A stretch of 64,000 nt of DNA, from the NCBI GenBank assembly GCA_036258175.1, contig DATAEE010000263.1, forward strand, positions 1,489-65,488, in the 5' to 3' direction. The notes below the pieces were generated by a model that worked only from the letters and a program-made list of their open reading frames with translations, did not search any database and had not been told where the DNA came from. Both the position numbers and the translations under genes were made by a program. Of the stretch, positions 1 to 64,000 are shown in pieces (the stretch's first letter is position 1; every line of letters begins with the position of its first letter). Origin of the DNA: Vicinamibacterales bacterium. Lineage in GTDB: Bacteria > Acidobacteriota > Vicinamibacteria > Vicinamibacterales > 2-12-FULL-66-21.

Positions 1-382
1 CGACGGCCAGACCGATCGCCGGAGCGCCACCGCCCATCGCGCGCGATTTCACGACCGCGGGCAGCTGCTCCATCGCCTTCGCCGACGCCGGATCGAGCTT
101 GGATCGCTCGTTCAGCTCGGACACGGCGGACTGAAGCGATGAGATCTGCGACGCGAGTTCACCAGTCGCGGCGCGGTAGCTCTCGTTCTCCATCGTGAGA
201 GAGCTATTCAGTTCGCGGAGCGCGTTGATTTCGGCCGACGCGCTCCAGCGCGCGCCGAGACCCATCAGGATCGGCAGGCTTCCAAGGAAGACACAGACAC
301 CAAAGGCGGGCCCCAAGGGCACCGTAAACCGGCGTACAACGCCGGACGCCCGATTCGCTATCAGTACTGTGTACCGCTTCAT
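1..382 (-). CDS. N-terminal fragment (127 codons, runs off the left edge) of a membrane-anchored coiled-coil protein; the N-terminus resembles M23/LytM-type endopeptidases
   Basis: Absent from the ORF track because it has no stop in the window. Reverse-strand ATG at 382..380 opens an uninterrupted frame to position 2: MKRYTVLIANRASGVVRRFTVPLGPAFGVCVFLGSLPILMGLGARW...ENESYRAATGELASQISSLQSAVSELNERSKL. It shows a basic N-region, one TM helix and a coiled coil, with GC3-rich codons. The catalytic domain is not visible. Confidence 0.45.
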   Translation of the reverse strand, partial: MKRYTVLIANRASGVVRRFTVPLGPAFGVCVFLGSLPILMGLGARWSASAEINALRELNSSLTMENESYRAATGELASQISSLQSAVSELNERSKLDPASAKAMEQLPAVVKSRAMGGGAPAIGLAV

Positions 383-493
383 CAGCCGGGGGGCGGGAAG
401 CCCACAAACTGTAGCACAGACCCAGCTAGCCCCCGAAGTTGAAAAGTCGTGCAATCCCACGGCTGGGGTAACGGGTCGCCGGCCTTACCAAGC

Positions 494-509
494 TGGCGAG
501 CGCGTTGCA
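494..509 (+). promoter_or_regulatory. Candidate sigma-54 (-24/-12) promoter for the PEP-CTERM gene
   Basis: TGGCGAGCGCGTTGCA has GG and GC doublets with the 10-nt separation of the TGGCAC-N5-TTGCW consensus. It lies 74 nt upstream of ATG 583, and a GGGGAGGG Shine-Dalgarno sits just before the ATG. Confidence 0.35.
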
Positions 510-582
510 GTGAGGCCGTCGGCTGCGTCTCTCGTAGGCTTTCGCACCCGCGAGTTGCCCAACGAGGGTAGGGGAGGGACGA

Positions 583-1278
583 ATGAGGGCAATTCAGGTG
601 CGTCTGGCGCTGATACTGCTCTGCTTCAGCGTGGGGACCGCATACGCGGATCCGATCCAGATCACGGTCTTCGGCGGTGGTCCGACAGTCTTCGGCGATG
701 GTCCGACAGGCGCTATCTCGGGTCTGTCGGTAGACGGCCACAACATCTCGTTCGACCTGGCGTTGGGCATGTCGGGTCCGGTCTTCCTCTTGGTGAACGG
801 ATTGGGCGCGCGCGAGGACTTTCAGGTAACGGTGAACATGTCGGGTCGGTCCAACTGGACCGGTCTAACGGCTGAGATCCTCAATCCGTCTAGCGGATGG
901 GGCAACAGCCTCGACCCGAATCCGCAGCCAGCGTACGTGCCGCAGGGGTTCTCGACCTCCACGGACTACGACGGCTATGACTTCGCGCAGGGCTCCGGAC
1001 TGGAGCGTAGTTTCCTGATCGCGGGCGGTCCGGGCTTCGCCATGGTTGCCGATGAGTCGACCAACGCGCGCGATCTCCTGCGCTTCACGGGCTCTGGCAT
1101 GGGTATGGGCATGGCGATGTTTGGTCTCACAGCGGGCTATGGCGGAAGGGCGTTCCTCCTGCGCCTGGACGCGGGTAACCCGCTGGTGACGCCTGAGCCG
1201 GGCGCAATGCTGCTCGTGGGCACGGGTCTCGTTGCCATCGCGCGGGTCTTCAAGAAGCGTCGACGCAGCCGAGTCTGA
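583..1278 (+). CDS. PEP-CTERM sorting-domain protein (exosortase substrate), secreted
   Basis: N-terminal signal peptide MRAIQVRLALILLCFSVGTAYA. The C-terminus VTPEPGAMLLVGTGLVAIARVFKKRRRSRV gives PEP motif + TM helix + Arg-rich tail, the canonical PEP-CTERM tripartite signal. The exosortase gene follows 3 nt downstream. Confidence 0.85.
   Translation: MRAIQVRLALILLCFSVGTAYADPIQITVFGGGPTVFGDGPTGAISGLSVDGHNISFDLALGMSGPVFLLVNGLGAREDFQVTVNMSGRSNWTGLTAEILNPSSGWGNSLDPNPQPAYVPQGFSTSTDYDGYDFAQGSGLERSFLIAGGPGFAMVADESTNARDLLRFTGSGMGMGMAMFGLTAGYGGRAFLLRLDAGNPLVTPEPGAMLLVGTGLVAIARVFKKRRRSRV
667..708 (+). repeat. Tandem 21-bp in-frame duplication inside the PEP-CTERM gene
   Basis: gtcttcggcgGtggtccgaca followed directly by gtcttcggcgAtggtccgaca (20/21 identical). 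Encodes VFGGGPT-VFGDGPT. Confidence 0.8.
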
Positions 1279-1280
1279 CA

Positions 1281-2159
1281 GTGACGAAGTCGGATCGGCG
1301 CGGCGCGCTGAGCGTCGCGCTGATCGCCGCGGCCATCGCCGTTGCGTACGGGCCCGTCCTTGCGAAACTCGTCCGGCAATGGCTCGACGATGCGAACGCC
1401 TCGCATGGGCTCATCGTCGTACCGCTTGCTCTGTACCTCGTGTGGGCGAGACGGGTTCGCTGGCGCGCCCTGACGTTGCGTCCGTCCCCGGTGGGCTTGC
1501 TGGCTGTAGTCGGGAGTCTAGTACTTTACGCAGCCGGCGTCCTCGGCGCCGAGCTATACCTCTCTCGGATCTCGCTCGTGGGTGTTCTGGCCGGTGCGAC
1601 GTTGTTCGTGTGTGGTTGGGGTCACCTGCGCCTGCTCGCGTTTCCGCTGATTCTGGTTGCCCTTTCGGTTCCGCTTCCGGCAATCGTTCTGAACCAGATC
1701 ACGTTCCCTCTGCAGCTTCTGGCGTCGCGCATCGGCGAGACGGTCATTGCCGCGGCGGGCGTTCCCATCTTGCGGGAAGGGAACGTCCTCGTCCTCGCCG
1801 ACACGACCCTCGAAGTGGCCGAGGCGTGCAGCGGAATTCGTTCGCTGGTCTCGCTCGTCACGCTCGCGGTCGTCGCGGCGTACTTCCGGGGCGGCACGAG
1901 GATCGGCGGAATTGTGCTCGTGATGCTGGCCCTGCCGATCGCCGTCGTCGCGAATGCCGCGCGCGTCGCCGGGACCGGATTGGCTGCGCACTTCTGGGGC
2001 CCCGGAGCTGCGGAGGGTTTCTTCCATACCTTCTCCGGCTGGCTCGTGTTCGTCGTGGCGGCGGCGCTGCTCGTGCTCAGCGAGCGCGTCATCTCGCGTG
2101 CCGAGCGTTCGGGGCGTTACAGCCCCACCAGGGAGGCGACGTGCGCACCCGCGCCCTGA
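1281..2159 (+). CDS. Exosortase (EpsH/Xrt family polytopic membrane transpeptidase)
   Basis: GTG start. Multi-TM protein containing LEVAEACSGIRSLVSL (the exosortase catalytic Cys motif) and NAARVAGTGL. It sits immediately after a PEP-CTERM gene and before EpsI. Confidence 0.85.
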   Translation: MTKSDRRGALSVALIAAAIAVAYGPVLAKLVRQWLDDANASHGLIVVPLALYLVWARRVRWRALTLRPSPVGLLAVVGSLVLYAAGVLGAELYLSRISLVGVLAGATLFVCGWGHLRLLAFPLILVALSVPLPAIVLNQITFPLQLLASRIGETVIAAAGVPILREGNVLVLADTTLEVAEACSGIRSLVSLVTLAVVAAYFRGGTRIGGIVLVMLALPIAVVANAARVAGTGLAAHFWGPGAAEGFFHTFSGWLVFVVAAALLVLSERVISRAERSGRYSPTREATCAPAP

Positions 2160-2773
2160 TTGTCGCCGTCCTCGTGGCGGCGACTGCGTTCGCCACGCGG
2201 GGAATCAGCCGCGCGACCACCGCGGCCGGCGGATCGGTGGTGGTCCAGCCGCTCGGCCGTCTGCCGCTGACGATTGCCGACTGGTCGGGCCGACGGCTAC
2301 CTGATGTCGATGAGGCCTCGCAGCGGGTGCTCGGAGCGGACGACTACTTGAATCGGCGGTACGCCCGCGGGAAAGAGGCCATCGTCGATTTGTTTGTTGC
2401 GTTCTACGCGAGCCAGCGTCAGGGAGACGCTATCCACTCGCCGCGAAACTGTCTGCCGGGCGCCGGCTGGCGGCCGGTCGCGCAGTCCACGGTCCCCTTC
2501 GCCGTGAACGAAAACCGCACCGTGACTGTGAACAGGTACGTAATCGAAAAGGGCCACGATCGACGCATCGTTTATTACTGGTACCAGGGCCGCGGTCGCG
2601 TCGTTGCGAACGAGTACGCCAACAAGGCGTGGCTCGTGATCGACGCAATGCGGACCGGGCGGTCTGACGGCGCCCTCGTTCGCGCCATGGCGCCGGCAAC
2701 GCTCGAAGGCGAACGCGACACGAAAGCCTTTGTCCAGGCGCTTTTCGCGCCGCTCTCACAGGCACTGCCATGA
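2141..2773 (+). CDS. EpsI family exosortase-associated protein
   Basis: This is the 3-prime third of the 1232..2773 ORF. GTG at 2141 is preceded by GGGAGG. Translation VRTRALIVAVLVAATAFA...IADWSGRRLPDVDEASQRVLGADDYLNRRY...QRQGDAIHSPRNCLPGAGW matches the EpsI pattern. It overlaps the exosortase end by 19 nt. Confidence 0.8.
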   Translation: MRTRALIVAVLVAATAFATRGISRATTAAGGSVVVQPLGRLPLTIADWSGRRLPDVDEASQRVLGADDYLNRRYARGKEAIVDLFVAFYASQRQGDAIHSPRNCLPGAGWRPVAQSTVPFAVNENRTVTVNRYVIEKGHDRRIVYYWYQGRGRVVANEYANKAWLVIDAMRTGRSDGALVRAMAPATLEGERDTKAFVQALFAPLSQALP

Positions 2774-4827
2774 AACGCATCCTTCTCCTGTCACTGCTGA
2801 TCTGCGCCGCCTGCGGCGGCGATCCTGCCGAGCGGGCGCGCGCCTACACGGCGAGCGGCGATGACTACGCAGCCAAAGGGCAGCTGAACGAGGCGGTCAT
2901 CGAGTACCGGAACGCGGCCAAGGCGGATCCGAACCGCGTCGAGGTCTTCGTCAAGCTGGGACGTGCCTTGCGGAAGCTCGGGCGCGTCCCTGATGCGTAT
3001 GCCGCGCTGTCGCGTGCCGCCGAACTCAATCCACGCGACGCCGCTACTCAGCTCGAGCTGGCTTCAATCCTGATTGCGGAAGGGGACTTCCAGGGCGCGC
3101 GCGTTCGCGCCGAACAGGCATTGCAGTCGGAACCATCCAACGCCGAGGCTCACGTCCTTCTTGGCACCGCGCTTATCGGCCTCGAAAAGCTGGACGTCGC
3201 GGTCGAACAGCTGGAACGCGCGATGCGCATCGACCCGACCCATGCGGGGTCGTTCGCTGCGCTGGGTTCGTTGCGTCTCTTCCAAGGCAAGAAAGACGAA
3301 GCGGCGACTCTTCTCCGAAAAGCGGCTGAGCTGGATCCGAAGTCGGCGCGTCCCCACATAGCGCTGGCGAATTTTTACTGGGCGCTCGGCGACAAGGCGC
3401 GCGCCGAAGCGGAGTTGAACGAGGCGCTCAAACGCGAACCTGAGAACCGTCTGGCGCACCGGGCCGCAGCGATGCTCTACCTGGTGACCGGCAGGGCGAG
3501 GGAAGCAGAGCCGCATCTGGCGGCGCTCGCTGCGACTGGCATGCCGCGCGACCGGTTGGCATTGGCGGAGTTCAAAGCGGCGCATGGCCGCCGCGACGAG
3601 GCGAAGGGCGACGTCGCGCTCCTCTTGAAGAACCGCGAACCCGAGACTCAGGCGGCGGCGCACGCGCTCAATGCCCGGCTCTACCTCGCGGCGACCCCTC
3701 CCGATCCCCAGGCGGCGGTGAAGGAAGGACGTGCGGCGGTGACCGCGATGGCGCAGGCTCCAGAGGCGCATTACGCGCTTGGCCTCGCCCTCGCTGCGAC
3801 CGGACAGTACGACGAAGCGGATGCCGCGTTTGCGGAGGTGTTGCGGCTGGAGCCGCGCGCCGCCGTGGCGGCCCTTGAGCGCTCGCGGCTCAGCCTGGCC
3901 CGGGGCGACGGCCGCGCCGCGATTGAGACAGCCAGAGCAGCGGCCAGCAGTCCGTCGGGAGGCGCCGCAGCGTCACTGCAGCTCGCGCGCAGCTTGCGCG
4001 CGACAGGCCGCCTCACTGAAGCGCGCGCCGAGCTCGCGTCGCTTCGCGCCTCGGCCGGCGACTCCACCGAGGTTCAGACCGAGGCGGCGTGGCTCGCGCT
4101 GGCGTCAGGCGAACGCGCCGCAGCCCGCGCCGCGTTCGAGCGCCTCGGTGTGCTGGAAGGACTCGTTGCCGCCGATCTCCACGACGGCCACGTCGATGCC
4201 GCTCGGGCGCGGGTCAATCCCTTGCTCGACGCGAAGCCGAACGATCCGTCCACGCTCATGCTCGCAGCGCGCGTCGAGCTCGCGGCTCAGGATCCGGACG
4301 CCGCAGAACCGTACCTCAATCGAGTGCTCGAACTCGACCCGCGCTCGCTCGACGCGTACTATTTACTGGCCGACATCTACCGTCGCCGCGGCAACGCTTC
4401 GCGGGCGCGTGCCGAATTTGAGCGCGCGTTGGAGACAAGGCCGGACGCCGCCGTTCCAACGCGCACGATGCTGGGGCTCATCGAGCAGGCCGAGGGAAAT
4501 GCGGCGCAGGCGGAGCAACAGTACCGAGCGGCGCTCGCTCGCGATTCGCGCGCCGGCGTCGCGGCGAACAATCTGGCGTGGCTCCTCGCGGAGCGGGGAG
4601 AAATCGACGAAGCGCGCCGCTTGGCCGAGACCGCCGTGCGGGAGCTGCCGGGCCGCCCCGAAGCCCAGCACACGCTCGGATGGGTGATGCTGAAACAGGG
4701 ACGTCCCCGTGAGGCCATCCGTCCGCTCGAGGCGAGCGTCAAGCTCGCGCCGGATCGCGCACAGTACCGCGATGATCTGACCCGCGCGCGGCGTGAGGCG
4801 GCGCCCAAAACGAAGACCGACGAGTAA
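2770..4827 (+). CDS. TPR-repeat (lipo)protein of the PEP-CTERM system (PrsT-like)
   Basis: Signal MKRILLLSLLICAACGG, then about 16 recognisable TPR units (e.g. AVIEYRNAAKADPNRVEVFVKLGRAL). ATGA overlap with the EpsI stop. Confidence 0.8.
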   Translation: MKRILLLSLLICAACGGDPAERARAYTASGDDYAAKGQLNEAVIEYRNAAKADPNRVEVFVKLGRALRKLGRVPDAYAALSRAAELNPRDAATQLELASILIAEGDFQGARVRAEQALQSEPSNAEAHVLLGTALIGLEKLDVAVEQLERAMRIDPTHAGSFAALGSLRLFQGKKDEAATLLRKAAELDPKSARPHIALANFYWALGDKARAEAELNEALKREPENRLAHRAAAMLYLVTGRAREAEPHLAALAATGMPRDRLALAEFKAAHGRRDEAKGDVALLLKNREPETQAAAHALNARLYLAATPPDPQAAVKEGRAAVTAMAQAPEAHYALGLALAATGQYDEADAAFAEVLRLEPRAAVAALERSRLSLARGDGRAAIETARAAASSPSGGAAASLQLARSLRATGRLTEARAELASLRASAGDSTEVQTEAAWLALASGERAAARAAFERLGVLEGLVAADLHDGHVDAARARVNPLLDAKPNDPSTLMLAARVELAAQDPDAAEPYLNRVLELDPRSLDAYYLLADIYRRRGNASRARAEFERALETRPDAAVPTRTMLGLIEQAEGNAAQAEQQYRAALARDSRAGVAANNLAWLLAERGEIDEARRLAETAVRELPGRPEAQHTLGWVMLKQGRPREAIRPLEASVKLAPDRAQYRDDLTRARREAAPKTKTDE

Positions 4828-4835
4828 GCCGGTGC

Positions 4836-6320
4836 TCAGTTCAGCCTGAACTGAAGCGCCTCGGCGATGTGCGCGCGGGCGACGGCCGGCTCGCCCGCGA
4901 GGTCGGCGATCGTTCGCGACACGCGGAGCACGCGATCGTGCCCGCGTGCACTCAAGCCAAAGCGTTGCGCCGCCTGTTCCAGCAACTGCGCACCAGCCGC
5001 CTCAGGCCACGCGTGCTCGCGGAGCGCTCGCCCCTCGAGGCGCGCATTCAATCCACGGATCTGCCGGCGACGTGCGGCGGACACGCGCTCCCGGATCGCC
5101 GATGAGCCCTCGGCGTGACCGGTCTCCGCCAGAGTGCGGGCCGGCACGGGTGCCACTTGCACCACGAGGTCAATCCGATCGCGAAGCGGCCCCGAGATGC
5201 GCCCGGCGTAGCGCTGGACCTGCGACGGCGTGCAGCGGCACACGCGAATCGGATCCCCCAGAAATCCGCACGGACAGGGGTTCATCGCGGCCACCAGCAT
5301 GAAGCGGGATGGAAAGACCGCCGTGCGCGCCGCCCTGGCGATGCGCGCGCAGCCTTCCTCCAGCGGCTGGCGCAGCACTTCGAGGACCCGCCGGCCGAAC
5401 TCGGGCATCTCGTCCAGGAACAGGACTCCGTGGTGGGCGAGGCTAATCTCGCCGGGCCGCGGAATCGCGCCCCCTCCGACGAGCGCCGCGTCGGAAACCG
5501 TGTGATGCGGTGCGCGGAACGGCCGCGTCACCACCAACCCGCTGTTGCTCGGCAGCAGGCCGGCGACCGAATGGATGGCAGTGACCTCGAGCGCCTCGTC
5601 GAAGGTGAGCGGAGGAAGGATTCCGGCGAGCCGCCTCGCCATCATCGTCTTGCCGGCCCCCGGTGAACCGACCATTAACGCGTTGTGTCCCCCGGCCGCC
5701 GCGATTTCGAGCGCGCGCCGAGCGAGCGCCTGCCCGCGGACGTCCGCGAAATCGCCGGCATGTACGTCGATTCTCGGCGCCGGCGGCACCGGCTCTGGCG
5801 TCACGCGCTCCGGCTGGTTGAGTGCCGCCACCGCCTGGACAAGGGAATCGACTGGCAGCACGCGCAGTCCTTCGACGATAGCCGCTTCCCCTGCGTTCGC
5901 GCGCGGCAACAGCATTCCGGAGCGCCCCGCCCGCCGCGCCGCGGCAGCAATGGGGAGCGCGCCACGCGCCGCGTGAATCCCGCCGTCTAGCGCGAGTTCG
6001 CCAATCAGAACGAGCTCTGGAACGTGACGCCGTTCGACGATGCCACTGGCCGCCAGAATCGCGAGCGCGATGGGAAGATCGAACGACGATCCCGCCTTGC
6101 GCAGGTCCGCCGGCGCCAGGTTCACGGTCACGCGCTGCGGGGGAAACCCATATCCGGCGTTCCGGATGGCCGCCTTGACGCGATCACGGCTCTCGCGGAC
6201 GCTCGCGTCAGGGAGACCAACCATCGTGAAGTGGGGAAGTCCGCGCGACACGTCGACCTCCACGTGAACTTCGTACACGTCGAGGCCGAACAGCGTCGCG
6301 GTCAGGAGCGACGACAGCAC
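4836..6320 (-). CDS. comM: YifB/ComM family Mg-chelatase-like AAA+ ATPase
   Basis: VLSSLLTATLFGLDVYEVHVEVDVSRGLPHFTMVGLPD (Lon-like N-domain), Walker A GSPGAGKT, VLFLDEMPEF. GTG 6320 fits the family N-terminus; ATG 6353 is the alternative start. Confidence 0.9.
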   Translation of the reverse strand: MLSSLLTATLFGLDVYEVHVEVDVSRGLPHFTMVGLPDASVRESRDRVKAAIRNAGYGFPPQRVTVNLAPADLRKAGSSFDLPIALAILAASGIVERRHVPELVLIGELALDGGIHAARGALPIAAAARRAGRSGMLLPRANAGEAAIVEGLRVLPVDSLVQAVAALNQPERVTPEPVPPAPRIDVHAGDFADVRGQALARRALEIAAAGGHNALMVGSPGAGKTMMARRLAGILPPLTFDEALEVTAIHSVAGLLPSNSGLVVTRPFRAPHHTVSDAALVGGGAIPRPGEISLAHHGVLFLDEMPEFGRRVLEVLRQPLEEGCARIARAARTAVFPSRFMLVAAMNPCPCGFLGDPIRVCRCTPSQVQRYAGRISGPLRDRIDLVVQVAPVPARTLAETGHAEGSSAIRERVSAARRRQIRGLNARLEGRALREHAWPEAAGAQLLEQAAQRFGLSARGHDRVLRVSRTIADLAGEPAVARAHIAEALQFRLN

Positions 6321-6408
6321 GGCACCCGTGCTGCAAGAAGCGCAGCGCGGCATGCCGAACGTGCCATCAACAGGTTACGGGCCGGGGCGGGCAAAAACTG
6401 CAACGCGC

Positions 6409-8133
6409 TCAGCGCACGTTGGTGGCAAAGATCGTCAAGCGATCGCCGGCCGAGATGCGGTTGCTCCGCAGCCGGTTCCACGTCTTGATTTTCTCGACGG
6501 TCGTGTCGTAGAGCCGCGCGATGCCGAAGAGCGTGTCTCCTCGCTTCACGCGATGGATGACCCGGCTGGATGCCGGGCGTGCATCAGGCGTTTGAGTGGC
6601 CCCGGTCAGCGACCGCGAGACCGCAAGCGATGCGGGCGGCTGCCGGTCCGTGCGGGCGGCCATCAGGGCGGCGGGTGCCCGCGGGATGATCAGCTGCTGT
6701 CCAGTGCGCACCCGCGACTTGAGCGACAAGCCATTGGCTTCCGCGAGATCGGTGCGGCTCACGCCCAGCTTGCGCGCGATCGTTTTGATCGACTCGCCCC
6801 GCTTGACCGTGTGCCACTTGAGGGCCGTCAGCTCCGCCGCGGGCGCCGATGCGAGCTCTGCTCGCAGACGGTCGCCCGAACCGACGGGGACTTTCACGTC
6901 GTACTCGTACTTCACCGGCGTGGTCCAGCGGCGCAGCTCGGGATTGAGCGCCTGGATCTCGTCAATGGTCGTGCCGGCCCATTCGGCGACGCGACGCAGG
7001 TCGACGCCTCGCGGCACCTGCACCTTTTCGTACTCGACCGGCTCGGCCGCCTCGACGGTCAGGCCGTACTGATTGGGATTGCGAGCGATGATCATCGCCG
7101 CGAGGACCAGCGGAACGTACTCGCGGGTTTCGCGCGGCAGGTACCTCGAGGTCGACGTCAAAGCCCAGAAGTCGGTGCGTCCGGACCTCCGCATCGCGCG
7201 CTGGAGACGGCCGAGGCCTCCGTTGTACGCCGCAAGCGCCAGGTGCCAGTCACCGAACTGCCGGTAGAGCGTCTTCAGGTACTTCGCCGCCGCCTGCGTG
7301 GCCTTTTCGGGATCCGACCGCTCGTCGATATACCAATCCGTGCGCAGACCGTTCTCGAGCGCCGTCCCGCGCATGAACTGCCAGACGCCCTTCGCCTTCG
7401 CCCGCGACAATGCGTTGGGTTTGAACGCGCTCTCGATGAGCGGCACGTAGGCGAGATCGAGCGGCAGTCCTTCGGCGCGGAATACGCTCTGGATCATCGG
7501 CAGGTATCTGCTGCCCCGGTTGAGCCCGTCCTGGATGTAATCCCGCAGTTTGCCCTGAAAGAGTTCCACGTACGACAACACGCGCTGGTTGGCTGGAATC
7601 GGGACGTCGTGGCTGGTCTCGGCGAGGTCTGCTTCAACAGCGACGCGGGTGCTCGGCTCCGGCTCCGGCATCGGGAAGGTCGCGATCTCGAGCAGCTCGT
7701 CGATCGATGCCGGCTCGTACCGCTTCTCGTCGAAGCCATCACCTTGCGCGAGCGCCGTGACCTCGTGAGCGTTGATGCGATCGACGAGCCGATCGAAATG
7801 TTCGCGGAGCCGCGCGTTGGTTCGCGCACCCATCGGCGATTCAAGCAGTACGTCGACCGCCCGATCGAATTCAGTGCGTGCTTGCTCGAGATGACCGAGC
7901 TTCAACTCGCGTTCGCCGGCGGCGAAGTGACGCTCTGAAAGCGCGATCAGATCGGAAACCGGATCAGATGGTTTTGGCGGTTGCGGCGCCGCAGCCTGGG
8001 CCGCTGGCGGTGCGGGCGCCGTCTTCGGCGCCGTAGCGGGACGTTCGTTCGTGCTCGCGCAGCCAGCGGCGATCGTGCCCGCCAGCACTGCCACCCACAA
8101 CAGTCTGTCAGCGCGCATCCAGTCGCTCCGCAT
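6409..8133 (-). CDS. Membrane-bound lytic murein transglycosylase with LysM domains (MltD-like lipoprotein)
   Basis: MRSDWMRADRLLWVAVLAGTIAAGCAS lipobox. SLT catalytic region AYVPLIESAFKPNALSRAKAKGVWQFM...LALAAYNGG. Two C-terminal LysM repeats (HTVKRGESIKTIARKLGV..., HRVKRGDTLFGIARLYDT...). Confidence 0.85.
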   Translation of the reverse strand: MRSDWMRADRLLWVAVLAGTIAAGCASTNERPATAPKTAPAPPAAQAAAPQPPKPSDPVSDLIALSERHFAAGERELKLGHLEQARTEFDRAVDVLLESPMGARTNARLREHFDRLVDRINAHEVTALAQGDGFDEKRYEPASIDELLEIATFPMPEPEPSTRVAVEADLAETSHDVPIPANQRVLSYVELFQGKLRDYIQDGLNRGSRYLPMIQSVFRAEGLPLDLAYVPLIESAFKPNALSRAKAKGVWQFMRGTALENGLRTDWYIDERSDPEKATQAAAKYLKTLYRQFGDWHLALAAYNGGLGRLQRAMRRSGRTDFWALTSTSRYLPRETREYVPLVLAAMIIARNPNQYGLTVEAAEPVEYEKVQVPRGVDLRRVAEWAGTTIDEIQALNPELRRWTTPVKYEYDVKVPVGSGDRLRAELASAPAAELTALKWHTVKRGESIKTIARKLGVSRTDLAEANGLSLKSRVRTGQQLIIPRAPAALMAARTDRQPPASLAVSRSLTGATQTPDARPASSRVIHRVKRGDTLFGIARLYDTTVEKIKTWNRLRSNRISAGDRLTIFATNVR

Positions 8134-8320
8134 CAGACGAACCCTAAACCCATGAACTGACTCGACAAACGGTCGAGTTTGTCTGGGCTCAGCGGTAAGC
8201 AAGGGGGGTGCCCAGATCGTGGTTGGGGAAGCGACTAACCCCAATAACTGGTGGCGGACTCTAGCACCCCAACAGCTTGGGGGTCAAGCATAACCTCCAC
8301 CACAACAGCCATATAGACGG

Positions 8321-10093
8321 CTAAATGCTCAGGCCGGCCTGGACGAAGATCCGGTGCTGTTCGGCGAGATCGCGCGCTGCCGGAGTGATTAGCGATCGAT
8401 CACCGATCACAATTTTGCGTCCGTGCTTGATCGCCTGCTTGACGTCCTCCTCGCAGACAAAAGCCGCCGGTTTGTCGCCAACCGATACGGGTTGAGTAGA
8501 CTTTTCCGTCGTTTCGGCGACTCTCGGGGCCAATCCGGCCTTTCCCGGCGCGATTCCCTTCGTCGCGAGAAACTCGTCGATGCGCCGAGTCAATGAAGCT
8601 GCGCTTACGCCGCTCGAAACTGGCGCTGCCGGCGCTCGCAGCACGCTCTCGCGCTTGGGCGCAGCGGCCGCGGTGGGCGCTCCGCTTCCGGTGCGGCGCG
8701 CGATCTCTTTTCGCGGCGCCGCCGGCCTCACTTCGTACGCCAGGCGTTTGATGTTCAGGAGATGACGAGGCGAGATGTTGTCCGACGTGATGTTTCCGCC
8801 CCAGCCGCCACAACCGAGGGTCATTGCCGGATCGAGTCCAGTCGTCAGTCCGACGGACCCATGTGTCGTCGGCGTGTTGACGACGATTCGGCCCGCGGGC
8901 TTCCGGAGGCCGAACTGCAGGATCACCTCCTCGTTCCGCGAGTGGATCGACATGGTGTGCCCCATGCCGCCGTACCGCAGAATCTGGATGCACCGCTCGC
9001 AGCCCTGCTCCCAGTCCTTGACGACGTAGAACGACAGCACAGGGCAGAGCTTCTCAATCGACAGCGGATAGTCTCGGCCGACGCCTTGAAGCTCGGCGAT
9101 GAGGACCGTCGTGTCGGCTGGAACGGTCACGCCGGCCTTCTCGGCGATGTAAGCGGCCGACCGTCCAACCAGCGCCGGATTCGGAAGTCGCTGCGGGCTG
9201 ACGAGCACCTTACCGACGGCGTCGATTTCCGCCGGGCCAAGGAAATGCGCGCCATGGTTCTTGAACTCGCGCCGCACTTCTTCCGCGATCGCCTCGTCCA
9301 CGACGACGGAGTTCTCTGATGAGCAGAGAACGCCGTTGTCGAACGTCTTGCCCGTGATGATGTCGCGAACGGCTTTGTGGAGATCTGCCGACCGCTCGAT
9401 GTACGCAGGAGCGTTGCCCGGACCGACACCATAGGCAGGCTTGCCGGCGCTGTACGCGGCGCGCACGAGACCCATGCCGCCCGTGGCGAGGATGACAGCC
9501 ACGTCGCGATGTTTCATCAGCTCCTGCGTGCCTTCGATCGTGACAGTCTTCATCCAGTTGATTGATCCCTCGGGCGCGCCGGCGCGTAGCGCCGCATCCG
9601 ACATGACCTCCGCGACGCGGGTGATGCATCGGACTGCAGCGGGATGCGGGCTGATGACGATCGGACAGCGCGCCTTCAGCGAGATCAAGATCTTGTAGAT
9701 AGCCGTCGAGGTCGGGTTCGTAGACGGAATCACCGCAGCAACCACGCCAAAGGGTTCGGCGATTTCGACAATCTTCCGCGATTCGTCGCGCCCGACGACA
9801 CCGACGGTCCTGATTGGTTTGATGAAGCGGTAGACCTTTTCCGATGAGAACAGGTTCTTCTGAACCTTGTCCTCGACAACGCCATAACCCGTTTCGTCGA
9901 CGGCAAGCCTCGCCAAGGACTCGGCGGATGCGGTCGCTGCCGCCGCCATGGCGTCGATCAGGGCATCGACCTGCTGTTGGGAGAATTCCGCCAGTTGCGG
10001 CAGCGCCTGTTTGGCGCGCCGCGCGAGCATACGAGCCTCGTGAATCGACGTGAGGTCACGATCAGACTGAGCGGCGGTGGCTTCGGCCGGCAT
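8321..10093 (-). CDS. CoA-acylating aldehyde dehydrogenase (AdhE-N/EutE/PduP type) with a ~120-aa C-terminal extension
   Basis: VIPSTNPTST, ILATGGMGLV, catalytic GKTFDNGVLCSSENSVVV, GGMGHTMSIHS. After ~aa 470 comes an Ala/Pro linker, the amphipathic SAASLTRRIDEFLATKG, then FVCEEDVKQAIKHGRKIVIGDRSLITPAARDLAEQH. It lies 36 nt downstream of the BMC-H gene. Confidence 0.85.
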   Translation of the reverse strand: MPAEATAAQSDRDLTSIHEARMLARRAKQALPQLAEFSQQQVDALIDAMAAAATASAESLARLAVDETGYGVVEDKVQKNLFSSEKVYRFIKPIRTVGVVGRDESRKIVEIAEPFGVVAAVIPSTNPTSTAIYKILISLKARCPIVISPHPAAVRCITRVAEVMSDAALRAGAPEGSINWMKTVTIEGTQELMKHRDVAVILATGGMGLVRAAYSAGKPAYGVGPGNAPAYIERSADLHKAVRDIITGKTFDNGVLCSSENSVVVDEAIAEEVRREFKNHGAHFLGPAEIDAVGKVLVSPQRLPNPALVGRSAAYIAEKAGVTVPADTTVLIAELQGVGRDYPLSIEKLCPVLSFYVVKDWEQGCERCIQILRYGGMGHTMSIHSRNEEVILQFGLRKPAGRIVVNTPTTHGSVGLTTGLDPAMTLGCGGWGGNITSDNISPRHLLNIKRLAYEVRPAAPRKEIARRTGSGAPTAAAAPKRESVLRAPAAPVSSGVSAASLTRRIDEFLATKGIAPGKAGLAPRVAETTEKSTQPVSVGDKPAAFVCEEDVKQAIKHGRKIVIGDRSLITPAARDLAEQHRIFVQAGLSI

Positions 10094-10129
10094 TGGGGCT
10101 TATCGGCGCCGCCCGACCCAAGGTCGGGC

Positions 10130-10402
10130 CTACGATTTCTTGGGAATGATCTTCTCGACCTCGGCGTGCGGTCGCGGAATCACGTGGACCGATACGAGCT
10201 CGCCCACGCGTCGCGCCGCGGCAGCACCGGCATCGGTCGCGGCTTTCACCGCGCCGACATCTCCCCGGACCATGACGGTGACATAGCCGGCGCCGATGTA
10301 CTCTTTCGCGACGAGTACGACGTTCGCAGCTTTCACCATCGCATCGGCCGCTTCGACCGATCCGATCAAGCCGCGTGTTTCGATCAAACCGAGAGCTTCC
10401 AT
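10130..10402 (-). CDS. Bacterial microcompartment shell protein, single-domain BMC-H (PduA/EutM/CcmK class)
   Basis: [79 protein letters not shown] is the textbook BMC-domain pattern. ATG at 10402; the 155-aa ORF in the track is over-extended. Confidence 0.9.
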
Positions 10403-10437
10403 TATGTCCGTTCGCGCGATCTTTCGTTGTGCGGCAG

Positions 10438-10478
10438 AGGCTAACATATTGCCGGAAGTGCGGCAACCGCAGTAAGAT
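10438..10478. promoter_or_regulatory. Divergent promoter region with inverted repeat TTGCCG-N6-CGGCAA
   Basis: Minus strand: TTGCCG (10466..10461), 17 nt, TAGCCT (10443..10438), upstream of the BMC-H gene. Plus strand: TTGCCG (10449..10454), 18 nt, TAAGAT (10473..10478). The two -35 hexamers form a 6-bp palindrome pair. Confidence 0.25.
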
Positions 10479-11382
10479 GCCGGGCTCGATGGACTTAAAC
10501 GTAGCGCGCGGTCTCCTCGTGGTCTGCGTGAGCGCCGGAGCGCTCGCAGGTTGTGCCCCGTCGGACAATCAGCCTCCGGTAGCGACGCCAACCGCAACGC
10601 TCAGCCGCTCGCGCATCCCAGTCGGCGCTCCGCTCGAGGTGACATACCGCTTCGACGTCGCACAGGGCACGAAGATCGATGGCAACTATCGGGTCTTTGT
10701 GCATTTCCTCGACAGCGAGGGAGAGCGGATGTGGGGAGACGATCACACACCGGTTCCCCCGACACCTCAGTGGACTCCCGGTAAGAGAGTCGAATACACG
10801 CGCCTGATCTGGTTGCCGATCTATCCCTACACCGGTGAAACACGTGTCCGCGTCGGGCTCTACGCGGACGATGGCAGCCGGCTTCCTCTGAGTGGCAACG
10901 ACTCGGGCCAGCGCGAATACGAAGTCGCGACGTTTACGCTGCTGCCGCAATCCGAGAACATCTTCCTCATATTCAAGGACGGCTGGTATCCCGCGGAGAC
11001 GCTGTCCGATCAGCCGAACCTGAGTTGGGAATGGACCAAGAAGGAAGCGACGCTCGCGTTCCGCAATCCGAAGCAGGACGTGACCTTCTTTCTCGAAGCG
11101 GACGGTCGAACTGACGTCTTTAACCCACCGCAGCGTGCGACGGTCGTCGTCAATGGGCAGCCGCTGCATACCGTAACGATGGAACGCGACCCGAGGCTGC
11201 ACCGGCTGCCTATCACCGGGGCGCAACTCGGCACGCAGGACATGGTGGAGCTCAAGATCCAGGTCGACCGCGCATTCACCCCGTCGGCCGTACCGACGGG
11301 CCAGCCCGGATACGGGACCGACACGCGGGAGCTGGGCATCCGCGTGTTTCACGCCTTCGTAGCCGCAGATGCACGCAAATAG
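10477..11382 (+). CDS. Hypothetical lipoprotein
   Basis: [30 protein letters not shown] is a signal peptide with lipobox Cys (alternative ATG at 10489). Coding-like composition; I recognise no family. Confidence 0.6.
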
Positions 11383-11472
11383 ACGCAGATAGTTGCGGTG
11401 AGTCGGCGGGCGGGCCTTGCCCGCCGAAGCCTTTCGCGTCGGCGGGTGTGTGCTAAACTGAACCTTCCACTG

Positions 11473-12120
11473 ATGTTAGGGGGATTTCGGCTCGCGGTCG
11501 CGACGTGTGCGCTGACGGCGATGTCCGCCGTGCCGGCTGCGGCGGAGCTCGTTTATCTCACATCCGGCCGGACGCTCTCGGTCCGCGGCCACCGTGCCGA
11601 AGGGGAATCGATCGTCCTGATGCTCCGGGCCGGTGGCGAGATGATCTGCGACCGTGGGCTCGTGGACCGGATCGAGCCGGACGAGGTCCCATATCCCGAA
11701 CCCGAGACCCTGGCCACGACAGGTCAGACAGCGCCTGTCGAGCTCGCGGCCGTGCCCTTCGGTGAGTTGATCGATGACCTGTCCGCCGCTCACGGCGTGG
11801 ATCCGGTTCTCGTCCGTGCGGTGATTCAGGTCGAGTCGGCATTCGCCCCGAACGCACATTCGCGAAAAGGCGCGCGTGGTCTCATGCAGGTGATGCCCGC
11901 GACGGGACGTCAGTACGGCGCAGGCAATCTTTACGACCCGCGTACGAATCTCGATACCGGCATCCGCCATCTCAAGTCGTTGCTCCAGAAATACGAGCGG
12001 TCGGTCGCGCTCGCCGCGTATAACGCGGGCGAAGCGGCCGTGAAGCGGTTCGGCGGCATTCCGCCGTACGGCGAAACGCGCTCGTACGTTGCGAAGATTC
12101 TTTCGCTGCTCAAGCGCTAA
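11473..12120 (+). CDS. Lytic transglycosylase, SLT domain
   Basis: Signal MLGGFRLAVATCALTAMSAVPAAA. Catalytic VIQVESAFAPNAHSRKGARGLMQVMPAT...LAAYNAGEAAVKRFGGIPPYGETRSYV. Confidence 0.8.
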   Translation: MLGGFRLAVATCALTAMSAVPAAAELVYLTSGRTLSVRGHRAEGESIVLMLRAGGEMICDRGLVDRIEPDEVPYPEPETLATTGQTAPVELAAVPFGELIDDLSAAHGVDPVLVRAVIQVESAFAPNAHSRKGARGLMQVMPATGRQYGAGNLYDPRTNLDTGIRHLKSLLQKYERSVALAAYNAGEAAVKRFGGIPPYGETRSYVAKILSLLKR

Positions 12121-12230
12121 ACGTTCAGCTCAGCCAGTTCGCTTCGAAACCGGTCTAACTGAAGACAGGGTTCGTCACGCGCTTCACGGCGGTGCGCGGG
12201 ATTGCCCTTCGGTTCCGGGTCCGCAACGAG

Positions 12231-12260
12231 TTGAATGTTATAATCCGCTGATCCGATAAT
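12231..12260 (+). promoter_or_regulatory. Candidate sigma-70 promoter for the secretion/pilus operon
   Basis: TTGAAT (12231..12236), 18 nt, GATAAT (12255..12260), in a visibly AT-richer gap. GGAGA Shine-Dalgarno lies ~12 nt before ATG 12282. Confidence 0.3.
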
Positions 12261-12281
12261 CTCCACGGAGACAAGAGCTTA

Positions 12282-13490
12282 ATGGAGTACCGCTGCAGGC
12301 TGGGCACGCCATCCGGAGAAGTGACTGAAGGCGTGTACGTAGCCGACAGTGAATCCCGGCTGAGGCGCGAGCTCGAAGACAAGGGCCTCTACGTCCTTGC
12401 CATCCGGCGCGCCGGCGGCCTCGGGCTGGCGGGCGTCGCGGTACCTCGCAGGCGGAAGCTCTCGACTCGGGAGTTCCTCGTGTTCAACCAGGAGCTCGCG
12501 ACGCTTCTCAAGGCCGGCATGCCGCTCGTACAGTCGCTCGACATTTTGCGTCAGCGGCTGCCGAACCCGGTCTTCAAGGCGGTGCTGGACGACATCCACG
12601 AACGCGTCCGCGCGGGTTCATCGCTCTCGGAGGCCTTCGAAGCCCAAGGCGAGCTCTTTCCTGGCGTCTACACGGCGACGCTGTTCGCCGGCGAGAAGAG
12701 CGGCAACCTCGAGCAGGTTCTCCGCCGCTACGTCGCGTACACGAAGGTGATTTCGGCGGTCCGGCGGCGAACGATCTCGGCGCTCGTTTACCCAATGATC
12801 CTTCTGGCGCTCTCGATCGTTGTCGTCGCGATCATCATGCTGAAGGTCGTTCCGGAGTTCGCGAGCTTCTACGATCAGTTCGGCCGGGAGCTGCCCGCGT
12901 CGACGCGTGTGATCGTTGCTATCTCGACGTTCATCTCGAACTACGTGTTCTTCATCCTGGCGGCGATTGTATCGGCGGGCCTCGGGTTCTGGTACTGGCT
13001 GCAGCGCCCCGGCGAACGAGTCCGAATCGATCACATCGTGCTCAGCCTCCCGCTGGCCGGTCCCACGGTGCGGAAGTACTCGACGTCGCAGGCGGCGCGG
13101 ACTCTCGCCACCCTTCTCGGCGGCGGTATCCCACTCGTGAACGCGCTCGACATCAGCGCGCGTTCGATCGGCAATCAGTTCATGGCGTGCGAACTGCACA
13201 CCGCGGCGCAGCAGGTTCGGGAAGGGCGCGCGCTCGCGCAGGCGTTGAACGAGCGCGGGCACTTTCCCGACGTCGCGATCAAGATGATTGAAGTTGGTGA
13301 GTCCACCGGCGCGCTGCAGGACATGTTGAACAGCCTCGCCGACTTCTACGACGAGGAAATTGAAACCGGGTTGGGCCGGTTCGTGACGCTCGTGGAGCCG
13401 ATACTGCTGGTGACGATGGGGCTCGTGATAGCCGCGTTGCTGCTGGCGCTCTACATGCCGCTCTTCCAACTCTCTTCGGTGTTGCGGTGA
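12282..13490 (+). CDS. Type II secretion system F family platform protein (GspF/PilC)
   Basis: Two T2SSF repeats: FNQELATLLKAGMPLVQSLDIL... and AARTLATLLGGGIPLVNALDI...EVGESTGALQDML. Three TM segments. Confidence 0.9.
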   Translation: MEYRCRLGTPSGEVTEGVYVADSESRLRRELEDKGLYVLAIRRAGGLGLAGVAVPRRRKLSTREFLVFNQELATLLKAGMPLVQSLDILRQRLPNPVFKAVLDDIHERVRAGSSLSEAFEAQGELFPGVYTATLFAGEKSGNLEQVLRRYVAYTKVISAVRRRTISALVYPMILLALSIVVVAIIMLKVVPEFASFYDQFGRELPASTRVIVAISTFISNYVFFILAAIVSAGLGFWYWLQRPGERVRIDHIVLSLPLAGPTVRKYSTSQAARTLATLLGGGIPLVNALDISARSIGNQFMACELHTAAQQVREGRALAQALNERGHFPDVAIKMIEVGESTGALQDMLNSLADFYDEEIETGLGRFVTLVEPILLVTMGLVIAALLLALYMPLFQLSSVLR

Positions 13491-15133
13491 TGGAACCCAG
13501 GACAGTCAGCGATCTTTACACGACGGAAGAACCGTCCGCAGCCGCGCGGGCGGCCGAAGTCGTCCAGGCCCGAAAGCTGGCCGAGCGCTACCGGCTCGAA
13601 TTCGTCGACATGGGGCGGTTCAGCATCGATCACGAGCTGTTCCGCCAGATTCCGGCCGACCTGATGTTGCGCTACGGCTTCGTGCCGTATCGGCGCGAGG
13701 GTGGAGCGCTCGTAATCGTGGTGTCGGACCCGACCGATCTGCCGATGATCGACGAACTCGGCGCGCTGCTGGCAACACCGATCCGCGTCTGCGTCGGCAC
13801 ACCGTCCGCCATCCAGGCGATTCTGAAGAAAAGCGAAAGCTCGCAGCGCGTCCTCGATCAGGCGACCGAGAGCTTCCAGATGCAGATCCTCCGCGACGAG
13901 GACGTCGCCGCGGCCGAAGACAGCCTGACGGTCGATCGCATCACGAGCGACGCGAGTCCGGTCATCCGCCTCGTGGACTCGACAATCTACACAGCAATCC
14001 AGCGGCGGGCAAGCGACATCCATATCGAGACGGGCGACGATGCGGTGCATGTGAAGTACCGGATCGACGGCGTGCTGCAGCCGGCGATGCGGCCGATCGA
14101 CCGGCGCTTCCACAGCACGATCATCTCCCGCGTCAAGGTCATGGCCGAGCTCGATATCGCGGAGAAGCGCGTGCCACAGGACGGCCGCTTCAAGCTGCGG
14201 CTGCCCGAGAAGACGATCGACTTTCGCGTGTCCATCATGCCGAGCGTTCACGGCGAGGACGCCGTCATCCGCATCCTGGACAAGGAATCGATCAGCGAGC
14301 AGTTCAAGGAGCTCCGGCTGGATATCCTCGGCTTCCCGGAGTCCGAGCTGAAGCGGTTCCGAAAGTACATCGCCGAGCCGTACGGGATGGTCCTCGTCAC
14401 AGGTCCCACGGGCAGCGGCAAGACGACAACGCTTTACGCGGCGCTGTCCGAGATCAAGTCGCCCGAAGACAAGATCGTGACGATCGAGGACCCCGTCGAG
14501 TACCAACTCCGCGGCATCACGCAGATCCCGATCAACGAGAAAAAAGGACTGACGTTCGCGCGCGGCCTGCGGTCGATCCTCCGGCACGATCCGGACAAGA
14601 TCATGGTCGGCGAGATCCGCGACCCCGAGACTGCGCAGATTGCGATCCAGTCCGCGTTGACGGGGCATCTCGTTTTTACGACGGTCCACGCGAACAACGT
14701 TGTCGACGTGCTCGGCCGGTTCCTGAACATGGGTGTGGAGCCGTATCAGTTTGTTTCGGCGCTCAACTGCGTGCTGGCGCAGCGCCTGGTGCGGAATATC
14801 TGCATCCACTGCAAGCGGCCAGCGTCGATCACGCGCGAGATGCTGGAAGAGTCGGCGCTCGACCCGGCGCTCCTCCGGTCGCAGGTGTTTTACGAAGGCG
14901 CGGGCTGCATCGAGTGCGCCGGAACCGGCTACAAAGGCCGGACCGCGATCTGCGAGCTCCTCGACCTCTCCGATCCCATCCGCGAGATGATTCTCGAGCG
15001 GCGTCCCACGTCGGAGATCAAGAAGGCGGCGCGGGAAGAAGGCATGCAGTTCCTGCGCGAATCGGCGGTCGAAAAAGTCGTCGGCGGCACGACGACGTTG
15101 CGAGAGATCAACAAGGTGACGTTCGTCGAGTGA
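13487..15133 (+). CDS. GspE/PilB family secretion ATPase
   Basis: T2SSE_N domain (FVPYRREGGALVIVVSDPTD), Walker A VTGPTGSGKTTT, Asp box, Walker B IMVGEIRD, tetracysteine CIHC...CIECAGTGYKGR. GTGATG overlaps the GspF stop (ATG at 13490). Confidence 0.9.
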   Translation: MMEPRTVSDLYTTEEPSAAARAAEVVQARKLAERYRLEFVDMGRFSIDHELFRQIPADLMLRYGFVPYRREGGALVIVVSDPTDLPMIDELGALLATPIRVCVGTPSAIQAILKKSESSQRVLDQATESFQMQILRDEDVAAAEDSLTVDRITSDASPVIRLVDSTIYTAIQRRASDIHIETGDDAVHVKYRIDGVLQPAMRPIDRRFHSTIISRVKVMAELDIAEKRVPQDGRFKLRLPEKTIDFRVSIMPSVHGEDAVIRILDKESISEQFKELRLDILGFPESELKRFRKYIAEPYGMVLVTGPTGSGKTTTLYAALSEIKSPEDKIVTIEDPVEYQLRGITQIPINEKKGLTFARGLRSILRHDPDKIMVGEIRDPETAQIAIQSALTGHLVFTTVHANNVVDVLGRFLNMGVEPYQFVSALNCVLAQRLVRNICIHCKRPASITREMLEESALDPALLRSQVFYEGAGCIECAGTGYKGRTAICELLDLSDPIREMILERRPTSEIKKAAREEGMQFLRESAVEKVVGGTTTLREINKVTFVE

Positions 15134-16083
15134 TGGAGTTTCAACGCGCTCTCAGCTCGCCGGGGCCGCCGCATGCCGTCGAAATTGCCGCACGCCGCGT
15201 GACGGTCGTCGCGATCCGCCATGAAAGCGGAAAGGCGGTCGTGGCCGCGTCGGCGACCGAACCGCTTGCTCCAGGCGTCGTGACCCCGGGCCTGGCGCAC
15301 CCCAATATTCGCGACACCGAAGCAGTCGTCAGCGCGCTGTCCCGGGCGCTCGAGCGGGCGGGAATCCGGCCAAAGCGCGTCGGCCTCGTTATTCCGGATG
15401 CGGCCGCGCGTGTGTCCATCGTCCGGTTCGACACGGTTCCGCCGCGCGCCCGTGATCTCGATGAGCTCGTTCGATGGCAGGTCGGGAAAGGCGCTCCGTT
15501 CCGGATCGAGGAAGGCCAGCTGTCATATGTTCCGGGCGCCGCGGTTGGGACCGGTGGCCGGGAGTTCGTGTCGGTGCTCGTCCGGCGTGACGTCATCGAA
15601 GAGTACGAAGGTGTCTGCGCGCGCGCCGGAATGCACGCCGGCCTCGTGGACATCGCGAGCTTTAACGTGGTGAACGCCGTGCTCGCGGCGGCGCAAGAGA
15701 AGGACGGGGCGGATTGGCTGCTCGTGCATGTCACGCCTGAGGACACGACGCTGGCGATCGTGCGATCGGGAGACCTGATTTTCTTCCGCAATCGTCCGGT
15801 TGGCGAAGGGTCTCTTGAGGACCTGGTGCATCAGACGGCGATGTACTACGAGGACCGCCTTGGCGGGCGGGGCCTCAGCCGCGTGATCGTCGCCGGCGGT
15901 TCCGACGGCGGCGACGCGCTTCGGCGGGCCCTCGAGGATCGGCTACGCGTCAGCGTGGAGAGTATCGATCCGCGCCACGCCGCCGGCCTACGGGATCGCG
16001 TGTCGGCGAGTTCGGACCTCCTTGACGCCATTGCAGCTCCGGTGGGGCTGATCGTGAGGGATACCGCGGGTGCTGCGAACTAA
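15133..16083 (+). CDS. pilM: PilM-like actin-fold pilus/pseudopilus assembly protein
   Basis: ATG at 15133 overlaps the GspE TGA by 1 nt (TGATG). Translation MEFQRALSSPGPPHAVEIAARRVTVVAI...RVGLVIPDAAARVSIVRFD...LVDIASFNVVNAV is the typical PilM pattern. The upstream part of the 14914 ORF overlaps gspE and is rejected. Confidence 0.8.
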   Translation: MEFQRALSSPGPPHAVEIAARRVTVVAIRHESGKAVVAASATEPLAPGVVTPGLAHPNIRDTEAVVSALSRALERAGIRPKRVGLVIPDAAARVSIVRFDTVPPRARDLDELVRWQVGKGAPFRIEEGQLSYVPGAAVGTGGREFVSVLVRRDVIEEYEGVCARAGMHAGLVDIASFNVVNAVLAAAQEKDGADWLLVHVTPEDTTLAIVRSGDLIFFRNRPVGEGSLEDLVHQTAMYYEDRLGGRGLSRVIVAGGSDGGDALRRALEDRLRVSVESIDPRHAAGLRDRVSASSDLLDAIAAPVGLIVRDTAGAAN

Positions 16084-16639
16084 CGTCTCCACGCGGCCGT
16101 TCTATAACGAGCGCGCGGTGCATGTCGGCATCGGGGTCGTCGCAGGGCTCGTCCTGCTCGCGACGCTCATCAACGTGGTGTGGGTCATCTCGTTATCCGC
16201 GCGCAATACGTTGCTCGGGACCCAGATTCGTCAGGACGAGCAGACGGCGGCCAAGCTGGATGCCGAGGCCAAGAGCCTGCGGTCGCGCATCAATCAGCAG
16301 GAGCTCGCCGTCGTCGTGACCGCGGCGCGTGAGGCGAACGCGCTCATCGACCAGCGGACGTTCTCCTGGACGGAATTCTTCAATCTGATCGAGGCGACGC
16401 TTCCCGCGGACGTCATGCTCATGTCGGTATCGCCGACAGTCACGGACGGTGAGACCGAAGTGCGGATGAAGGTCCTGGCGCGGCGGGCGGAGGACATCGA
16501 CGCGTTCATGGAATCGCTCGAGGGAACGAAGGCGTTCGCCGGCCTGTTGCCGATCAGCGAACAGTTGAACGAAGCCGGGCTCCACGATGTAGAACTCGTC
16601 GGACGCTACGTGGCGCCCGTGACGGAGGCTGCACGATGA
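16070..16639 (+). CDS. pilN: PilN-like bitopic assembly protein
   Basis: MLRTNVSTRPFYNERAV, then one TM (VGIGVVAGLVLLATLINVVWV), a coiled coil and a ferredoxin-like C-domain. 14-nt overlap with pilM. Confidence 0.7.
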   Translation: MLRTNVSTRPFYNERAVHVGIGVVAGLVLLATLINVVWVISLSARNTLLGTQIRQDEQTAAKLDAEAKSLRSRINQQELAVVVTAAREANALIDQRTFSWTEFFNLIEATLPADVMLMSVSPTVTDGETEVRMKVLARRAEDIDAFMESLEGTKAFAGLLPISEQLNEAGLHDVELVGRYVAPVTEAAR

Positions 16640-17214
16640 CCTCCTTCAAGCGCATCTTCGACGAGAAGCGCCGGCTGATCGTGCCGCTGCTCATCGCGAT
16701 CGCTGCCAACGTGGCGCTTTATGCGTTCGCGGTCTACCCTCTCGAACGGCGCGTGGCTACCGCCGGTACGCGGGCGGAGGCCGCGGCGGCCGCGCGCCGT
16801 GCGGCCGAGAGCAACCATCGCGACGCGCAGGCGACCGTTACTGGTATGGACCGGGCGGACGAAGAGCTCAAACGGTTCTACAACAACATCCTTCCAACCG
16901 ATCAAACGGGAGCGCGACGGATCACGTACGTGCGCCTCGCCCGCATGGCGCGCGACGCCGGTCTGCGGACGGAGCGCGGCACAATCGAGTCGTCCGCGAT
17001 CGACGACAGCCGGTTGTCACGTCTGCGCATGACGATGACCCTCGAGGGACAGTACGACGAGATTCGCCGGTTCATCCACCGGATCGAAACCGCCCCGGAG
17101 TTCACCGTCATAGAGGACGTTGCCGTTCAGCGCGGCGCCGACGAGGAGGGATCGACGCTCGTCCTGGAGCTTGCCGTCACGACGTACTACTGGACGAATG
17201 GCCATGGCAACTGA
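16636..17214 (+). CDS. pilO: PilO/GspM-like bitopic assembly protein
   Basis: One TM (LIVPLLIAIAANVALYAFAVY), a coiled coil, then LRMTMTLEGQYDEIRRFIHRIE...LVLELAVTTYYW. ATGA overlap with pilN. Confidence 0.6.
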   Translation: MTSFKRIFDEKRRLIVPLLIAIAANVALYAFAVYPLERRVATAGTRAEAAAAARRAAESNHRDAQATVTGMDRADEELKRFYNNILPTDQTGARRITYVRLARMARDAGLRTERGTIESSAIDDSRLSRLRMTMTLEGQYDEIRRFIHRIETAPEFTVIEDVAVQRGADEEGSTLVLELAVTTYYWTNGHGN

Positions 17215-17752
17215 TCGGCCGCGGCGGCAATTCATCGTCCTGGGCGTGCTGCTCGTCGGGCTGGCGGGGCTGATCGTGTACAACCTGGACGGGAGTCAAC
17301 AGGCCGCCGCTCCTGCGACGACGTCCAATGCTCCAAGGCCTCAGCGCGGGCGTCAGGCGCCGGCCACTACCGCGGAGGCGCTGGACCTACGAATCGAATC
17401 GCTGAGTCAGGCCAAGCCGGCGCCGGAAGAATCCGATCGCAATCCATTCCGATTCCGTCCGCCGCCTCCGCCGCCCGCGTCCAAGTCGCTCCCCCCCGTT
17501 GAGGCCCCGGTCGTAGACCCGAACCCGCCGGAAGCGCCGCCCCCAACAATCCCCCTGAAGTTCATCGGGGTGTTCGAGGCGGCGCGGGTGGGGAAGGTTG
17601 CCGCGCTCAAGGATGAACGTGGCGTGTACCACGCGCGCGAAGGGGAAATCGTCGTCGGCCAGTATCGTGTCGTGCGGATCGGCGTGGAGTCGATCGTCTT
17701 GGAGTACGCTGACGGGCGTGGACGTCAGACCATCCGCCTGTCGGGCCAGTAG
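17198..17752 (+). CDS. PilP/GspC-HR-like protein with Pro-rich linker
   Basis: MAMATDRPRRQFIVLGVLLVGLAGLIVY (TM), a Pro-rich stretch, then C-terminal LKFIGVFEAARVGKVAALKDERGVYHAREGEIVVGQYRVVRIGVESIVLEY (PilP-type beta-sandwich pattern). Confidence 0.5.
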   Translation: MAMATDRPRRQFIVLGVLLVGLAGLIVYNLDGSQQAAAPATTSNAPRPQRGRQAPATTAEALDLRIESLSQAKPAPEESDRNPFRFRPPPPPPASKSLPPVEAPVVDPNPPEAPPPTIPLKFIGVFEAARVGKVAALKDERGVYHAREGEIVVGQYRVVRIGVESIVLEYADGRGRQTIRLSGQ

Positions 17753-17798
17753 CGCCTCCGTGACCCGGGCCGGTACCCCGGGGAGCAGAAAAGGAACG

Positions 17799-20291
17799 AT
17801 GACGCGCAGAGTTCTCTTGATCCTTGTTCTGGCCAGCACAGCCGTTGGGTGCGCCGCGGGGCGCGCGTTCCGGCAGGGTGACGAAGCGGCGCGTCTCGGC
17901 GACTGGGACACGGCTGTCATCCACTACCGCCGTGCGGTCCAGGAGGCGCCCGATCGGCCGGATTACAAGATCCAGCTCGAACGGGCGATGCAGAATGCCG
18001 CTCTGACGCATCTCGCTGCCGCCTACGACCTCGAAGCGAAGGATCAGCTTGATCTGGCGCTGAAGGAATACCGGAAGGCTCTGGAATACGACTTGAGCAA
18101 TCGCATCGCCTCCGCGAAGGCGGCGGAGCTCGAACGGAAGATTCGCGACCGGGTCGAGGCGGCGCGGCCGAAACCCAAGATCGACGAATTGCGCGAAAAG
18201 GCGCGTCAGCTCGGGCAGGAGCCAATCCTGAACCCGGCGCGGCGCGAGCCGCTAAAGGTCGTGTTCAACAACGCCAGCGTCCGCGACATCCTGAACTCGA
18301 TGGGGAGCACCGCGGGTATCAACGTCATCTACGATCAGCAGGCGGAGTCAGCGGTCAACCGCGGGTTCACCGTCAATCTCGAGGGCGTGACGCTCGAAGA
18401 GGCGCTCAACCAGGTCCTCACCGCGAACGGTCTTTTCTACAAAGTCGTCAATCCGCGCACTATCATCGTCATTCCGGATATCCCCGCGAAGCGCGCGCAG
18501 TACGAAGAGCTGGTCATCAAGACCTTCTTCCTCTCTCACGCAGACGCGACCGAGCTGACGACGATGATCAATCAGGTCGCGCGGCTGCCCGGGAGCCAGC
18601 CGGCGGTGATGGCGAACAAGACCGCCAACACGATCACGATCCGGACGACCGCGGCGCTCGCCGCGGTCATCGAGCGGGTTATTCGGGCCAACGACAAGCC
18701 GCGAGCTGAGATCCTGCTCGACGTCGAGATTCTCGAAGTCAACCGGACGCGCCTGAAGGAGTACGGGCTCAATCTGAGCAACTATTCGGTGAACCTGTTC
18801 TTCTCGCCCGAGCAGCCGCCGTCCACTGCGGGCGGCGTGACATCGACTCCACCGTTCAACCTCAATACGATCACGCAGGGCATCAGCACCGCCGACTTCT
18901 ACCTCGCGGTGCCGACTGCAGTCGTCCGGTTTCTCGAGACCGACTCGAACACGCGGATTCTCGCCAAGCCGCAGCTGCGCGGCGCCGAAGGGCAGAAGCT
19001 CACGCTGAACCTAGGTCAACAGGTGCCCGTGCTCTCGACGGTCTTCGGGGCCGCGGCAGCTGGCGGATTTGCGACGATTCCGCAGTCCTCGTTCAATTAC
19101 CGCGACGTCGGCGTCAACCTCGAGATGGAGCCCCGCGTCTCTTACGAGGGCGAGATCATCCTGACGCTCGGCATCGAAGTCAGCGCGCTCGGACCGAACA
19201 TCGAAGTCGCGGGCCAAAACGTCCCGTCGTTCCAGACGCGGCGCGTGTCGACGCGACTCCGGCTGCGCGAAGGGGAGTCGAACCTGCTCGCCGGACTGAT
19301 CCAGCAGAACGAGCGCAAATCGATCAGCGGTTTCCCGGGGCTGATTCGCGTCCCGGTCTTCAAACAGCTCTTCTCGGGCAACCGGAACGAGTCCGAGGAA
19401 AACGACATCGTCATGCTCATCACGCCGCACATCGTGCGGACGCACGAGCTGACCGCGGAAGACCTTGCGCCGATCTTCATCGGCACGCAAGGAAACATCG
19501 GTTTGGGCGGGCCGCCGCCACTTATCGCTCCGCAGCCGATCCCAGAAGAACCGGAATCGAGGATCGATCCCGGCCCAGGCGTCACGCAGCAGCCTGGCAC
19601 GCGTCTGGGCGTGCCGGTCGGGCCGGAGGCCGGGGCAACGCCCGGTGGTGTGCCGCAAACCTCGAGGCCGGGCGTTCCGCCGGGTACGGCACCCACGCCG
19701 GGGCAGCTGCCTCCTGTGGCTCCGGTGGCTCCGCCTGGGGCCGCGCCTGCGACGCCCGCCGTTCCGCCGCCGGGCACCGAACAGCCGCCACCGGTTGCGC
19801 CGCCGGTTCCCTCACGCGAGCGGCCGCCACCGACCGCTCCTGCGACTCCTGAAGCTCCAGCCCCGGCGCCGTCGGCGGCGGCGCAGGTGATCGTGACGCC
19901 TCCGGGCACCGAATTCCGCGTAGCTGGCGGACCGTACACGGTGCCGATTTCGATTAACGGCGTGGCGCGAGCCTCGACGGCGACGATTACGCTGACCTTC
20001 AATTCGTCGACGGTTCGCGCGCGAAACGCCCAGGAGGGCAGTTTCATGCGGCAGGGTGGCGTCGCGACGAGCTTCACGCCACGCGTAGACGCCGTCTCCG
20101 GGCGAGTCGATATCGTGATCACGCGCCTGAGCGATGCGACGGGCGCATCAGGGTCTGGTCTTCTGGCCGCAGTGATCTTCGACGCGATCGCGCCGGGCAG
20201 CACCACGTTTACCGTCAGCGGTTTGGCGACCACGCCGGAAGGCGGGACGATTCCGCTGCAGTTCAGCCCGGTCACGGTGACCATACGATGA
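17799..20291 (+). CDS. Secretin (GspD/PilQ family) with N-terminal lipobox + TPR module and C-terminal Pro-rich linker + cohesin-like domain
   Basis: AAGGAA precedes ATG 17799. MTRRVLLILVLASTAVGCAAG, then TPR (GDWDTAVIHYRRAVQEAPDRPDY...). N0/N1 domains (VRDILNSMGSTAGINVIYD; KTFFLSHADATELTTMI). Secretin core (ILAKPQLRGAEGQKLTLNLGQQVPV...GFPGLIRVPVFKQLFS...IVMLITPHIV). About 125 aa of P/A-rich linker, then VIVTPPGTEFRVAGGPYTVPISINGVARASTATITLTFNSSTV... Confidence 0.85.
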   Translation: MTRRVLLILVLASTAVGCAAGRAFRQGDEAARLGDWDTAVIHYRRAVQEAPDRPDYKIQLERAMQNAALTHLAAAYDLEAKDQLDLALKEYRKALEYDLSNRIASAKAAELERKIRDRVEAARPKPKIDELREKARQLGQEPILNPARREPLKVVFNNASVRDILNSMGSTAGINVIYDQQAESAVNRGFTVNLEGVTLEEALNQVLTANGLFYKVVNPRTIIVIPDIPAKRAQYEELVIKTFFLSHADATELTTMINQVARLPGSQPAVMANKTANTITIRTTAALAAVIERVIRANDKPRAEILLDVEILEVNRTRLKEYGLNLSNYSVNLFFSPEQPPSTAGGVTSTPPFNLNTITQGISTADFYLAVPTAVVRFLETDSNTRILAKPQLRGAEGQKLTLNLGQQVPVLSTVFGAAAAGGFATIPQSSFNYRDVGVNLEMEPRVSYEGEIILTLGIEVSALGPNIEVAGQNVPSFQTRRVSTRLRLREGESNLLAGLIQQNERKSISGFPGLIRVPVFKQLFSGNRNESEENDIVMLITPHIVRTHELTAEDLAPIFIGTQGNIGLGGPPPLIAPQPIPEEPESRIDPGPGVTQQPGTRLGVPVGPEAGATPGGVPQTSRPGVPPGTAPTPGQLPPVAPVAPPGAAPATPAVPPPGTEQPPPVAPPVPSRERPPPTAPATPEAPAPAPSAAAQVIVTPPGTEFRVAGGPYTVPISINGVARASTATITLTFNSSTVRARNAQEGSFMRQGGVATSFTPRVDAVSGRVDIVITRLSDATGASGSGLLAAVIFDAIAPGSTTFTVSGLATTPEGGTIPLQFSPVTVTIR

Positions 20292-20881
20292 TCCGCCAGG
20301 TGCCTCGTGCTTCGTGGTTCGTGCCTCGGGCAGTGCCTCGTGCGCCGTTCCTCGTCCGAGGTCCGAGGTCCGAGGTACGGCCCGAGACCCGAGACCCGAG
20401 GCCCGAGGCACGTACTGCGTTCGAGCACGGTTATACCTTCATTGAGCTGCTGGTCGTCGCGACGATCCTGTTGATCCTCGCGTCGGCGGCAATGCCGCTG
20501 ACGCGCGTGACGGTTCAGCGCACGAAAGAGGCGGAGCTGCGGCGCGTCCTGCGCGAGATGCGCACGGCGATCGACAAGTACAAGGACGCCGTCGATACCG
20601 GGCTCATCTCGAATCTCGACGTGCGCGCTGGCAGCGAAGGATATCCGCCAGACCTCGAGACGCTCGTGGAAGGTGTCACGGTTGCGAACGATGCATCGGG
20701 GCGCAAGCTCAAGTTCCTCCGTCGGATTCCGATCGACCCGTTGACGGGCGAGGCGGAGTGGGGGTTACGCGCGTATCAGGATCGGCCCGACTCCATGTCC
20801 TGGGGCGGGTCGAACGTGTACGACGTCTATTCGCTTGCCGCCGGAGTCGGGTTGGACGGAACGAAATACAGGGATTGGTAG
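20288..20881 (+). CDS. GspG-like pseudopilin / prepilin with an unusually long Arg/Pro-rich leader
   Basis: ATGA overlap with the secretin stop. Class III signal ...AFEHG|YTFIELLVVATILLILASAAMPL (Gly-1, Glu+5). GspG-type body AELRRVLREMRTAIDKYKD...YPPDLETLVEG...IPIDPLTGE...YDVYSLAAGVGLDGTKYRDW. The only in-frame starts (ATG 20288; GTG 20300, 20321, 20333) give 33-48-aa leaders. Confidence 0.75.
   Translation: MIRQVPRASWFVPRAVPRAPFLVRGPRSEVRPETRDPRPEARTAFEHGYTFIELLVVATILLILASAAMPLTRVTVQRTKEAELRRVLREMRTAIDKYKDAVDTGLISNLDVRAGSEGYPPDLETLVEGVTVANDASGRKLKFLRRIPIDPLTGEAEWGLRAYQDRPDSMSWGGSNVYDVYSLAAGVGLDGTKYRDW
20300..20411. repeat. Run of 16 consecutive heptamers forming an imperfect inverted repeat
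   Basis: GTGCCTC GTGCTTC GTGGTTC GTGCCTC GGGCAGT GCCTCGT GCGCCGT TCCTCGT | CCGAGGT x3, ACGGCCC, GAGACCC x2, GAGGCCC, GAGGCAC. The outer 8 bp, GTGCCTCG and CGAGGCAC, are perfectly complementary. CCTCG units in the left arm pair with CGAGG units in the right arm. Confidence 0.7.
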
Positions 20882-20887
20882 CTGGTT

Positions 20888-21280
20888 ATGAAGCGCAGCA
20901 ACTCGCGCGGATGGACGCTTATCGAGCTCCTGATCGTGATCTCACTGATCTCGATCCTCGCGACCATCGGGCTGGCGAGCTATCGCAACTCGGTGACCGC
21001 CTCCAAAGAAGCGATTCTGAAGACGGATCTGTTCCGTATGCGCGACGCGATCGATCAGTATTACGCGGACAAAGGGGAGTACCCGGCATCGCTCGACGCG
21101 CTCGTCAGTGAAGGCTACTTGCGAAAGATCCCCGACGATCCGTTCACGCGTGCCGCGGATTGGCAGACACTTCCGGCCGAGCCGAACCCGAGCAAGCCCA
21201 CGGCCGAGCCTGGCGTCTACGATGTGAAGAGCAGCTCCTCAGACACCGCGCTCGACGGTTCCCGCTACGCTGACTGGTAA
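20888..21280 (+). CDS. GspG-like pseudopilin / prepilin (canonical short leader)
   Basis: MKRSNSRG|WTLIELLIVISLISILATIGLASY (Gly-1, Glu+5). KEAILKTDLFRMRDAIDQYYADKGEYPASLDALVSEGYLRKIPDDPF...DGSRYADW. Confidence 0.85.
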   Translation: MKRSNSRGWTLIELLIVISLISILATIGLASYRNSVTASKEAILKTDLFRMRDAIDQYYADKGEYPASLDALVSEGYLRKIPDDPFTRAADWQTLPAEPNPSKPTAEPGVYDVKSSSSDTALDGSRYADW

Positions 21281-21292
21281 TCCTCAATTGTC

Positions 21293-21310
21293 ACCAGGCT
21301 TTAGCCTGGT
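21293..21310. terminator. Hairpin between convergent genes (possible bidirectional terminator)
   Basis: ACCAGGC-TTTA-GCCTGGT is a perfect 7-bp stem with a 4-nt loop, placed 13 nt after the pseudopilin stop and 5 nt before the stop of the minus-strand PKD gene. No clear U-tract. Confidence 0.4.
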
Positions 21311-21314
21311 CTCG

Positions 21315-22348
21315 TCACGGGCACGTCCCGCTCGTCGGCCGCACTGTTACGGTGCGGGTTGCTACAGCCTCTTCCCCCGTCGTCGTAGTCACACGCACCC
21401 GCGCGGTTCTCGTACCCGTGTTCTCGTACGTATGGACGATGCGGTCCGAGACGGTTGAGGGCGGATCGAACGTGCCGTCGCCTTCGAAATCCCAATCATG
21501 CGTGAGCGGCCGGCCTGTGACATTCGACGACACGGCCCTGAACGTTATCGGCGCGCCGAGCAGCACGCACTCTGGCGTCGCGGTCAACGTGACCGTGAAT
21601 GGCACGGCGGGGAGAACGGTCACAACGGCGCTTGCCGTTCCGGTCACGCCTGCCGTCACTGAATGCGCGCGCACGGAGACAGTCTTCACCCCTGCGGTGT
21701 CGAACACAACACTGTGCGCGTTCGGCCTCGAGAGGAGTTCGAAATTCCCATCGCCGTCTTCATCCCAGTCGAACGACACGATTTGACCGGCGCCGTTCGC
21801 GGCGTGGCAGTCGCCGTGAAGACGAACGTCGTCTCGGTCGTTCCGGTTATGGGCGCGGCATCGAGCGTGACCTCGACGGAAGGCGCTGGCCGTGCTGGAG
21901 GAGGCACTGTTGGAGCGGGGACCGGCGTGGGCGGCGGCGGCGCTGGCGGCACAGGGTGAGGCACACCGCCAGGCGGCACATCCACGCTGACGGGTCGCTC
22001 GACGATGAGGCCTGGCGCCGTCGCCCGGATGATTGTGGACGTCGACAGAAACAGCCGCTGCGCGAACTCACCGTCTTCGTCGAGTTCCACAGGGTTCGGC
22101 GTCTCGCGCCCGTCGTTCACCAGCACAAGCCGCACGGCATCCGGCGCCACACGCATGCCGACATCGGTCGTTGCGCGCAGTTCGATATTGACTGGGTCGG
22201 CAGCGGGCAATCGATCCGGCGTTGCGTTCAGCGTGAGTGAGCGAACCGGGCCGAACTGATCAGTCGGCGGCGTCGGCCCATCGTCGCATCCCAGGCTGAT
22301 GAGGACCGAGAGGAGGCCGACGCCGCCGACGACTCTGGTTATCGCCAT
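21315..22348 (-). pseudogene. PKD-domain (lipo)protein interrupted by a 1-nt frameshift near 21797-21803 (true pseudogene or assembly error)
   Basis: ORF 21686..22348 (MAITRVVGGVGLLSVLISLGCDD..., Pro-rich linker, ...TTFVFTATATP) loses sense exactly where ORF 21315..21779, read in the -1 frame, continues the same PKD domain (ANGAGQIVSFDWDEDGDGNFE...). A second PKD domain follows (THDWDFEGDGTFD...IVHTYENTGTRTARVRV). Total length 1034 nt, not a multiple of 3. Confidence 0.6.
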
Positions 22349-22390
22349 GGCCGCTCCGGTTCATGCGAGAGCCGGGCCATGCGAGCACGT

Positions 22391-22426
22391 GATGCGGCGC
22401 TCGACGGATCGCGCTACGCGGATTGG
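22391..22426 (+). pseudogene. 36-nt relic of a pseudopilin 3-prime end in an intergenic gap
   Basis: gat gcg gcg ctc gac gga tcg cgc tac gcg gat tgg (DAALDGSRYADW) compared with 21242..21277 of the second pseudopilin (DTALDGSRYADW). 29/36 nt identical, 11/12 codons encode the same residue, and 5 of the 6 differing codons are synonymous. The stop is replaced by CAG. Confidence 0.4.
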
Positions 22427-22429
22427 CAG

Positions 22430-23743
22430 CTACCGGATGCTGCCCGTCGCCGTTACGTTGACACTCGCCTGACCCGTCCCTGTGGGCCCGGCCGCTTGGG
22501 TTACAACGACAGTAATCGTAAATGTGCCAATGGTCGTGTAGACCTTCGATGTCTGGTTCCCCGTAGTGGTAGCCGTTGTCCCGTCGCCGAAGTTCCAATC
22601 GTAGCGCACGATCGTCGAAGTCGCCCCGCTGACGATTGCGGTCAGGTTGACCTGTTGATTGATCGCCGGAACCGCGTCGGAGACATTAACAACCACGCCT
22701 GGCGGTTGCCCCGGCAGGATCGTAATGTCGGTCGCTACGGTCTCCTGATCGCCTGTCGACTGCGTCGCGGTCGCGCTGACTTCGTACGTGCCTGCGACCC
22801 GATACGTGTGTTGAATCGTGGTCGAACCGCTGATCGCTCCGAGCGACCGAGCCTCGCCGTCCCCGAAATCAATGCGGACATTTGTGATGTTCGCCGTCGC
22901 GGCGACCGCGACGGTGAACGTCGCCGGCAGCCCTTCTGACGGCGGGGTCGCTGGCCCGGTAAGTGTCAGCCCGCTGCGCGGGCGCAAGCTGACCGTGATC
23001 TTACCTTCTGCAGCGCCGGATCGCGCCACGACATCCGCACTCGCATTCGCCTGCAGTGTCGCGACGGCGATTCCATTGTTGTCCGTATTGGCAGTCGATG
23101 GCGTGATGTTGCCCGCCGTCGTGCTGAACGTTACAGGCGCGCCGGAGACCACCGAGCCTTCTGCGTCCTCGACTCGCGCGGAAATCTGACTCGTACCTCC
23201 GACGGCGGGAAGCTGCGCCGGACTCGCTGAAAGAATGACTCTCGATGACGCGGCAGAACCAACCCTGATCGCGAGGCTCGCGGATCGGGCGCCGCCGGAG
23301 AACGCAACCACGGTCGCGGTTCCAGATTGACCAGTCGACGTGAGCCGAACGCTCGCCTGCCCGTTGTGTGTGCGCGCCTCCGCAGGCTCCAGACGTCCCA
23401 GCGTCGTCGTAAACGTGATGACAGTGCCGTTGTGGACTGGGGTGCCGGTGCCGGGCGTGCCAGGCGTTGGCGTCGGAGTCGTCGGAGTCGTCGGTGTGCC
23501 GGGCGTAGGAGGCGTCGGAGTCGGAGTTGTCGGTGTGCTCGGAGCGGCTCCAGCCTCGATGGCAATCGCCGTTATATCCACAGAGCCGTTCAGCGGCAGA
23601 ACCATGCTCGTCGAGAACAACGAGATGACGGTGCCTTGCGGCGCCAAAAGGGGCAGCTTGTCGCAGGAGCCGCTCGCGATTGCTCCGAGGGCTGCGACGA
23701 CGGCAAGCGCCAGACGGCTGCGAAGGCGTGCGTGTGCTACCAT
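22430..23743 (-). CDS. Exported Big_1 (invasin-like Ig) + 2x PKD domain protein with Pro/Thr linker
   Basis: MVAHARLRSRLALAVVAALGAIASGSC signal. PTPTPPTPGTPTTPTTPTPTPGTPGTGTP linker. Big_1-like segments (NGQASVRLTSTGQSGTATVVAFSG; NNGIAVATLQANAS). PKD motifs (VRIDFGDGEA...HTYRVAGTYEV; VRYDWNFGDGTT...KVYTTIGTFTITV). Alternative ATG at 23770. Confidence 0.75.
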   Translation of the reverse strand: MVAHARLRSRLALAVVAALGAIASGSCDKLPLLAPQGTVISLFSTSMVLPLNGSVDITAIAIEAGAAPSTPTTPTPTPPTPGTPTTPTTPTPTPGTPGTGTPVHNGTVITFTTTLGRLEPAEARTHNGQASVRLTSTGQSGTATVVAFSGGARSASLAIRVGSAASSRVILSASPAQLPAVGGTSQISARVEDAEGSVVSGAPVTFSTTAGNITPSTANTDNNGIAVATLQANASADVVARSGAAEGKITVSLRPRSGLTLTGPATPPSEGLPATFTVAVAATANITNVRIDFGDGEARSLGAISGSTTIQHTYRVAGTYEVSATATQSTGDQETVATDITILPGQPPGVVVNVSDAVPAINQQVNLTAIVSGATSTIVRYDWNFGDGTTATTTGNQTSKVYTTIGTFTITVVVTQAAGPTGTGQASVNVTATGSIR

Positions 23744-23768
23744 GGATACTCTTAAGATATTACGGTCC

Positions 23769-24557
23769 ATGTACTTACGAGGTCAAGCACGGAGAGCGGC
23801 GGGTTCCAGGACGCGCAGGAATCCGGCCGGCTACGCGATGGCGGCCTTGCTGGTCGCGATCGCCGTGCTGACCATCATGTTGTCGGTCGCGATGCCCGTT
23901 TGGCGCCATGAAATGCAGCGAGAACGGGAAGCCGAGCTCGTATTCCGAGGCGAGCAGTACGTCCGCGCGATTGACCTGTTTCAGCGCAAGTACGCCGGCG
24001 CTTTGCCGCCGACAATCGATCTCCTTGTCACCGAGCGCTTTCTTCGGAAGAAGTACAAGGACCCGATGACTGAGGACGGTGAGTTCCGGGTCATCGCCGC
24101 CGGTGCGCAACAACAGCCCGGATCGCCGCAGCCGGGCGGACCCGATGCTCCCCCGGGCCAGCAGCCTCAGCTGCGCGCGACGGTTCAACCGCCCACGTCG
24201 GCGTTCGGACAGAACCGACCTGGTGCGCAACCGTCGGTCGGCGCGGGCATCATTGGCGTCGCGAGCAAGAGCAAGGAAAAGTCGATTCGGCTCTACAAGG
24301 GCCGGAGCAAATACGACGAGTGGCAATTCATCTTTGCCAGCATCGGCGCGCGTCCGGGCGCGCCGGGCCAACAGCCGAATCGGCCTGGACAGCAAAACCT
24401 GCCTGGCATACGTCCCGGTTTTCCGCGTCCCGGTCAAGGACAGCCCGGCATGCCGGGACAACCCGGACCGGGAGATCCGCTGCGGCGTCGTCCAGGCATG
24501 AATCCGCCGGTCGTCAAGCCCGGAACCTCGGGCACGGGTCAACGTCCTCCCGGCTAG
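23769..24557 (+). CDS. Atypical GspG-like pseudopilin lacking Glu+5, with Gly/Pro/Gln-rich insert and tail
   Basis: MYLRGQARRAAGSRTRRNPAG|YAMAALLVAIAVLTIMLSVAMPVW, then REAELVFRGEQYVRAIDLFQRKYAGALPPTIDLLVTERFLRKKYKDPMT and YKGRSKYDEWQF (parallels the DGxxYxDW ends of the other two). The C-terminal ~70 aa is PGQ-rich. Alternative ATG at 23742. Confidence 0.55.
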   Translation: MYLRGQARRAAGSRTRRNPAGYAMAALLVAIAVLTIMLSVAMPVWRHEMQREREAELVFRGEQYVRAIDLFQRKYAGALPPTIDLLVTERFLRKKYKDPMTEDGEFRVIAAGAQQQPGSPQPGGPDAPPGQQPQLRATVQPPTSAFGQNRPGAQPSVGAGIIGVASKSKEKSIRLYKGRSKYDEWQFIFASIGARPGAPGQQPNRPGQQNLPGIRPGFPRPGQGQPGMPGQPGPGDPLRRRPGMNPPVVKPGTSGTGQRPPG

Positions 24558-24625
24558 TCTCATCGTTCTTGTTAGGACGGGGGTCGAGCTGCTACGGCCG
24601 CCTCCGCGACAAACTTTCGACGGTC

Positions 24626-24648
24626 GCTTCGGCGAGCCCCGCCGAAGC
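24626..24648. terminator. Hairpin between convergent genes
   Basis: GCTTCGGCG-AGCCC-CGCCGAAGC is a perfect 9-bp stem with a 5-nt loop, between the pseudopilin-like gene (end 24557) and the symporter (end 24664). Confidence 0.4.
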
Positions 24649-24663
24649 CTTGGCGATGGCGGC

Positions 24664-26469
24664 CTAACGCGTCGGATCGGGCCGAAGGTTGCGCGTGATC
24701 ACGATTCCGCTGACGATGGCAATGGCACCGTATACCGCCGCGCGAAACACGGTTCCGAATAACAGTTCGCGCAGCAGAAACAGCACGCTGTAGACAGTCG
24801 CGATCCCCATCACCCAATTCACCGCTGCGGGACCGAGCTCGTCGACACCTCCTGCAGGCAGGCCGGCGACGACGCGCACGTGCGTCCAGCCGGGGCCTGC
24901 CGGCCGCACCCGCCGGTAGAAAGAGATCAGCGTGTCCATCGGCTCCGGCTTCGTCGCGAACGTCGCGGTGATCCACACGACCGTCGTGACCGCAACCGTC
25001 GTCAATATCGTCTGCGCGAAGCCAATCGGCGTGCCGGCGTCGAAGAGGCCGCTGTAGGTCAGCGTCAGCGAGACCGTGAGTGCCGCAATCATCGCGGCAA
25101 TCTCGGACCAGGCGTTGATGCGCCACCAGTACCATCGAAGAATGTAGACGAGCCCGGTGCCGGCGCCGAGCGCGAGCACGAGTTCCCATCCGCCCGTGAT
25201 CCGGTTCATGAAGTACGTCACGACGATCGAGAGCACGACGGTGACGAGCGTCGCTATGCGTGAGGCGAGGACGTAATGCTTCTCGCTCGCATCAGTCCGG
25301 ACGAACCGGCGGTACACGTCGTTCACGACGTAACTCGATCCCCAGTTCATCTGCGTCGAGATCGTGCTCATGTATGCCGCGGCGAACGATGCGAGCAGCA
25401 AACCGCGGAAGCCGGCGGGGAGGTAATCGTTCATCACACGGACGTAGCCGAACGCGGGGTCCGGTAATCCCGTTTCTGGGTTCAGCGAACCCGCCGGGTA
25501 GAGAACTACCGCGCACAACGCGACGATGATCCAGGGCCACGGACGCAGCGCATAGTGAGCGACGTTGAACCATAGGGTCGCGAGCAGACCGTGCCGCTCG
25601 TCACGCGCCGAAAAGATCCGTTGCGCGACGTAGCCGCCGCCACCTGGCTCCGCGCCTGGGTACCATGACGCCCACCAGTTGATTCCCAGGTACACCACGA
25701 GTGTCATGAAGGGCAACATCCAGATCGCGGTGCCGTCCGGCCAGATCGCCGTGGCGGCCGGGCCGAACGGGTCCGTCGCTGCCATCGGCGCCCCGGCCGG
25801 CGTGGGGTATGTGGTCGACAACTTTGCAACGAGCGCGTCGATTCCGCCGACGGCTCGCAGTGCGAACACCGCGAGCGCGATCGAGCCCACCATCGCGATC
25901 ACGAACTGCACGACGTCAGTCACGACGACGCCCCACAGGCCCGACAGGATTGAATAGAGAAACGTGATACCCAGGCAGAACGCGAGCGCTTGCCATTTGG
26001 GGAGGCCGAGCGTACCGCTCATGACTTTGGCCATTCCCAGGTTGACCCAGCCCATGATGATCAGATTGATGACGAAGCCGAGATAGATCGCGCGAAATCC
26101 GCGCAGGACTGCCGCCGGACGTCCCGCATAGCGAATCTCTGCGAACTCGACGTCGGTCATCACCTCCGCGCGACGCCACAGCCTCGAGAAAAAGAACACG
26201 GTGAGCATGCCGCTTGGAAGCATCGACCACCAGAGCCAGTTGCCGGCAACTCCGTTGCGCGCGACCATCTCCGTGACGGCCAAAGGCGTATCGGCCGCAA
26301 AAGTGGTTGCGACCATCGACGTTCCGGCAAGCCACCAGGGAAGATCGCGGCCGGCAACGAAGTACTCCTCTGTGCTGGTGCCCGCGCGTCGTGTGTAGTA
26401 AAGGCCGATGAGCAGCGAAAGCGCGAAGTAGGCGGCGATGATCAACCAGTCGACAGTCGTGAGCGTCAT
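24664..26469 (-). CDS. Sodium:solute symporter (SSS) family transporter
   Basis: 601 aa, about 14 TM segments. N-terminus MTLTTVDWLIIAAYFALSLLIGLYYTRRAGTSTEEYFVAGRDLPWW is the typical SSS opening. Confidence 0.85.
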   Translation of the reverse strand: MTLTTVDWLIIAAYFALSLLIGLYYTRRAGTSTEEYFVAGRDLPWWLAGTSMVATTFAADTPLAVTEMVARNGVAGNWLWWSMLPSGMLTVFFFSRLWRRAEVMTDVEFAEIRYAGRPAAVLRGFRAIYLGFVINLIIMGWVNLGMAKVMSGTLGLPKWQALAFCLGITFLYSILSGLWGVVVTDVVQFVIAMVGSIALAVFALRAVGGIDALVAKLSTTYPTPAGAPMAATDPFGPAATAIWPDGTAIWMLPFMTLVVYLGINWWASWYPGAEPGGGGYVAQRIFSARDERHGLLATLWFNVAHYALRPWPWIIVALCAVVLYPAGSLNPETGLPDPAFGYVRVMNDYLPAGFRGLLLASFAAAYMSTISTQMNWGSSYVVNDVYRRFVRTDASEKHYVLASRIATLVTVVLSIVVTYFMNRITGGWELVLALGAGTGLVYILRWYWWRINAWSEIAAMIAALTVSLTLTYSGLFDAGTPIGFAQTILTTVAVTTVVWITATFATKPEPMDTLISFYRRVRPAGPGWTHVRVVAGLPAGGVDELGPAAVNWVMGIATVYSVLFLLRELLFGTVFRAAVYGAIAIVSGIVITRNLRPDPTR

Positions 26470-26470
26470 G

Positions 26471-27523
26471 TCACCTCAGCGCATCTACGATTGCGTCGTG
26501 AATCAGGGGCCGCAGCCGCTTCAAGTTGTCGTTGTCACGGGTCGGATGAACGCGATTGGTCAGCAGCGCCACATAGAGATCCTGATCCGGGTCGACCCAT
26601 AGTGACGTGCCCGTGAATCCGGTATGGCCGATGGCAGTCGCCGACAGCCGCCGCCCGCAGGATGAGGTCGGCAGCATGGTATCCCATCCGAGGGCACGCG
26701 AGCTTCCAGGGATCTCGTCCCGTTTACGGGCGAACTCCATCAGCGTTGCGCGCCGCGCGAGCGGGGAATCACCGCTCAACGTCTGGAGGACGAGCCTGCC
26801 GAACGCGCCGACGGCGCCGACCGTGCCGAAGAGTCCCGCGTGGCCCGCGGCCCCGCCGAGCGCCCAGGTATTCTCGTCGTGCGCTTCCGCGACAAGGAGA
26901 CGCCCGCGCCACCGATCTACTTCGGTTGGCGCAACTCGCGGCCGCCAGGCTTTCGGTGGACGAAATGCGAGTGGCTCCGAACCGACGAGACCCTGGATTG
27001 CTTCGAACTGATTGGGGAGCGGCGCTCCACCGAGATCCTCGAGGAGAAAGCCGAGCAGCATGAACCCGAGATCGCTGTAGATCGACTGGGACCGCGGCGG
27101 ATATTCGAGAGCGAGCCGGCAGATCGCGGGCTCGAACTCCGCTCGCCCGGTATGGTCGTTGAAGAACGGAAGATACCCGGTCAGGCCGCTGCAGTGCGAA
27201 AGCAGGTCACGAACGGTGACCATGTCACGATCGACGCCCCGCCACGAGTCGAACCGCGCAGCGATCGGCTCGTCGAGATCGAGGCCTCTCCGGTCCACTG
27301 CTTGCATGATGAGCGTCGCGGTGGCGATGACCTTGGTCAGAGACGCCAGATCGAAAATCGTCGACGTCTCGGTCTTCGCGGCGCCAACGTCGTAAGTCAG
27401 CGTCCCGAACACTTCGCGCCAGAGCACGGCATCACGACGGCCGACTTCGACGGAAGCGGCCGGGTAGGCGCGATCGCGAATGCCTCCGGCGATGAGCGCG
27501 GCGGCCGTGTCGAACGTCGTCAT
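26471..27523 (-). CDS. Serine hydrolase, beta-lactamase/transpeptidase-like fold
   Basis: SxxK motif in IFDLASLTKVIATATL, YSDLGF (Y-x-N-like), HTGFTGTSLW (KTG-like box). ATGA overlap with the upstream symporter stop. Confidence 0.8.
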   Translation of the reverse strand: MTTFDTAAALIAGGIRDRAYPAASVEVGRRDAVLWREVFGTLTYDVGAAKTETSTIFDLASLTKVIATATLIMQAVDRRGLDLDEPIAARFDSWRGVDRDMVTVRDLLSHCSGLTGYLPFFNDHTGRAEFEPAICRLALEYPPRSQSIYSDLGFMLLGFLLEDLGGAPLPNQFEAIQGLVGSEPLAFRPPKAWRPRVAPTEVDRWRGRLLVAEAHDENTWALGGAAGHAGLFGTVGAVGAFGRLVLQTLSGDSPLARRATLMEFARKRDEIPGSSRALGWDTMLPTSSCGRRLSATAIGHTGFTGTSLWVDPDQDLYVALLTNRVHPTRDNDNLKRLRPLIHDAIVDALR

Positions 27524-28941
27524 CGTCTGGCGACAGCCTGCGCCATGAGGGCGACGAGCGACGTCACGGCGACGCCGACGAAGGCGAACCAGGTCCATGC
27601 CACGGCTTGTGTCCACCAGACGGCTGTCACTGTCGCGATCCCGGCGACGATCCCAGCCAGCATCGATGTCCTCGTCACGTGCGGCGCAAGGACGCCGATG
27701 AGAAACGCGCCGAGCACCGGACCGGCCGCGAGCGACAGGACTGAAAGGCCAGCATCCAGTACAGAGCGGATCCAGCGCGCGCCGAGCGCAACGCCGATCT
27801 GCAGCACACCCCAGCCAATCGTGGCGATCTTCGACACGCGCATCAACGTCGGCTGGTCCGCGTCCGGCCGCACGTACTTCACGTAGAAATCGTTGACCGT
27901 GGTGGCCGCAAGCGCGTTGATCGACGGCGACAGCGCGGCGGCCACGATCGCGGCAACGATGAAGCCGGCAGCGCCGTGCGACAGCTCAGTGACGACGAAC
28001 AGTGGGAGGATTTCGTCGTTCGAGGTCAGGCCTCGCGGCAGCGGTGTGGTCTGGTAGAAGGCGTAGAGCATGACGCCGATGAGGAGGAAGAGCGTGAACT
28101 GCGCGAACACGATGAACCCGCTCAATACCAGGCCGGCCGATGCATCGCGCGAGCTCCTGGCCGAGAGCAGACGCTGGACGAGAAACTGGTCGGTCCCGTG
28201 GGTCGCGAGCGTCAAGGCCACGCCGCCGAGGATCCCGGTCCAGAACGTATAGACCCGTGTCAGGTCCAGAGAGAAGTCCCATATGCGGAACTTTCCGGCG
28301 GCGCTGCCGGCCGCAACGATCGCATCCCATCCCCCCGGAATCCGGTTGAGGATCGCGAAGAACACCACCAGCGCGCCGGCGATGTAGACGAACATCTGCA
28401 CGACGTCGGTCCAGATGACCGCCGCCGCGCCGCCGCGGACGGTGTAGATGATCATCGCAGTGCCGATCAGCACGATCGTCCACGGGACTGGCACGTGCGT
28501 AACAACGGAAATGACGAGCGCTGTCGCAAAGAGGCGGACGCCGTCGGCCAGCGTCCGTGTCACGAGAAAAATGACCGCGGCGATGTTCTTGACCGATGCC
28601 CCGAAGCGGCGCTGGAGGAGCTCGTACGACGTGTACAACTCGCCGCGGAAGTACGCCGGAATGAACAGGACGCTCACGAGAATGCGTCCGGTGATGTAGC
28701 CGAGCGCGAGCTGGAGAAAGGTGAAGTTGCCAGCGTATGCGCCGGCGGGGACGCCGATGAAGCTCAGCGTGCTCGTTTCAGTGGCGACGACGGTGAAGCA
28801 GATGCCCCACCACGGGACCGTCCGGCCGGTGAGGAAGTAATCGCGAGTTGTGCGCTGGAAGCGCGCGAACCATGAACCGAACGCAGTGATCGCTGTGAGG
28901 TACCCGGCGATCACCAGGTAGTCGGCCCAGGTGAGGACCAT
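27520..28941 (-). CDS. Sodium:solute symporter (SSS) family transporter
   Basis: 473 aa. MVLTWADYLVIAGYLTAITAFGSWFARFQRTTRDYFLTGRTVPWW. 12-13 TM segments. Confidence 0.85.
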   Translation of the reverse strand: MVLTWADYLVIAGYLTAITAFGSWFARFQRTTRDYFLTGRTVPWWGICFTVVATETSTLSFIGVPAGAYAGNFTFLQLALGYITGRILVSVLFIPAYFRGELYTSYELLQRRFGASVKNIAAVIFLVTRTLADGVRLFATALVISVVTHVPVPWTIVLIGTAMIIYTVRGGAAAVIWTDVVQMFVYIAGALVVFFAILNRIPGGWDAIVAAGSAAGKFRIWDFSLDLTRVYTFWTGILGGVALTLATHGTDQFLVQRLLSARSSRDASAGLVLSGFIVFAQFTLFLLIGVMLYAFYQTTPLPRGLTSNDEILPLFVVTELSHGAAGFIVAAIVAAALSPSINALAATTVNDFYVKYVRPDADQPTLMRVSKIATIGWGVLQIGVALGARWIRSVLDAGLSVLSLAAGPVLGAFLIGVLAPHVTRTSMLAGIVAGIATVTAVWWTQAVAWTWFAFVGVAVTSLVALMAQAVARR

Positions 28942-28949
28942 CTAGTCGA

Positions 28950-30257
28950 TCAACGGGTGCCGCCGCCAGCAGCAGACGACAGGCCGAACGCGCCGCGGCC
29001 CACCGTCGCGAGGTAGTCGGGCGGCGCCGGAGGAACGATCACGCTGTCGTACGAAAAGAGCGCGATGCCTGCGGCGCCCGCGCGCCGCGCGGCAGCGATG
29101 TGCTCGAGCGTCTGCGCCGGCGTGAGTCGGTACGAGCCGATGCCCGCCCAGACGGCGCTCGTTCCGGCTGCGGCCTGAACGGCCGATACCTGCGCAGCAA
29201 ACACCGACGCGTCCTGCGTGTACGCCATCGGGCAGACAGCATCGAGCAGCCTGCCGTCAATCCAGGAGCGCCAGTCTTGAAGCCGGACCGTCGCCGCCTC
29301 CTCAGGGTCGGGCGCCACAGCGGCCGACAACTCGATCGACGGGCGTTCCCGTTTGACGGCGGTCCGGATGCGCATGACGAGCGCTGACAGCCGCGCCATT
29401 CGGAACTTGCGCCATTCATCCTGGAATGCGTCCGGCCACGCAAACAGATCCACCGCGGCACGCTCGTCAATCGAACGACGTACCGCGTCGCTCAGCGTGG
29501 GCGCGACGTGGGTTCGGAACTGCGCAATGGCGTACCGGCTGTAGTCGAACGTCTCCTTCGGATACCGGATGTAGTCGAGATGGAGACCATCGAGGTCGTA
29601 CCGCCGCGCGAGGGTCGTGACGATGGACACGACATGATCGGCGGCGGCCGGAATGATCGGCGACGCGTACAGGCCTTCGACCGCTCCTGCCTGCCCACGG
29701 GTCCAGCGCGATATCGCTCCGGCATACGCCGGGTTGTTCGGTTCGAACATTGCGAGCTGAGGTGCCAGCTCGCGCGGGACCATGAGCCACTCAGGATGAC
29801 GGTAGAGCAGATGATTCCGATCGGATGGCAGCTCAACCGCACTGCCGATGAGGTTCACATTGATCCAGGCGTGGACGCGCAACCCCGCCGGCCGCGCCAA
29901 GTCGATCACTTCGGCGAGCGGATCGAATGACGGGAGAGAGTTTGCCAGCTCGGCGGCGCGCGGCTCTCCGCTTCCGACGTAGTACGCGTCGCCGCGTCCG
30001 CGGACCTGCACCAGGATCGTGTTGAACCCGTGATCGTGCGCAGCGCGCACCATCTCGGCAATCGCGCGAGGTGTCGTCAGCGACGCCCGTGTCACCCAGA
30101 GCGCGCGAACCTCTCGCCTCGATGGGGAAGCCTGAAGAATCTCGGAGGGAGAACGACCAGTGAAGGTGATGCCGCCGATGAGGCTGAGAGCGAGCGCCAG
30201 AGCGATCCCGGGCGCGCGCGCCAGCGGCGCGCCGGGTCCGGCGCCGGAACGAGTCAT
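28950..30257 (-). CDS. Exported glycoside-hydrolase-like family 10 protein (GHL10/DUF187, YngK-like)
   Basis: Signal MTRSGAGPGAPLARAPGIALALALSLIGG. VRALWVTRASL...GFNTILVQVRGRGDAYY...FDPLAEVIDLAR..GLRVHAWINV...HPEWLM...DGLHLDYIRYP is the TIM-barrel GHL10 pattern. Confidence 0.7.
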   Translation of the reverse strand: MTRSGAGPGAPLARAPGIALALALSLIGGITFTGRSPSEILQASPSRREVRALWVTRASLTTPRAIAEMVRAAHDHGFNTILVQVRGRGDAYYVGSGEPRAAELANSLPSFDPLAEVIDLARPAGLRVHAWINVNLIGSAVELPSDRNHLLYRHPEWLMVPRELAPQLAMFEPNNPAYAGAISRWTRGQAGAVEGLYASPIIPAAADHVVSIVTTLARRYDLDGLHLDYIRYPKETFDYSRYAIAQFRTHVAPTLSDAVRRSIDERAAVDLFAWPDAFQDEWRKFRMARLSALVMRIRTAVKRERPSIELSAAVAPDPEEAATVRLQDWRSWIDGRLLDAVCPMAYTQDASVFAAQVSAVQAAAGTSAVWAGIGSYRLTPAQTLEHIAAARRAGAAGIALFSYDSVIVPPAPPDYLATVGRGAFGLSSAAGGGTR

Positions 30258-30365
30258 AAAGTCCGTAAATTTAACAGCTTGCGCGCCATGTGTCAACACG
30301 GCACACGCTCGACGCGCCGCGCCGTTTCGAGTACGCTCACGCGCGGTGAGAGACAGTCCCACGTC

Positions 30366-31331
30366 GTGTTCGTGATTGGCATCGATGCAGGCGGCACCAA
30401 GACCGTCTGCCAGCTCGCAGATAAGAACGGGGCGGTCATTCAGGAGACGCGCGGCCCCGGCGCGAACCTCCAAGCGGTCGGAGAGCTCGAGGTCGAGAAA
30501 GTGCTCCATGACGTGATGGAGCGCGCCATCCGCGGCTCAGCCGGCGGCGGGCCGGCGGCCGACCGGCGGGCCAGACTCCCCGCCGCTATCTGTCTCGGCA
30601 TTGCGGGCGTCGATCGCGAAGAGGACGCGCTCGTCGTAGCCGACATCATGCGTCGTATCGGCCAGAACGCCCGGATCCTCATCGTCAACGACGCGCTCGT
30701 GGCGCTCGAAGCCGGAATGCCCGGCCAGCCCGGAGTCGTGGTGATCGCGGGTACCGGCTCGATTGCGTATGGCCGCAACGCCCGTGGCGAAGCCGCGCGC
30801 GCCGGCGGCTGGGGTTACGTGCTCGGCGACGAGGGAAGTGGTTACTGGATCGGGAGGACGGCCCTGCGCGCAGTACTGCGTGAGGCGGACCGGCGGGGCG
30901 AGGCGACGAGCCTGACGGGCCGCCTCCTCATGCACTTCGACGTTTCGAAACCGCAGGACCTGATTCATGCGGTTTATTCCGGCGGCTTGCAGTCGACGGC
31001 GATCGCGTCGCTTGCACCTCACGTGCAAGAAGCCTACGAGGAAGGGGACAACGTGGCGGCGGGGATTCTAGATGGCGCGGCGCGCGAGCTGACGGCATCC
31101 GCGCTGTCGGTCGCGCGGCGGCTCGGACTCCTGGACGAGCCGTGCCCGTTCCTCCTCGCGGGCGGAGTGTTCAAGGGCGTGCCGTGGCTTGTCACCGAGT
31201 TGACCAGACGAATCACTGCGACCGGACCCGGGGCCACGGTCAGCCGGCTGGAAGTCGAACCGGCTATCGGCGCGGTCCGATTCGCGCTGGCCGAGGCACG
31301 CGGCGGCGCGAACGTGCCGGTGTACCTCTAG
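30366..31331 (+). CDS. BadF/BadG/BcrA/BcrD-type sugar kinase (GlcNAc or MurNAc kinase)
   Basis: VFVIGIDAGGTKTVCQLAD (ASKHA phosphate-1 motif), VIAGTGSIAYG, GGWGYVLGDEGSGYWIG. Start uncertain: GTG 30366 fits the family N-terminus, ATG 30288 is the alternative. Confidence 0.75.
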   Translation: MFVIGIDAGGTKTVCQLADKNGAVIQETRGPGANLQAVGELEVEKVLHDVMERAIRGSAGGGPAADRRARLPAAICLGIAGVDREEDALVVADIMRRIGQNARILIVNDALVALEAGMPGQPGVVVIAGTGSIAYGRNARGEAARAGGWGYVLGDEGSGYWIGRTALRAVLREADRRGEATSLTGRLLMHFDVSKPQDLIHAVYSGGLQSTAIASLAPHVQEAYEEGDNVAAGILDGAARELTASALSVARRLGLLDEPCPFLLAGGVFKGVPWLVTELTRRITATGPGATVSRLEVEPAIGAVRFALAEARGGANVPVYL

Positions 31332-32068
31332 TGCGGATCGCGGTCTTCAAAACTGAACGAGAGGCGTCGGTGGCGCTCGCGCGACGGGTGGCGACCGACC
31401 TGGCCGCGAGCCCGGAGATCGTGCTGGGACTTCCGACGGGCCGCACTCCGATCCATATGTATCGCGAGCTGGTGAAGCTCCACGGGCGCGGCGTCGCCGA
31501 TTTCTCCCGCGCGACGACGTTCAATCTCGACGAGTTCCTCGGGGTTGCGCCGTCTCACCCCGGCAGCTACCGGAGCTACATGGAGTCCCACCTGTTCGCC
31601 CACGTGAATCTGCCCCCCGTGCAGATTCACTTTCTGAACGGCGCCACGGCGGATCCAAATGGAGAGTGCGAACGGTACGAGTCGCAGATCGAGGCGGCGG
31701 GTGGGATCGATCTGCAGATTCTGGGGCTGGGCACTAACGGTCACATCGGATTCAACGAGCCGGCACGGGCACTCGAGCCCCGCACACATCGGGTGACGTT
31801 GAAGCCTTCGACTCGCAAATCGAACGCGTCGCTGTTCGGCGGCGATCCAGACGCCGTTCCGCGCGAAGCGCTCTCGATGGGTATGGCGACGATCATGCGC
31901 GCGCGCGCGGTCGTCCTGCTGGCGACGGGTAAGAGCAAAGCGTCGTGCATTGCGAAGATCGTCAACGGACCGATCACGACGCGGCTGCCGGCGTCGTGCC
32001 TCCAACTGCACCCGAATGCGGCGCTGATGCTCGACGAGGCGGCAGCGTCGCGCATGAGTGCGCGATAA
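31331..32068 (+). CDS. nagB: Glucosamine-6-phosphate deaminase
   Basis: VRIAVFKTEREASVALARRVA...VLGLPTGRTPIHMYRELV...TTFNLDEFLGV...DLQILGLGTNGHIGFNEP. GTG overlaps the kinase stop by 1 nt. Confidence 0.85.
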   Translation: MRIAVFKTEREASVALARRVATDLAASPEIVLGLPTGRTPIHMYRELVKLHGRGVADFSRATTFNLDEFLGVAPSHPGSYRSYMESHLFAHVNLPPVQIHFLNGATADPNGECERYESQIEAAGGIDLQILGLGTNGHIGFNEPARALEPRTHRVTLKPSTRKSNASLFGGDPDAVPREALSMGMATIMRARAVVLLATGKSKASCIAKIVNGPITTRLPASCLQLHPNAALMLDEAAASRMSAR

Positions 32069-32069
32069 G

Positions 32070-33014
32070 TCAGCCGAGGCGCAGGATTTCGCGCAGGCGC
32101 GGTTCGATGTCCTCGCCGATGGCGTTCCGGATCGATTCGTCGGCTTTCTTCAACCGGCGCACCGCCTGCGCGTAGGTCACGCCGGTCTTCTGCATCACGA
32201 TCGCGGCTTTTGTGTGGAACCGTGCTTCTTTCAGCAGCCGACCGGCCTCGTCGTAATCGACGCCGGTCACGATCGAGATGATGCGCCGCGCCCGATCTTT
32301 CAGTTTTTCGCTGCCGGTCTGTACGTCCACCATCAGATTGCCGTAGGTCTTTCCGACCTTCACCATCGAGATGGTGGTGAGCATGTTCAGCACGAGCTTG
32401 GTGGCAGTGCCGGCCTTCAAGCGCGTCGAGCCGGCGATGATCTCGGGCCCGACGGCGGGCGCGATGACGAGGTCCACGAACGTGTTCAGCTCGGAGCCGG
32501 GCCAGCACGTGACGAAAATGATTTTCGCGCCCGCCTTCCGTGCGCGTGTGAGCGCGCCGCGGACGAACGGGGTGACGCCGCTCGCCGAAACGCCGATGAT
32601 GACGTCCCGTTTCGTCGGGCGGAGACGCGCGACGCTACGCGCGCCTTCCTCGTAATTGTCTTCGACCCCTTCCTTCGCGCGGAACACCGCGTCCTGCCCG
32701 CCGGCCATGAGCGCCTGCACGAGCCGCGTGGGAGTTCCGAATGTCGGCGGCATCTCGGCGGCCTCCAACACGCCCAGACGGCCACTCGTCCCAGCGCCGA
32801 TGAGAATGATGCGTCCGCCTCTTCGAAGCGCCTGCGTGACGATCTCGATCCCGTGCGCGATTCGATCCTTCTCTTTGTGGACGGCGGCGACGACCTTCCT
32901 GTCTTCGTTGACGATCAACTCGATGATGTCCGCGACCGGAGCCTTGTCGAGGGCGAGACTGGCGGGGTTGATCGCTTCCGTGGGTAGGAACTGCCACTTC
33001 GAGTGCGTGGGCAT
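32070..33014 (-). CDS. murQ: N-acetylmuramic acid 6-phosphate etherase
   Basis: MPTHSKWQFLPTEAINPASLALDKAPVADIIELI..., SIS domain GGRIILIGAGTSGRLGVLEAAEMPPTFG...IGVSASGVTPFV...GSTRLKAGTATKLVLNM. Confidence 0.9.
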   Translation of the reverse strand: MPTHSKWQFLPTEAINPASLALDKAPVADIIELIVNEDRKVVAAVHKEKDRIAHGIEIVTQALRRGGRIILIGAGTSGRLGVLEAAEMPPTFGTPTRLVQALMAGGQDAVFRAKEGVEDNYEEGARSVARLRPTKRDVIIGVSASGVTPFVRGALTRARKAGAKIIFVTCWPGSELNTFVDLVIAPAVGPEIIAGSTRLKAGTATKLVLNMLTTISMVKVGKTYGNLMVDVQTGSEKLKDRARRIISIVTGVDYDEAGRLLKEARFHTKAAIVMQKTGVTYAQAVRRLKKADESIRNAIGEDIEPRLREILRLG

Positions 33015-33045
33015 CGCCGGGCCGAGTACGTTACTCTGCGTATCC

Positions 33046-34044
33046 GTGGCTGTCAATTCGGCGCAGGCCTTCGAGCAGTTCGTCGCGGCGGCTGCGCGGC
33101 TCGAGCAGGAGCTCGCGCGCGCGATCATCGGTCAGCGAACGGTGGTGCGCGAGATTCTGATCGCGTTTCTCGCCGGAGGCCACTGCCTTCTGCGTGGCGT
33201 GCCCGGGCTCGCGAAGACGCTGTTGATCCGCAAGCTGGCCGAGGCGGTCGACCTGAAGTTCAATCGCATCCAGTTCACACCGGATTTGATGCCGTCGGAC
33301 ATCCTGGGTGCGGAAGTGTTCGAAGAAGATCGCACGACGGGGCAGCGCGCGATCCGGTTCATTCGCGGACCGATTTTCGCCAACATCATTCTGGCCGACG
33401 AAATCAATCGCACGCCTCCGAAGACGCAAGCGGCGCTGCTCGAAGCCATGCAAGAGTACCAGGTGACGATCGGCGGCGTCCGCTTCGCGCTCGATCGGCC
33501 GCTCTTCGTGCTGGCCACACAGAATCCGATCGAGCAGGAAGGCACGTATCCGCTGCCGGAAGCCCAGCTCGATCGTTTCATGTTCAACGTCGTCATCGAC
33601 TATCCGACGGCGGACGAGGAACGCCGGATCCTTGCGGCAACGACTGCGGGTGACGAGCCGGTGATGCAGGTCGTCGCGAGCGGCGAGGAAATCGAGCGGC
33701 TGCACGGCATTGTCCGCGACGTGCCCGCGGCGGCGAACATCGTGGATTACGCGACGCGGCTCGTCAGAGCGACGCGCCCGGCCGGACCGTCCGAAGATGG
33801 CGCGCCGGAGTTCGTCCGGCGGTGGGTGAAATGGGGTGCGGGCCCGCGTGCCGGGCAGGCGCTCCTGTTGGGAGGGAAGGCGCGGGCGCTCCTCGACGGC
33901 CGGAGCGTCGTCGCGCCGGAAGATGTTCGTGCTGTCGCGCCGGCGGTGCTGCGCCACAGAGTGCTGCTGAACTTTCAGGCCGAAGCGGATGGCCTCGACC
34001 CGGACCAGATCATCAGCCGGCTGCTCGATGCGGTGCACCCGTGA
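33046..34044 (+). CDS. MoxR-family AAA+ ATPase
   Basis: IIGQRTVVREILIAFLAGGHCLLRGVPGLAKTLLIRKLAEAVDLKFNRIQFTPDLMPSDILG...ILADEINRTPPKTQAALLEAMQE. GTG 33046 is the first start that does not overlap divergent murQ. Confidence 0.9.
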   Translation: MAVNSAQAFEQFVAAAARLEQELARAIIGQRTVVREILIAFLAGGHCLLRGVPGLAKTLLIRKLAEAVDLKFNRIQFTPDLMPSDILGAEVFEEDRTTGQRAIRFIRGPIFANIILADEINRTPPKTQAALLEAMQEYQVTIGGVRFALDRPLFVLATQNPIEQEGTYPLPEAQLDRFMFNVVIDYPTADEERRILAATTAGDEPVMQVVASGEEIERLHGIVRDVPAAANIVDYATRLVRATRPAGPSEDGAPEFVRRWVKWGAGPRAGQALLLGGKARALLDGRSVVAPEDVRAVAPAVLRHRVLLNFQAEADGLDPDQIISRLLDAVHP

Positions 34045-34913
34045 TCGACCCATCGGTCCTGACGCGCATCGCGGATCTCGAGCTCATCGCGCGCGTCGTG
34101 GTCGAAGGAGCCGTCGCCGGGCTGCACCGCAGTCCGTTTCACGGTTACAGCGCGGAGTTCAGCCAGTACCGGCCATATCGTCCCGGCGACGACTTGAAGT
34201 ACGTCGACTGGAAGCTCTTCGCCCGCACCGACCGCGTTTACACCAAACAATTTCTCGAGACGACGAACGTCGCTGCACACATTGTGATGGACCGCAGCGC
34301 GTCGATGGGATTCCGGGAACGCGAATCGGGTCCATCGAAACTCGACTACGCGCGCGTCCTGGCCGCCGCGCTCGCGTATCTGATCGCCCGTCAGGGTGAT
34401 GCCGTGGGCTGGACCGCTTGCGGCGATGAACGGGGCGAATACCTGCCCCCGCGTGGAGGGCAGGCGCAGCTGCGAGCCGTGCTCGCCGCGATGGCGCGGG
34501 CGACGCCGGAAGGTCGCGAGCCGATCGCACCCGGACTCGCGCGGGCCGTCGAGCGAATGAAGACACGCGGCATGATTCTCGTGTTCACGGATCTGTATGA
34601 ACCGGACGAGGCGCTGGCAGTCGAGCTCCGGCGTGCCGCCCGAATCGGCCATGACACCGTTCTCTTTCATCTCGTGACACGGTCGGAGATCGAGTTCCCG
34701 TACGAAGGCGATCTTGAATTCGTCGATCTGGAGACAGGCGGCCGTGTGCTCGCTGCCGCAACCGGGGCCGCAGACTACCGGCGCGCAGTTGCGGATCATC
34801 TCGAGCGCTGGCGGCACCGGGCCACCGGAGATGGAGTGGAGTACGTCCGCGTGATTACGGATATCCCCGTCGACAGCGTTTTACGCGCCCACCTCCTCAG
34901 GCGCGCGCATTGA
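34041..34913 (+). CDS. DUF58 family protein (MoxR partner)
   Basis: GTGA overlap with the MoxR stop. LHRSPFHGYSAEFSQYRPYRPGDDLKYVDWKLFARTDRVYTKQF is the DUF58 signature. Confidence 0.85.
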   Translation: MIDPSVLTRIADLELIARVVVEGAVAGLHRSPFHGYSAEFSQYRPYRPGDDLKYVDWKLFARTDRVYTKQFLETTNVAAHIVMDRSASMGFRERESGPSKLDYARVLAAALAYLIARQGDAVGWTACGDERGEYLPPRGGQAQLRAVLAAMARATPEGREPIAPGLARAVERMKTRGMILVFTDLYEPDEALAVELRRAARIGHDTVLFHLVTRSEIEFPYEGDLEFVDLETGGRVLAAATGAADYRRAVADHLERWRHRATGDGVEYVRVITDIPVDSVLRAHLLRRAH

Positions 34914-34917
34914 CAGC

Positions 34918-36042
34918 ATGCGGTTCATCCTGCTGCACCCGGCCGGGCTCGCGGTTCTGGCCGCCCTCGTAGCGCCGATCCTGGTCCATCTGCTCCTGCG
35001 CCGTCGTGCGCGCCGGGTGCCATTTCCCAGCCTCCGTTTCGTCCGTCCCGCAAACGCCGCTGCAGTACGCCTTCGCGCGATAACGGACTGGCCGCTTCTG
35101 ATGGTCCGCTGCGCGATCGTTGCGGCTGCTGCGCTTGCGCTCGCGCGCCCATTGCTCGTGACGCCGGCGCGGCGCGCCGCCTGGGACGCCCGGACCGCGC
35201 GCGCAATTGTTGTCGACGTGACGCCGACGGCAGGCGATCCGTCCGCAGCGGTCGCTGAGGAGCGCCATGGGGCGTTCAACTCGACGATCATTCGATCGAC
35301 TGCAATCGACGCCGGTATCGCTGAGGCTGTCGCCTGGCTCGACACGGCCCCACCCGCGCGACGAGAAGTGGTGGTCATTTCCGACTTTCAGCTCGGAACG
35401 GTTGATCGGCTGACGGTCGATTGTGTTCCCGAGTCGGTCGGGGTGCGGTTCCGACAGACGACGCCTGCAGCGCCATCCCTCGCGGAACCCGCCGTGCAGA
35501 TCAACGTGCACGCGCCGGTTCCCGAGCGCGCGGTAGCGGACGCGGCCTTGCGCGCCGCAGGTCAGGAGAGCGCGGCGCCGGATCGCGGCGCACATCGTCG
35601 AGCGGTTGCGATTTACACGCGCGGCGTCCGTCCGCCGGAAGAGCTCGGAAGACTTCGCGCGCCCTGGATGGCAGCGGTTGCTGCGGGACTCCCGAACGCG
35701 CGTACTGGCGCGATCGACGAGCGATCGATGCTGGTCGTTCTGGATACGCCCGCGTCCTCGTTCGAGCTTCCGCGCGCGATTCGCTCCATCCGGCGTGCGC
35801 TTCTGGCGCCCACGGCGTGGCGGGAGCTCGAACCCGAGCGGCTACCGTCCGCCACGCTCGCCGCCTGGTCGCGTCCGGCTCCACCGATTGGCGGTGTCGA
35901 CGGAGAGAACGCCGATCGGGACGACCGCCGATGGTTCTGGCTGGCGGCGCTGGCCTTCATCGGGCTCGAAACGTGGCTCCGGCGCCGTGTGGATGCGAGG
36001 ACGTCGGAGGTATCGGCCGGGGAGACCGTCCGTGCGGCCTGA
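34918..36042 (+). CDS. BatA-type N-terminal double-TM domain protein
   Basis: MRFILLHPAGLAVLAALVAPILVHLLLRRRARRVPFPSLRFV...DWPLLMVRCAIVAAAALALARP (aerotolerance BatA N-terminal pattern). C-terminal TM WFWLAALAFIGLETWLRRR. Confidence 0.7.
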   Translation: MRFILLHPAGLAVLAALVAPILVHLLLRRRARRVPFPSLRFVRPANAAAVRLRAITDWPLLMVRCAIVAAAALALARPLLVTPARRAAWDARTARAIVVDVTPTAGDPSAAVAEERHGAFNSTIIRSTAIDAGIAEAVAWLDTAPPARREVVVISDFQLGTVDRLTVDCVPESVGVRFRQTTPAAPSLAEPAVQINVHAPVPERAVADAALRAAGQESAAPDRGAHRRAVAIYTRGVRPPEELGRLRAPWMAAVAAGLPNARTGAIDERSMLVVLDTPASSFELPRAIRSIRRALLAPTAWRELEPERLPSATLAAWSRPAPPIGGVDGENADRDDRRWFWLAALAFIGLETWLRRRVDARTSEVSAGETVRAA

Positions 36043-38029
36043 CGCGACCCGAGAACAGGACGCTGGAGCAGTTCGGGAACTGCTCGACCGCGGTTCACGC
36101 CGGCTGCAGATCGCGCGAGCGTTGCGCGCGACCGCGTGGGGCCCTCTCTCGCTCTTTCTGCTCCCGCGGCAGGTCCGTCGAGCGAGGCGCGAAGCCGCCA
36201 CGGCGATCGAGCGTCGCGAGAGCCGGTTCAAAAACGTTCTCATCACCGCTGATGAAATCCTTGCAGCTCGATTAGTAGTTCCGGATTACGTGGCTGCGCG
36301 GGTGATGTCGGACGCGGCCGCCGCTTCCGCGGACGTCGATCTGCGGACTGCGATTCCCCTTCGGCGTGCGGCCGCGACGGCGATTATCTCGATGCTGGTT
36401 TGGGGATTGCTGGTCGTGCTGTTGCTGCGATGGCCAGGGTCCCCGTCGTCCGAAGATTCAATTCCAGAAAGGCGGGCGAGTAAGACAGAGACGGGTGCGT
36501 GGCACGTCAACGTAACGATCGTGCCGCCCGCATATTCCGGTCGTCCGCGCGTCACCGTCGTTGACCCGGATCGTGTCGAGGCGCTCGAAGGCAGCGCGCT
36601 TCATTTGCGCGTGGATCAGGTGGCGCCGCCCCTGCGCGCCCGGACATCGAAATCGACTCGACCGCTTACCCGCAGAAACGACGGTATTCAGACAGCGGTC
36701 GTCACGTTGAACGAATCCGATTACGTCGCGCTTGAACCGGCCGGGCCTGCGACCGCCGGGACCCGATTAATCGCGGTGACCGTTGCCCCGGATCGCGCGC
36801 CTGTTTCGGTCATCACGGTCCCCGGGAAGGATTTGCTGCTTCCCGACGCCAATCGGCGGGTCGATGTCGCAGGAACTGCCACCGATGACATTGGCCTGAC
36901 TCGGCTGGAGCTACGATTCACGACGATCAGCGGGTCCGGCGAACAGTTCGATTTCAAGGAAGGCTCCGCGGTCATCACGATCGAGCGAGAGAGCGCCGGA
37001 CGCTGGCGGGCGAGGGGAGATCTACCGCTGCGTTCGCTCGGCCTTGAACCGGGCGACACCGTCATCTACCGGTTTGTCGCCTTCGACGGCCGCGGCATTG
37101 CCGGTGCGTCGGACACCTACATGGTGGATATCGCCGCGCCCGGTCAGCCGACACTCGCTGGGTTTGAACTGCCGCCGGATCGGGATCCATATGCGATCAG
37201 CCAGCAGATGATCCTGTTGAAAATCCAGCGGCTGCACGCCCGTCGTGCATCGCTCACGCCGGAAGCGCTGACCGAAGAAGCACATGGCATTGCGGCAGAG
37301 CAACGGACGGTGCGCGCTACCTTCACGTTCCTGATGGGTGGAGAGGTTCAGGACGAAGAAGAGGAAGCAGCGCACGCACACGAAATCGAGGAAGGCCGGC
37401 TCGAGAATACGGCGCGGCGCGACATGCTCGAGGCGGTCCGTCACATGACGGTCGTCGAGACGAGATTGATGACGCCTGACACTGGCGGCGCGATCCCGCC
37501 CGCGCGCGCAGCGGTGCAGGCGCTCGAGCGGGCATTCGGGCGACGCCGTTATTTCCTGCGCACGCTGCCCGTGCGCAGCCGGATCGACACATCGCGTCGT
37601 TTGTCGGGTAACCTCGCCGAGGCGCGCGATTCGTCGCGACCCGTTGAGCCCGGGGAGGAGCCTGCGGAGGCCAGTGCTGCGCGACGTGCGAGCGCCGACC
37701 TGGTCGCGTTGACGGCGCAGTTCACGCGATCAGCCACGATGCCGGCAGGTGATGCAGCGCGCTTTCTAAGTCAGGCGGCCGAGCGCATGCTGGCTCTTGA
37801 TCCGTCATCAAGCGACTTGCAGGCTGTGGCGCTGAGACTGGCACGGCGCGCCGCAGCGGTGTCGTCCGGCGCGGGTATCGAGTCGTCGGTCGGCGATCTG
37901 CGCGCGGCCCTGGACGTTGTCCTCGCACGCGCGCGGGCCCTGGCGCCGCGTCCGCTCGAGCCGGAACCGCCAGATGCGGGCCTCAAAGGGAGATGGCTGT
38001 CAGCGCTCGAGGAGGGCGGGCGCCGATAA
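36032..38029 (+). CDS. Hypothetical membrane protein of the MoxR operon
   Basis: GTG 36032 overlaps the previous gene by 11 nt. TM at AATAIISMLVWGLLVVLLLRW. Repeated beta-rich segments (VTIVPPAYSGRPRVTVVDPD...; VDVAGTATDDIGLTRLELRF...). Coding-like composition throughout; family not recognised with confidence. Confidence 0.6.
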   Translation: MRPDATREQDAGAVRELLDRGSRRLQIARALRATAWGPLSLFLLPRQVRRARREAATAIERRESRFKNVLITADEILAARLVVPDYVAARVMSDAAAASADVDLRTAIPLRRAAATAIISMLVWGLLVVLLLRWPGSPSSEDSIPERRASKTETGAWHVNVTIVPPAYSGRPRVTVVDPDRVEALEGSALHLRVDQVAPPLRARTSKSTRPLTRRNDGIQTAVVTLNESDYVALEPAGPATAGTRLIAVTVAPDRAPVSVITVPGKDLLLPDANRRVDVAGTATDDIGLTRLELRFTTISGSGEQFDFKEGSAVITIERESAGRWRARGDLPLRSLGLEPGDTVIYRFVAFDGRGIAGASDTYMVDIAAPGQPTLAGFELPPDRDPYAISQQMILLKIQRLHARRASLTPEALTEEAHGIAAEQRTVRATFTFLMGGEVQDEEEEAAHAHEIEEGRLENTARRDMLEAVRHMTVVETRLMTPDTGGAIPPARAAVQALERAFGRRRYFLRTLPVRSRIDTSRRLSGNLAEARDSSRPVEPGEEPAEASAARRASADLVALTAQFTRSATMPAGDAARFLSQAAERMLALDPSSSDLQAVALRLARRAAAVSSGAGIESSVGDLRAALDVVLARARALAPRPLEPEPPDAGLKGRWLSALEEGGRR

Positions 38030-39729
38030 TGATGCGAGTCCTGCGAGGCGCCGCGATCGTTATCGCCGCGGGAGGGGTGGTCGACCCGGCATGCGACGCC
38101 CGATCGTATGAGCGACCGACCCTATCGGTGGAGATCGTCGAGACGCCGTCGCTCGTCCTGCCGGCAGAAGGCGGCGGGACGCGATGGGATCTCGCGCGGC
38201 GCGCGCGTCAGGCTCTGCGCGACAACCTTGGCGCACAATGGGAGGTGGTTGACGGGCCTGTCTCGACAGCCGCCGCACGGGTTGTCGTCGGCGACGCGGT
38301 GCCTGCGATCGAGCTCGGACCATGGAGCGACTTGCAGACTGGCCGCGCGCCCATCCACGCCGTCACTGTTGCATCTCAGCTCCCCACAAACGTTCGGATC
38401 GTCAGTGCCAGCGCGCCGCGGCAGATCACCATTTGGGATGCGGCGGCGATCGACGCTTCGATAGAAGGGCGTGGACTCAAAGGCCACAAGGTCACCGTGC
38501 GCCTCTTCAAAGATGACGTGGCGCTCGCGTCGACGGAACACGTATGGCAATCGGACGTGGAGGTATTCGACGCCCGCCTGATGTTCCTTCCCCCGGCGGT
38601 TGGCCTCCACCGCCTCGAAATCCGCGCGTCGAGCTCACTTGCTGAACGTACGGACGTCGACAACCGGGTCTCGTTGCTGGTCGGCACCAACGCCGTTCGG
38701 CGGCGAGTGCTTGTGTATCAGCCGCGGTTGTCCTGGATGGGTGCGTTCGTCGCACGCGCGATCGAACGCGATCCGCGGTTCGAGCTGGCCGCTCGTGCGC
38801 AGGCGTCGCGCGGGGTAGCCGTATCTGCCGGCAAAGCGCTGGAAGGATTCGATACCTTCGACGTTGTCGTCGTAGGCGCTCCTGATGCGCTCACGGATGC
38901 CGAGGTCGAAGCGTTGAACCGGTACGTGAACGGGCGCGGTGGATCGGTTCTGCTCGTCGCCGATCGCAGGCCGGGAGGGCCGTACGTCCGGCTGGCGCCA
39001 TCGGCATCGTTCGACGAGGTACTGCTCCAGAAGCCCACGGACATCGCGCCTGGCCTTCGTGCGTCGGAGCTGAGTGTGCCGAACCGGCCGCGAGAAGGTT
39101 GGGAGCCGCTGACATCGGATCGCACCCAGCCCGTGCTGATGTCGGTTCCACGCGGCCGAGGGCGGCTGGTTTTTTCAGGTGCTCTCGACGCATGGCGCTA
39201 CCGAGAAGGCAGTCGGTATTGGCAGGATCTCGTCGCCGGCCTTGCGGCGCGGACGCCCGCCGACGTCCACGTGCAGGTCGAGCCGCCTGTGGCTCGCCCT
39301 GGCGAACTGATTGAAGTGTCATCGAACGCGCCCTTGGCCCGAATCGACGATCAGGCGATTCGGCTTTGGCCGGGCGGAGAGCCGGGGATCTTTCGCGGTC
39401 AGTTCCGTTGGCCGGCGGCCACGGAGTCGATCAGCGTCACGGCCGAGAAAGAAGGTGCGATCGCGCAGACCGTTGTCTCAGTAGATCCGGGCGCAGCGGA
39501 CGCCTGGCGCGATCGGGACGCCGCGCTGGGAGCGTTTGCTGCAGCACATGGCGGACGGATCGTTTCTGCGCAGGACATCGGCCGGCTCGTCAATGAACTG
39601 CGGCAAACGGCCGAACGTCGGCCAACCTCACGCACCGTCCGGCCGATGCACAGCGTCTGGTGGATCGCGCCATTCGCAGCCTTCCTTGCAGCGGAATGGA
39701 CGCTGCGCCGCCGTCGTCACCTGCACTAG
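38029..39729 (+). CDS. Hypothetical protein of the MoxR operon with a possible glutamine-amidotransferase-like (ThuA/DUF1355-type) module and a C-terminal TM anchor
   Basis: TAATG overlap with the previous gene. RRVLVYQPRLSWMGAFVARAIERDPRFEL...FDVVVVGAPDALTDAEVEALNRYVNGRGGSVLLVAD. C-terminus WWIAPFAAFLAAEWTLRRRRHLH. Confidence 0.55.
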   Translation: MMRVLRGAAIVIAAGGVVDPACDARSYERPTLSVEIVETPSLVLPAEGGGTRWDLARRARQALRDNLGAQWEVVDGPVSTAAARVVVGDAVPAIELGPWSDLQTGRAPIHAVTVASQLPTNVRIVSASAPRQITIWDAAAIDASIEGRGLKGHKVTVRLFKDDVALASTEHVWQSDVEVFDARLMFLPPAVGLHRLEIRASSSLAERTDVDNRVSLLVGTNAVRRRVLVYQPRLSWMGAFVARAIERDPRFELAARAQASRGVAVSAGKALEGFDTFDVVVVGAPDALTDAEVEALNRYVNGRGGSVLLVADRRPGGPYVRLAPSASFDEVLLQKPTDIAPGLRASELSVPNRPREGWEPLTSDRTQPVLMSVPRGRGRLVFSGALDAWRYREGSRYWQDLVAGLAARTPADVHVQVEPPVARPGELIEVSSNAPLARIDDQAIRLWPGGEPGIFRGQFRWPAATESISVTAEKEGAIAQTVVSVDPGAADAWRDRDAALGAFAAAHGGRIVSAQDIGRLVNELRQTAERRPTSRTVRPMHSVWWIAPFAAFLAAEWTLRRRRHLH

Positions 39730-39740
39730 AATGACGCTTC

Positions 39741-41096
39741 ATGAGCTATTCGCGCGAGGAAGTCAAAGCGATCACCGACAAGATCCTCAACATGGCCAAG
39801 GCCGACGCCGTCGAAGTGTCGTTTTCCGGCGGCGAGCGATCGGCCTGCCGGTACGCTAACTCGAGCATCACCGCCAACCTCGTCGAGCACGACCAGGAAG
39901 TCGAGATTACGGTTTATTACGGGCAGAAAACCGCGTCGACGTCGACGCATCAGTTCGACGATGCGTCGCTCAAGACTGCGATAAACCAGGTACAAGAGCT
40001 CGCGAAGCGGAAGCCCGACAACCCTGAGTTGATGCCGCCGGTCAAACCGCCGCAAGAGTATCTGTCGGTGGAGTCCGCTCTTTCGCCGGCTGTGAATTTC
40101 GGGCCGGCGGAGCGCGCGCAGCTCGTCAAGAAGTCCATCGACATTTGCGAGAAGAAGGGCGTGCTCGGGGCGGGTTACATCCCGAAAATGCACTGGACCG
40201 ACGCGCTGGCGAATTCAGAGGGACTCTTCGCGTACCACCGTTATGCGAATGCGAGTTTCATTCTTACCTGTCGCACTCCGGACGGGACCGGATCGGGCTG
40301 GTCTGGCACGACCGGCGTGATCGACCCGACGACCATCGACGCGGCCGGGCTGACTGAAGTCGCGGCTGACAAGGCGGTGACGTCGCGCAAGCCGCGTGCG
40401 CTGGAGCCGGGGAACTACACCGTCATCCTGGAACCGCGGCCCGCCGCGCGGTTTCTGGCGCTGATGATGGGAATCTTCAACGCGCGCGCAGCCGAGGAGG
40501 GGCGCAGCTTCATGAGCGGCGCTCAGCGCGGCGAAACGAAACTCGGACAAAAGCTGTTCGGCGAGAACGTGACGATCCGAAGCGAGATCGGTCATCCGAT
40601 GCTGCGGCAGACACCGGTCGGCCCGGATGGCCTCGCGGCGCGAAGCCTTCCGTGGGTAGAGAAGGGGGTCGTGAAGAACCTCTTCTACGATCGCTTCTGG
40701 GCGAAAAAGCAGGGTAAGGAGCCGACACCGACGGCGCCGCAGATGAGCCTCGTGATGGAAGGAGGCACGACGAGCGTCGCCGAAATGATCAAGACGACGA
40801 AGCGCGGGCTGCTCGTGACGTTCTTTTGGTACATTCGAGTCGTCGAGCCGATGACGCTGCTGAATACCGGGATGACCCGCGATGGTCTCTTTCTGATCGA
40901 AAACGGCGAAATCACCGGACCGGCGCAGAACTTCCGCTGGAACGAGTCGCCCGCCGTCGGCTTCAACAACATCACCGCGCTCGGCCCGTCTATTCTCATG
41001 CATACCGGCGAGGCCTACGACAACCCGGGGACGGCCCTCGTCCCAGCCTTGCGCATCGAGGACTTCACGATGACGTCGATTTCTCCAGCGGTGTAG
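39741..41096 (+). CDS. TldD/PmbA family metallopeptidase (PmbA-like, no signal peptide)
   Basis: MSYSREEVKAITDKILNMAKADAVEVSFSGGERSACRYANSSITANL...; ...GLLVTFFWYIRVVEPMTLLNTGMTRDGLFLIENGEI. Confidence 0.85.
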   Translation: MSYSREEVKAITDKILNMAKADAVEVSFSGGERSACRYANSSITANLVEHDQEVEITVYYGQKTASTSTHQFDDASLKTAINQVQELAKRKPDNPELMPPVKPPQEYLSVESALSPAVNFGPAERAQLVKKSIDICEKKGVLGAGYIPKMHWTDALANSEGLFAYHRYANASFILTCRTPDGTGSGWSGTTGVIDPTTIDAAGLTEVAADKAVTSRKPRALEPGNYTVILEPRPAARFLALMMGIFNARAAEEGRSFMSGAQRGETKLGQKLFGENVTIRSEIGHPMLRQTPVGPDGLAARSLPWVEKGVVKNLFYDRFWAKKQGKEPTPTAPQMSLVMEGGTTSVAEMIKTTKRGLLVTFFWYIRVVEPMTLLNTGMTRDGLFLIENGEITGPAQNFRWNESPAVGFNNITALGPSILMHTGEAYDNPGTALVPALRIEDFTMTSISPAV

Positions 41097-41098
41097 CA

Positions 41099-42679
41099 AT
41101 GAGACGACGAGACTTTCTCCGAACGACCGCCGCGGCCGGCGCTGCGCTCGCTGCGAGTGACCTCGTTGCCGACCTCGTCGCGCAATCGTCCGGCAAGCGC
41201 GTGCTCGAATCGCGGTTCAAAGGGCTGTCGGACGTCGCCCTCCGCGAGGCGAAGCGGCTAGGGTGCTCGTACGGCGACATCCGGTTTACGCGGAACGTGG
41301 ACGACTCCGTCAGCGTCAGGGACCGGATCGTCACGGAGGGGTTTGGCTTTGGCGGCCGCGGCCGAAGCGAAAGCGCAGGGTTTGGGGTCCGCGTGATCCA
41401 CGGCGGGGTGTGGGGCTTCTCGAGCAGTCCGATCGTGACCGAGGACGAGATCCGGAAGACGACTCGAATCGCGGTCGACGTCGCCAAAGCGAGCGCGATC
41501 GCGAAACGTGTCGATGTGAAGCTCGTCCCCGTGCCGGCCTATACCGACTACTGGGCCGTTCCAATCAAGCGGGATCCGTTCCAGGTTCCCCTCGACGAGA
41601 AGATCGCTTTTCTCATGAAGGTGAACGAGGCGGTCCTCAAGAACAAGGACGTGTTTCGCGTGCAGTCGGCGATGGCGTTCGATTACGAGTGGAAGTACCT
41701 GGCGACGTCCGAGGGCTCGTACATCGAGCAGGAAGTGTGGCGCACGTCCCCAGGATTCAACGTAATTGCGCGGAAGGGCCGGTCCGTCAAGAGCCGCACG
41801 TTCAACGTGCCGCCGCGAACCGGCGGCTACGAAATCGTCGAGAACTCGCAGATGCTCGAAAACGCCGAACGGATCGCCGCCGAGGCCGTCGAGCATGCCG
41901 GTGCGCCGCCGGTGCAGGCCGGCGTCAAGGACCTCGTGCTGACGCCGTCGCACGCGATGCTCACGATCCACGAAATCATTGCGCACCCTACGGAACTGGA
42001 TCGCGTGCTGGGTTACGAGGCGAACTACGCGGGCACCAGCTTCATCAAGCTCGCCGACGTCGGGAAGTTGAAGTACGGGTCGAAACAGTTCAACGTCACG
42101 GGCGATCGAACGATCCCCGGCGGCATGTGCACGATTGGCTATGACGACGATGGCGTGAAGCCGATGGAGTTTCCGATCGTGCGGGAGGGGGTCCTCGTCG
42201 GACTACAGAGCAACCGCGAGACAGCGCACTTTCTCAGCCTGAAGCAGTCGCACGGCTGCACGTTCGCGACGTCGTGGCGGAACTTTCCGTTCCTGCGCAT
42301 GCCGAACGTCCACGTGGACGCCGGCCCGCCAGGATCGCCAAGCCCTGAAGAAATCATCGCGGACACCAAGGACGGCATCCTCATCGAGGGCCGCGGGAGC
42401 TATTCGATCGACCAGCAGCGCTACAACGGCCAGTTCGGAGGCGACGCGTTCTGGGAGATTAAGAACGGCAAGGTCACCCGCATGGTGTCCGACGTGACCT
42501 ACAACGCGATCACGACCGACTTCTGGGCGAATCTCGACGCGGTCTCCGGGAAGGAGTCGTGGCAGATGTTCGGCACGACGGGAGACGCCAAAGGCCAGCC
42601 GGTCCAGATCAATCACCCGTCGCACGGGTCGCCGTATCTGCGCATCCGGCGCATGATGGTCGGGGCGGCGTACACGTAG
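41099..42679 (+). CDS. TldD/PmbA family metallopeptidase (TldD-like) with twin-arginine signal
   Basis: MRRRDFLRTTAAAGAALAASDLVA (Tat motif RRxFL). ...GCSYGDIRFTRN...HEIIAHPTELDRVLGYEANYAGTSF (HExxxH-like TldD motif). Confidence 0.85.
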   Translation: MRRRDFLRTTAAAGAALAASDLVADLVAQSSGKRVLESRFKGLSDVALREAKRLGCSYGDIRFTRNVDDSVSVRDRIVTEGFGFGGRGRSESAGFGVRVIHGGVWGFSSSPIVTEDEIRKTTRIAVDVAKASAIAKRVDVKLVPVPAYTDYWAVPIKRDPFQVPLDEKIAFLMKVNEAVLKNKDVFRVQSAMAFDYEWKYLATSEGSYIEQEVWRTSPGFNVIARKGRSVKSRTFNVPPRTGGYEIVENSQMLENAERIAAEAVEHAGAPPVQAGVKDLVLTPSHAMLTIHEIIAHPTELDRVLGYEANYAGTSFIKLADVGKLKYGSKQFNVTGDRTIPGGMCTIGYDDDGVKPMEFPIVREGVLVGLQSNRETAHFLSLKQSHGCTFATSWRNFPFLRMPNVHVDAGPPGSPSPEEIIADTKDGILIEGRGSYSIDQQRYNGQFGGDAFWEIKNGKVTRMVSDVTYNAITTDFWANLDAVSGKESWQMFGTTGDAKGQPVQINHPSHGSPYLRIRRMMVGAAYT

Positions 42680-42712
42680 GGCTTGGGGCCTGGGGTTTAG
42701 GGGCCCGCGAGT

Positions 42713-43612
42713 ATGATCGACGCCTATCTCACTCACCTGCGGTCTGTGCGTCGGCTGTCGCCAAATACAGTGGAGAGCTACGGGCGCGACCTGGGCGATC
42801 TCACCGCGTTTGCCGAGAGAAAGAAGACGACGCTCGACGCGCTCGGCAGGAGGGACCTCGAGGCGTTTGTTCGATCGTTGATGACGGCGGGCCGGTCGCC
42901 GCGATCCGTGGGCCGCGCGGTCGCGACCGTGCGCGGCTTTTACCGGTTCCTCGCGGCGTCGGGGCGCGTTGGCGCCGATCCGGCCGACGATCTTCGCGCG
43001 CCACGCGCCTGGCAAGCGCTTCCGAAGGCTATTGGCGTCGAAGACGTGGATCGACTCCTCGAGGCGCCGGATCCGTCGACGCCTCGTGGTTTACGGGATC
43101 GCGCGCTCCTCGAGCTGCTGTATGCCACTGGGCTGCGCGTCTCCGAGCTCGTCGCGCTGCGGCCAGCGGATGTGAACCTCGAAGCGGGCTACCTGACCTG
43201 CACCGGGAAAGGCGAGAAGCAGAGGATGGTGCCGATTGGCCAGACGGCCGCAGCCTGGGTGGCGCGCTACATGCGCGAGGCGCGTCCCACGTTGTTGCAT
43301 CAGTCCGGCTCGAAACGCCCGCGTAGAGACTCTGCGTGGCTGTTCGTCAACGCGCGCGGTGGAACGGGGCTGACGCGGGTCGGATTCTGGAAGATACTCA
43401 AGGGCTACGGGCGGCAAGTGGGGCTGGCGCGCGGGCTCAGCCCGCATGTGCTGCGGCACTCGTTTGCCACGCATCTCCTGGAGCGCGGCGCGGACCTGCG
43501 GGCGATCCAGATGATGCTGGGACACGCGGACCTCTCGACGACGCAGATATACACGCACGTGCTGGAGGCGCGGCTGCGCAACGTGTACGACAAGTTTCAT
43601 CCGCGCGCCTAG
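42713..43612 (+). CDS. xerD: Tyrosine site-specific recombinase XerD/XerC
   Basis: MIDAYLTHLRSVRRLSPNTVESYGRDLGDL...RDRALLELLYATGLRVSELVAL...HVLRHSFATHLLERGADLRAIQMMLGHADLSTTQIYTHV (R-H-R-Y catalytic pattern). Confidence 0.85.
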   Translation: MIDAYLTHLRSVRRLSPNTVESYGRDLGDLTAFAERKKTTLDALGRRDLEAFVRSLMTAGRSPRSVGRAVATVRGFYRFLAASGRVGADPADDLRAPRAWQALPKAIGVEDVDRLLEAPDPSTPRGLRDRALLELLYATGLRVSELVALRPADVNLEAGYLTCTGKGEKQRMVPIGQTAAAWVARYMREARPTLLHQSGSKRPRRDSAWLFVNARGGTGLTRVGFWKILKGYGRQVGLARGLSPHVLRHSFATHLLERGADLRAIQMMLGHADLSTTQIYTHVLEARLRNVYDKFHPRA

Positions 43613-43617
43613 CAACT

Positions 43618-43971
43618 ATGGCCCTGCAAATCAACGAGCGGACGACCGGCGACGTGACGATTCTCGATCTGAAGGGACGTGTCGTCCTTGGCGAGGGAGA
43701 CGACCCGTTCCGTCAGCGGATCGAAGCACTCATCAAGCGAGGATCGCTGAAGATCATCCTCAATCTTCGCGAGGTTACCTACATCGACAGCGCGGGCGTC
43801 GGCGTGATGGTGGGGAGGCTCGTGGCCATGCGGAAGCTCGGCGGTGACATCCGCCTGATCAACCTCGTGCAGCGCAATCTCCGCGTGATGACGATCACGA
43901 AGCTCGTCAGCGTCTTCGAAACGTTCGAATCGGAAGAGGAAGCGGTCCGGAGCTTCGACAAAACGAACTAG
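43618..43971 (+). CDS. STAS-domain anti-sigma-factor antagonist
   Basis: MALQINERTTGDVTILDLKGRVVLGEGD...LNLREVTYIDSAGVGVMVG...LINLVQRNLRVMTITKL. The conserved phosphorylatable Ser sits in DSAG. Confidence 0.85.
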   Translation: MALQINERTTGDVTILDLKGRVVLGEGDDPFRQRIEALIKRGSLKIILNLREVTYIDSAGVGVMVGRLVAMRKLGGDIRLINLVQRNLRVMTITKLVSVFETFESEEEAVRSFDKTN

Positions 43972-44044
43972 CGGCGGCGTGCGTTGACCGCGCGCCGTGG
44001 GCTTTGTTAGAGTTAGCTGTTTGTCCGCCTTCAAGGAGCGCGCG

Positions 44045-45196
44045 ATGGGCCGTACCGGCCGCCACCTCTTTACTTCCGAGTCTGTCACCGAAGGGCATCC
44101 CGACAAGATCGCTGATCAGATTTCCGACGCCATTCTCGATGCCATTCTCGCGCAGGATCCGGTCGGCCGGGTCGCGTGCGAGACGCTCGTCACCACCGGC
44201 CTCGCCATCGTTGCCGGAGAGATCACGACGAGCTGTTACGTCGACTTTCCTGAAATCGTCCGCGAGACAATCAAGGACGTCGGTTACACGCGCGCCAAGT
44301 ACGGGTTCGACTACGAGACCTGCGCCGTGCTGTCATCGATTCACGGGCAGTCGCCGGATATCGCAATGGGCGTCGACCCGGGTGGCGCCGGCGATCAGGG
44401 GCTGATGTTCGGGTACGCCTGCACCGAGACCGAGGAGCTGATGCCGCTCCCGATCATGCTCGCGCACAAACTGTGCCGCGGGCTGTCGTGCGCGCGGCGC
44501 GACGGCGTGCTCGATTACCTGAGACCCGACGGCAAGTCGCAGGTCACCGTCGAGTACGAGGGCGCGAAGCCGGTGCGCGTGGACGCCGTCGTCGTGTCGA
44601 CGCAGCACAGCCCGACGGTGTCGAACGACGTGATGCGCGAGGACATCGTCGAGAAGATCGTCAGCCGCGTCGTCCCGCAGGAAATGATCGATCGCAACAC
44701 GAAGTTCTACATCAATCCGACCGGCCGGTTCGTGATCGGGGGTCCGCAGGGAGACGCGGGCGTCACGGGCCGCAAGATCATCGTGGATACGTACGGTGGC
44801 GCGGCGCCCCACGGGGGCGGCGCATTCTCCGGCAAGGATCCCACGAAGGTTGATCGCTCCGCCTGCTACATGGCGCGCTTCATCGCAAAGAATTGCGTCG
44901 CGGCCGGGCTGGCCGATCGCGTCCTCGTGCAGCTCGCCTATGCGATCGGTGTGGCCGAACCGGTCTCCGTGCTCGTGGACAGCTACGGTACCGGCCGCGT
45001 GAGTGACGACAAAATGAGCGACCTCGTGCGCTCACACTTCAAGCTGACACCCCGCGGGATCATGGAAACACTCGATCTGCGGCGGCCCATCTACAAGAAA
45101 ACCGCAGCGTTCGGGCACTTCGGCCGCACCGAGCCGGAGTTTACGTGGGAGCGTACCGACAAGGCGAACGCCCTCCGCGCCGACGCCGGGCTCTAA
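44045..45196 (+). CDS. metK: S-adenosylmethionine synthase
   Basis: [33 protein letters not shown]..., [28 protein letters not shown]. Confidence 0.95.
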
Positions 45197-46854
45197 TTCG
45201 TTTCGGGATCGGAGGACTCGCCGCGGCAGCGGCGGTTCTCCTCCTTCTTCCTCCAGCGCGGATCGCGCTTCCCGCCGATGCCCGTGATCCCCGCGCTGCG
45301 GCCGGCGCGCTGCATCTGCACACGACCCGCTCGGATGGCGGCGGCAGCCCAGAGGCGGTCGCCGCCGCCGCGTCGCTTGCCGGTCTGAACTTCATCATCC
45401 TCACCGACCACGGCGACGGGACGCGCATCCCTGATCGTCCCGCATGGCGGTCCGGCGTGCTCGTGCTCGACGGCGTCGAGATCAGCACGACGCACGGGCA
45501 CCTGATCGGCATCGGGATGCGCGCGTCCGTGTATCCGCTCGGTGGAGACGCACGTGACGTCCTGGAAGACCTCGGGCGGCTGGGGGGCATCGCCATCGTT
45601 GCCCACCCGGCGTCTCCGAAGGCTGATCTGGCGTGGACGGATTGGGAGGCGCGCTTCGATGGCGCCGAGTGGCTCAGCGCAGACTCCGAATGGCGCGACG
45701 AATCATGGGCAACGCTGGCACGTGGCGCGCTGACGTTCTTCGTCAGACCGACAGAATCGCTCGCGCGCATCTTTGATCGGCCCGACGCGCTGCTCGCGCG
45801 GCTCGACGCGCGCGCGGCCGACGATCCCGTCCTGCTCGTGGCGGGCACCGACGCCCACGGTGGCATCGGTGGGGAAGGCAAACGCCGCCTGCCTTTTCCG
45901 TCATATGCGAGCACTCTCCGAGCCCTGTCGGTACGGCTGAGCCTTCGCGCCGCGCTTGCGGGCGACGCGGATAAAGACGCATCGCTCGTGCTCGAAGCGC
46001 TTCGCACGCGCCGGGCGTACACGTCAATCGACGCGCTGGCCGGTCCCCCTCGGCTGAACTTTACCGCCGAGGCCGGAGCCCGTGTGGAGATGGGCGGGCG
46101 CTTGCCACCCGGCAGGCCAGTCACGCTCCGCGTTCGCGCGAACGGCCCATCGGGATCGACGATCGTGCTGTTGCGAGATGGACAGGCGATTGCGCGAGCG
46201 CCCGTGCCGTCGCTCGAGCACGTGAGCGACGGCGCGCTGGGCGCGTACCGAGTGGAAGTGTACGTACCGGGCGCCCCTGGCCATCCGGCCGTGCCGTGGA
46301 TCTTGAGCAATGCGATCACGGTTGGCGGGCAGAAGGATCCACCGGCGACCGAAGAGCCCCGGGTCAGTCCGCGGATCGTGCTGTTCGAACCGGGTGATCG
46401 GTCGCGATGGATGGCAGAACGGGATCCCACCTCGCATGCGGCGATCTCGACGGCGGGTGGGGAAGGGCCGCTCGAGTTGAATTACACGCTCGGCCTTGAT
46501 GAGGGCGCCAGCCCGTTCGCGGCGGCAGTGCGTGAGCTGCCGTATGGCCTGGCCGAGTGTCAAACCCTCGTGTTATCGCTGAGCGGCTCGCGCGACATGC
46601 GCGTATCAGTGCAGGCACGAGAGCCGGGTGGCGAACGGCCGGCGGAAGGAAGGCGGTGGCGACGGTCTGTTTTCGTTCCGGCCGACGGGCGAACGATCGT
46701 CGTGCCCCTTGCGTCGCTCGCTCCCGTGGAAGGGGCCGGGAGCCCGCACGCCGATCCCGCCGCTCTGCGCTCGCTGTTGTTCGTCGTCGATACCGTCAAC
46801 ACGAAGGCGGGGGACCGAGGCGTGCTGAGGATCCATCGCGCCGGCTGTCTGTGA
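45145..46854 (+). CDS. PHP-domain (CehA/McbA-type) metallohydrolase with N-terminal signal anchor
   Basis: [36 protein letters not shown]...VAHPASP...AGTDAHG. The only canonical start before the hydrophobic segment [16 protein letters not shown] is ATG 45145, which implies a 52-nt overlap with the metK 3-prime end. Start uncertain. Confidence 0.6.
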
Positions 46855-46857
46855 CTG

Positions 46858-46886
46858 TGTTATAGTGCACTAGTACACTAGTTCTC
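46858..46886 (+). promoter_or_regulatory. Extended -10 element overlapped by tandem/palindromic operator-like repeats upstream of the GntR gene
   Basis: TGTTATAGT (TGn + TATAGT, 46858..46866). Three tandem 8-mers TAGTGCAC TAGTACAC TAGTTCTC (46863..46886). Near-palindrome GTGCACTAGTACAC (12/14 symmetric) with GT..AC half-sites, as GntR-family operators have. Confidence 0.35.
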
Positions 46887-46908
46887 TCGCTCTCGATCGG
46901 ACGGAGAC

Positions 46909-47295
46909 GTGTTCGAGCTGAACCACGACGACCCACGGCCCATCTACCGTCAAATTGCCGACGAGGTGCAACGTACTATCGTGGTCGGAATCCTGAAGCC
47001 GGACGACTCGTTGCCAGCCGTTCGACAGCTCGCCGCGACGCTCAAGGTGAACCCGAACACGATTCAGCACGCGTATCAACAGCTCGAACGCGAGGGAGTG
47101 GTTTACGTTCGGCGGGGGAGAGGTACTTTCGTCGCCGCTGGACCTGCTTCATCGTCCACGCAGGATAGGCGGCGCCGGTCGCTTCTTGCCCGCCTGGTGG
47201 CGCAGCGTGCGCTGCGCGACGCGTTCCGACACGGCCTCGTCGCTTCTGAGCTCATTGCAGCCATCCGGGATCTCGCGCCTGCAACGGAGAGCTAA
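46909..47295 (+). CDS. GntR family transcriptional regulator (short YtrA-like)
   Basis: PIYRQIADEVQRTIVVGILKPDDSLPAVRQLAATLKVNPNTIQHAYQQLEREGVVYVRRGRGTFV is the GntR winged-HTH signature. The effector domain is only ~55 aa. Confidence 0.85.
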   Translation: MFELNHDDPRPIYRQIADEVQRTIVVGILKPDDSLPAVRQLAATLKVNPNTIQHAYQQLEREGVVYVRRGRGTFVAAGPASSSTQDRRRRSLLARLVAQRALRDAFRHGLVASELIAAIRDLAPATES

Positions 47296-49631
47296 GTGCG
47301 GACGACGAGCAGCAAGTAGGCGGCTCCTCCCCCGAACAGTAGGTTCGGTCCCCATGCGGCAAGCATCGGTGGAAGCAGCCCTGCACTGCCCACCGCGCCG
47401 AATGCGCTCATGAGCATCCAGTAGCCGATCGCGAGCGCAATTCCGAGCCCGATACCGTACACGGCGCCGCTTCGTCCGGTCGTTGCAGCGAACGGTATCG
47501 CGATGAGCGTCATGACGACCGTGACAAAGGGGAAGGCGATCTTCCGCGCGAGAGCCACCTCCATTGGCACGGCGTTCAGGCCGCTCGCCCGCAGCTCGGA
47601 GACGAACGTGCGCAGCTCGGAAGCGGTCATGAACCGCTCGTCGGGCCGCTCGGTCTCGAAATGCTCCGGCGGCTCGATAGCGATCAAGCGCTTCTCGAAT
47701 CGCTCCCACGTCGGAGGTGCATCGGCGCGAGGGAACGTCGCGACCCAGCCGTCCTGACCCACCCAGCCTCCCTGTCTCGGTCTGTAGGAGGCGCGGCCGG
47801 TAAACGTGTGCCGTGCCAGCCGCCAGGCGTCCGGAGCGAATTCGTAGACGGAGAGCTGCGACAGCTCGTCGCGCTCCGCATCGAAGAAGGCGTAGTGATA
47901 GAGCGCGCCCTCGCGCCCGGCCAGCCATCGGCGGGTGAGCAGGTTGAACGTGCGCGGCGCGCGCCCGCGGATCTCATCGTTGAGCGCCTCGGCCCTGCGG
48001 TTCGCGCGCGCGAGGAGGTTTTCCTCGAGCAGGAACAGCGTCGCACTCGCCACCATCGCGACGAGCAGCAGGGGAGCGGCCGCCCGGTACAGGCTGATTC
48101 CGCACGCCTTCATCACGGTCAGCTCACTTGTCCGGGCGAGAATCCCAACCACGACGAGCGAGGCCACGAGGATCGAAAGCGGAATGACGAAGTAGATGAA
48201 CTGTGGGGAGGCGTACCAGAAATACTCGAGCAGCATTCCGGGGGTCGCCTGACCCTTGAAGAGCTTGTCTGACAGGTCGACGAAGGTCGCGATGTAGAAG
48301 AGACCAAGCAGTCCGGCAAACGCCAGCGCCATGATGCGGATCGCGAGAGTGCTGATGTAGCGGTCGAGGACGGTCAGCCGCGGATACCAGAAGCGGGGGA
48401 ACCGGACCACGAGGACGATCCGATCGCCCCCGCCGGCGACCGGCGTAGCCGACCGGGACGCGGGCGCTGGCGACTCCGTTCGACGCCACCGAGCGAAGCG
48501 GGGCAGTCGTATGCTTGGAATCGGAAACCTTCCCTCCGCCCAACGCGCGCGCCAAATGAGCGCACCCACTGCGACCGGCGCCAGAACCAGGTTGGGCATC
48601 CAGCGAGCGAGCACCGCGGGCATCAGATGACCCTTGGTCAGCCCCTCGGCGAGATACATCACGATGTAGTACACGAACACCACGCCGAGGCCGATCGCGA
48701 AGCCCGCCAGCCTGCCGTCGCGGCGCGCCGTCACACCTAGGGCGAGACCCAGCAGACCGAAGACCAGGCAGGCGGCCGGGATCGAGAACTTCTGCTGGAT
48801 GAACATGATTTCGTTGTGCGGGGATAGCCCCTGTGATTCTTTGAGCAGTCGCTGCGCCTGCAGCTCTGGGATCGTCAGCTCGCTGATGCCTTTTGGCGGC
48901 CCAGCGGCCGGAAACACCGTATTCGGGTCCAGGCCGAGGATCAGTGGATCCTTCCGGAAGGCGTACAGGTCGTACTCGCCGGGCGACTTGCCCGGACTGT
49001 ACCGAATGCCGTCCGCGAGCACGAGGTCCACGCGTCGTGCGGCTCGATCGAGGACCAGTCGGCCTCGCTCGGCTAAGAAGATGACCGGCCGGGCGTCGGA
49101 GGTGTCGGCCAGAAACACCTTCCGCCAGCCGGCTGACGCCTCTTCCTGCACGAACAACACGCGTCCGGGAAACTCTTCGAAGAAGACCCTAGGCCGCACA
49201 TCGTGCTCGGCCTTGGCCGCGATGATGTCGTAGGTGATTTCCCGGAAGGTCTGGTTCGCGTCCGGGATCGCGTAGATGAGCACCCAGAGCGTGGCGACGA
49301 AGGCGGCGGTCGACAGGATCACGACCGGCCGGAGAAGCCGGTACAGGCTGACTCCGCACGCGAGCATGGCCACCGTTTCCCGGTCACTCGACAGGCGGCC
49401 GAGCCCGACGAGGAGGCCAACGAGGAGGGCGACGGGGATCGCTATCCCGAGCCCTGACGGGAGCAGCGTCAGCAGGATTCTCCCGACTGTCGGCCAGGGG
49501 ACGCCCTTCGCGATCAGGCGCTCGGCGTGCTCCATGATCGGCGGGATCTCAAGGATGAAGGTGAAGATCACCAGCGCGAGCAGGAACGGCGGGATGACCT
49601 GCCGGATGACGTACCGGTCGAGCGTGCCCAC
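47292..49631 (-). CDS. Fused LptF-LptG lipopolysaccharide export permease (two YjgP/YjgQ domains in one 779-aa ORF)
   Basis: N-half MGTLDRYVIRQVIPPFLLALVIFTFILEI... The second half restarts with LTVLDRYISTLAIRIMALAFAGLLGLFYIATFV. Each half has the 6-TM + periplasmic beta-jellyroll layout. No stop codon separates the halves, and an Arg/Pro-rich linker joins them. Confidence 0.8.
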   Translation of the reverse strand: MGTLDRYVIRQVIPPFLLALVIFTFILEIPPIMEHAERLIAKGVPWPTVGRILLTLLPSGLGIAIPVALLVGLLVGLGRLSSDRETVAMLACGVSLYRLLRPVVILSTAAFVATLWVLIYAIPDANQTFREITYDIIAAKAEHDVRPRVFFEEFPGRVLFVQEEASAGWRKVFLADTSDARPVIFLAERGRLVLDRAARRVDLVLADGIRYSPGKSPGEYDLYAFRKDPLILGLDPNTVFPAAGPPKGISELTIPELQAQRLLKESQGLSPHNEIMFIQQKFSIPAACLVFGLLGLALGVTARRDGRLAGFAIGLGVVFVYYIVMYLAEGLTKGHLMPAVLARWMPNLVLAPVAVGALIWRARWAEGRFPIPSIRLPRFARWRRTESPAPASRSATPVAGGGDRIVLVVRFPRFWYPRLTVLDRYISTLAIRIMALAFAGLLGLFYIATFVDLSDKLFKGQATPGMLLEYFWYASPQFIYFVIPLSILVASLVVVGILARTSELTVMKACGISLYRAAAPLLLVAMVASATLFLLEENLLARANRRAEALNDEIRGRAPRTFNLLTRRWLAGREGALYHYAFFDAERDELSQLSVYEFAPDAWRLARHTFTGRASYRPRQGGWVGQDGWVATFPRADAPPTWERFEKRLIAIEPPEHFETERPDERFMTASELRTFVSELRASGLNAVPMEVALARKIAFPFVTVVMTLIAIPFAATTGRSGAVYGIGLGIALAIGYWMLMSAFGAVGSAGLLPPMLAAWGPNLLFGGGAAYLLLVVRT

Positions 49632-49637
49632 GAGAGG

Positions 49638-49643
49638 ATTATA
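49638..49643 (-). promoter_or_regulatory. Perfect TATAAT -10 hexamer 6 nt upstream of the lptFG GTG start (possible leaderless transcript)
   Basis: The reverse strand reads ccccTATAATcctctcGTGggc. A TSS 7 nt after the hexamer would coincide with the G of the start codon. No Shine-Dalgarno can fit in the gap. Confidence 0.3.
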
Positions 49644-49654
49644 GGGGTGCAGGA

Positions 49655-49663
49655 TTATCCACA
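49655..49663 (+). promoter_or_regulatory. Perfect consensus DnaA box
   Basis: TTATCCACA, an exact 9/9 match to the E. coli-type consensus. It lies in the only long low-GC gap of the window and within the direct repeat AGGATTAT..N8..AGGATTAT. Confidence 0.3.
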
Positions 49664-49952
49664 GACCGCCAACAGCCCTGTTTTCCGTGCAACTGCGCCT
49701 GGGTCTGATAATGAGTGTTATGTTAACTAATTCGGGAAATCGAACCCGGAGTTCAAGGCGTCGCGTTCGTGAGCGCCAAATGCCAGGAGGTCGGCAGGTC
49801 TCGGTTCTCCGATACTGAGCACTGAAACTGACTCCCCAGTCGCTTGCCTTCGCCCGCGCGTCCGTTACGAGTGCTGAACCTGGAGCTAGTGGGACCGCCG
49901 GAGCTCCGGACTCCCAGCGAACCCGGACTTCTGGCGCTGTGCGTCGGAGAGG

Positions 49953-50774
49953 TTAGTTCTGACTTCGAAGTTCTTTGATGATCGCCTGGAGCGCTTCGAT
50001 GATCTCGTCCCGCTCGACGCGGGACTTGGTGAAGCTCAGACGGAGGCTGAAGGCCTTGGTCGGTGGCCGGTAGGCGTAGACGAAGGCTTTCGGGCGGCCA
50101 GCCTTCGGCTTGGCGGTTTCTTTGCGCAACGCCTCGCGCGTCGTGCCGCCCTCTCGAGAGATCTTTTCGACGAGGGCCGTCATTTTCTTCGGGTCTGTTT
50201 GCCGAACTACCTGCAAAAGCAATGACTTAGAGGAAATGTCGGCCAGCCGACAAAGGTTCTTCACGTCTTCCGGCATTTCCTGCAGCGCGAGCGACTCGGT
50301 AATCGACGTCCTCGACTTCCCCAGCTTCCGCGCCAGGTCCTCATGCGTGTAGCGGCACCGCTCGGCCAGCGCCGCCAGCGCCTCGGACTCTTCGAACGGC
50401 GTCAGGTCCTTTCTCTGAAGGTTCTCGACGAGCGCAATCTCGATGACCTCGGAGTCGTCCAGGTCTCGGATGACAACGGGGAGGTCGCGGATTCCGACCT
50501 GCACCGCCGCCTGGTAGCGCCGCTCCCCCGCCACAATCTGAAACCGGCTGCCGCGCTGCCGGACGATGAGCGGTTCGATGACGCCCTTCTCGACGATCGA
50601 GGCCATCAGCTCCGAGAGGTCTCCCATGACCTGCCGCGGCTGGTTGGGATTGGGATCGATCTGGTCAATCGGCACGATCCGCCCGACCGGGGACCCGGCC
50701 GAACTCGCGAGCGCCTCAACGTAATGCTCGTCGTGCCGCATCCGCACCGTGGCGGGTAGTCCGCGTTTAGACAC
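49953..50774 (-). CDS. parB: ParB/Spo0J chromosome partitioning protein
   Basis: VSKRGLPATV..., IDPNPNQPRQ, GVIEPLIVRQRGSRFQIVAGERRYQAA (ParB box), HTH THEDLARKLGKSRTSITESLAL. GTG 50774 overlaps the parA stop by 8 nt. The longer 389-aa ORF in the track overlaps parA and is rejected. Confidence 0.85.
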   Translation of the reverse strand: MSKRGLPATVRMRHDEHYVEALASSAGSPVGRIVPIDQIDPNPNQPRQVMGDLSELMASIVEKGVIEPLIVRQRGSRFQIVAGERRYQAAVQVGIRDLPVVIRDLDDSEVIEIALVENLQRKDLTPFEESEALAALAERCRYTHEDLARKLGKSRTSITESLALQEMPEDVKNLCRLADISSKSLLLQVVRQTDPKKMTALVEKISREGGTTREALRKETAKPKAGRPKAFVYAYRPPTKAFSLRLSFTKSRVERDEIIEALQAIIKELRSQN

Positions 50775-51522
50775 GATCCATGACCTCCTCGCACAGCCGG
50801 TAGTACTCCGTCGCGCCGGTGGAGTCGGGGGCGAATGAGAAGATCGACTCCTTGTAGGCGGGGCTCTCTTCCAGCCGGACGCTCTTCGTGATGACCGTCT
50901 TGAACACCTTTTTGCCGAATACCTTGTCGATTTGAACGCGGATGTCGCGCGCCAGCGCCGTCCGCTTGTCGTGCATCGTAATGACCACCCCAAGAATCCG
51001 CAGGCTTGGATTGGCTCTCGCCCGGACCTTCTCGATCGTTTCCAGGAGATCGTCCGTCCCCTCGAGCGCGAAGTACGACGACTGGATCGGGATGAGCAGA
51101 TGCGTGGCCGCGACCAGCGCATTGACCGTGAGCAGTCCGAGCGTCGGCGGGCAGTCGATCACGATGTGCACGAACTGCTTGCGGATTGCCTCTATTCGGT
51201 CCTTGAGCCGAAAATGGGAGTCGAGTTCCCCCACCAGTTTGGCTTCCAGCTTGGCGAGCGCGATCCTGGAAGGCGCAATGAACAGGTTCTTCTGCGAGCT
51301 GGGCTTGATGACGTCGGTCAGTGCGACCGTGGGTTCAGAGATCGCGTCGTAGACGCTTCGATCGACATCGGCGATGTCGAGAAACGACATCGTGCTGTTG
51401 GCTTGCGGATCGAGATCGATGAGAAGAGTTGGTTTTCCCCTAAGGGCGAGAGCCGCCGCGAGGTTGATGGCGGTAGTGGTCTTCCCTACTCCGCCCTTCT
51501 GGTTGGCGATGGCGACGATCAT
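50767..51522 (-). CDS. parA: ParA/Soj chromosome partitioning ATPase
   Basis: MIVAIANQKGGVGKTTTAINLAAALA (deviant Walker A), LLIDLDPQANST, VIDCPPTLG. Confidence 0.9.
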   Translation of the reverse strand: MIVAIANQKGGVGKTTTAINLAAALALRGKPTLLIDLDPQANSTMSFLDIADVDRSVYDAISEPTVALTDVIKPSSQKNLFIAPSRIALAKLEAKLVGELDSHFRLKDRIEAIRKQFVHIVIDCPPTLGLLTVNALVAATHLLIPIQSSYFALEGTDDLLETIEKVRARANPSLRILGVVITMHDKRTALARDIRVQIDKVFGKKVFKTVITKSVRLEESPAYKESIFSFAPDSTGATEYYRLCEEVMDRV

Positions 51523-51539
51523 CGAGAAGGGGCGCCGCC

Positions 51540-51569
51540 ATTCTAGGGGTCGTGGGCAAAAAGTGTCAA
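51540..51569 (-). promoter_or_regulatory. Candidate sigma-70 promoter of parAB
   Basis: Reverse strand: TTGACA (51569..51564), 18 nt, TAGAAT (51545..51540), ending 17 nt before the parA ATG. Confidence 0.45.
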
Positions 51570-51573
51570 GCCG

Positions 51574-52059
51574 CTACATCTTGTATTTGCCAAGATCGTC
51601 CGGATCCAGACTCTCGAGCCACTTCTGGAGCCGCTCGGCGTCGCCCTTTTCGGGCACCAGATCCACCGTCTTGGCGCTCGCAATGACCGTGTCCTCGACG
51701 AAGATGGGCGCGTGCGCGCGAAGCGCCAGCGCGATCGCGTCGCTCGGACGCGCGTCGATGGCCACGGTCTCGCCCGCGGCATCGAGATAGATGAGCGCGT
51801 AGAACGTGTTCTCCTTCAGATCGGACACGACAATCTTCTGAATCCGCGCCTTGAGGTCCTGGATGACGTTCTTCAGGAGGTCGTGGGTCATCGGCCGCGG
51901 CGTGGTGACATTTTCAATCTGCAGCGCGATCGCGTTCGCCTCGAACACGCCGACCCAGATCGGAAGGACCCGCTGGCCGTCCTTGTCCCGGAGGATGATT
52001 ATCGGCATGTTCGTTATGGGGTCGACCATCAGCCCTTTAATCGTCATTTCGATCTGCAT
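51574..52059 (-). CDS. Bifunctional nuclease (BFN/DUF151) family protein
   Basis: MQIEMTIKGLMVDPITNMPIIILRDKDGQRVLPIWVGVFEANAIALQIENV..PRPMTHDLL...DARPSDAIALALR. Alternative ATG at 52047 (ATGA overlap with miaB). Confidence 0.8.
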   Translation of the reverse strand: MQIEMTIKGLMVDPITNMPIIILRDKDGQRVLPIWVGVFEANAIALQIENVTTPRPMTHDLLKNVIQDLKARIQKIVVSDLKENTFYALIYLDAAGETVAIDARPSDAIALALRAHAPIFVEDTVIASAKTVDLVPEKGDAERLQKWLESLDPDDLGKYKM

Positions 52060-53375
52060 ACCGCGTCCCCTCTCAGGCTGTTCGGCCACCCCTCGGAGAT
52101 CCTTACGTCGATGGTACGCCCGACCCACGCCCGTTCCCCCGGAAAATTGACGATGGTGTTTCCTATCGTGCGGCCTGATAGCTCCGACTCGCGCTTGCGG
52201 CTCACCGAATCCACCAGCACTGCCACGACTTGGCCGACTGCTGCCTGGTGAATCTCGGTCTGGATCTGCTTCTGCAGCGTCTGCAGCGCCACGATCCGGC
52301 TCGTCTTTTCCGCTTCCGTCACGTCGTCCGGCATCCGCTTCCCGGCTAGTGTGTTAGGCCGTTCCGAATACTTGAACGAAAACATGCTGTGATACCGAAC
52401 GGCTTCTACGAGCGACAGCGTCTCCTTGAAGTCAGCTGCCGTCTCGCCGGGAAAACCAACGATCATATCGGTCGAGAGCGCGATGTTCGGCACCTCTTCG
52501 CGCAGCCTTTCGACGAGGTCGAGATACTCGCCACGCGTGTACCGGCGGCGCATCGAAGCCAGGATGCGCGTCGAGCCCGACTGCACCGGAAGGTGAAGGT
52601 GCTTGCAGACGGCCGGCAGGTCGCGAATGGCGGTGATCGTGCGCTCGTCGACATGCCGGGGATGCGGGCTCGCGAAGCGGATGCGTTCCACCCCTTCGAT
52701 CGCGTTGACCCGCTCGAGCAGCGCCGCGAAGTCGCACGAGGCGTCGTCGGGCGCCTGGTAGTGATTCACAATCTGTCCGAGGAGATGAATTTCCTTCCGC
52801 CCTTGAGCAGCCGCGTCTCGGACTTCTTCGAGAATGTCGGAGACGGGACGCATCCGCTCGTGTCCGCGCGTGTATGGGACCACGCAGAACGCGCAGAAAT
52901 CGTTGCAGCCCTCGATGATGGTGATCCATGCCTTCAGCGGATCGCTGCGGCGCGTGACCCCGAGCGGAAACGACACGTCGTCGTACGGGTTGATATCGAT
53001 GACGGGTTCGACGGAGCGCGCCGCCTGCTCGACGAGCATCGGAAGCTGCTTGATCCGCTGGGTACCGACGACGACGTCGATCGCGGATGAGCGCTTGAGA
53101 AGGGCTGTGCCTTCCTGCTGCGCGACGCAGCCGGCGACTGCGACAACCGGACGGCGTCCTCGCTCTTCGCCGGTGGCGTGAATCTCACCAAGACGCGTGT
53201 AGAGTTTGTCCTCCGCGCGCTCGCGGACGCTGCACGTGTTGACGACGATCAGATCGGCATCGGCTTCCCCGTCGGCCGGCTCGTAGCCTGCCTGCTCGAG
53301 CAGACCCGCCATCCGCTCGGAATCGTGGAAGTTCATCTGACAGCCGAACGTTTCGATCAGATATCTACGAGCCAC
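52044..53375 (-). CDS. miaB: tRNA-i6A37 methylthiotransferase
   Basis: MARRYLIETFGCQMNFHDSERMAG (UPF0004 domain), radical-SAM CNDFCAFCVVP, C-terminal TRAM domain. Confidence 0.9.
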   Translation of the reverse strand: MARRYLIETFGCQMNFHDSERMAGLLEQAGYEPADGEADADLIVVNTCSVRERAEDKLYTRLGEIHATGEERGRRPVVAVAGCVAQQEGTALLKRSSAIDVVVGTQRIKQLPMLVEQAARSVEPVIDINPYDDVSFPLGVTRRSDPLKAWITIIEGCNDFCAFCVVPYTRGHERMRPVSDILEEVRDAAAQGRKEIHLLGQIVNHYQAPDDASCDFAALLERVNAIEGVERIRFASPHPRHVDERTITAIRDLPAVCKHLHLPVQSGSTRILASMRRRYTRGEYLDLVERLREEVPNIALSTDMIVGFPGETAADFKETLSLVEAVRYHSMFSFKYSERPNTLAGKRMPDDVTEAEKTSRIVALQTLQKQIQTEIHQAAVGQVVAVLVDSVSRKRESELSGRTIGNTIVNFPGERAWVGRTIDVRISEGWPNSLRGDAVCRSK

Positions 53376-55095
53376 GCACTTCTGGCCTTTTCGGTCGCGC
53401 GTCGCGTGCCGGCGCCGCAGGGACTTCGCGCATCGCCTTCGCTTTCGCTTTTGCTTTTATTTCGCTTTCGCCACGAATGGCGAGCATTTCCCGCGCGCTC
53501 GTGCGCACCGCGGCGGTCGGTTCGGCGCCGGCGATCATGCGGGCGAGTTCCTGCTCGCGAGCGTCCCCTGCTACTGGCGCGATCGACGTCAGAGTACGGC
53601 CGGATTGAACGCGCTTAGTAATCAAGTAGTGCGTGCCGCCGTATGCGGCTATCTGCGGCAGGTGCGTGATGCACAGCACCTGATATTTCGCGCCGAGCTC
53701 CTGCAGCCGTTTTCCCACGACATCCGCCACGGCGCCGCCGATACCAGCATCCACCTCATCGAAGATGAGCGTCTTGCCAGCCGCGTCGGTCGACGCCAGC
53801 GTCTTGAGCGCAAGCATGACTCGTGACAATTCCCCGCCTGACGCGATTCTGGCGAGCGGCCTGACTTCTTCACCTGGATTCGGCGAAATGTACAGCTCTG
53901 CCTGATCGAACCCGTGCTCGCTCCACTGTGACTCCGGAAGCGGCCCGCCGAATCGGACCTCGCAGCGGGTTTTCGCCATCGACAGCTCGGCAAGCGATCG
54001 CTCGAGCGCGCGTGAGAATCTCACAGCGGCCTCGCGCCGGGCTTCAGAGAGTTGTGTGGCAGCCTTGAGAAAGGCGTTTCTCGCCCGGCCAAGCTCCTCG
54101 TCAAGCTGCGTAGCGCGCGAGGAGACTTGCGCGAGCTCTTCGATTTCCATGCGGAGCCGCTCGCGTTTGGCCACGACGTCGGCAAGCGTGGGCCCATGCT
54201 TCTTCTTTAAACGCTCGAGAAGCGCTAGACGATCCTCGACTGCTTGAAGCCTCTGTGGCGAGGCGTCGATCCCGCTCGCATACGATCGGAGGAAGAATGC
54301 TAGATCTTCGAGTTGGGACTTGATCGCGTCGCGAGCATCCGCGTGCGAACGAAAACGGGCGTCGATCGCGGCGAGCTCGCTCACTTTTTTCCAGGTGACG
54401 CCTAGTCCGGCAAGCGCCGCATTTTCCCCGTCGTACAGCGACTCGTACGCCTCAACGCACAACCGCGCAAGCTTGTCCGCGTTCGCCAGTAATTGCCGTT
54501 CGACGGCGAGATCCTCGTCCTCCGTCGGCGCACCAGGCGCCGCCTTCTCGATCTCCGCGAGGTGAAAGCCGGCGAGCTCAAGCCGCGCCACTTTTTGTTG
54601 CTCGTCCATCAACAAACGCTGCCGTTCGCTCGTCAGGGCCCTCCACTGGGAAAAGGCGCCTTCGACCAGTTGCGAAAGCGACGTCACGTTGGCGTAAACG
54701 TCCAGGACGCCGAGGTGCGATCCGGGATCGAGAAGCGCCTGCTGATCGTGCTGACCGTGCAGGTCGACGAGTCCTTCGCAGATTTCCTTCAGCATGGCCG
54801 TAGTCGCGAGTGCACCATCGACGAACGCGCGGCTTCGTCCCTGCGCCGAAATCTCACGGCGGACGAGAATCTCGCGGCCGTCGGACGCTTCGAAAATCGC
54901 CTGGACCGAGGCCGTATCCTCGCCGGTGCGGACGAGGTCGGCCGACGCACGGCCGCCCCCGAGCAGCGCGACCGCCTCGATGACGATCGATTTACCCGCG
55001 CCCGTCTCTCCGGTGAGCACATTCAGCCCCGGTTCGAACTCGACCTCGAGAGCGTCGATGACGGCGACGTTACGGATGCTGAGGAAACGCAGCAT
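53365..55095 (-). CDS. recN: DNA repair protein RecN
   Basis: MLRFLSIRNVAVIDALEVEFEPGLNVLTGETGAGKSI, long coiled coil, ASGGELSRVMLALK, LIFDEVDAGIGG. Confidence 0.9.
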   Translation of the reverse strand: MLRFLSIRNVAVIDALEVEFEPGLNVLTGETGAGKSIVIEAVALLGGGRASADLVRTGEDTASVQAIFEASDGREILVRREISAQGRSRAFVDGALATTAMLKEICEGLVDLHGQHDQQALLDPGSHLGVLDVYANVTSLSQLVEGAFSQWRALTSERQRLLMDEQQKVARLELAGFHLAEIEKAAPGAPTEDEDLAVERQLLANADKLARLCVEAYESLYDGENAALAGLGVTWKKVSELAAIDARFRSHADARDAIKSQLEDLAFFLRSYASGIDASPQRLQAVEDRLALLERLKKKHGPTLADVVAKRERLRMEIEELAQVSSRATQLDEELGRARNAFLKAATQLSEARREAAVRFSRALERSLAELSMAKTRCEVRFGGPLPESQWSEHGFDQAELYISPNPGEEVRPLARIASGGELSRVMLALKTLASTDAAGKTLIFDEVDAGIGGAVADVVGKRLQELGAKYQVLCITHLPQIAAYGGTHYLITKRVQSGRTLTSIAPVAGDAREQELARMIAGAEPTAAVRTSAREMLAIRGESEIKAKAKAKAMREVPAAPARDARPKRPEVRGS

Positions 55096-55123
55096 GGAGG
55101 CGAAGTGCCATTCTATCAGATGT

Positions 55124-55152
55124 TTGACAGCGATCGGGTCGCGTGCTACGCT
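55124..55152 (+). promoter_or_regulatory. Candidate sigma-70 promoter of the tol-pal operon
   Basis: TTGACA (55124..55129), 17 nt, TACGCT (55147..55152), in the recN/tolQ divergent gap. Confidence 0.4.
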
Positions 55153-55191
55153 GTCGCATTCGCGCTGTCCCAGCGGCGCACACGTGTATGT

Positions 55192-55998
55192 GTGGAGGCA
55201 TGCTTGCGCACGCTCGGATGCTACGCCATTGCCCTGGCGCAGGGCGCCGGACTGCCATCCCAGACTGAGCCCGTTCCATCGTCGTCGGATCTCGTCTCGC
55301 TCGTCGCGCGGTCGAGTCCTCTCTCGAAAGTTGTCCTCATCATTCTTTTGGGATTCTCCGCGCTGTCATGGGCGATCATTCTGCTCAAGCTCTGGCAGTT
55401 CCGGCGCGCGGAACGACAGTCCTCGAGTTTCATCGACATCTTTCGACGAAGCGCGCGCTTCTCCGAAGTGCAGGCCGTGTGTGCGTCGCTTGCGGCGAGC
55501 CCGCTGGTCGGATTGTTTCAAGCCGGCTACTCGGAGTTGAACGCGCAACTCCGGCGCGATCAGGTTGCTGCAACGGGCGACCAATCAAAAACACCTGAGG
55601 GGCGTCCAGCCAGCCCGGCCCATCGTCCTACTCTGAAGAGTCTGGACGCCGTCGATCGGGCCCTGCTTCGCGCGTCTACGACCGAAACCAGCAAGCTCGA
55701 GCGCCGTGTGCCGTTTCTCGCGACGACGGCGAGCATCACGCCGTTCATCGGGTTGTTCGGCACCGTGTGGGGGATCATGGGGGCATTCCAGGAGATCGGC
55801 CTCGCGGGTTCGACAAGTCTGGGCGTCGTGGCACCGGGCATCGCGGAAGCGCTGATCGCGACGGCCGCCGGGCTCTTTGCGGCAATCCCGGCCGTGTACT
55901 TCTACAACCATCTCACGCACCGGGTGAAGGAGTTCACGGGTGAAATGGACGATTTTTCGCTCGAGTTCCTGAACCTTGCGGAACGGAATTTCACGTAA
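55192..55998 (+). CDS. tolQ: TolQ (MotA/TolQ/ExbB proton channel)
   Basis: SKVVLIILLGFSALSWAIILLKLWQF...LATTASITPFIGLFGTVWGIMGAF...APGIAEALIATAAGLFAAIPAVYFYN. Start uncertain (GTG 55192 or TTG 55204). Confidence 0.85.
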   Translation: MEACLRTLGCYAIALAQGAGLPSQTEPVPSSSDLVSLVARSSPLSKVVLIILLGFSALSWAIILLKLWQFRRAERQSSSFIDIFRRSARFSEVQAVCASLAASPLVGLFQAGYSELNAQLRRDQVAATGDQSKTPEGRPASPAHRPTLKSLDAVDRALLRASTTETSKLERRVPFLATTASITPFIGLFGTVWGIMGAFQEIGLAGSTSLGVVAPGIAEALIATAAGLFAAIPAVYFYNHLTHRVKEFTGEMDDFSLEFLNLAERNFT

Positions 55999-56006
55999 AG
56001 CGCGTC

Positions 56007-56474
56007 ATGCCGAGGGTTCAACAGATCGGGAGCGGCGGCAACGGACGGACGCGGCGAGGGCGCGGAGCGCGCGTGGCGACGGTGCTCAACGAGATCAACG
56101 TGGTGCCCCTCGTCGACGTGATGCTCGTGCTGTTGATCATCTTCATGGTCACCGCACCGATGATGCAGCAGGGCCTCAATGTGAACCTGCCCCAGTCGCG
56201 ACGCGCCTCGGCGGTGACCGCGGAGCCTATCTACGTCACAGTTCCACTGACGTATCGCACGACGCGTGTCGTTCAGATCGACAAGGACGAAGTACGCGTC
56301 GACATCCTCAACGAGCGAATCAAGCAGGCGCTCCTGACGCGCACCGACAAATCCGTGTTCGTTCGCGGCGACGGCGGCGTCACCTTGCAGGAACTGATGC
56401 AGGTGATGGACAAGCTGAAGGAAGGCGGCGTCGAAAAGGTCGGGATCGTTTCGAGGCCACCCGATGCTCGCTAG
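56007..56474 (+). CDS. tolR: TolR (ExbD/TolR biopolymer transport protein)
   Basis: LNEINVVPLVDVMLVLLIIFMVTAPMMQQGLNVNLP. Confidence 0.85.
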   Translation: MPRVQQIGSGGNGRTRRGRGARVATVLNEINVVPLVDVMLVLLIIFMVTAPMMQQGLNVNLPQSRRASAVTAEPIYVTVPLTYRTTRVVQIDKDEVRVDILNERIKQALLTRTDKSVFVRGDGGVTLQELMQVMDKLKEGGVEKVGIVSRPPDAR

Positions 56475-57219
56475 TCACGTCGACGATGGCCTCGGGCGAA
56501 TGGTTTCAATTTCGCTCGGCGCCCACATGGTCGTGCTCCTGGCGATCGCGCTCGCGCCGTCCAATTGGGGGGCAGCGCGGCGATCGCCAACGACGCCAAT
56601 GGTGATCACACTCGGAGGGACGCCTGGGCCGAGAAGTGGCGGGATGACGGAGATCGGAGGCCGACCGATCCAACAGGCCGTCCCGGCTCCGGCGCCGAAG
56701 CCAGCGCCGGTAACGCCACCGGCGCAGAAGGCGCCCGAGATGGTCTTGCCGGACACGAAGGCCCGGGCGAAACCGGCGGCTCAGACTCCGGCAAAGACAC
56801 CTGACGATGCGAAGGGCCGAAAGCTCGCCACGGGTCAGGAAGTGCGGCCGGGAAGTGCAGTCGCGGAGACGGGGGGGCAAGGCACCGGGTTCGGCCTGAC
56901 GACGGGCGGCGGCCAGGGCATGGGTGGCTATCTCGACGTCGGAAACTTCTGTTGTCCCGAGTACCTCGAAACGATGCGGATGCTGATCACGCGCAACTGG
57001 CGATCGCAGCAGCGCGCGCAAGGCAACGTCCAGGTCAAGTTCACGATCCAGCGAAACGGCGCGCTGACCGACGTCGAGCTCGAGACACGAAGCGGATACT
57101 TTGTCTTGGATACCGAGGCGCAGCGGGCGATTCTGTTGACCAAGCAGCTCCCACCGCTGCCGTCCGCGTTCACTGAGGACCACCTGACGGTGCACCTCAT
57201 CTTTCAGTACAAACCGTGA
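56464..57219 (+). CDS. tolA: TolA-like protein with TonB-type C-terminal domain
   Basis: One TM (MVSISLGAHMVVLLAIALAP), a Pro/Ala-rich spacer, then a C-terminal domain GNVQVKFTIQRNGALTDVELETRSGYFVLDTEAQRAI. Positioned between tolR and tolB. Confidence 0.7.
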   Translation: MLASHVDDGLGRMVSISLGAHMVVLLAIALAPSNWGAARRSPTTPMVITLGGTPGPRSGGMTEIGGRPIQQAVPAPAPKPAPVTPPAQKAPEMVLPDTKARAKPAAQTPAKTPDDAKGRKLATGQEVRPGSAVAETGGQGTGFGLTTGGGQGMGGYLDVGNFCCPEYLETMRMLITRNWRSQQRAQGNVQVKFTIQRNGALTDVELETRSGYFVLDTEAQRAILLTKQLPPLPSAFTEDHLTVHLIFQYKP

Positions 57220-58607
57220 TGCTGAAACTGTTCTCCAGCGGATTCGCTCTCGTCGTGGCAGGCTCGATTTCACTCGCGGCCGTGTGGCAAACGCCGCCGC
57301 CTCAACCGGCGCAACCCACTCCCCCGCCCGCCCAACCGACGGAGATCGAGCTGATCATCGGCGGCGCGGAAAGCGGCGCGCCGCCCAAGTACGCGGTACC
57401 GGAATTTCTGGCGCTCTCGAACGATCGCGAGACGACCGAAGCGGCCAAGGTGATCGGCGAAGTGCTCTTCCGCGATCTCGAGTTTGAGCGGGAGTTCTAT
57501 CTGATCGCGCGCGACACGTATCGCTCCATCCCGCGCGCGAGCTCGATCGATACGGTTCCATTCGATCGCTGGCGCGAGCTGGGCGCGGACGCGGTCGTCA
57601 GCGGCGCCGTATCGCGCACCGACAAGGGCGTTGCGGTGCAGATACGGCTGTACAACGTCCGGACCCAGCAGGCGGTTTTCGCGCGGGAGTATGCAGGGTC
57701 CGCGGCCAACCCCCGGCTGTACGCGCACACGGCCGCAGACGAGATTCACCAGCATCAACGCGCGCTGCGAGGAGTGGCGCGGACCAAGCTCACGTTTACG
57801 TCGGATCGGGACGGCGAGAATCTCCGCGGCCCTGTCGGCGATCGCGCGATCCAGGAGATTTACATCGCCGACTACGACGGCTTCAACCAGCGTCGCGTCA
57901 CGGTTGGCCGCAACTTGAACCTGTCGCCGGTCTGGTCGCCCGATTCGCGTGCGCTGGCGTACACGTCATACCGGAAAGGCTTTCCAGACATCCTCGTGTC
58001 GTTCATCTATCAGGGAAAACTCGAGTACCCCACGCAAGGGACGGAGCGCAATCACAACTTTCTGCCGGCATGGTCGCCAGACGGTTCTCAGATTGCGTTC
58101 GTCTCGAACCGTGACGGCAACTCGGAGATTTACGTCGCGAATGCGAACGGCAGCAACGTCCGGCGTCTCACCAACCATCCGTCGATCGACGTCACGCCCA
58201 CGTGGTCGCCGACCGGAAACCAGCTGGCGTTCACATCCGACCGGTCGGGGTCGCCGCAGATCTACATGATCGGTGCGGAAGGTGCGGGGCTGAGACGCGT
58301 CACCACCGAATCGTACTGCGATCGGCCGACCTGGTCGCCCGCGCCATTCAACGAGATCGCATACGCTTCCCGCACCGGCCCGGGGTACGACATCAAGATC
58401 TACGACATCGCGTCAGGCGCCATCCGGCAGATCACCTCCGGAGAGGGATCGAACGAAAGCCCCGCCTTCGCGCCCAATGGGCGGCATCTGGCTTTTACGT
58501 CGACGCGTAACGGCAAAGCTCACATCTTCACGATCGCGCGCGATGGCAAGGACGTTCGACAGGTGACACGTGACGGAAACAACCGGTATCCGAACTGGTC
58601 GTATTAG
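57216..58607 (+). CDS. tolB: TolB beta-propeller protein
   Basis: Repeated ...PVWSPDSRALAYTS..., PAWSPDGSQIAFVSNRDGNSEIYV, PTWSPTGNQLAFTSDRSGSPQIYM, PAFAPNGRHLAFTSTRNG. ATG at 57219 is the alternative start. Confidence 0.9.
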   Translation: MMLKLFSSGFALVVAGSISLAAVWQTPPPQPAQPTPPPAQPTEIELIIGGAESGAPPKYAVPEFLALSNDRETTEAAKVIGEVLFRDLEFEREFYLIARDTYRSIPRASSIDTVPFDRWRELGADAVVSGAVSRTDKGVAVQIRLYNVRTQQAVFAREYAGSAANPRLYAHTAADEIHQHQRALRGVARTKLTFTSDRDGENLRGPVGDRAIQEIYIADYDGFNQRRVTVGRNLNLSPVWSPDSRALAYTSYRKGFPDILVSFIYQGKLEYPTQGTERNHNFLPAWSPDGSQIAFVSNRDGNSEIYVANANGSNVRRLTNHPSIDVTPTWSPTGNQLAFTSDRSGSPQIYMIGAEGAGLRRVTTESYCDRPTWSPAPFNEIAYASRTGPGYDIKIYDIASGAIRQITSGEGSNESPAFAPNGRHLAFTSTRNGKAHIFTIARDGKDVRQVTRDGNNRYPNWSY

Positions 58608-58750
58608 GCTGATGCGTGAATCGACACACGATCGTTCGAAACAGCGCGCCGAGCGATGAGCGAGGCGTGGCCCTTCGGCGGGCTCAAGGCCAACCTGAGC
58701 GCAGTCGAAGGTTGGCAAGCGCTGGGGGTGGGGCCCCAGCGCGAAGGAAA

Positions 58751-59329
58751 ATGATGACGAGACTGAAAGAGACAGAGCGTCTGATCCTGATCGTCTTGCT
58801 GGCCGCGACAGCTGCCTGCGGCGGTCCCAAGACTCCTCCGGTCGCGCGGCCCGCGCCGCCGCCGCCGGTCCTCGATGCGGCGGGCCGGCCGCTGCCGCCG
58901 TCTCCCGTGACGGAGCCGACCGTCGTTCCGCCGGAGCCGGTCATCGAGGATGCGGGTCTGAACGCCAAGGATCTCGACACGCTCAACCGCGACTCCCCGC
59001 TTCAGCCCGCGTTCTTCGCGTACGACAGCTCGGAGCTCGACAGCGCCGCGCAGCAGGCGCTCAATGCCAACGCGCAGCTGCTGAAGCAGTACGCCACATG
59101 GGTGATCACCATCGAAGGGCACGCCGACGAGCGCGGCACGGCGGAGTACAATCTGGCGCTGGGCGAACGCCGCGCGCTCACAGCGAGAAACTATCTGATC
59201 TCGCTCGGCATCGCCGCGGACAGGTTGCGGACGATCAGCTACGGCAAGGAGTTTCCCTTCGACCCGCTGCACAGCGAGTCAGCCTGGTCGAAGAACCGCC
59301 GCGCCCATTTTGTGATCACGGCGAAGTAG
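58751..59329 (+). CDS. pal: Peptidoglycan-associated lipoprotein Pal (OmpA family)
   Basis: LILIVLLAATAACGG lipobox. OmpA-like IEGHADERGTAEYNLALGERRALTARNYLISLGI...SYGKE...AWSKNRRAHF. Confidence 0.9.
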   Translation: MMTRLKETERLILIVLLAATAACGGPKTPPVARPAPPPPVLDAAGRPLPPSPVTEPTVVPPEPVIEDAGLNAKDLDTLNRDSPLQPAFFAYDSSELDSAAQQALNANAQLLKQYATWVITIEGHADERGTAEYNLALGERRALTARNYLISLGIAADRLRTISYGKEFPFDPLHSESAWSKNRRAHFVITAK

Positions 59330-59339
59330 GATTGAACAG

Positions 59340-60176
59340 ATGAAGACCAGAATCGCGATGCTCGTCGCGGTGGCCGCTCTCATGACGGGTTCGCCCGCAG
59401 GCGCCGCGAACCGCGAGCACCAGGTCATGATGGCCGAGATCCGGATGCTCCAGGAGCAGACCCAGCAGCTTCAGCTCATGATCTCGACCCTCGCCGACTC
59501 GGTAAAGCAGGTCACCTCGAAGATCGACGATCAGTCAGCCCTCACCCGGAAGGCGTTCGCCGACCAGAAGGTGCTCGTCGACAACGTCGCAGAAGGCGTC
59601 CGCGTACTTCGCGAGAAAGTCGACGAGACCAACGTGCGCATCTCGTCGCTGACGCAGGAAATGGAAGGTCTGCGCATCTCGGTTCCGACGCAGCCGTCGC
59701 CCGGCGCACCGCCGCCAACGGAAGGCGGCACGGTCCCACCCGGCCAACCGGCTCCGCAGCCAGCGGCCCCCGCGACACCGACGGCCGGCGCGTCGCCCCA
59801 GGAAATCTACCGTCAGGCCTATGCCGACTACACGGCTGGCCAATGGGATCTCGCGATCACCGGCTTTCAGGCGTACATCAAGAGCTTTCCGAAGCTGCAG
59901 GACGCTGACGACGCGCAGTACTACATCGGCGAATCGCACTTCGCGGCCGGCCGTTTCAAGGAGGCGGCGGCGGCGTACAACGACGTCATCACGACCTACC
60001 CGGGAACGAACGCGGTGCCGCAGGCGATGTACAAACTCGGGCTCGCATACGAGAGGCTCGGTCAGTCGGACCGCGCCCGGCAGACGCTCGAGGCCGTGAT
60101 GAAAGCGTACCCGGATGATGCGATGGCGACGCTCGCGAAACAGGCGCTCGATCGACTGGCGAAGCCGAAGCAGTAG
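59340..60176 (+). CDS. cpoB: Tol-Pal system protein YbgF/CpoB
   Basis: Signal peptide, N-terminal coiled coil, Pro-rich linker, C-terminal TPRs (YRQAYADYTAGQWDLAITGFQAYIKSFP...AQYYIGESHF). Confidence 0.8.
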   Translation: MKTRIAMLVAVAALMTGSPAGAANREHQVMMAEIRMLQEQTQQLQLMISTLADSVKQVTSKIDDQSALTRKAFADQKVLVDNVAEGVRVLREKVDETNVRISSLTQEMEGLRISVPTQPSPGAPPPTEGGTVPPGQPAPQPAAPATPTAGASPQEIYRQAYADYTAGQWDLAITGFQAYIKSFPKLQDADDAQYYIGESHFAAGRFKEAAAAYNDVITTYPGTNAVPQAMYKLGLAYERLGQSDRARQTLEAVMKAYPDDAMATLAKQALDRLAKPKQ

Positions 60177-60194
60177 TGTTATCGTCGTCGGTCT

Positions 60195-60626
60195 ATGGGT
60201 AGCGTCAACAAAGTGATTCTTGTCGGGAATCTCGGTCGCGATGCGGAGCTGCGCTACACGCCTGGTGGCGCTGCAGTCGCGACGCTGAGCCTCGCCACGA
60301 CGGAAGTGTGGAACGACAAAGGCGGCCAGCGACAGGAGAAGACCGAGTGGCACCGCGTCGTGCTCTGGGGCAAGCAGGCTGAGACGCTCAACGAATACCT
60401 GATGAAGGGAAAGCAGATTTACGTCGAGGGACGGCTCCAGACGCGCGAGTGGAACGACAAGGATGGCAACAAGCGATACACGACCGAGATCCGCGGCGAT
60501 CGCGTGGTGCTGCTCGGCGGCGGAGGGGGCGGAGGACGCCGCGAGGCGCCGACACGCACTCCGCAGGAGTCAGTAGAACCGCACGAACCGGTCGTTCCGG
60601 TTACGGACGACGATATTCCCTTCTGA
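60195..60626 (+). CDS. ssb: Single-stranded DNA-binding protein
   Basis: [37 protein letters not shown]...[14 protein letters not shown], Gly-rich tail, acidic tip DDDIPF. Confidence 0.95.
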
Positions 60627-60646
60627 GGACAAGATCTTCGCAGCAC

Positions 60647-60666
60647 GCCCGGCCTGAAGGCTGGGC
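60647..60666. terminator. Hairpin between convergent ssb and cupin genes
   Basis: GCCCGGCC-TGAA-GGCTGGGC is an 8-bp stem with one G-U pair, 21 nt after the ssb stop and abutting the cupin stop. Confidence 0.35.
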
Positions 60667-61023
60667 CTACTCGTCCACGCGGCCGTACCTATCTTCGAGT
60701 CTCACCACATCGTCGAGTTCCGGCGTCGAGGCTTCGAGGATGTCCGAGTCTTCGATGGCGGTCATGCGGTGGACCGTCTTGGGGACGATGTGGACGCTCT
60801 CGCCGGGGCGCATGTCGCGTCTGACCAGGCGCTCCCCTTCCTGAATCTCGAAGAGCAGCCGACCGGAGTGGAGGTAGATCGTTTCGTCCTTGACGTTGTG
60901 GTACTGAAGGCTGAGCGCGTGGCCTGCCTTGACGTGAATAATCTTCCCGACGTACCGGTCGGTCTTCGCCCAATGCAGTTCGTATCCCCACGGCTTCTCC
61001 ACGCGCGTCACATCTTTCGGCAT
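60667..61023 (-). CDS. Cupin-domain protein (mannose-6-phosphate isomerase type II C-terminal-like)
   Basis: EKPWGYELHWAKTDRYVGKIIHVKAGHALSLQYHNVKDETIYLHSGRL...GESVHIVPKTVHRM. Confidence 0.7.
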   Translation of the reverse strand: MPKDVTRVEKPWGYELHWAKTDRYVGKIIHVKAGHALSLQYHNVKDETIYLHSGRLLFEIQEGERLVRRDMRPGESVHIVPKTVHRMTAIEDSDILEASTPELDDVVRLEDRYGRVDE

Positions 61024-61059
61024 CGGAATCCTCGGAATCCCAGCATCGATGATCGTTCG

Positions 61060-62766
61060 TCAGGCGCGGCGTTCGTCGGTGAGCTCCGCTGCCAATCCAC
61101 TTTCAACGTCTTCGGCGGTTGAGGCACGCAGCGCACGGGCGGCGAGCCTCCGCGCATCCGCCGCCGGCGTCGCGCGAAGGACCTGCGTGACGAGCGGGAT
61201 CGCCCCCGCCCGCATGCTCAGTTCCGTCACGCCGAGTCCCACCAGGAGTACGGCAAGCGCCGGATCGGCGGCCATCTCGCCGCACACCGACAGAGGTCGC
61301 GATTGACGGCGCGCGCCGCGGACGGCGCTCCGCACGAGGCGCAGGATCGCGGGGTGCAGCGGGTTGTACAGATGCGAGACGCGCTCGTCTGCACGGTCAA
61401 CCGCCAGCGCGAATTGGACGAGATCGTTTGTCCCCACCGCAAGAAAGTCTGCCTCAGCCCCCAGCACGTCGGCCGCGACCGCTGCGGCAGGCACTTCAAT
61501 CATGGCGCCGACCGGAACGGGCTGCGGGGCCTCTCCGACAGAGACAAGATCCGCGGCGATCTCCGCGATAAGCCTGCGCGCCTCGCGCAGTTCGTCCAGG
61601 CCGGTCACGAATGGCAACAGGATACGTAGCCGTCCGTGGCGCGAAGCCCGCAGCAGCGCACGAAGCTGGACGACGAAGGGCTCCCGTCGCGCAAGGCTGA
61701 GGCGCAGCCCCCGCAGCCCCGCGCGGCCACGAGGCTCGCGGTCGTCGTCGACGGCGTCAAAGGTCCGAATTGTCACCGGCAACGGCGCCATAGCCTCGAG
61801 GACGCCGCGATAGGCATCGTACTGGACGGATTCCGCTGCCGAACCTGGGGCCGCACCGAGCAGGAATTCCGATCGGCATAAACCGATTCCCTGCGCGCCG
61901 TTCGCTCGCGCTCCTGCGACCTCGTCCGCCACTTCGATGTTGACCTCGAGCGTCACCGAGACGCCGTCGGGCGTAACCGCCGGCAAATTCTGGAATTCGA
62001 CGACCGCTGCAGACGGACGACTTAATCGCGGCGCGTCAAGTGCTACTAGCTCTTCGTCCGAAGGGTCGACGCGCACGTCGCCTGAAGTGCCGTCGATAGC
62101 AAGCCGGGATCCGGGCGGTACGAGCCTGGTCGCGCCGTTGAGACCGACGACTGCCGGGACATGGAGTGACCGCGCGAGGATGGCGGTGTGGTAGGTCCAG
62201 CTTCCCGCGTCAGACACGAAACCAACGACCTCAGCCCAGTCGACCTGCGCGGCGACAGACGCGGACAGCTCGTCGGCCACGAGGATCACCGGCCCTCGAA
62301 GACTTGCAAGCCTGCCGGACAACGGTTGCGGTCCTGCGTCTCGAAGGTTCAAGCGCAGACGTCCTGCGACGTCCGCAATATCCGCTTTTCGTTCCCGAAG
62401 ATACGCATCTGCGGCGCGATCGAATGCGGCGATCAGGTCATCAGCCGCGCGGCGAAGCGCCCACTCGGCGTTGATGCGCTCGCCGCGAATCAGATCGCTG
62501 GCCCGGCCCGTCAGCATCGGATCATCGAGCATGAGCAATTGCGCATCGAAAATCGACGCCGGTTCCGGGTCGTCGCCCCGCCCGAGCTGTTCGCGAATCT
62601 CGCCGAGCTGACGGCGAGCCAGATCCGTTGCGCGAACGAGTCGTTCCACTTGGCGATCCACTTCCTCCGCCGCGACGCGATACCGGACATCGTGCGCGCG
62701 GTGCGTAAGGACAAGCGCACGGCCGACTGCGACGCCGGGCGACACGCCACGTCCCGTCAGGCGCAT
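61060..62766 (-). CDS. ptsI: Phosphoenolpyruvate-protein phosphotransferase (PTS Enzyme I)
   Basis: MRLTGRGVSPGVAVGRALV..., phospho-His region GSWTYHTAILARSLHVPAVVG, PEP-utilising TIM barrel GIGLCRSEFL...FLAVGTNDLVQF. Confidence 0.9.
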   Translation of the reverse strand: MRLTGRGVSPGVAVGRALVLTHRAHDVRYRVAAEEVDRQVERLVRATDLARRQLGEIREQLGRGDDPEPASIFDAQLLMLDDPMLTGRASDLIRGERINAEWALRRAADDLIAAFDRAADAYLRERKADIADVAGRLRLNLRDAGPQPLSGRLASLRGPVILVADELSASVAAQVDWAEVVGFVSDAGSWTYHTAILARSLHVPAVVGLNGATRLVPPGSRLAIDGTSGDVRVDPSDEELVALDAPRLSRPSAAVVEFQNLPAVTPDGVSVTLEVNIEVADEVAGARANGAQGIGLCRSEFLLGAAPGSAAESVQYDAYRGVLEAMAPLPVTIRTFDAVDDDREPRGRAGLRGLRLSLARREPFVVQLRALLRASRHGRLRILLPFVTGLDELREARRLIAEIAADLVSVGEAPQPVPVGAMIEVPAAAVAADVLGAEADFLAVGTNDLVQFALAVDRADERVSHLYNPLHPAILRLVRSAVRGARRQSRPLSVCGEMAADPALAVLLVGLGVTELSMRAGAIPLVTQVLRATPAADARRLAARALRASTAEDVESGLAAELTDERRA

Positions 62767-63035
62767 GGTGTCGAGTCCCCGAAGCTGTCGGCGACGAGGC
62801 AGCAGAGAGTGGAAACGGCCAGCGCTTCGTCCGGACCGTCCGCCGAGATCACTATCGTGCTCCCGCGTGCCGCGGCGAGCAGGAGCAGGCCGAGGATGCT
62901 CTTGCCGTCCACTTCGCGGCCGCCGCGCGAGACGCGAACACGGGCCGCAAAACCGCCGGCCGCCTGGACGAATCGGGCGGCGGCACGGGCGTGCATGCCC
63001 AACGCGTTGACGATCGTCGCGCTCTGAGACGTCAC
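62757..63035 (-). CDS. ptsH: HPr family phosphocarrier protein
   Basis: TIVNALGMHARAAARFV (active-site His15 context), GKSILGLLLLAAARGS (Ser46 region). 10-nt overlap with ptsI. Confidence 0.85.
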   Translation of the reverse strand: MTSQSATIVNALGMHARAAARFVQAAGGFAARVRVSRGGREVDGKSILGLLLLAAARGSTIVISADGPDEALAVSTLCCLVADSFGDSTPCA

Positions 63036-63490
63036 GGCATCGTTACTTCACGAGATGGATCTCGATCGCTTCTCAACAGGTCGGACGCGACCCAGATCGC
63101 GTGCCGGCCGTGCTCGCGCATTGCGCGTGCGACCGCAAGCAAGTCGCTCGAGGCCTGCGGGCGCGCGAGCTTGATCAGCATCGGCAGGTTGACGCCGGTA
63201 ATCACCTCGACGCGGTTGTCGTCGAGGAACGTGACGCCCAGATTCGCCGGCGTGCCGCCGAACATGTCGGTCAGCACGAGCACGCCGCCCGGCTTCTGGA
63301 CCCGCGCGATCGCCCGCTCGATCTCCTGCCGCGCCGATTCGACATCGACGTGCCAGCCGATCGACACCGCGGCGAAGTGCGGCAGATCTCCGACAATCAT
63401 CTCGGCTGCATTCACGAGTTCTGTTGCCAGCTGGCCGTGGGTCACGACGACCACGCCAATCATCGGCTGGGTTCCCGTTCCACTACTCAT
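63032..63490 (-). CDS. PTS EIIA component, mannose/fructose (EIIA-Man) family
   Basis: MIGVVVVTHGQLATELVNAAEMIVG (phospho-His in VTHG), VLVLTDMFGGTPAN. ATG at 63463 is the alternative start. ATGA-type overlap with ptsH. Confidence 0.8.
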   Translation of the reverse strand: MSSGTGTQPMIGVVVVTHGQLATELVNAAEMIVGDLPHFAAVSIGWHVDVESARQEIERAIARVQKPGGVLVLTDMFGGTPANLGVTFLDDNRVEVITGVNLPMLIKLARPQASSDLLAVARAMREHGRHAIWVASDLLRSDRDPSREVTMP

Positions 63491-64000
63491 TGGTGATGTC
63501 CCTGTGCTTGACGCGAACGCGGACGTTGTCCAGCTTCGCGAGGCGCTTCTTGAGTGCTTCGGCCATCGCCACCGATCGATGGCGTCCGCCCGTACAGCCG
63601 ATTCCGATCGTCAGGTAACTCTTCCCCTCACTGACGTACTGGGGCACCAGAAATTCGAGTAGGTGCGACGTCCGGTCGAGAAACTCGCCGGTAGCTTCGG
63701 ACCGGTTCATGAATCGCACGACCTCGTTATCCCGGCCAGTGTGCCGTCTGAGCGCCGGCACGAAATGCGGGTTCGGAAGGAACCGCACGTCGAACAGCAG
63801 ATCGGAATCGACGGGAATGCCGTGCTTGAATCCGAAACTGAGGACCGTGATGACGAGACCGGAGTCGGCGGCGCCGTCGCGCGAAACGCCGAGAAACGCA
63901 TCCCGGAGATCGTGGACGGTCATGGCGGACGTATCGAGGATTTGATCGGCAAGGCGCCGAATCGGCCGCAGCCGCGCGCGTTCTTCCTGTATGCCCTCGG
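63483..64000 (-). CDS. rapZ: RNase adapter / nucleotide-binding protein RapZ (YhbJ/YvcJ family), C-terminal part; gene runs off the right edge
   Basis: SFGFKHGIPVDSDLLFDVRFLPNPHF...YLTIGIGCTGGRHRSVAMAE. The frame stays open upstream of M63923 to the window edge (EGIQEERARLRPIRRLADQILDTSAMTV...). Confidence 0.85.
   Translation of the reverse strand, partial: EGIQEERARLRPIRRLADQILDTSAMTVHDLRDAFLGVSRDGAADSGLVITVLSFGFKHGIPVDSDLLFDVRFLPNPHFVPALRRHTGRDNEVVRFMNRSEATGEFLDRTSHLLEFLVPQYVSEGKSYLTIGIGCTGGRHRSVAMAEALKKRLAKLDNVRVRVKHRDITNE

What the first reader, a model, noticed from the sequence alone, without database searches (positions are those of the whole stretch)
17799..20291. Secretin with built-in lipobox + TPR (pilotin-like) N-terminus and a C-terminal cohesin-like domain on a ~125-aa proline-rich tether
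The 830-aa secretin has five parts:
- It starts with a lipoprotein-type signal (LASTAVGC).
- About 110 aa of TPR follow (GDWDTAVIHYRRAVQEAPDRPDY..., LDLALKEYRKALEYD).
- Then come normal N0/N1 domains and the secretin core.
- After the core is a P/A-rich linker (about nt 19500-19880).
- It ends in a ~135-aa beta-rich domain (about nt 19884-20288) whose pattern (FRVAGGPYTVPISINGVARASTATITLTFNSSTV...GSGLLAAVIFDAIAPGSTTFTV) looks like a type-I cohesin fold.

Separate TPR lipoproteins act as secretin pilotins (for example Tgl), and self-piloting liposecretins are known. Fusing both to the channel and adding a surface-tethered cohesin-like module suggests a secretin that also docks partners at the cell surface. 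I found no dockerin-like partner in this window.
Basis: partly seen in the sequence, partly recalled or inferred. Interest (0 to 1): 0.7.

Follow-up and report, generated by a model that had tools for sequence, protein, structure and literature searches.

The report
Lipidated TPR secretin with tethered cohesin
This single, intact gene encodes the outer-membrane channel of a type II secretion-like machine in soil Acidobacteria, and it carries a built-in lipid anchor with a small TPR domain at the front and a genuine cohesin (protein-docking) domain on a long proline-rich tether at the back; the combination is conserved across a whole bacterial class but I found no paper on it and its docking partner is unknown.

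Summary
ORF 17799-20291 (+) encodes 830 aa with these parts:
- a lipobox (Cys18);
- a helical TPR module of about 100 aa;
- N0/STN, N1 and the secretin core;
- a linker of about 124 aa with 33% Pro;
- a C-terminal domain that AlphaFold models with pLDDT 94.7.

All 50 best PDB matches to that C-terminal domain are cohesins (TM about 0.8). The gene lies in a T2SS-like operon: GspF, GspE, PilM, PilN, PilO, a GspC-like gene, the secretin, then two pseudopilins.

The architecture is not a fusion artefact. It is kept in 47 of 50 full-length genome copies and in 13 of 13 divergent representatives. At least 284 species genomes carry the domain, and the best 80 are all Vicinamibacterales/Acidobacteriota. 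The cohesin is as conserved as the channel.

The TPR is generic and short, with no specific likeness to PilF, PilW or TadD. Solved secretins put their C-terminus where periplasmic pilotins bind, so the tethered cohesins more likely hang in the periplasm than on the cell surface. No dockerin was found in the window or in 82 related loci. I found no paper that links a secretin with a cohesin.

Verdict: a new variant of a known kind, of moderate to good interest, with the partner and the location still open.

The parts
17799..17852 (+). Lipoprotein signal peptide with lipobox (residues 1-18, acylated Cys18 predicted)
   Evidence: Sequence MTRRVLLILVLASTAVGC. The Cys is kept in 47/50 genomic homologues and in 13/13 divergent representatives.
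17853..18164 (+). TPR-like helical module (residues 19-122)
   Evidence: Sub-threshold Pfam TPR hits. The profile hits consensus TPRs in the PDB. AlphaFold gives six helices with pLDDT about 97 over model residues 1-100. Foldseek finds generic 3-TPR domains.
18165..18248 (+). Charged, partly helical connector (residues 123-150) between the TPR module and N0
   Evidence: pLDDT falls to 51-84. Composition.
18249..18494 (+). N0 / STN domain (residues 151-232)
   Evidence: Pfam STN 174-226, 30.9 bits against a cut-off of 28.4.
18519..18707 (+). N1 (Secretin_N) domain (residues 241-303)
   Evidence: Pfam PF03958, 28.8 bits against a cut-off of 28.2.
18729..19511 (+). Secretin core (residues 311-571; Pfam match 379-547)
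   Evidence: PF00263, 122.2 bits, E 2.2e-35. Partial matches to GspD, PilQ and MshL.
19512..19883 (+). Pro/Ala/Gly-rich tether (residues 572-695)
   Evidence: 33% Pro. Presence and length are conserved (83-165 aa, median 126) but the sequence is not (41% identity).
19884..20291 (+). C-terminal cohesin domain (residues 696-830) plus stop codon
   Evidence: AlphaFold pLDDT 94.7. Foldseek top 50 are all cohesins. Pfam Cohesin 18.1 bits here and 25-43 bits in homologues. 63% mean identity across 50 species.
12282..17752 (+). Upstream genes of the same operon: GspF (12282-13490), GspE with MshEN domain (13487-15133), PilM (ORF from 14914, ends 16083), PilN (16070-16639), PilO/GspM (16636-17214), GspC/PilP-like (ORF from 17120, ends 17752)
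   Evidence: Pfam and NCBIfam hits. Present in 49-50 of 50 related loci in the same order.
20408..21280 (+). Two GspG-like pseudopilin genes just downstream (first one: start not fixed, ends 20881; second: 20888-21280)
   Evidence: N_methyl, T2SSG and TIGR01710 hits. Present in 50/50 related loci.
22430..23770 (-). Convergent Big_1/PKD lipoprotein, a conserved neighbour (candidate substrate or partner; inference only)
   Evidence: Pfam PKD and Big_1. The translation shows a signal peptide ending in a lipobox-like ...ASGSC. A homologue is in 49/50 related loci, and the gene is called on the opposite strand just after the operon in the four loci whose gene calls I read.

Best explanation
The gene encodes the outer-membrane secretin of a divergent T2SS-like type IV filament machine typical of Vicinamibacteria.

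Shown:
- It is one intact gene.
- All five modules are real and are inherited together.
- The C-terminal module has the cohesin fold and belongs to the cohesin family by profile.

Inferred:
1. The N-terminal Cys is acylated and is sorted to the inner leaflet of the outer membrane. The lipid anchor, helped by the small TPR module, then does the job that a separate pilotin lipoprotein does for most secretins, so the secretin pilots itself as the HxcQ liposecretin does.
2. The chain leaves the beta-barrel on the periplasmic side. Each of the 12-15 protomers therefore carries a tether of about 125 residues, roughly one third proline, with a cohesin at its end. This is the same layout as OmpA: barrel, Pro-rich hinge, periplasmic domain.
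3. The cohesins act as protein-docking heads that can sweep much of the periplasm around the channel. They would bind a partner not yet identified, such as a substrate to be fed into the vestibule, an inner-membrane platform component or an envelope protein.

The partner need not carry a classical dockerin.
For: One gene:
- The ORF is continuous here.
- 50 loci carry a continuous homologous ORF of at least 750 aa. The short-read assemblies whose locus reaches far enough upstream show it as one frame, and frame breaks appear only in MFD MAG contigs that look like long-read assemblies.

The modules are real.

Co-inheritance and constraint:
- 13/13 divergent representatives have the lipobox, the TPR module and a single terminal cohesin.
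- The cohesin shows 63% mean identity, against 68% for the core and 41% for the linker.
- Invariant motifs are GGPYxxP, FMRQGG and GRVDI..R..D..GASGxGL.

Machine context: the T2SS-like operon is conserved in 49-50 of 50 loci.

Topology and piloting, from the literature:
- Pilotins are periplasmic outer-membrane lipoproteins, and some secretins bind them through a C-terminal S-domain (PMC10653833, PMC10499894).
- HxcQ is the known secretin that needs no pilotin, and the cited title calls it a self-piloted liposecretin (PMC12475490, reference 19).
- Secretins are 12-15-mers (PMC12475490).
Against: - Lipidation, membrane sorting and the location of the cohesin were not tested and cannot be tested here.
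- The residue after Cys18 is Ala, which fits outer-membrane sorting only under the E. coli rule. That rule may not hold in Acidobacteria.
- Characterised cohesins, and the closest multi-cohesin relatives (some with T9SS sorting tails), are extracellular. This argues for a surface location.
- No partner was found, so 'docking' is inferred from the fold alone.
- The TPR module shows no specific similarity to known pilotins.
Confidence: 0.5

Rival explanations
1. One reading: the tether carries the cohesin to the cell surface, where it docks secreted partners. The secretin would then double as a cellulosome-like anchoring scaffoldin.
For: - Every structural neighbour is an extracellular cohesin.
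- The nearest sequence relatives outside secretins are 3-7-copy cohesin proteins, some with a T9SS C-terminal sorting domain, so they are extracellular.
- From my own knowledge, not checked here: Pro/Thr-rich linkers are typical of surface scaffoldins.
- A conserved neighbouring Big_1/PKD lipoprotein could be a surface-retained substrate.
Against: - Secretin C-termini are where periplasmic pilotins bind (PMC10499894, PMC10653833), and no route for the tail across the outer membrane is known.
- There is a single cohesin per chain.
- No dockerin was found in the window, in 82 related loci or in about 45 window ORFs scanned with Pfam.
Confidence: 0.15
2. Internal clasp: the C-terminal cohesin, or its invariant ...V-x-V-R-COOH end, binds the N-terminal TPR module of the same or a neighbouring protomer. 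This would replace the S-domain/pilotin pair of other secretins and drive or stabilise oligomer assembly.
For: - The TPR module and the cohesin always occur together (13/13; 47/50).
- The TPR pilotin TadD binds the last four residues of its secretin RcpA in its groove (PMC10499894).
- The nearest TPR folds are domains that bind C-terminal peptides, such as Hop, SGT and RPAP3.
- The last residue, Arg, is invariant in 30/30 sequences.
Against: - The Foldseek matches are weak (TM about 0.35).
- The last strand is modelled as part of the cohesin sandwich with high confidence, so it is not a free peptide.
- A tether of 83-165 residues is not needed to reach a TPR anchored at the same membrane face.
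- Co-occurrence within a single clade cannot separate function from shared descent.
Confidence: 0.15
3. The cohesin-fold domain is not a protein-docking head. It is a beta-sandwich that binds peptidoglycan or a polysaccharide, or serves as a spacer or ring. It would anchor the channel in the wall, as AMIN domains do for PilQ, or handle an exopolymer.
For: - This secretin has no AMIN domain and no other wall-binding domain.
- T2SS secretins have been tied to slime secretion in myxobacteria and cyanobacteria (PMC12475490).
- A PEP-CTERM / EpsI / TPR cluster lies about 15 kb upstream.
- The absence of any dockerin fits a non-dockerin ligand.
Against: - The top 50 fold matches are all cohesins and none is a carbohydrate-binding module.
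- The profile links the domain to bona fide PF00963 repeats.
- The invariant charged loop residues (R, Q, R, D, R, D) do not point clearly to either kind of ligand.
Confidence: 0.15
4. The ORF is an assembly or annotation artefact that joins a secretin gene to a separate cohesin gene.
For: Some databases list 130-200-aa 'stand-alone' cohesin proteins on long contigs (L001, L002).
Against: - Those loci have the secretin itself broken across several reading frames, with the cohesin piece directly after it.
- 50 related loci carry one continuous ORF of at least 750 aa, and the short-read assemblies with enough upstream sequence show stop-to-stop ORFs of 821-917 aa.
- The identical protein occurs on 5 contigs.
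Confidence: 0.01

Closest known systems
HxcQ liposecretin of Pseudomonas aeruginosa (self-piloted T2SS secretin)
   Same: A secretin whose own N-terminus carries a lipoprotein signal, and no separate pilotin gene is seen in the operon.
   Different: From my own knowledge, not checked here: HxcQ has no TPR module and no C-terminal cohesin. Lipidation and self-piloting are not shown for this protein.
TPR lipoprotein pilotins: PilF / PilW / Tgl (T4aP) and TadD (Tad)
   Same: A predicted outer-membrane lipoprotein with TPR repeats that is physically associated with a secretin.
   Different: Those are separate proteins with six TPRs forming a superhelix (PMC10653833). Here about two TPR hairpins plus extra helices are fused to the secretin, and none of these pilotins appears among the sequence-profile or fold matches shown.
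Non-cellulosomal cohesins (Archaeoglobus fulgidus 2XDH; Clostridium perfringens 2JH2, 2W1N)
   Same: The same fold, and the best structural matches (E about 1e-9, TM 0.72-0.80). The same Pfam family at the profile level.
   Different: About 18% identity. Those occur in secreted or surface proteins, and from my own knowledge (not checked here) they have known dockerin partners. Here the domain ends a secretin and no dockerin was found.
GspD S-domain / pilotin docking site
   Same: An extra element after the secretin core at the C-terminus, a position that other systems use for protein-protein contact on the periplasmic face (PMC10499894).
   Different: S-domains are short helical or coil segments. 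Here there is a tether of about 124 aa plus a folded 135-aa beta-sandwich.
OmpA (barrel, Pro-rich hinge, periplasmic domain) and TonB (Pro-rich periplasmic spacer)
   Same: A membrane-embedded part followed by a proline-rich spacer and a globular head that works in the periplasm. This is a textbook analogy, not tested here.
   Different: The head domains and partners differ. The tether here is much longer than the OmpA hinge.
Myxococcus TraC and the N-terminus of T9SS PorE
   Same: The N-terminal 130 residues resemble their lipoprotein signal plus TPR start (TraC E 2e-10, PorE E 4e-4). TraC is an outer-membrane lipoprotein with three TPRs (PMC8546572).
   Different: The similarity is confined to the N-terminal module. 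The rest of those proteins is unrelated, and both scores lie far below the family cut-offs.

Membership tests
Secretin superfamily (PF00263) | C-terminal secretin domain above the Pfam gathering score | tested here: met
   122.2 bits against a cut-off of 27.5, residues 379-547.
Secretin superfamily (PF00263) | Periplasmic N0 (STN) and N1 (Secretin_N) domains before the core | tested here: met
   STN 30.9 against 28.4; Secretin_N 28.8 against 28.2.
T2SS GspD (TIGR02517 equivalog) | Full-length match above the NCBIfam cut-off | tested here: not met
   144.5 bits against a cut-off of 351.35, and only residues 260-550 align.
T4aP PilQ (TIGR02515) | Full-length match above the cut-off; AMIN domains in many members | tested here: not met
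   112.7 bits against 284.35. No AMIN hit.
T2SS-like operon context | Neighbouring GspE/F ATPase and platform, alignment proteins and pseudopilins | tested here: met
   GspF, GspE, PilM, PilN, GspM/PilO, GspC_delta-like and two GspG-like genes, all below the equivalog cut-offs. Conserved in 49-50 of 50 loci.
Liposecretin (HxcQ type) | N-terminal lipobox with an invariant Cys on the secretin itself | tested here: met
   LASTAVGC, Cys18. Kept in 47/50 and 13/13.
Liposecretin (HxcQ type) | Acylation and pilotin-independent outer-membrane targeting | not testable with these tools
   Needs labelling, globomycin treatment and mutant work.
TPR pilotins (PilF/PilW/Tgl/TadD) | Six-TPR superhelix that superimposes on PilF/PilW | tested here: not met
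   Six helices in all, about two TPR hairpins. No pilotin among the top 50 Foldseek hits or the 60 PDB profile hits shown.
TPR pilotins (PilF/PilW/Tgl/TadD) | Required for secretin multimerisation or targeting | not testable with these tools
   This is a genetic and biochemical property.
Cohesin (PF00963) | Sequence match above the Pfam gathering score | tested here: inconclusive
   This protein scores 18.1 bits against 24.1. Homologous secretins score 25-43 bits. The family profile retrieves multi-cohesin proteins with PF00963 at E 1e-31 to 1e-55.
Cohesin (PF00963) | Cohesin beta-sandwich fold | tested here: met
   pLDDT 94.7. The 50 best PDB matches are all cohesins, TM 0.67-0.84.
Cohesin (PF00963) | Binds a dockerin | not testable with these tools
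   No dockerin in the window or the related loci. The rest of the genome was not available.
Cellulosome-type scaffoldin system | Several cohesins on a surface-anchored scaffoldin plus dockerin-bearing enzymes | tested here: not met
   One cohesin per chain. No dockerin was found. The only glycoside-hydrolase-like neighbour (GHL10) shows no dockerin hit.

The most novel reading that the evidence does not exclude
The secretin carries its own partner-capturing antenna. Each channel would have 12-15 cohesins on tethers that could reach roughly 25-40 nm if fully extended (my estimate from the linker length, not a tool result). These would bind a cognate tag on specific cargo or envelope proteins; the conserved neighbouring Big_1/PKD lipoprotein is one candidate. 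Binding would either feed cargo into the channel or hold it at the cell surface after export. That would make this a secretion-coupled, scaffoldin-like docking system in Gram-negative soil bacteria, using a cohesin partner that is not a classical dockerin.
Probability: 0.15. Interest if true: 0.8.

Novelty: new variant of a known kind. Interest (0 to 1): 0.55.

Why it matters
How secretins reach the outer membrane, and how T2SS-type machines recognise their cargo, are still open questions. The models in use come almost entirely from Proteobacteria.

In this abundant soil class, Vicinamibacteria, the channel protein itself has three additions that are inherited together: a lipid anchor, a TPR module and a tethered cohesin. 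If the cohesin recruits cargo or couples the channel to another envelope structure, it would be a new way of organising secretion. It would also be the first role for a cohesin inside a secretion machine.

The protein also gives a clean, testable construct. The domain is small and well folded, and it can be used directly in pull-downs.

Tried and rejected
- **Literature.** Three full-text searches for secretin together with cohesin gave only cellulosome and surface-display papers, or nothing. Peer et al. 2009 on non-cellulosomal cohesins is not held.
- **PDB sequence search with the cohesin profile.** The top hits were designed WD40 repeats, through a repeated match of about 20 residues with no significant single stretch, so I rejected them as spurious. 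Real cohesins appeared only weakly (2xdh, E 0.08).
- **Stand-alone cohesin genes.** Those on long contigs looked like evidence for two genes. tblastn showed the secretin there is broken over several frames, so I rejected that reading.
- **Dockerin hunt.** A regex for paired Ca-binding loops and a small HMM built from dockerin sequences recalled from memory (a weak tool) found nothing in 11,877 ORFs of the window and 82 loci. Pfam scans of about 45 window ORFs gave no PF00404 hit.
- **Taxonomy of divergent representatives.** A cluster look-up returned no organism names.
- **Model coordinates.** These are not exposed, so I could not map the conserved residues onto the cohesin surface or look for domain contacts.
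- **Inverted-repeat finder.** It missed the hairpin after the stop codon.
Full report
**1.

A frame open from 17598 to 20291 contains the ATG at 17799. That ATG is preceded by AAGGA and lies 46 nt after the stop of the upstream gene. It gives an 830-aa product that ends at TGA 20289-20291.

Pfam finds these domains:

| Domain | Residues | Score | Cut-off |
|---|---|---|---|
| Secretin | 379-547 | 122 bits | 27.5 |
| STN / N0 | 174-226 | 30.9 bits | 28.4 |
| Secretin_N / N1 | 241-303 | 28.8 bits | 28.2 |
| TPR_2 | 24-52 | 24.9 bits | 27 (below) |
| Cohesin | 713-815 | 18.1 bits, E 0.0033 | 24.1 (below) |

The N-terminus MTRRVLLILVLASTAVGC is a lipoprotein signal with Cys18. Residues 576-695 are 33% Pro and 16% Ala.

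**2. The C-terminal domain is a real cohesin**

- An alignment of 30 homologous C-terminal domains (A1) shows a strongly constrained domain of about 135 aa. Its invariant motifs are GGPYxxP, FMRQGG and GRVDI..R..D..GASGxGL, and it always ends ...V-x-V-R at the very C-terminus.
- AlphaFold with this alignment gives an all-beta model with pLDDT 94.7 and pTM 0.88.
- Foldseek against the PDB returns cohesins for all 50 top ranks. The best is the non-cellulosomal cohesin of Archaeoglobus fulgidus (2xdh, E 7.5e-10, TM 0.80). It is followed by Clostridium perfringens cohesin-like modules and by type I and type II cellulosomal cohesins, at 9-18% identity. No subtype can be assigned.
- An exhaustive profile search of 1.84 billion cluster representatives found 4248 proteins at E <= 1e-3. 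These include secretin-length proteins with the domain at the very end. They also include 700-1800-aa proteins with 3-7 copies.
- Those multi-copy proteins match Pfam Cohesin at E 1e-31 to 1e-55, and some carry a T9SS sorting tail.
- Several homologous secretins pass the Pfam cohesin cut-off on their own, at 25-43 bits.
- Sequence search of the PDB alone was nearly blind (2xdh at E 0.08; the top hits were spurious WD40 repeats).

**3. The N-terminal module is a small generic TPR on a lipid anchor**

- A profile of residues 18-150 hits designed consensus TPR proteins at E 1e-14 to 1e-40, through two repeat-sized stretches.
- AlphaFold gives six helices. pLDDT is about 97 for the first 100 residues and falls through the connector to N0.
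- Foldseek finds generic three-TPR peptide-binding domains (Hop, SGT, RPAP3) with poor superposition (TM about 0.35). No pilotin appears in the top 50.
- NCBIfam shows only N-terminal likeness to the Myxococcus lipoprotein TraC (E 2e-10) and to PorE. TraC is an outer-membrane lipoprotein with three TPRs and an unrelated C-terminal part (PMC8546572).
- T4aP pilotins have six TPRs (PMC10653833).

'Pilotin-like' is therefore a functional guess, not a shown relationship.

**4. One gene, conserved as a whole**

- The identical protein is in NCBI from a Vicinamibacterales MAG. There it is named only 'secretin and TonB N-terminal domain-containing protein'.
- The 120 best homologues (56-93% identity, about 780-890 aa) nearly all carry TPR hits, and most have a precomputed Cohesin hit.
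- A scan of one genome per GTDB species found 284 genomes with the domain. The best 80 are all Vicinamibacterales/Acidobacteriota.
- In 50 loci with a full-length ORF, 47 keep the lipobox Cys and the following ...GDWDxAV start of the TPR.
- The linker is always present (83-165 aa, median 126, median 32% Pro) but is poorly conserved in sequence, at 41% identity. The cohesin (63%) is as conserved as the TPR (61%), N0 (59%), N1 (59%) and the core (68%).
- All 13 divergent full-length representatives combine a lipobox, the TPR module and a single terminal cohesin. The multi-cohesin proteins have neither lipobox nor TPR module.
- The apparent stand-alone cohesin genes on long contigs follow secretin genes that are broken over several reading frames. 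They look like frameshift artefacts.

**5. Context**

- The gene is eighth in a co-directional run. The order is a predicted lipoprotein of unknown family, an SLT transglycosylase, GspF, GspE with an MshEN domain, PilM, PilN, PilO/GspM and a Pro-rich GspC/PilP-like protein, then the secretin. Two GspG-like pseudopilins follow it.
- All these genes score below the NCBIfam equivalog cut-offs, and the secretin matches GspD and PilQ only partially. It is therefore a divergent T2SS-like type IV filament system.
- The order GspF through the pseudopilins is kept in 49-50 of 50 related loci. So are homologues of a Big_1/PKD lipoprotein (49/50) and of a pilin-like protein with a P/G/Q-rich tail (50/50). 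In the four loci whose gene calls I read, the Big_1/PKD gene lies on the opposite strand just after the operon.
- No dockerin was found. The searches were a regex and a small home-made HMM on 11,877 ORFs from the window and 82 loci, and Pfam scans of about 45 window ORFs.

**6. How it most likely works**

Shown: the module set, its co-inheritance, the fold and the operon.

Inferred, first part: the acylated Cys anchors the N-terminus in the inner leaflet of the outer membrane. With the TPR module it supplies in cis what pilotins supply in trans. Pilotins are periplasmic outer-membrane lipoproteins needed for secretin targeting and multimerisation (PMC10653833). HxcQ is the known secretin that manages without one, being a self-piloted liposecretin (PMC12475490, reference 19).

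Inferred, second part: the C-terminus of the secretin core is where periplasmic pilotins bind, either to an S-domain or, for TadD, to the last four residues of RcpA (PMC10499894). The tether therefore starts on the periplasmic face.

Secretins have 12-15 protomers (PMC12475490). The channel would thus be surrounded by 12-15 cohesins on tethers of about 125 residues, roughly one third proline. My own estimate, not a tool result, is that such tethers could reach most of the periplasm. The layout recalls OmpA and TonB.

By fold and family the cohesins are protein-docking heads. The partner is unknown. Candidates are cargo, the platform proteins or the conserved neighbouring lipoprotein.

I put about 0.5 on this composite picture. 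Confidence that the gene is one functional secretin is near certainty. Confidence in the location and role of the cohesin is much lower.

**7. Rivals**

It needs an unknown route across the outer membrane. Confidence 0.15.
- *Internal TPR-cohesin clasp, standing in for the pilotin/S-domain pair.* This fits the strict co-occurrence and the TadD precedent. The long tether and the structured C-terminal strand argue against it. Confidence 0.15.
- *Wall- or glycan-binding, or a purely structural role for the beta-sandwich.* This fits the lack of AMIN domains and of dockerins. The purely cohesin fold matches argue against it. Confidence 0.15.
- *Fusion artefact.* Refuted.

**8. Novelty and score**

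Automated pipelines already tag these proteins with Secretin and Cohesin domains. The architecture is therefore visible in databases, and it is common in one soil class. I found no paper that discusses a secretin with a cohesin. No solved secretin in the comparisons made here has such a tail.

It is a new variant of a known kind. Interest is 0.55. It would be higher if the cohesin proves to capture cargo or to reach the surface.

Noticed in passing
window 20300-20415 (between the secretin stop and the first pseudopilin): An imperfect hairpin of about 115 nt, built from short tandem CCTCG(T/G) units and their complement. RNA MFE is -79.2 kcal/mol, z = -7.5, and 0 of 200 shuffles fold as well. 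Related loci have different short tandem repeats at the same intergenic spot (for example TCCTTGG in L003, CCAAGGTG in L046, GGGACTx in L004), some with very low folding energies. Its function is unknown; it could be a terminator, attenuator or RNA-stability element between the secretin and pilin genes.
   Followed up: partly
window 1-4827 (+): A PEP-CTERM-type C-terminus (VTPEPGAMLLVGTGLVAIARVFKKRRRSRV*) lies in frame 1, with its PEP motif at 1192 and a stop near 1280. It is followed by an ORF with DUF3485 (which I recall as the exosortase-associated EpsI domain; the ORF is 513 aa, 1232-2773) and a 685-aa multi-TPR protein (2770-4827). Together these look like an exosortase / PEP-CTERM sorting cluster about 15 kb upstream of the secretin.
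   Followed up: partly
window 13487-15133 (+): The GspE/PilB-type ATPase of the operon has an N-terminal MshEN domain (75 bits). From my own knowledge this domain type binds c-di-GMP, so the machine may be under c-di-GMP control.
   Followed up: no
window 22430-23770 (-); also 21315-22348 (-): A Big_1 + PKD lipoprotein with a Pro/Thr-rich linker lies convergent to the operon, and a homologue is present in 49/50 related loci. A second small lipoprotein/PKD-like pair of overlapping ORFs (21315-21779 and 21686-22348) is specific to close relatives (2/50) and may be one frameshifted gene.
   Followed up: partly
window 23799-24557 (+): A protein with a pilin-like hydrophobic N-terminus (GYAMAALLVAIAVLTIMLSVAMP...) and a long P/G/Q-rich low-complexity tail. 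It has no family hit, yet a homologue is present in 50/50 related loci.
   Followed up: partly
window 47292-49631 (-): A 779-aa ORF with two LptF_LptG permease stretches (482 bits). It appears to be a fused LptF-LptG lipopolysaccharide export permease.
   Followed up: no
window 10480-11382 (+): A predicted lipoprotein (...VSAGALAGC...) of about 300 aa with no Pfam or NCBIfam hit, lying just before the SLT gene at the head of the operon. ORFs of similar size with no hit occupy the same place in L083 and L084.
   Followed up: no
window 24664-33128: A cluster that looks like amino-sugar or cell-wall recycling: two sodium:solute symporters, a beta-lactamase-fold protein, a GHL10 glycosyl-hydrolase-like protein, a BadF/BcrA-type ATPase, a glucosamine-6-P isomerase-like protein and a SIS-domain protein. 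The beta-lactamase-fold gene is present in 47/50 related loci.
   Followed up: no
L001, L002, L004, L013, L023 (MFD MAG contigs that look like long-read assemblies): The secretin homologue is split over 2-7 reading-frame segments in these assemblies. This generates spurious short 'cohesin domain' and 'Secretin_N' proteins in protein databases.
   Followed up: yes
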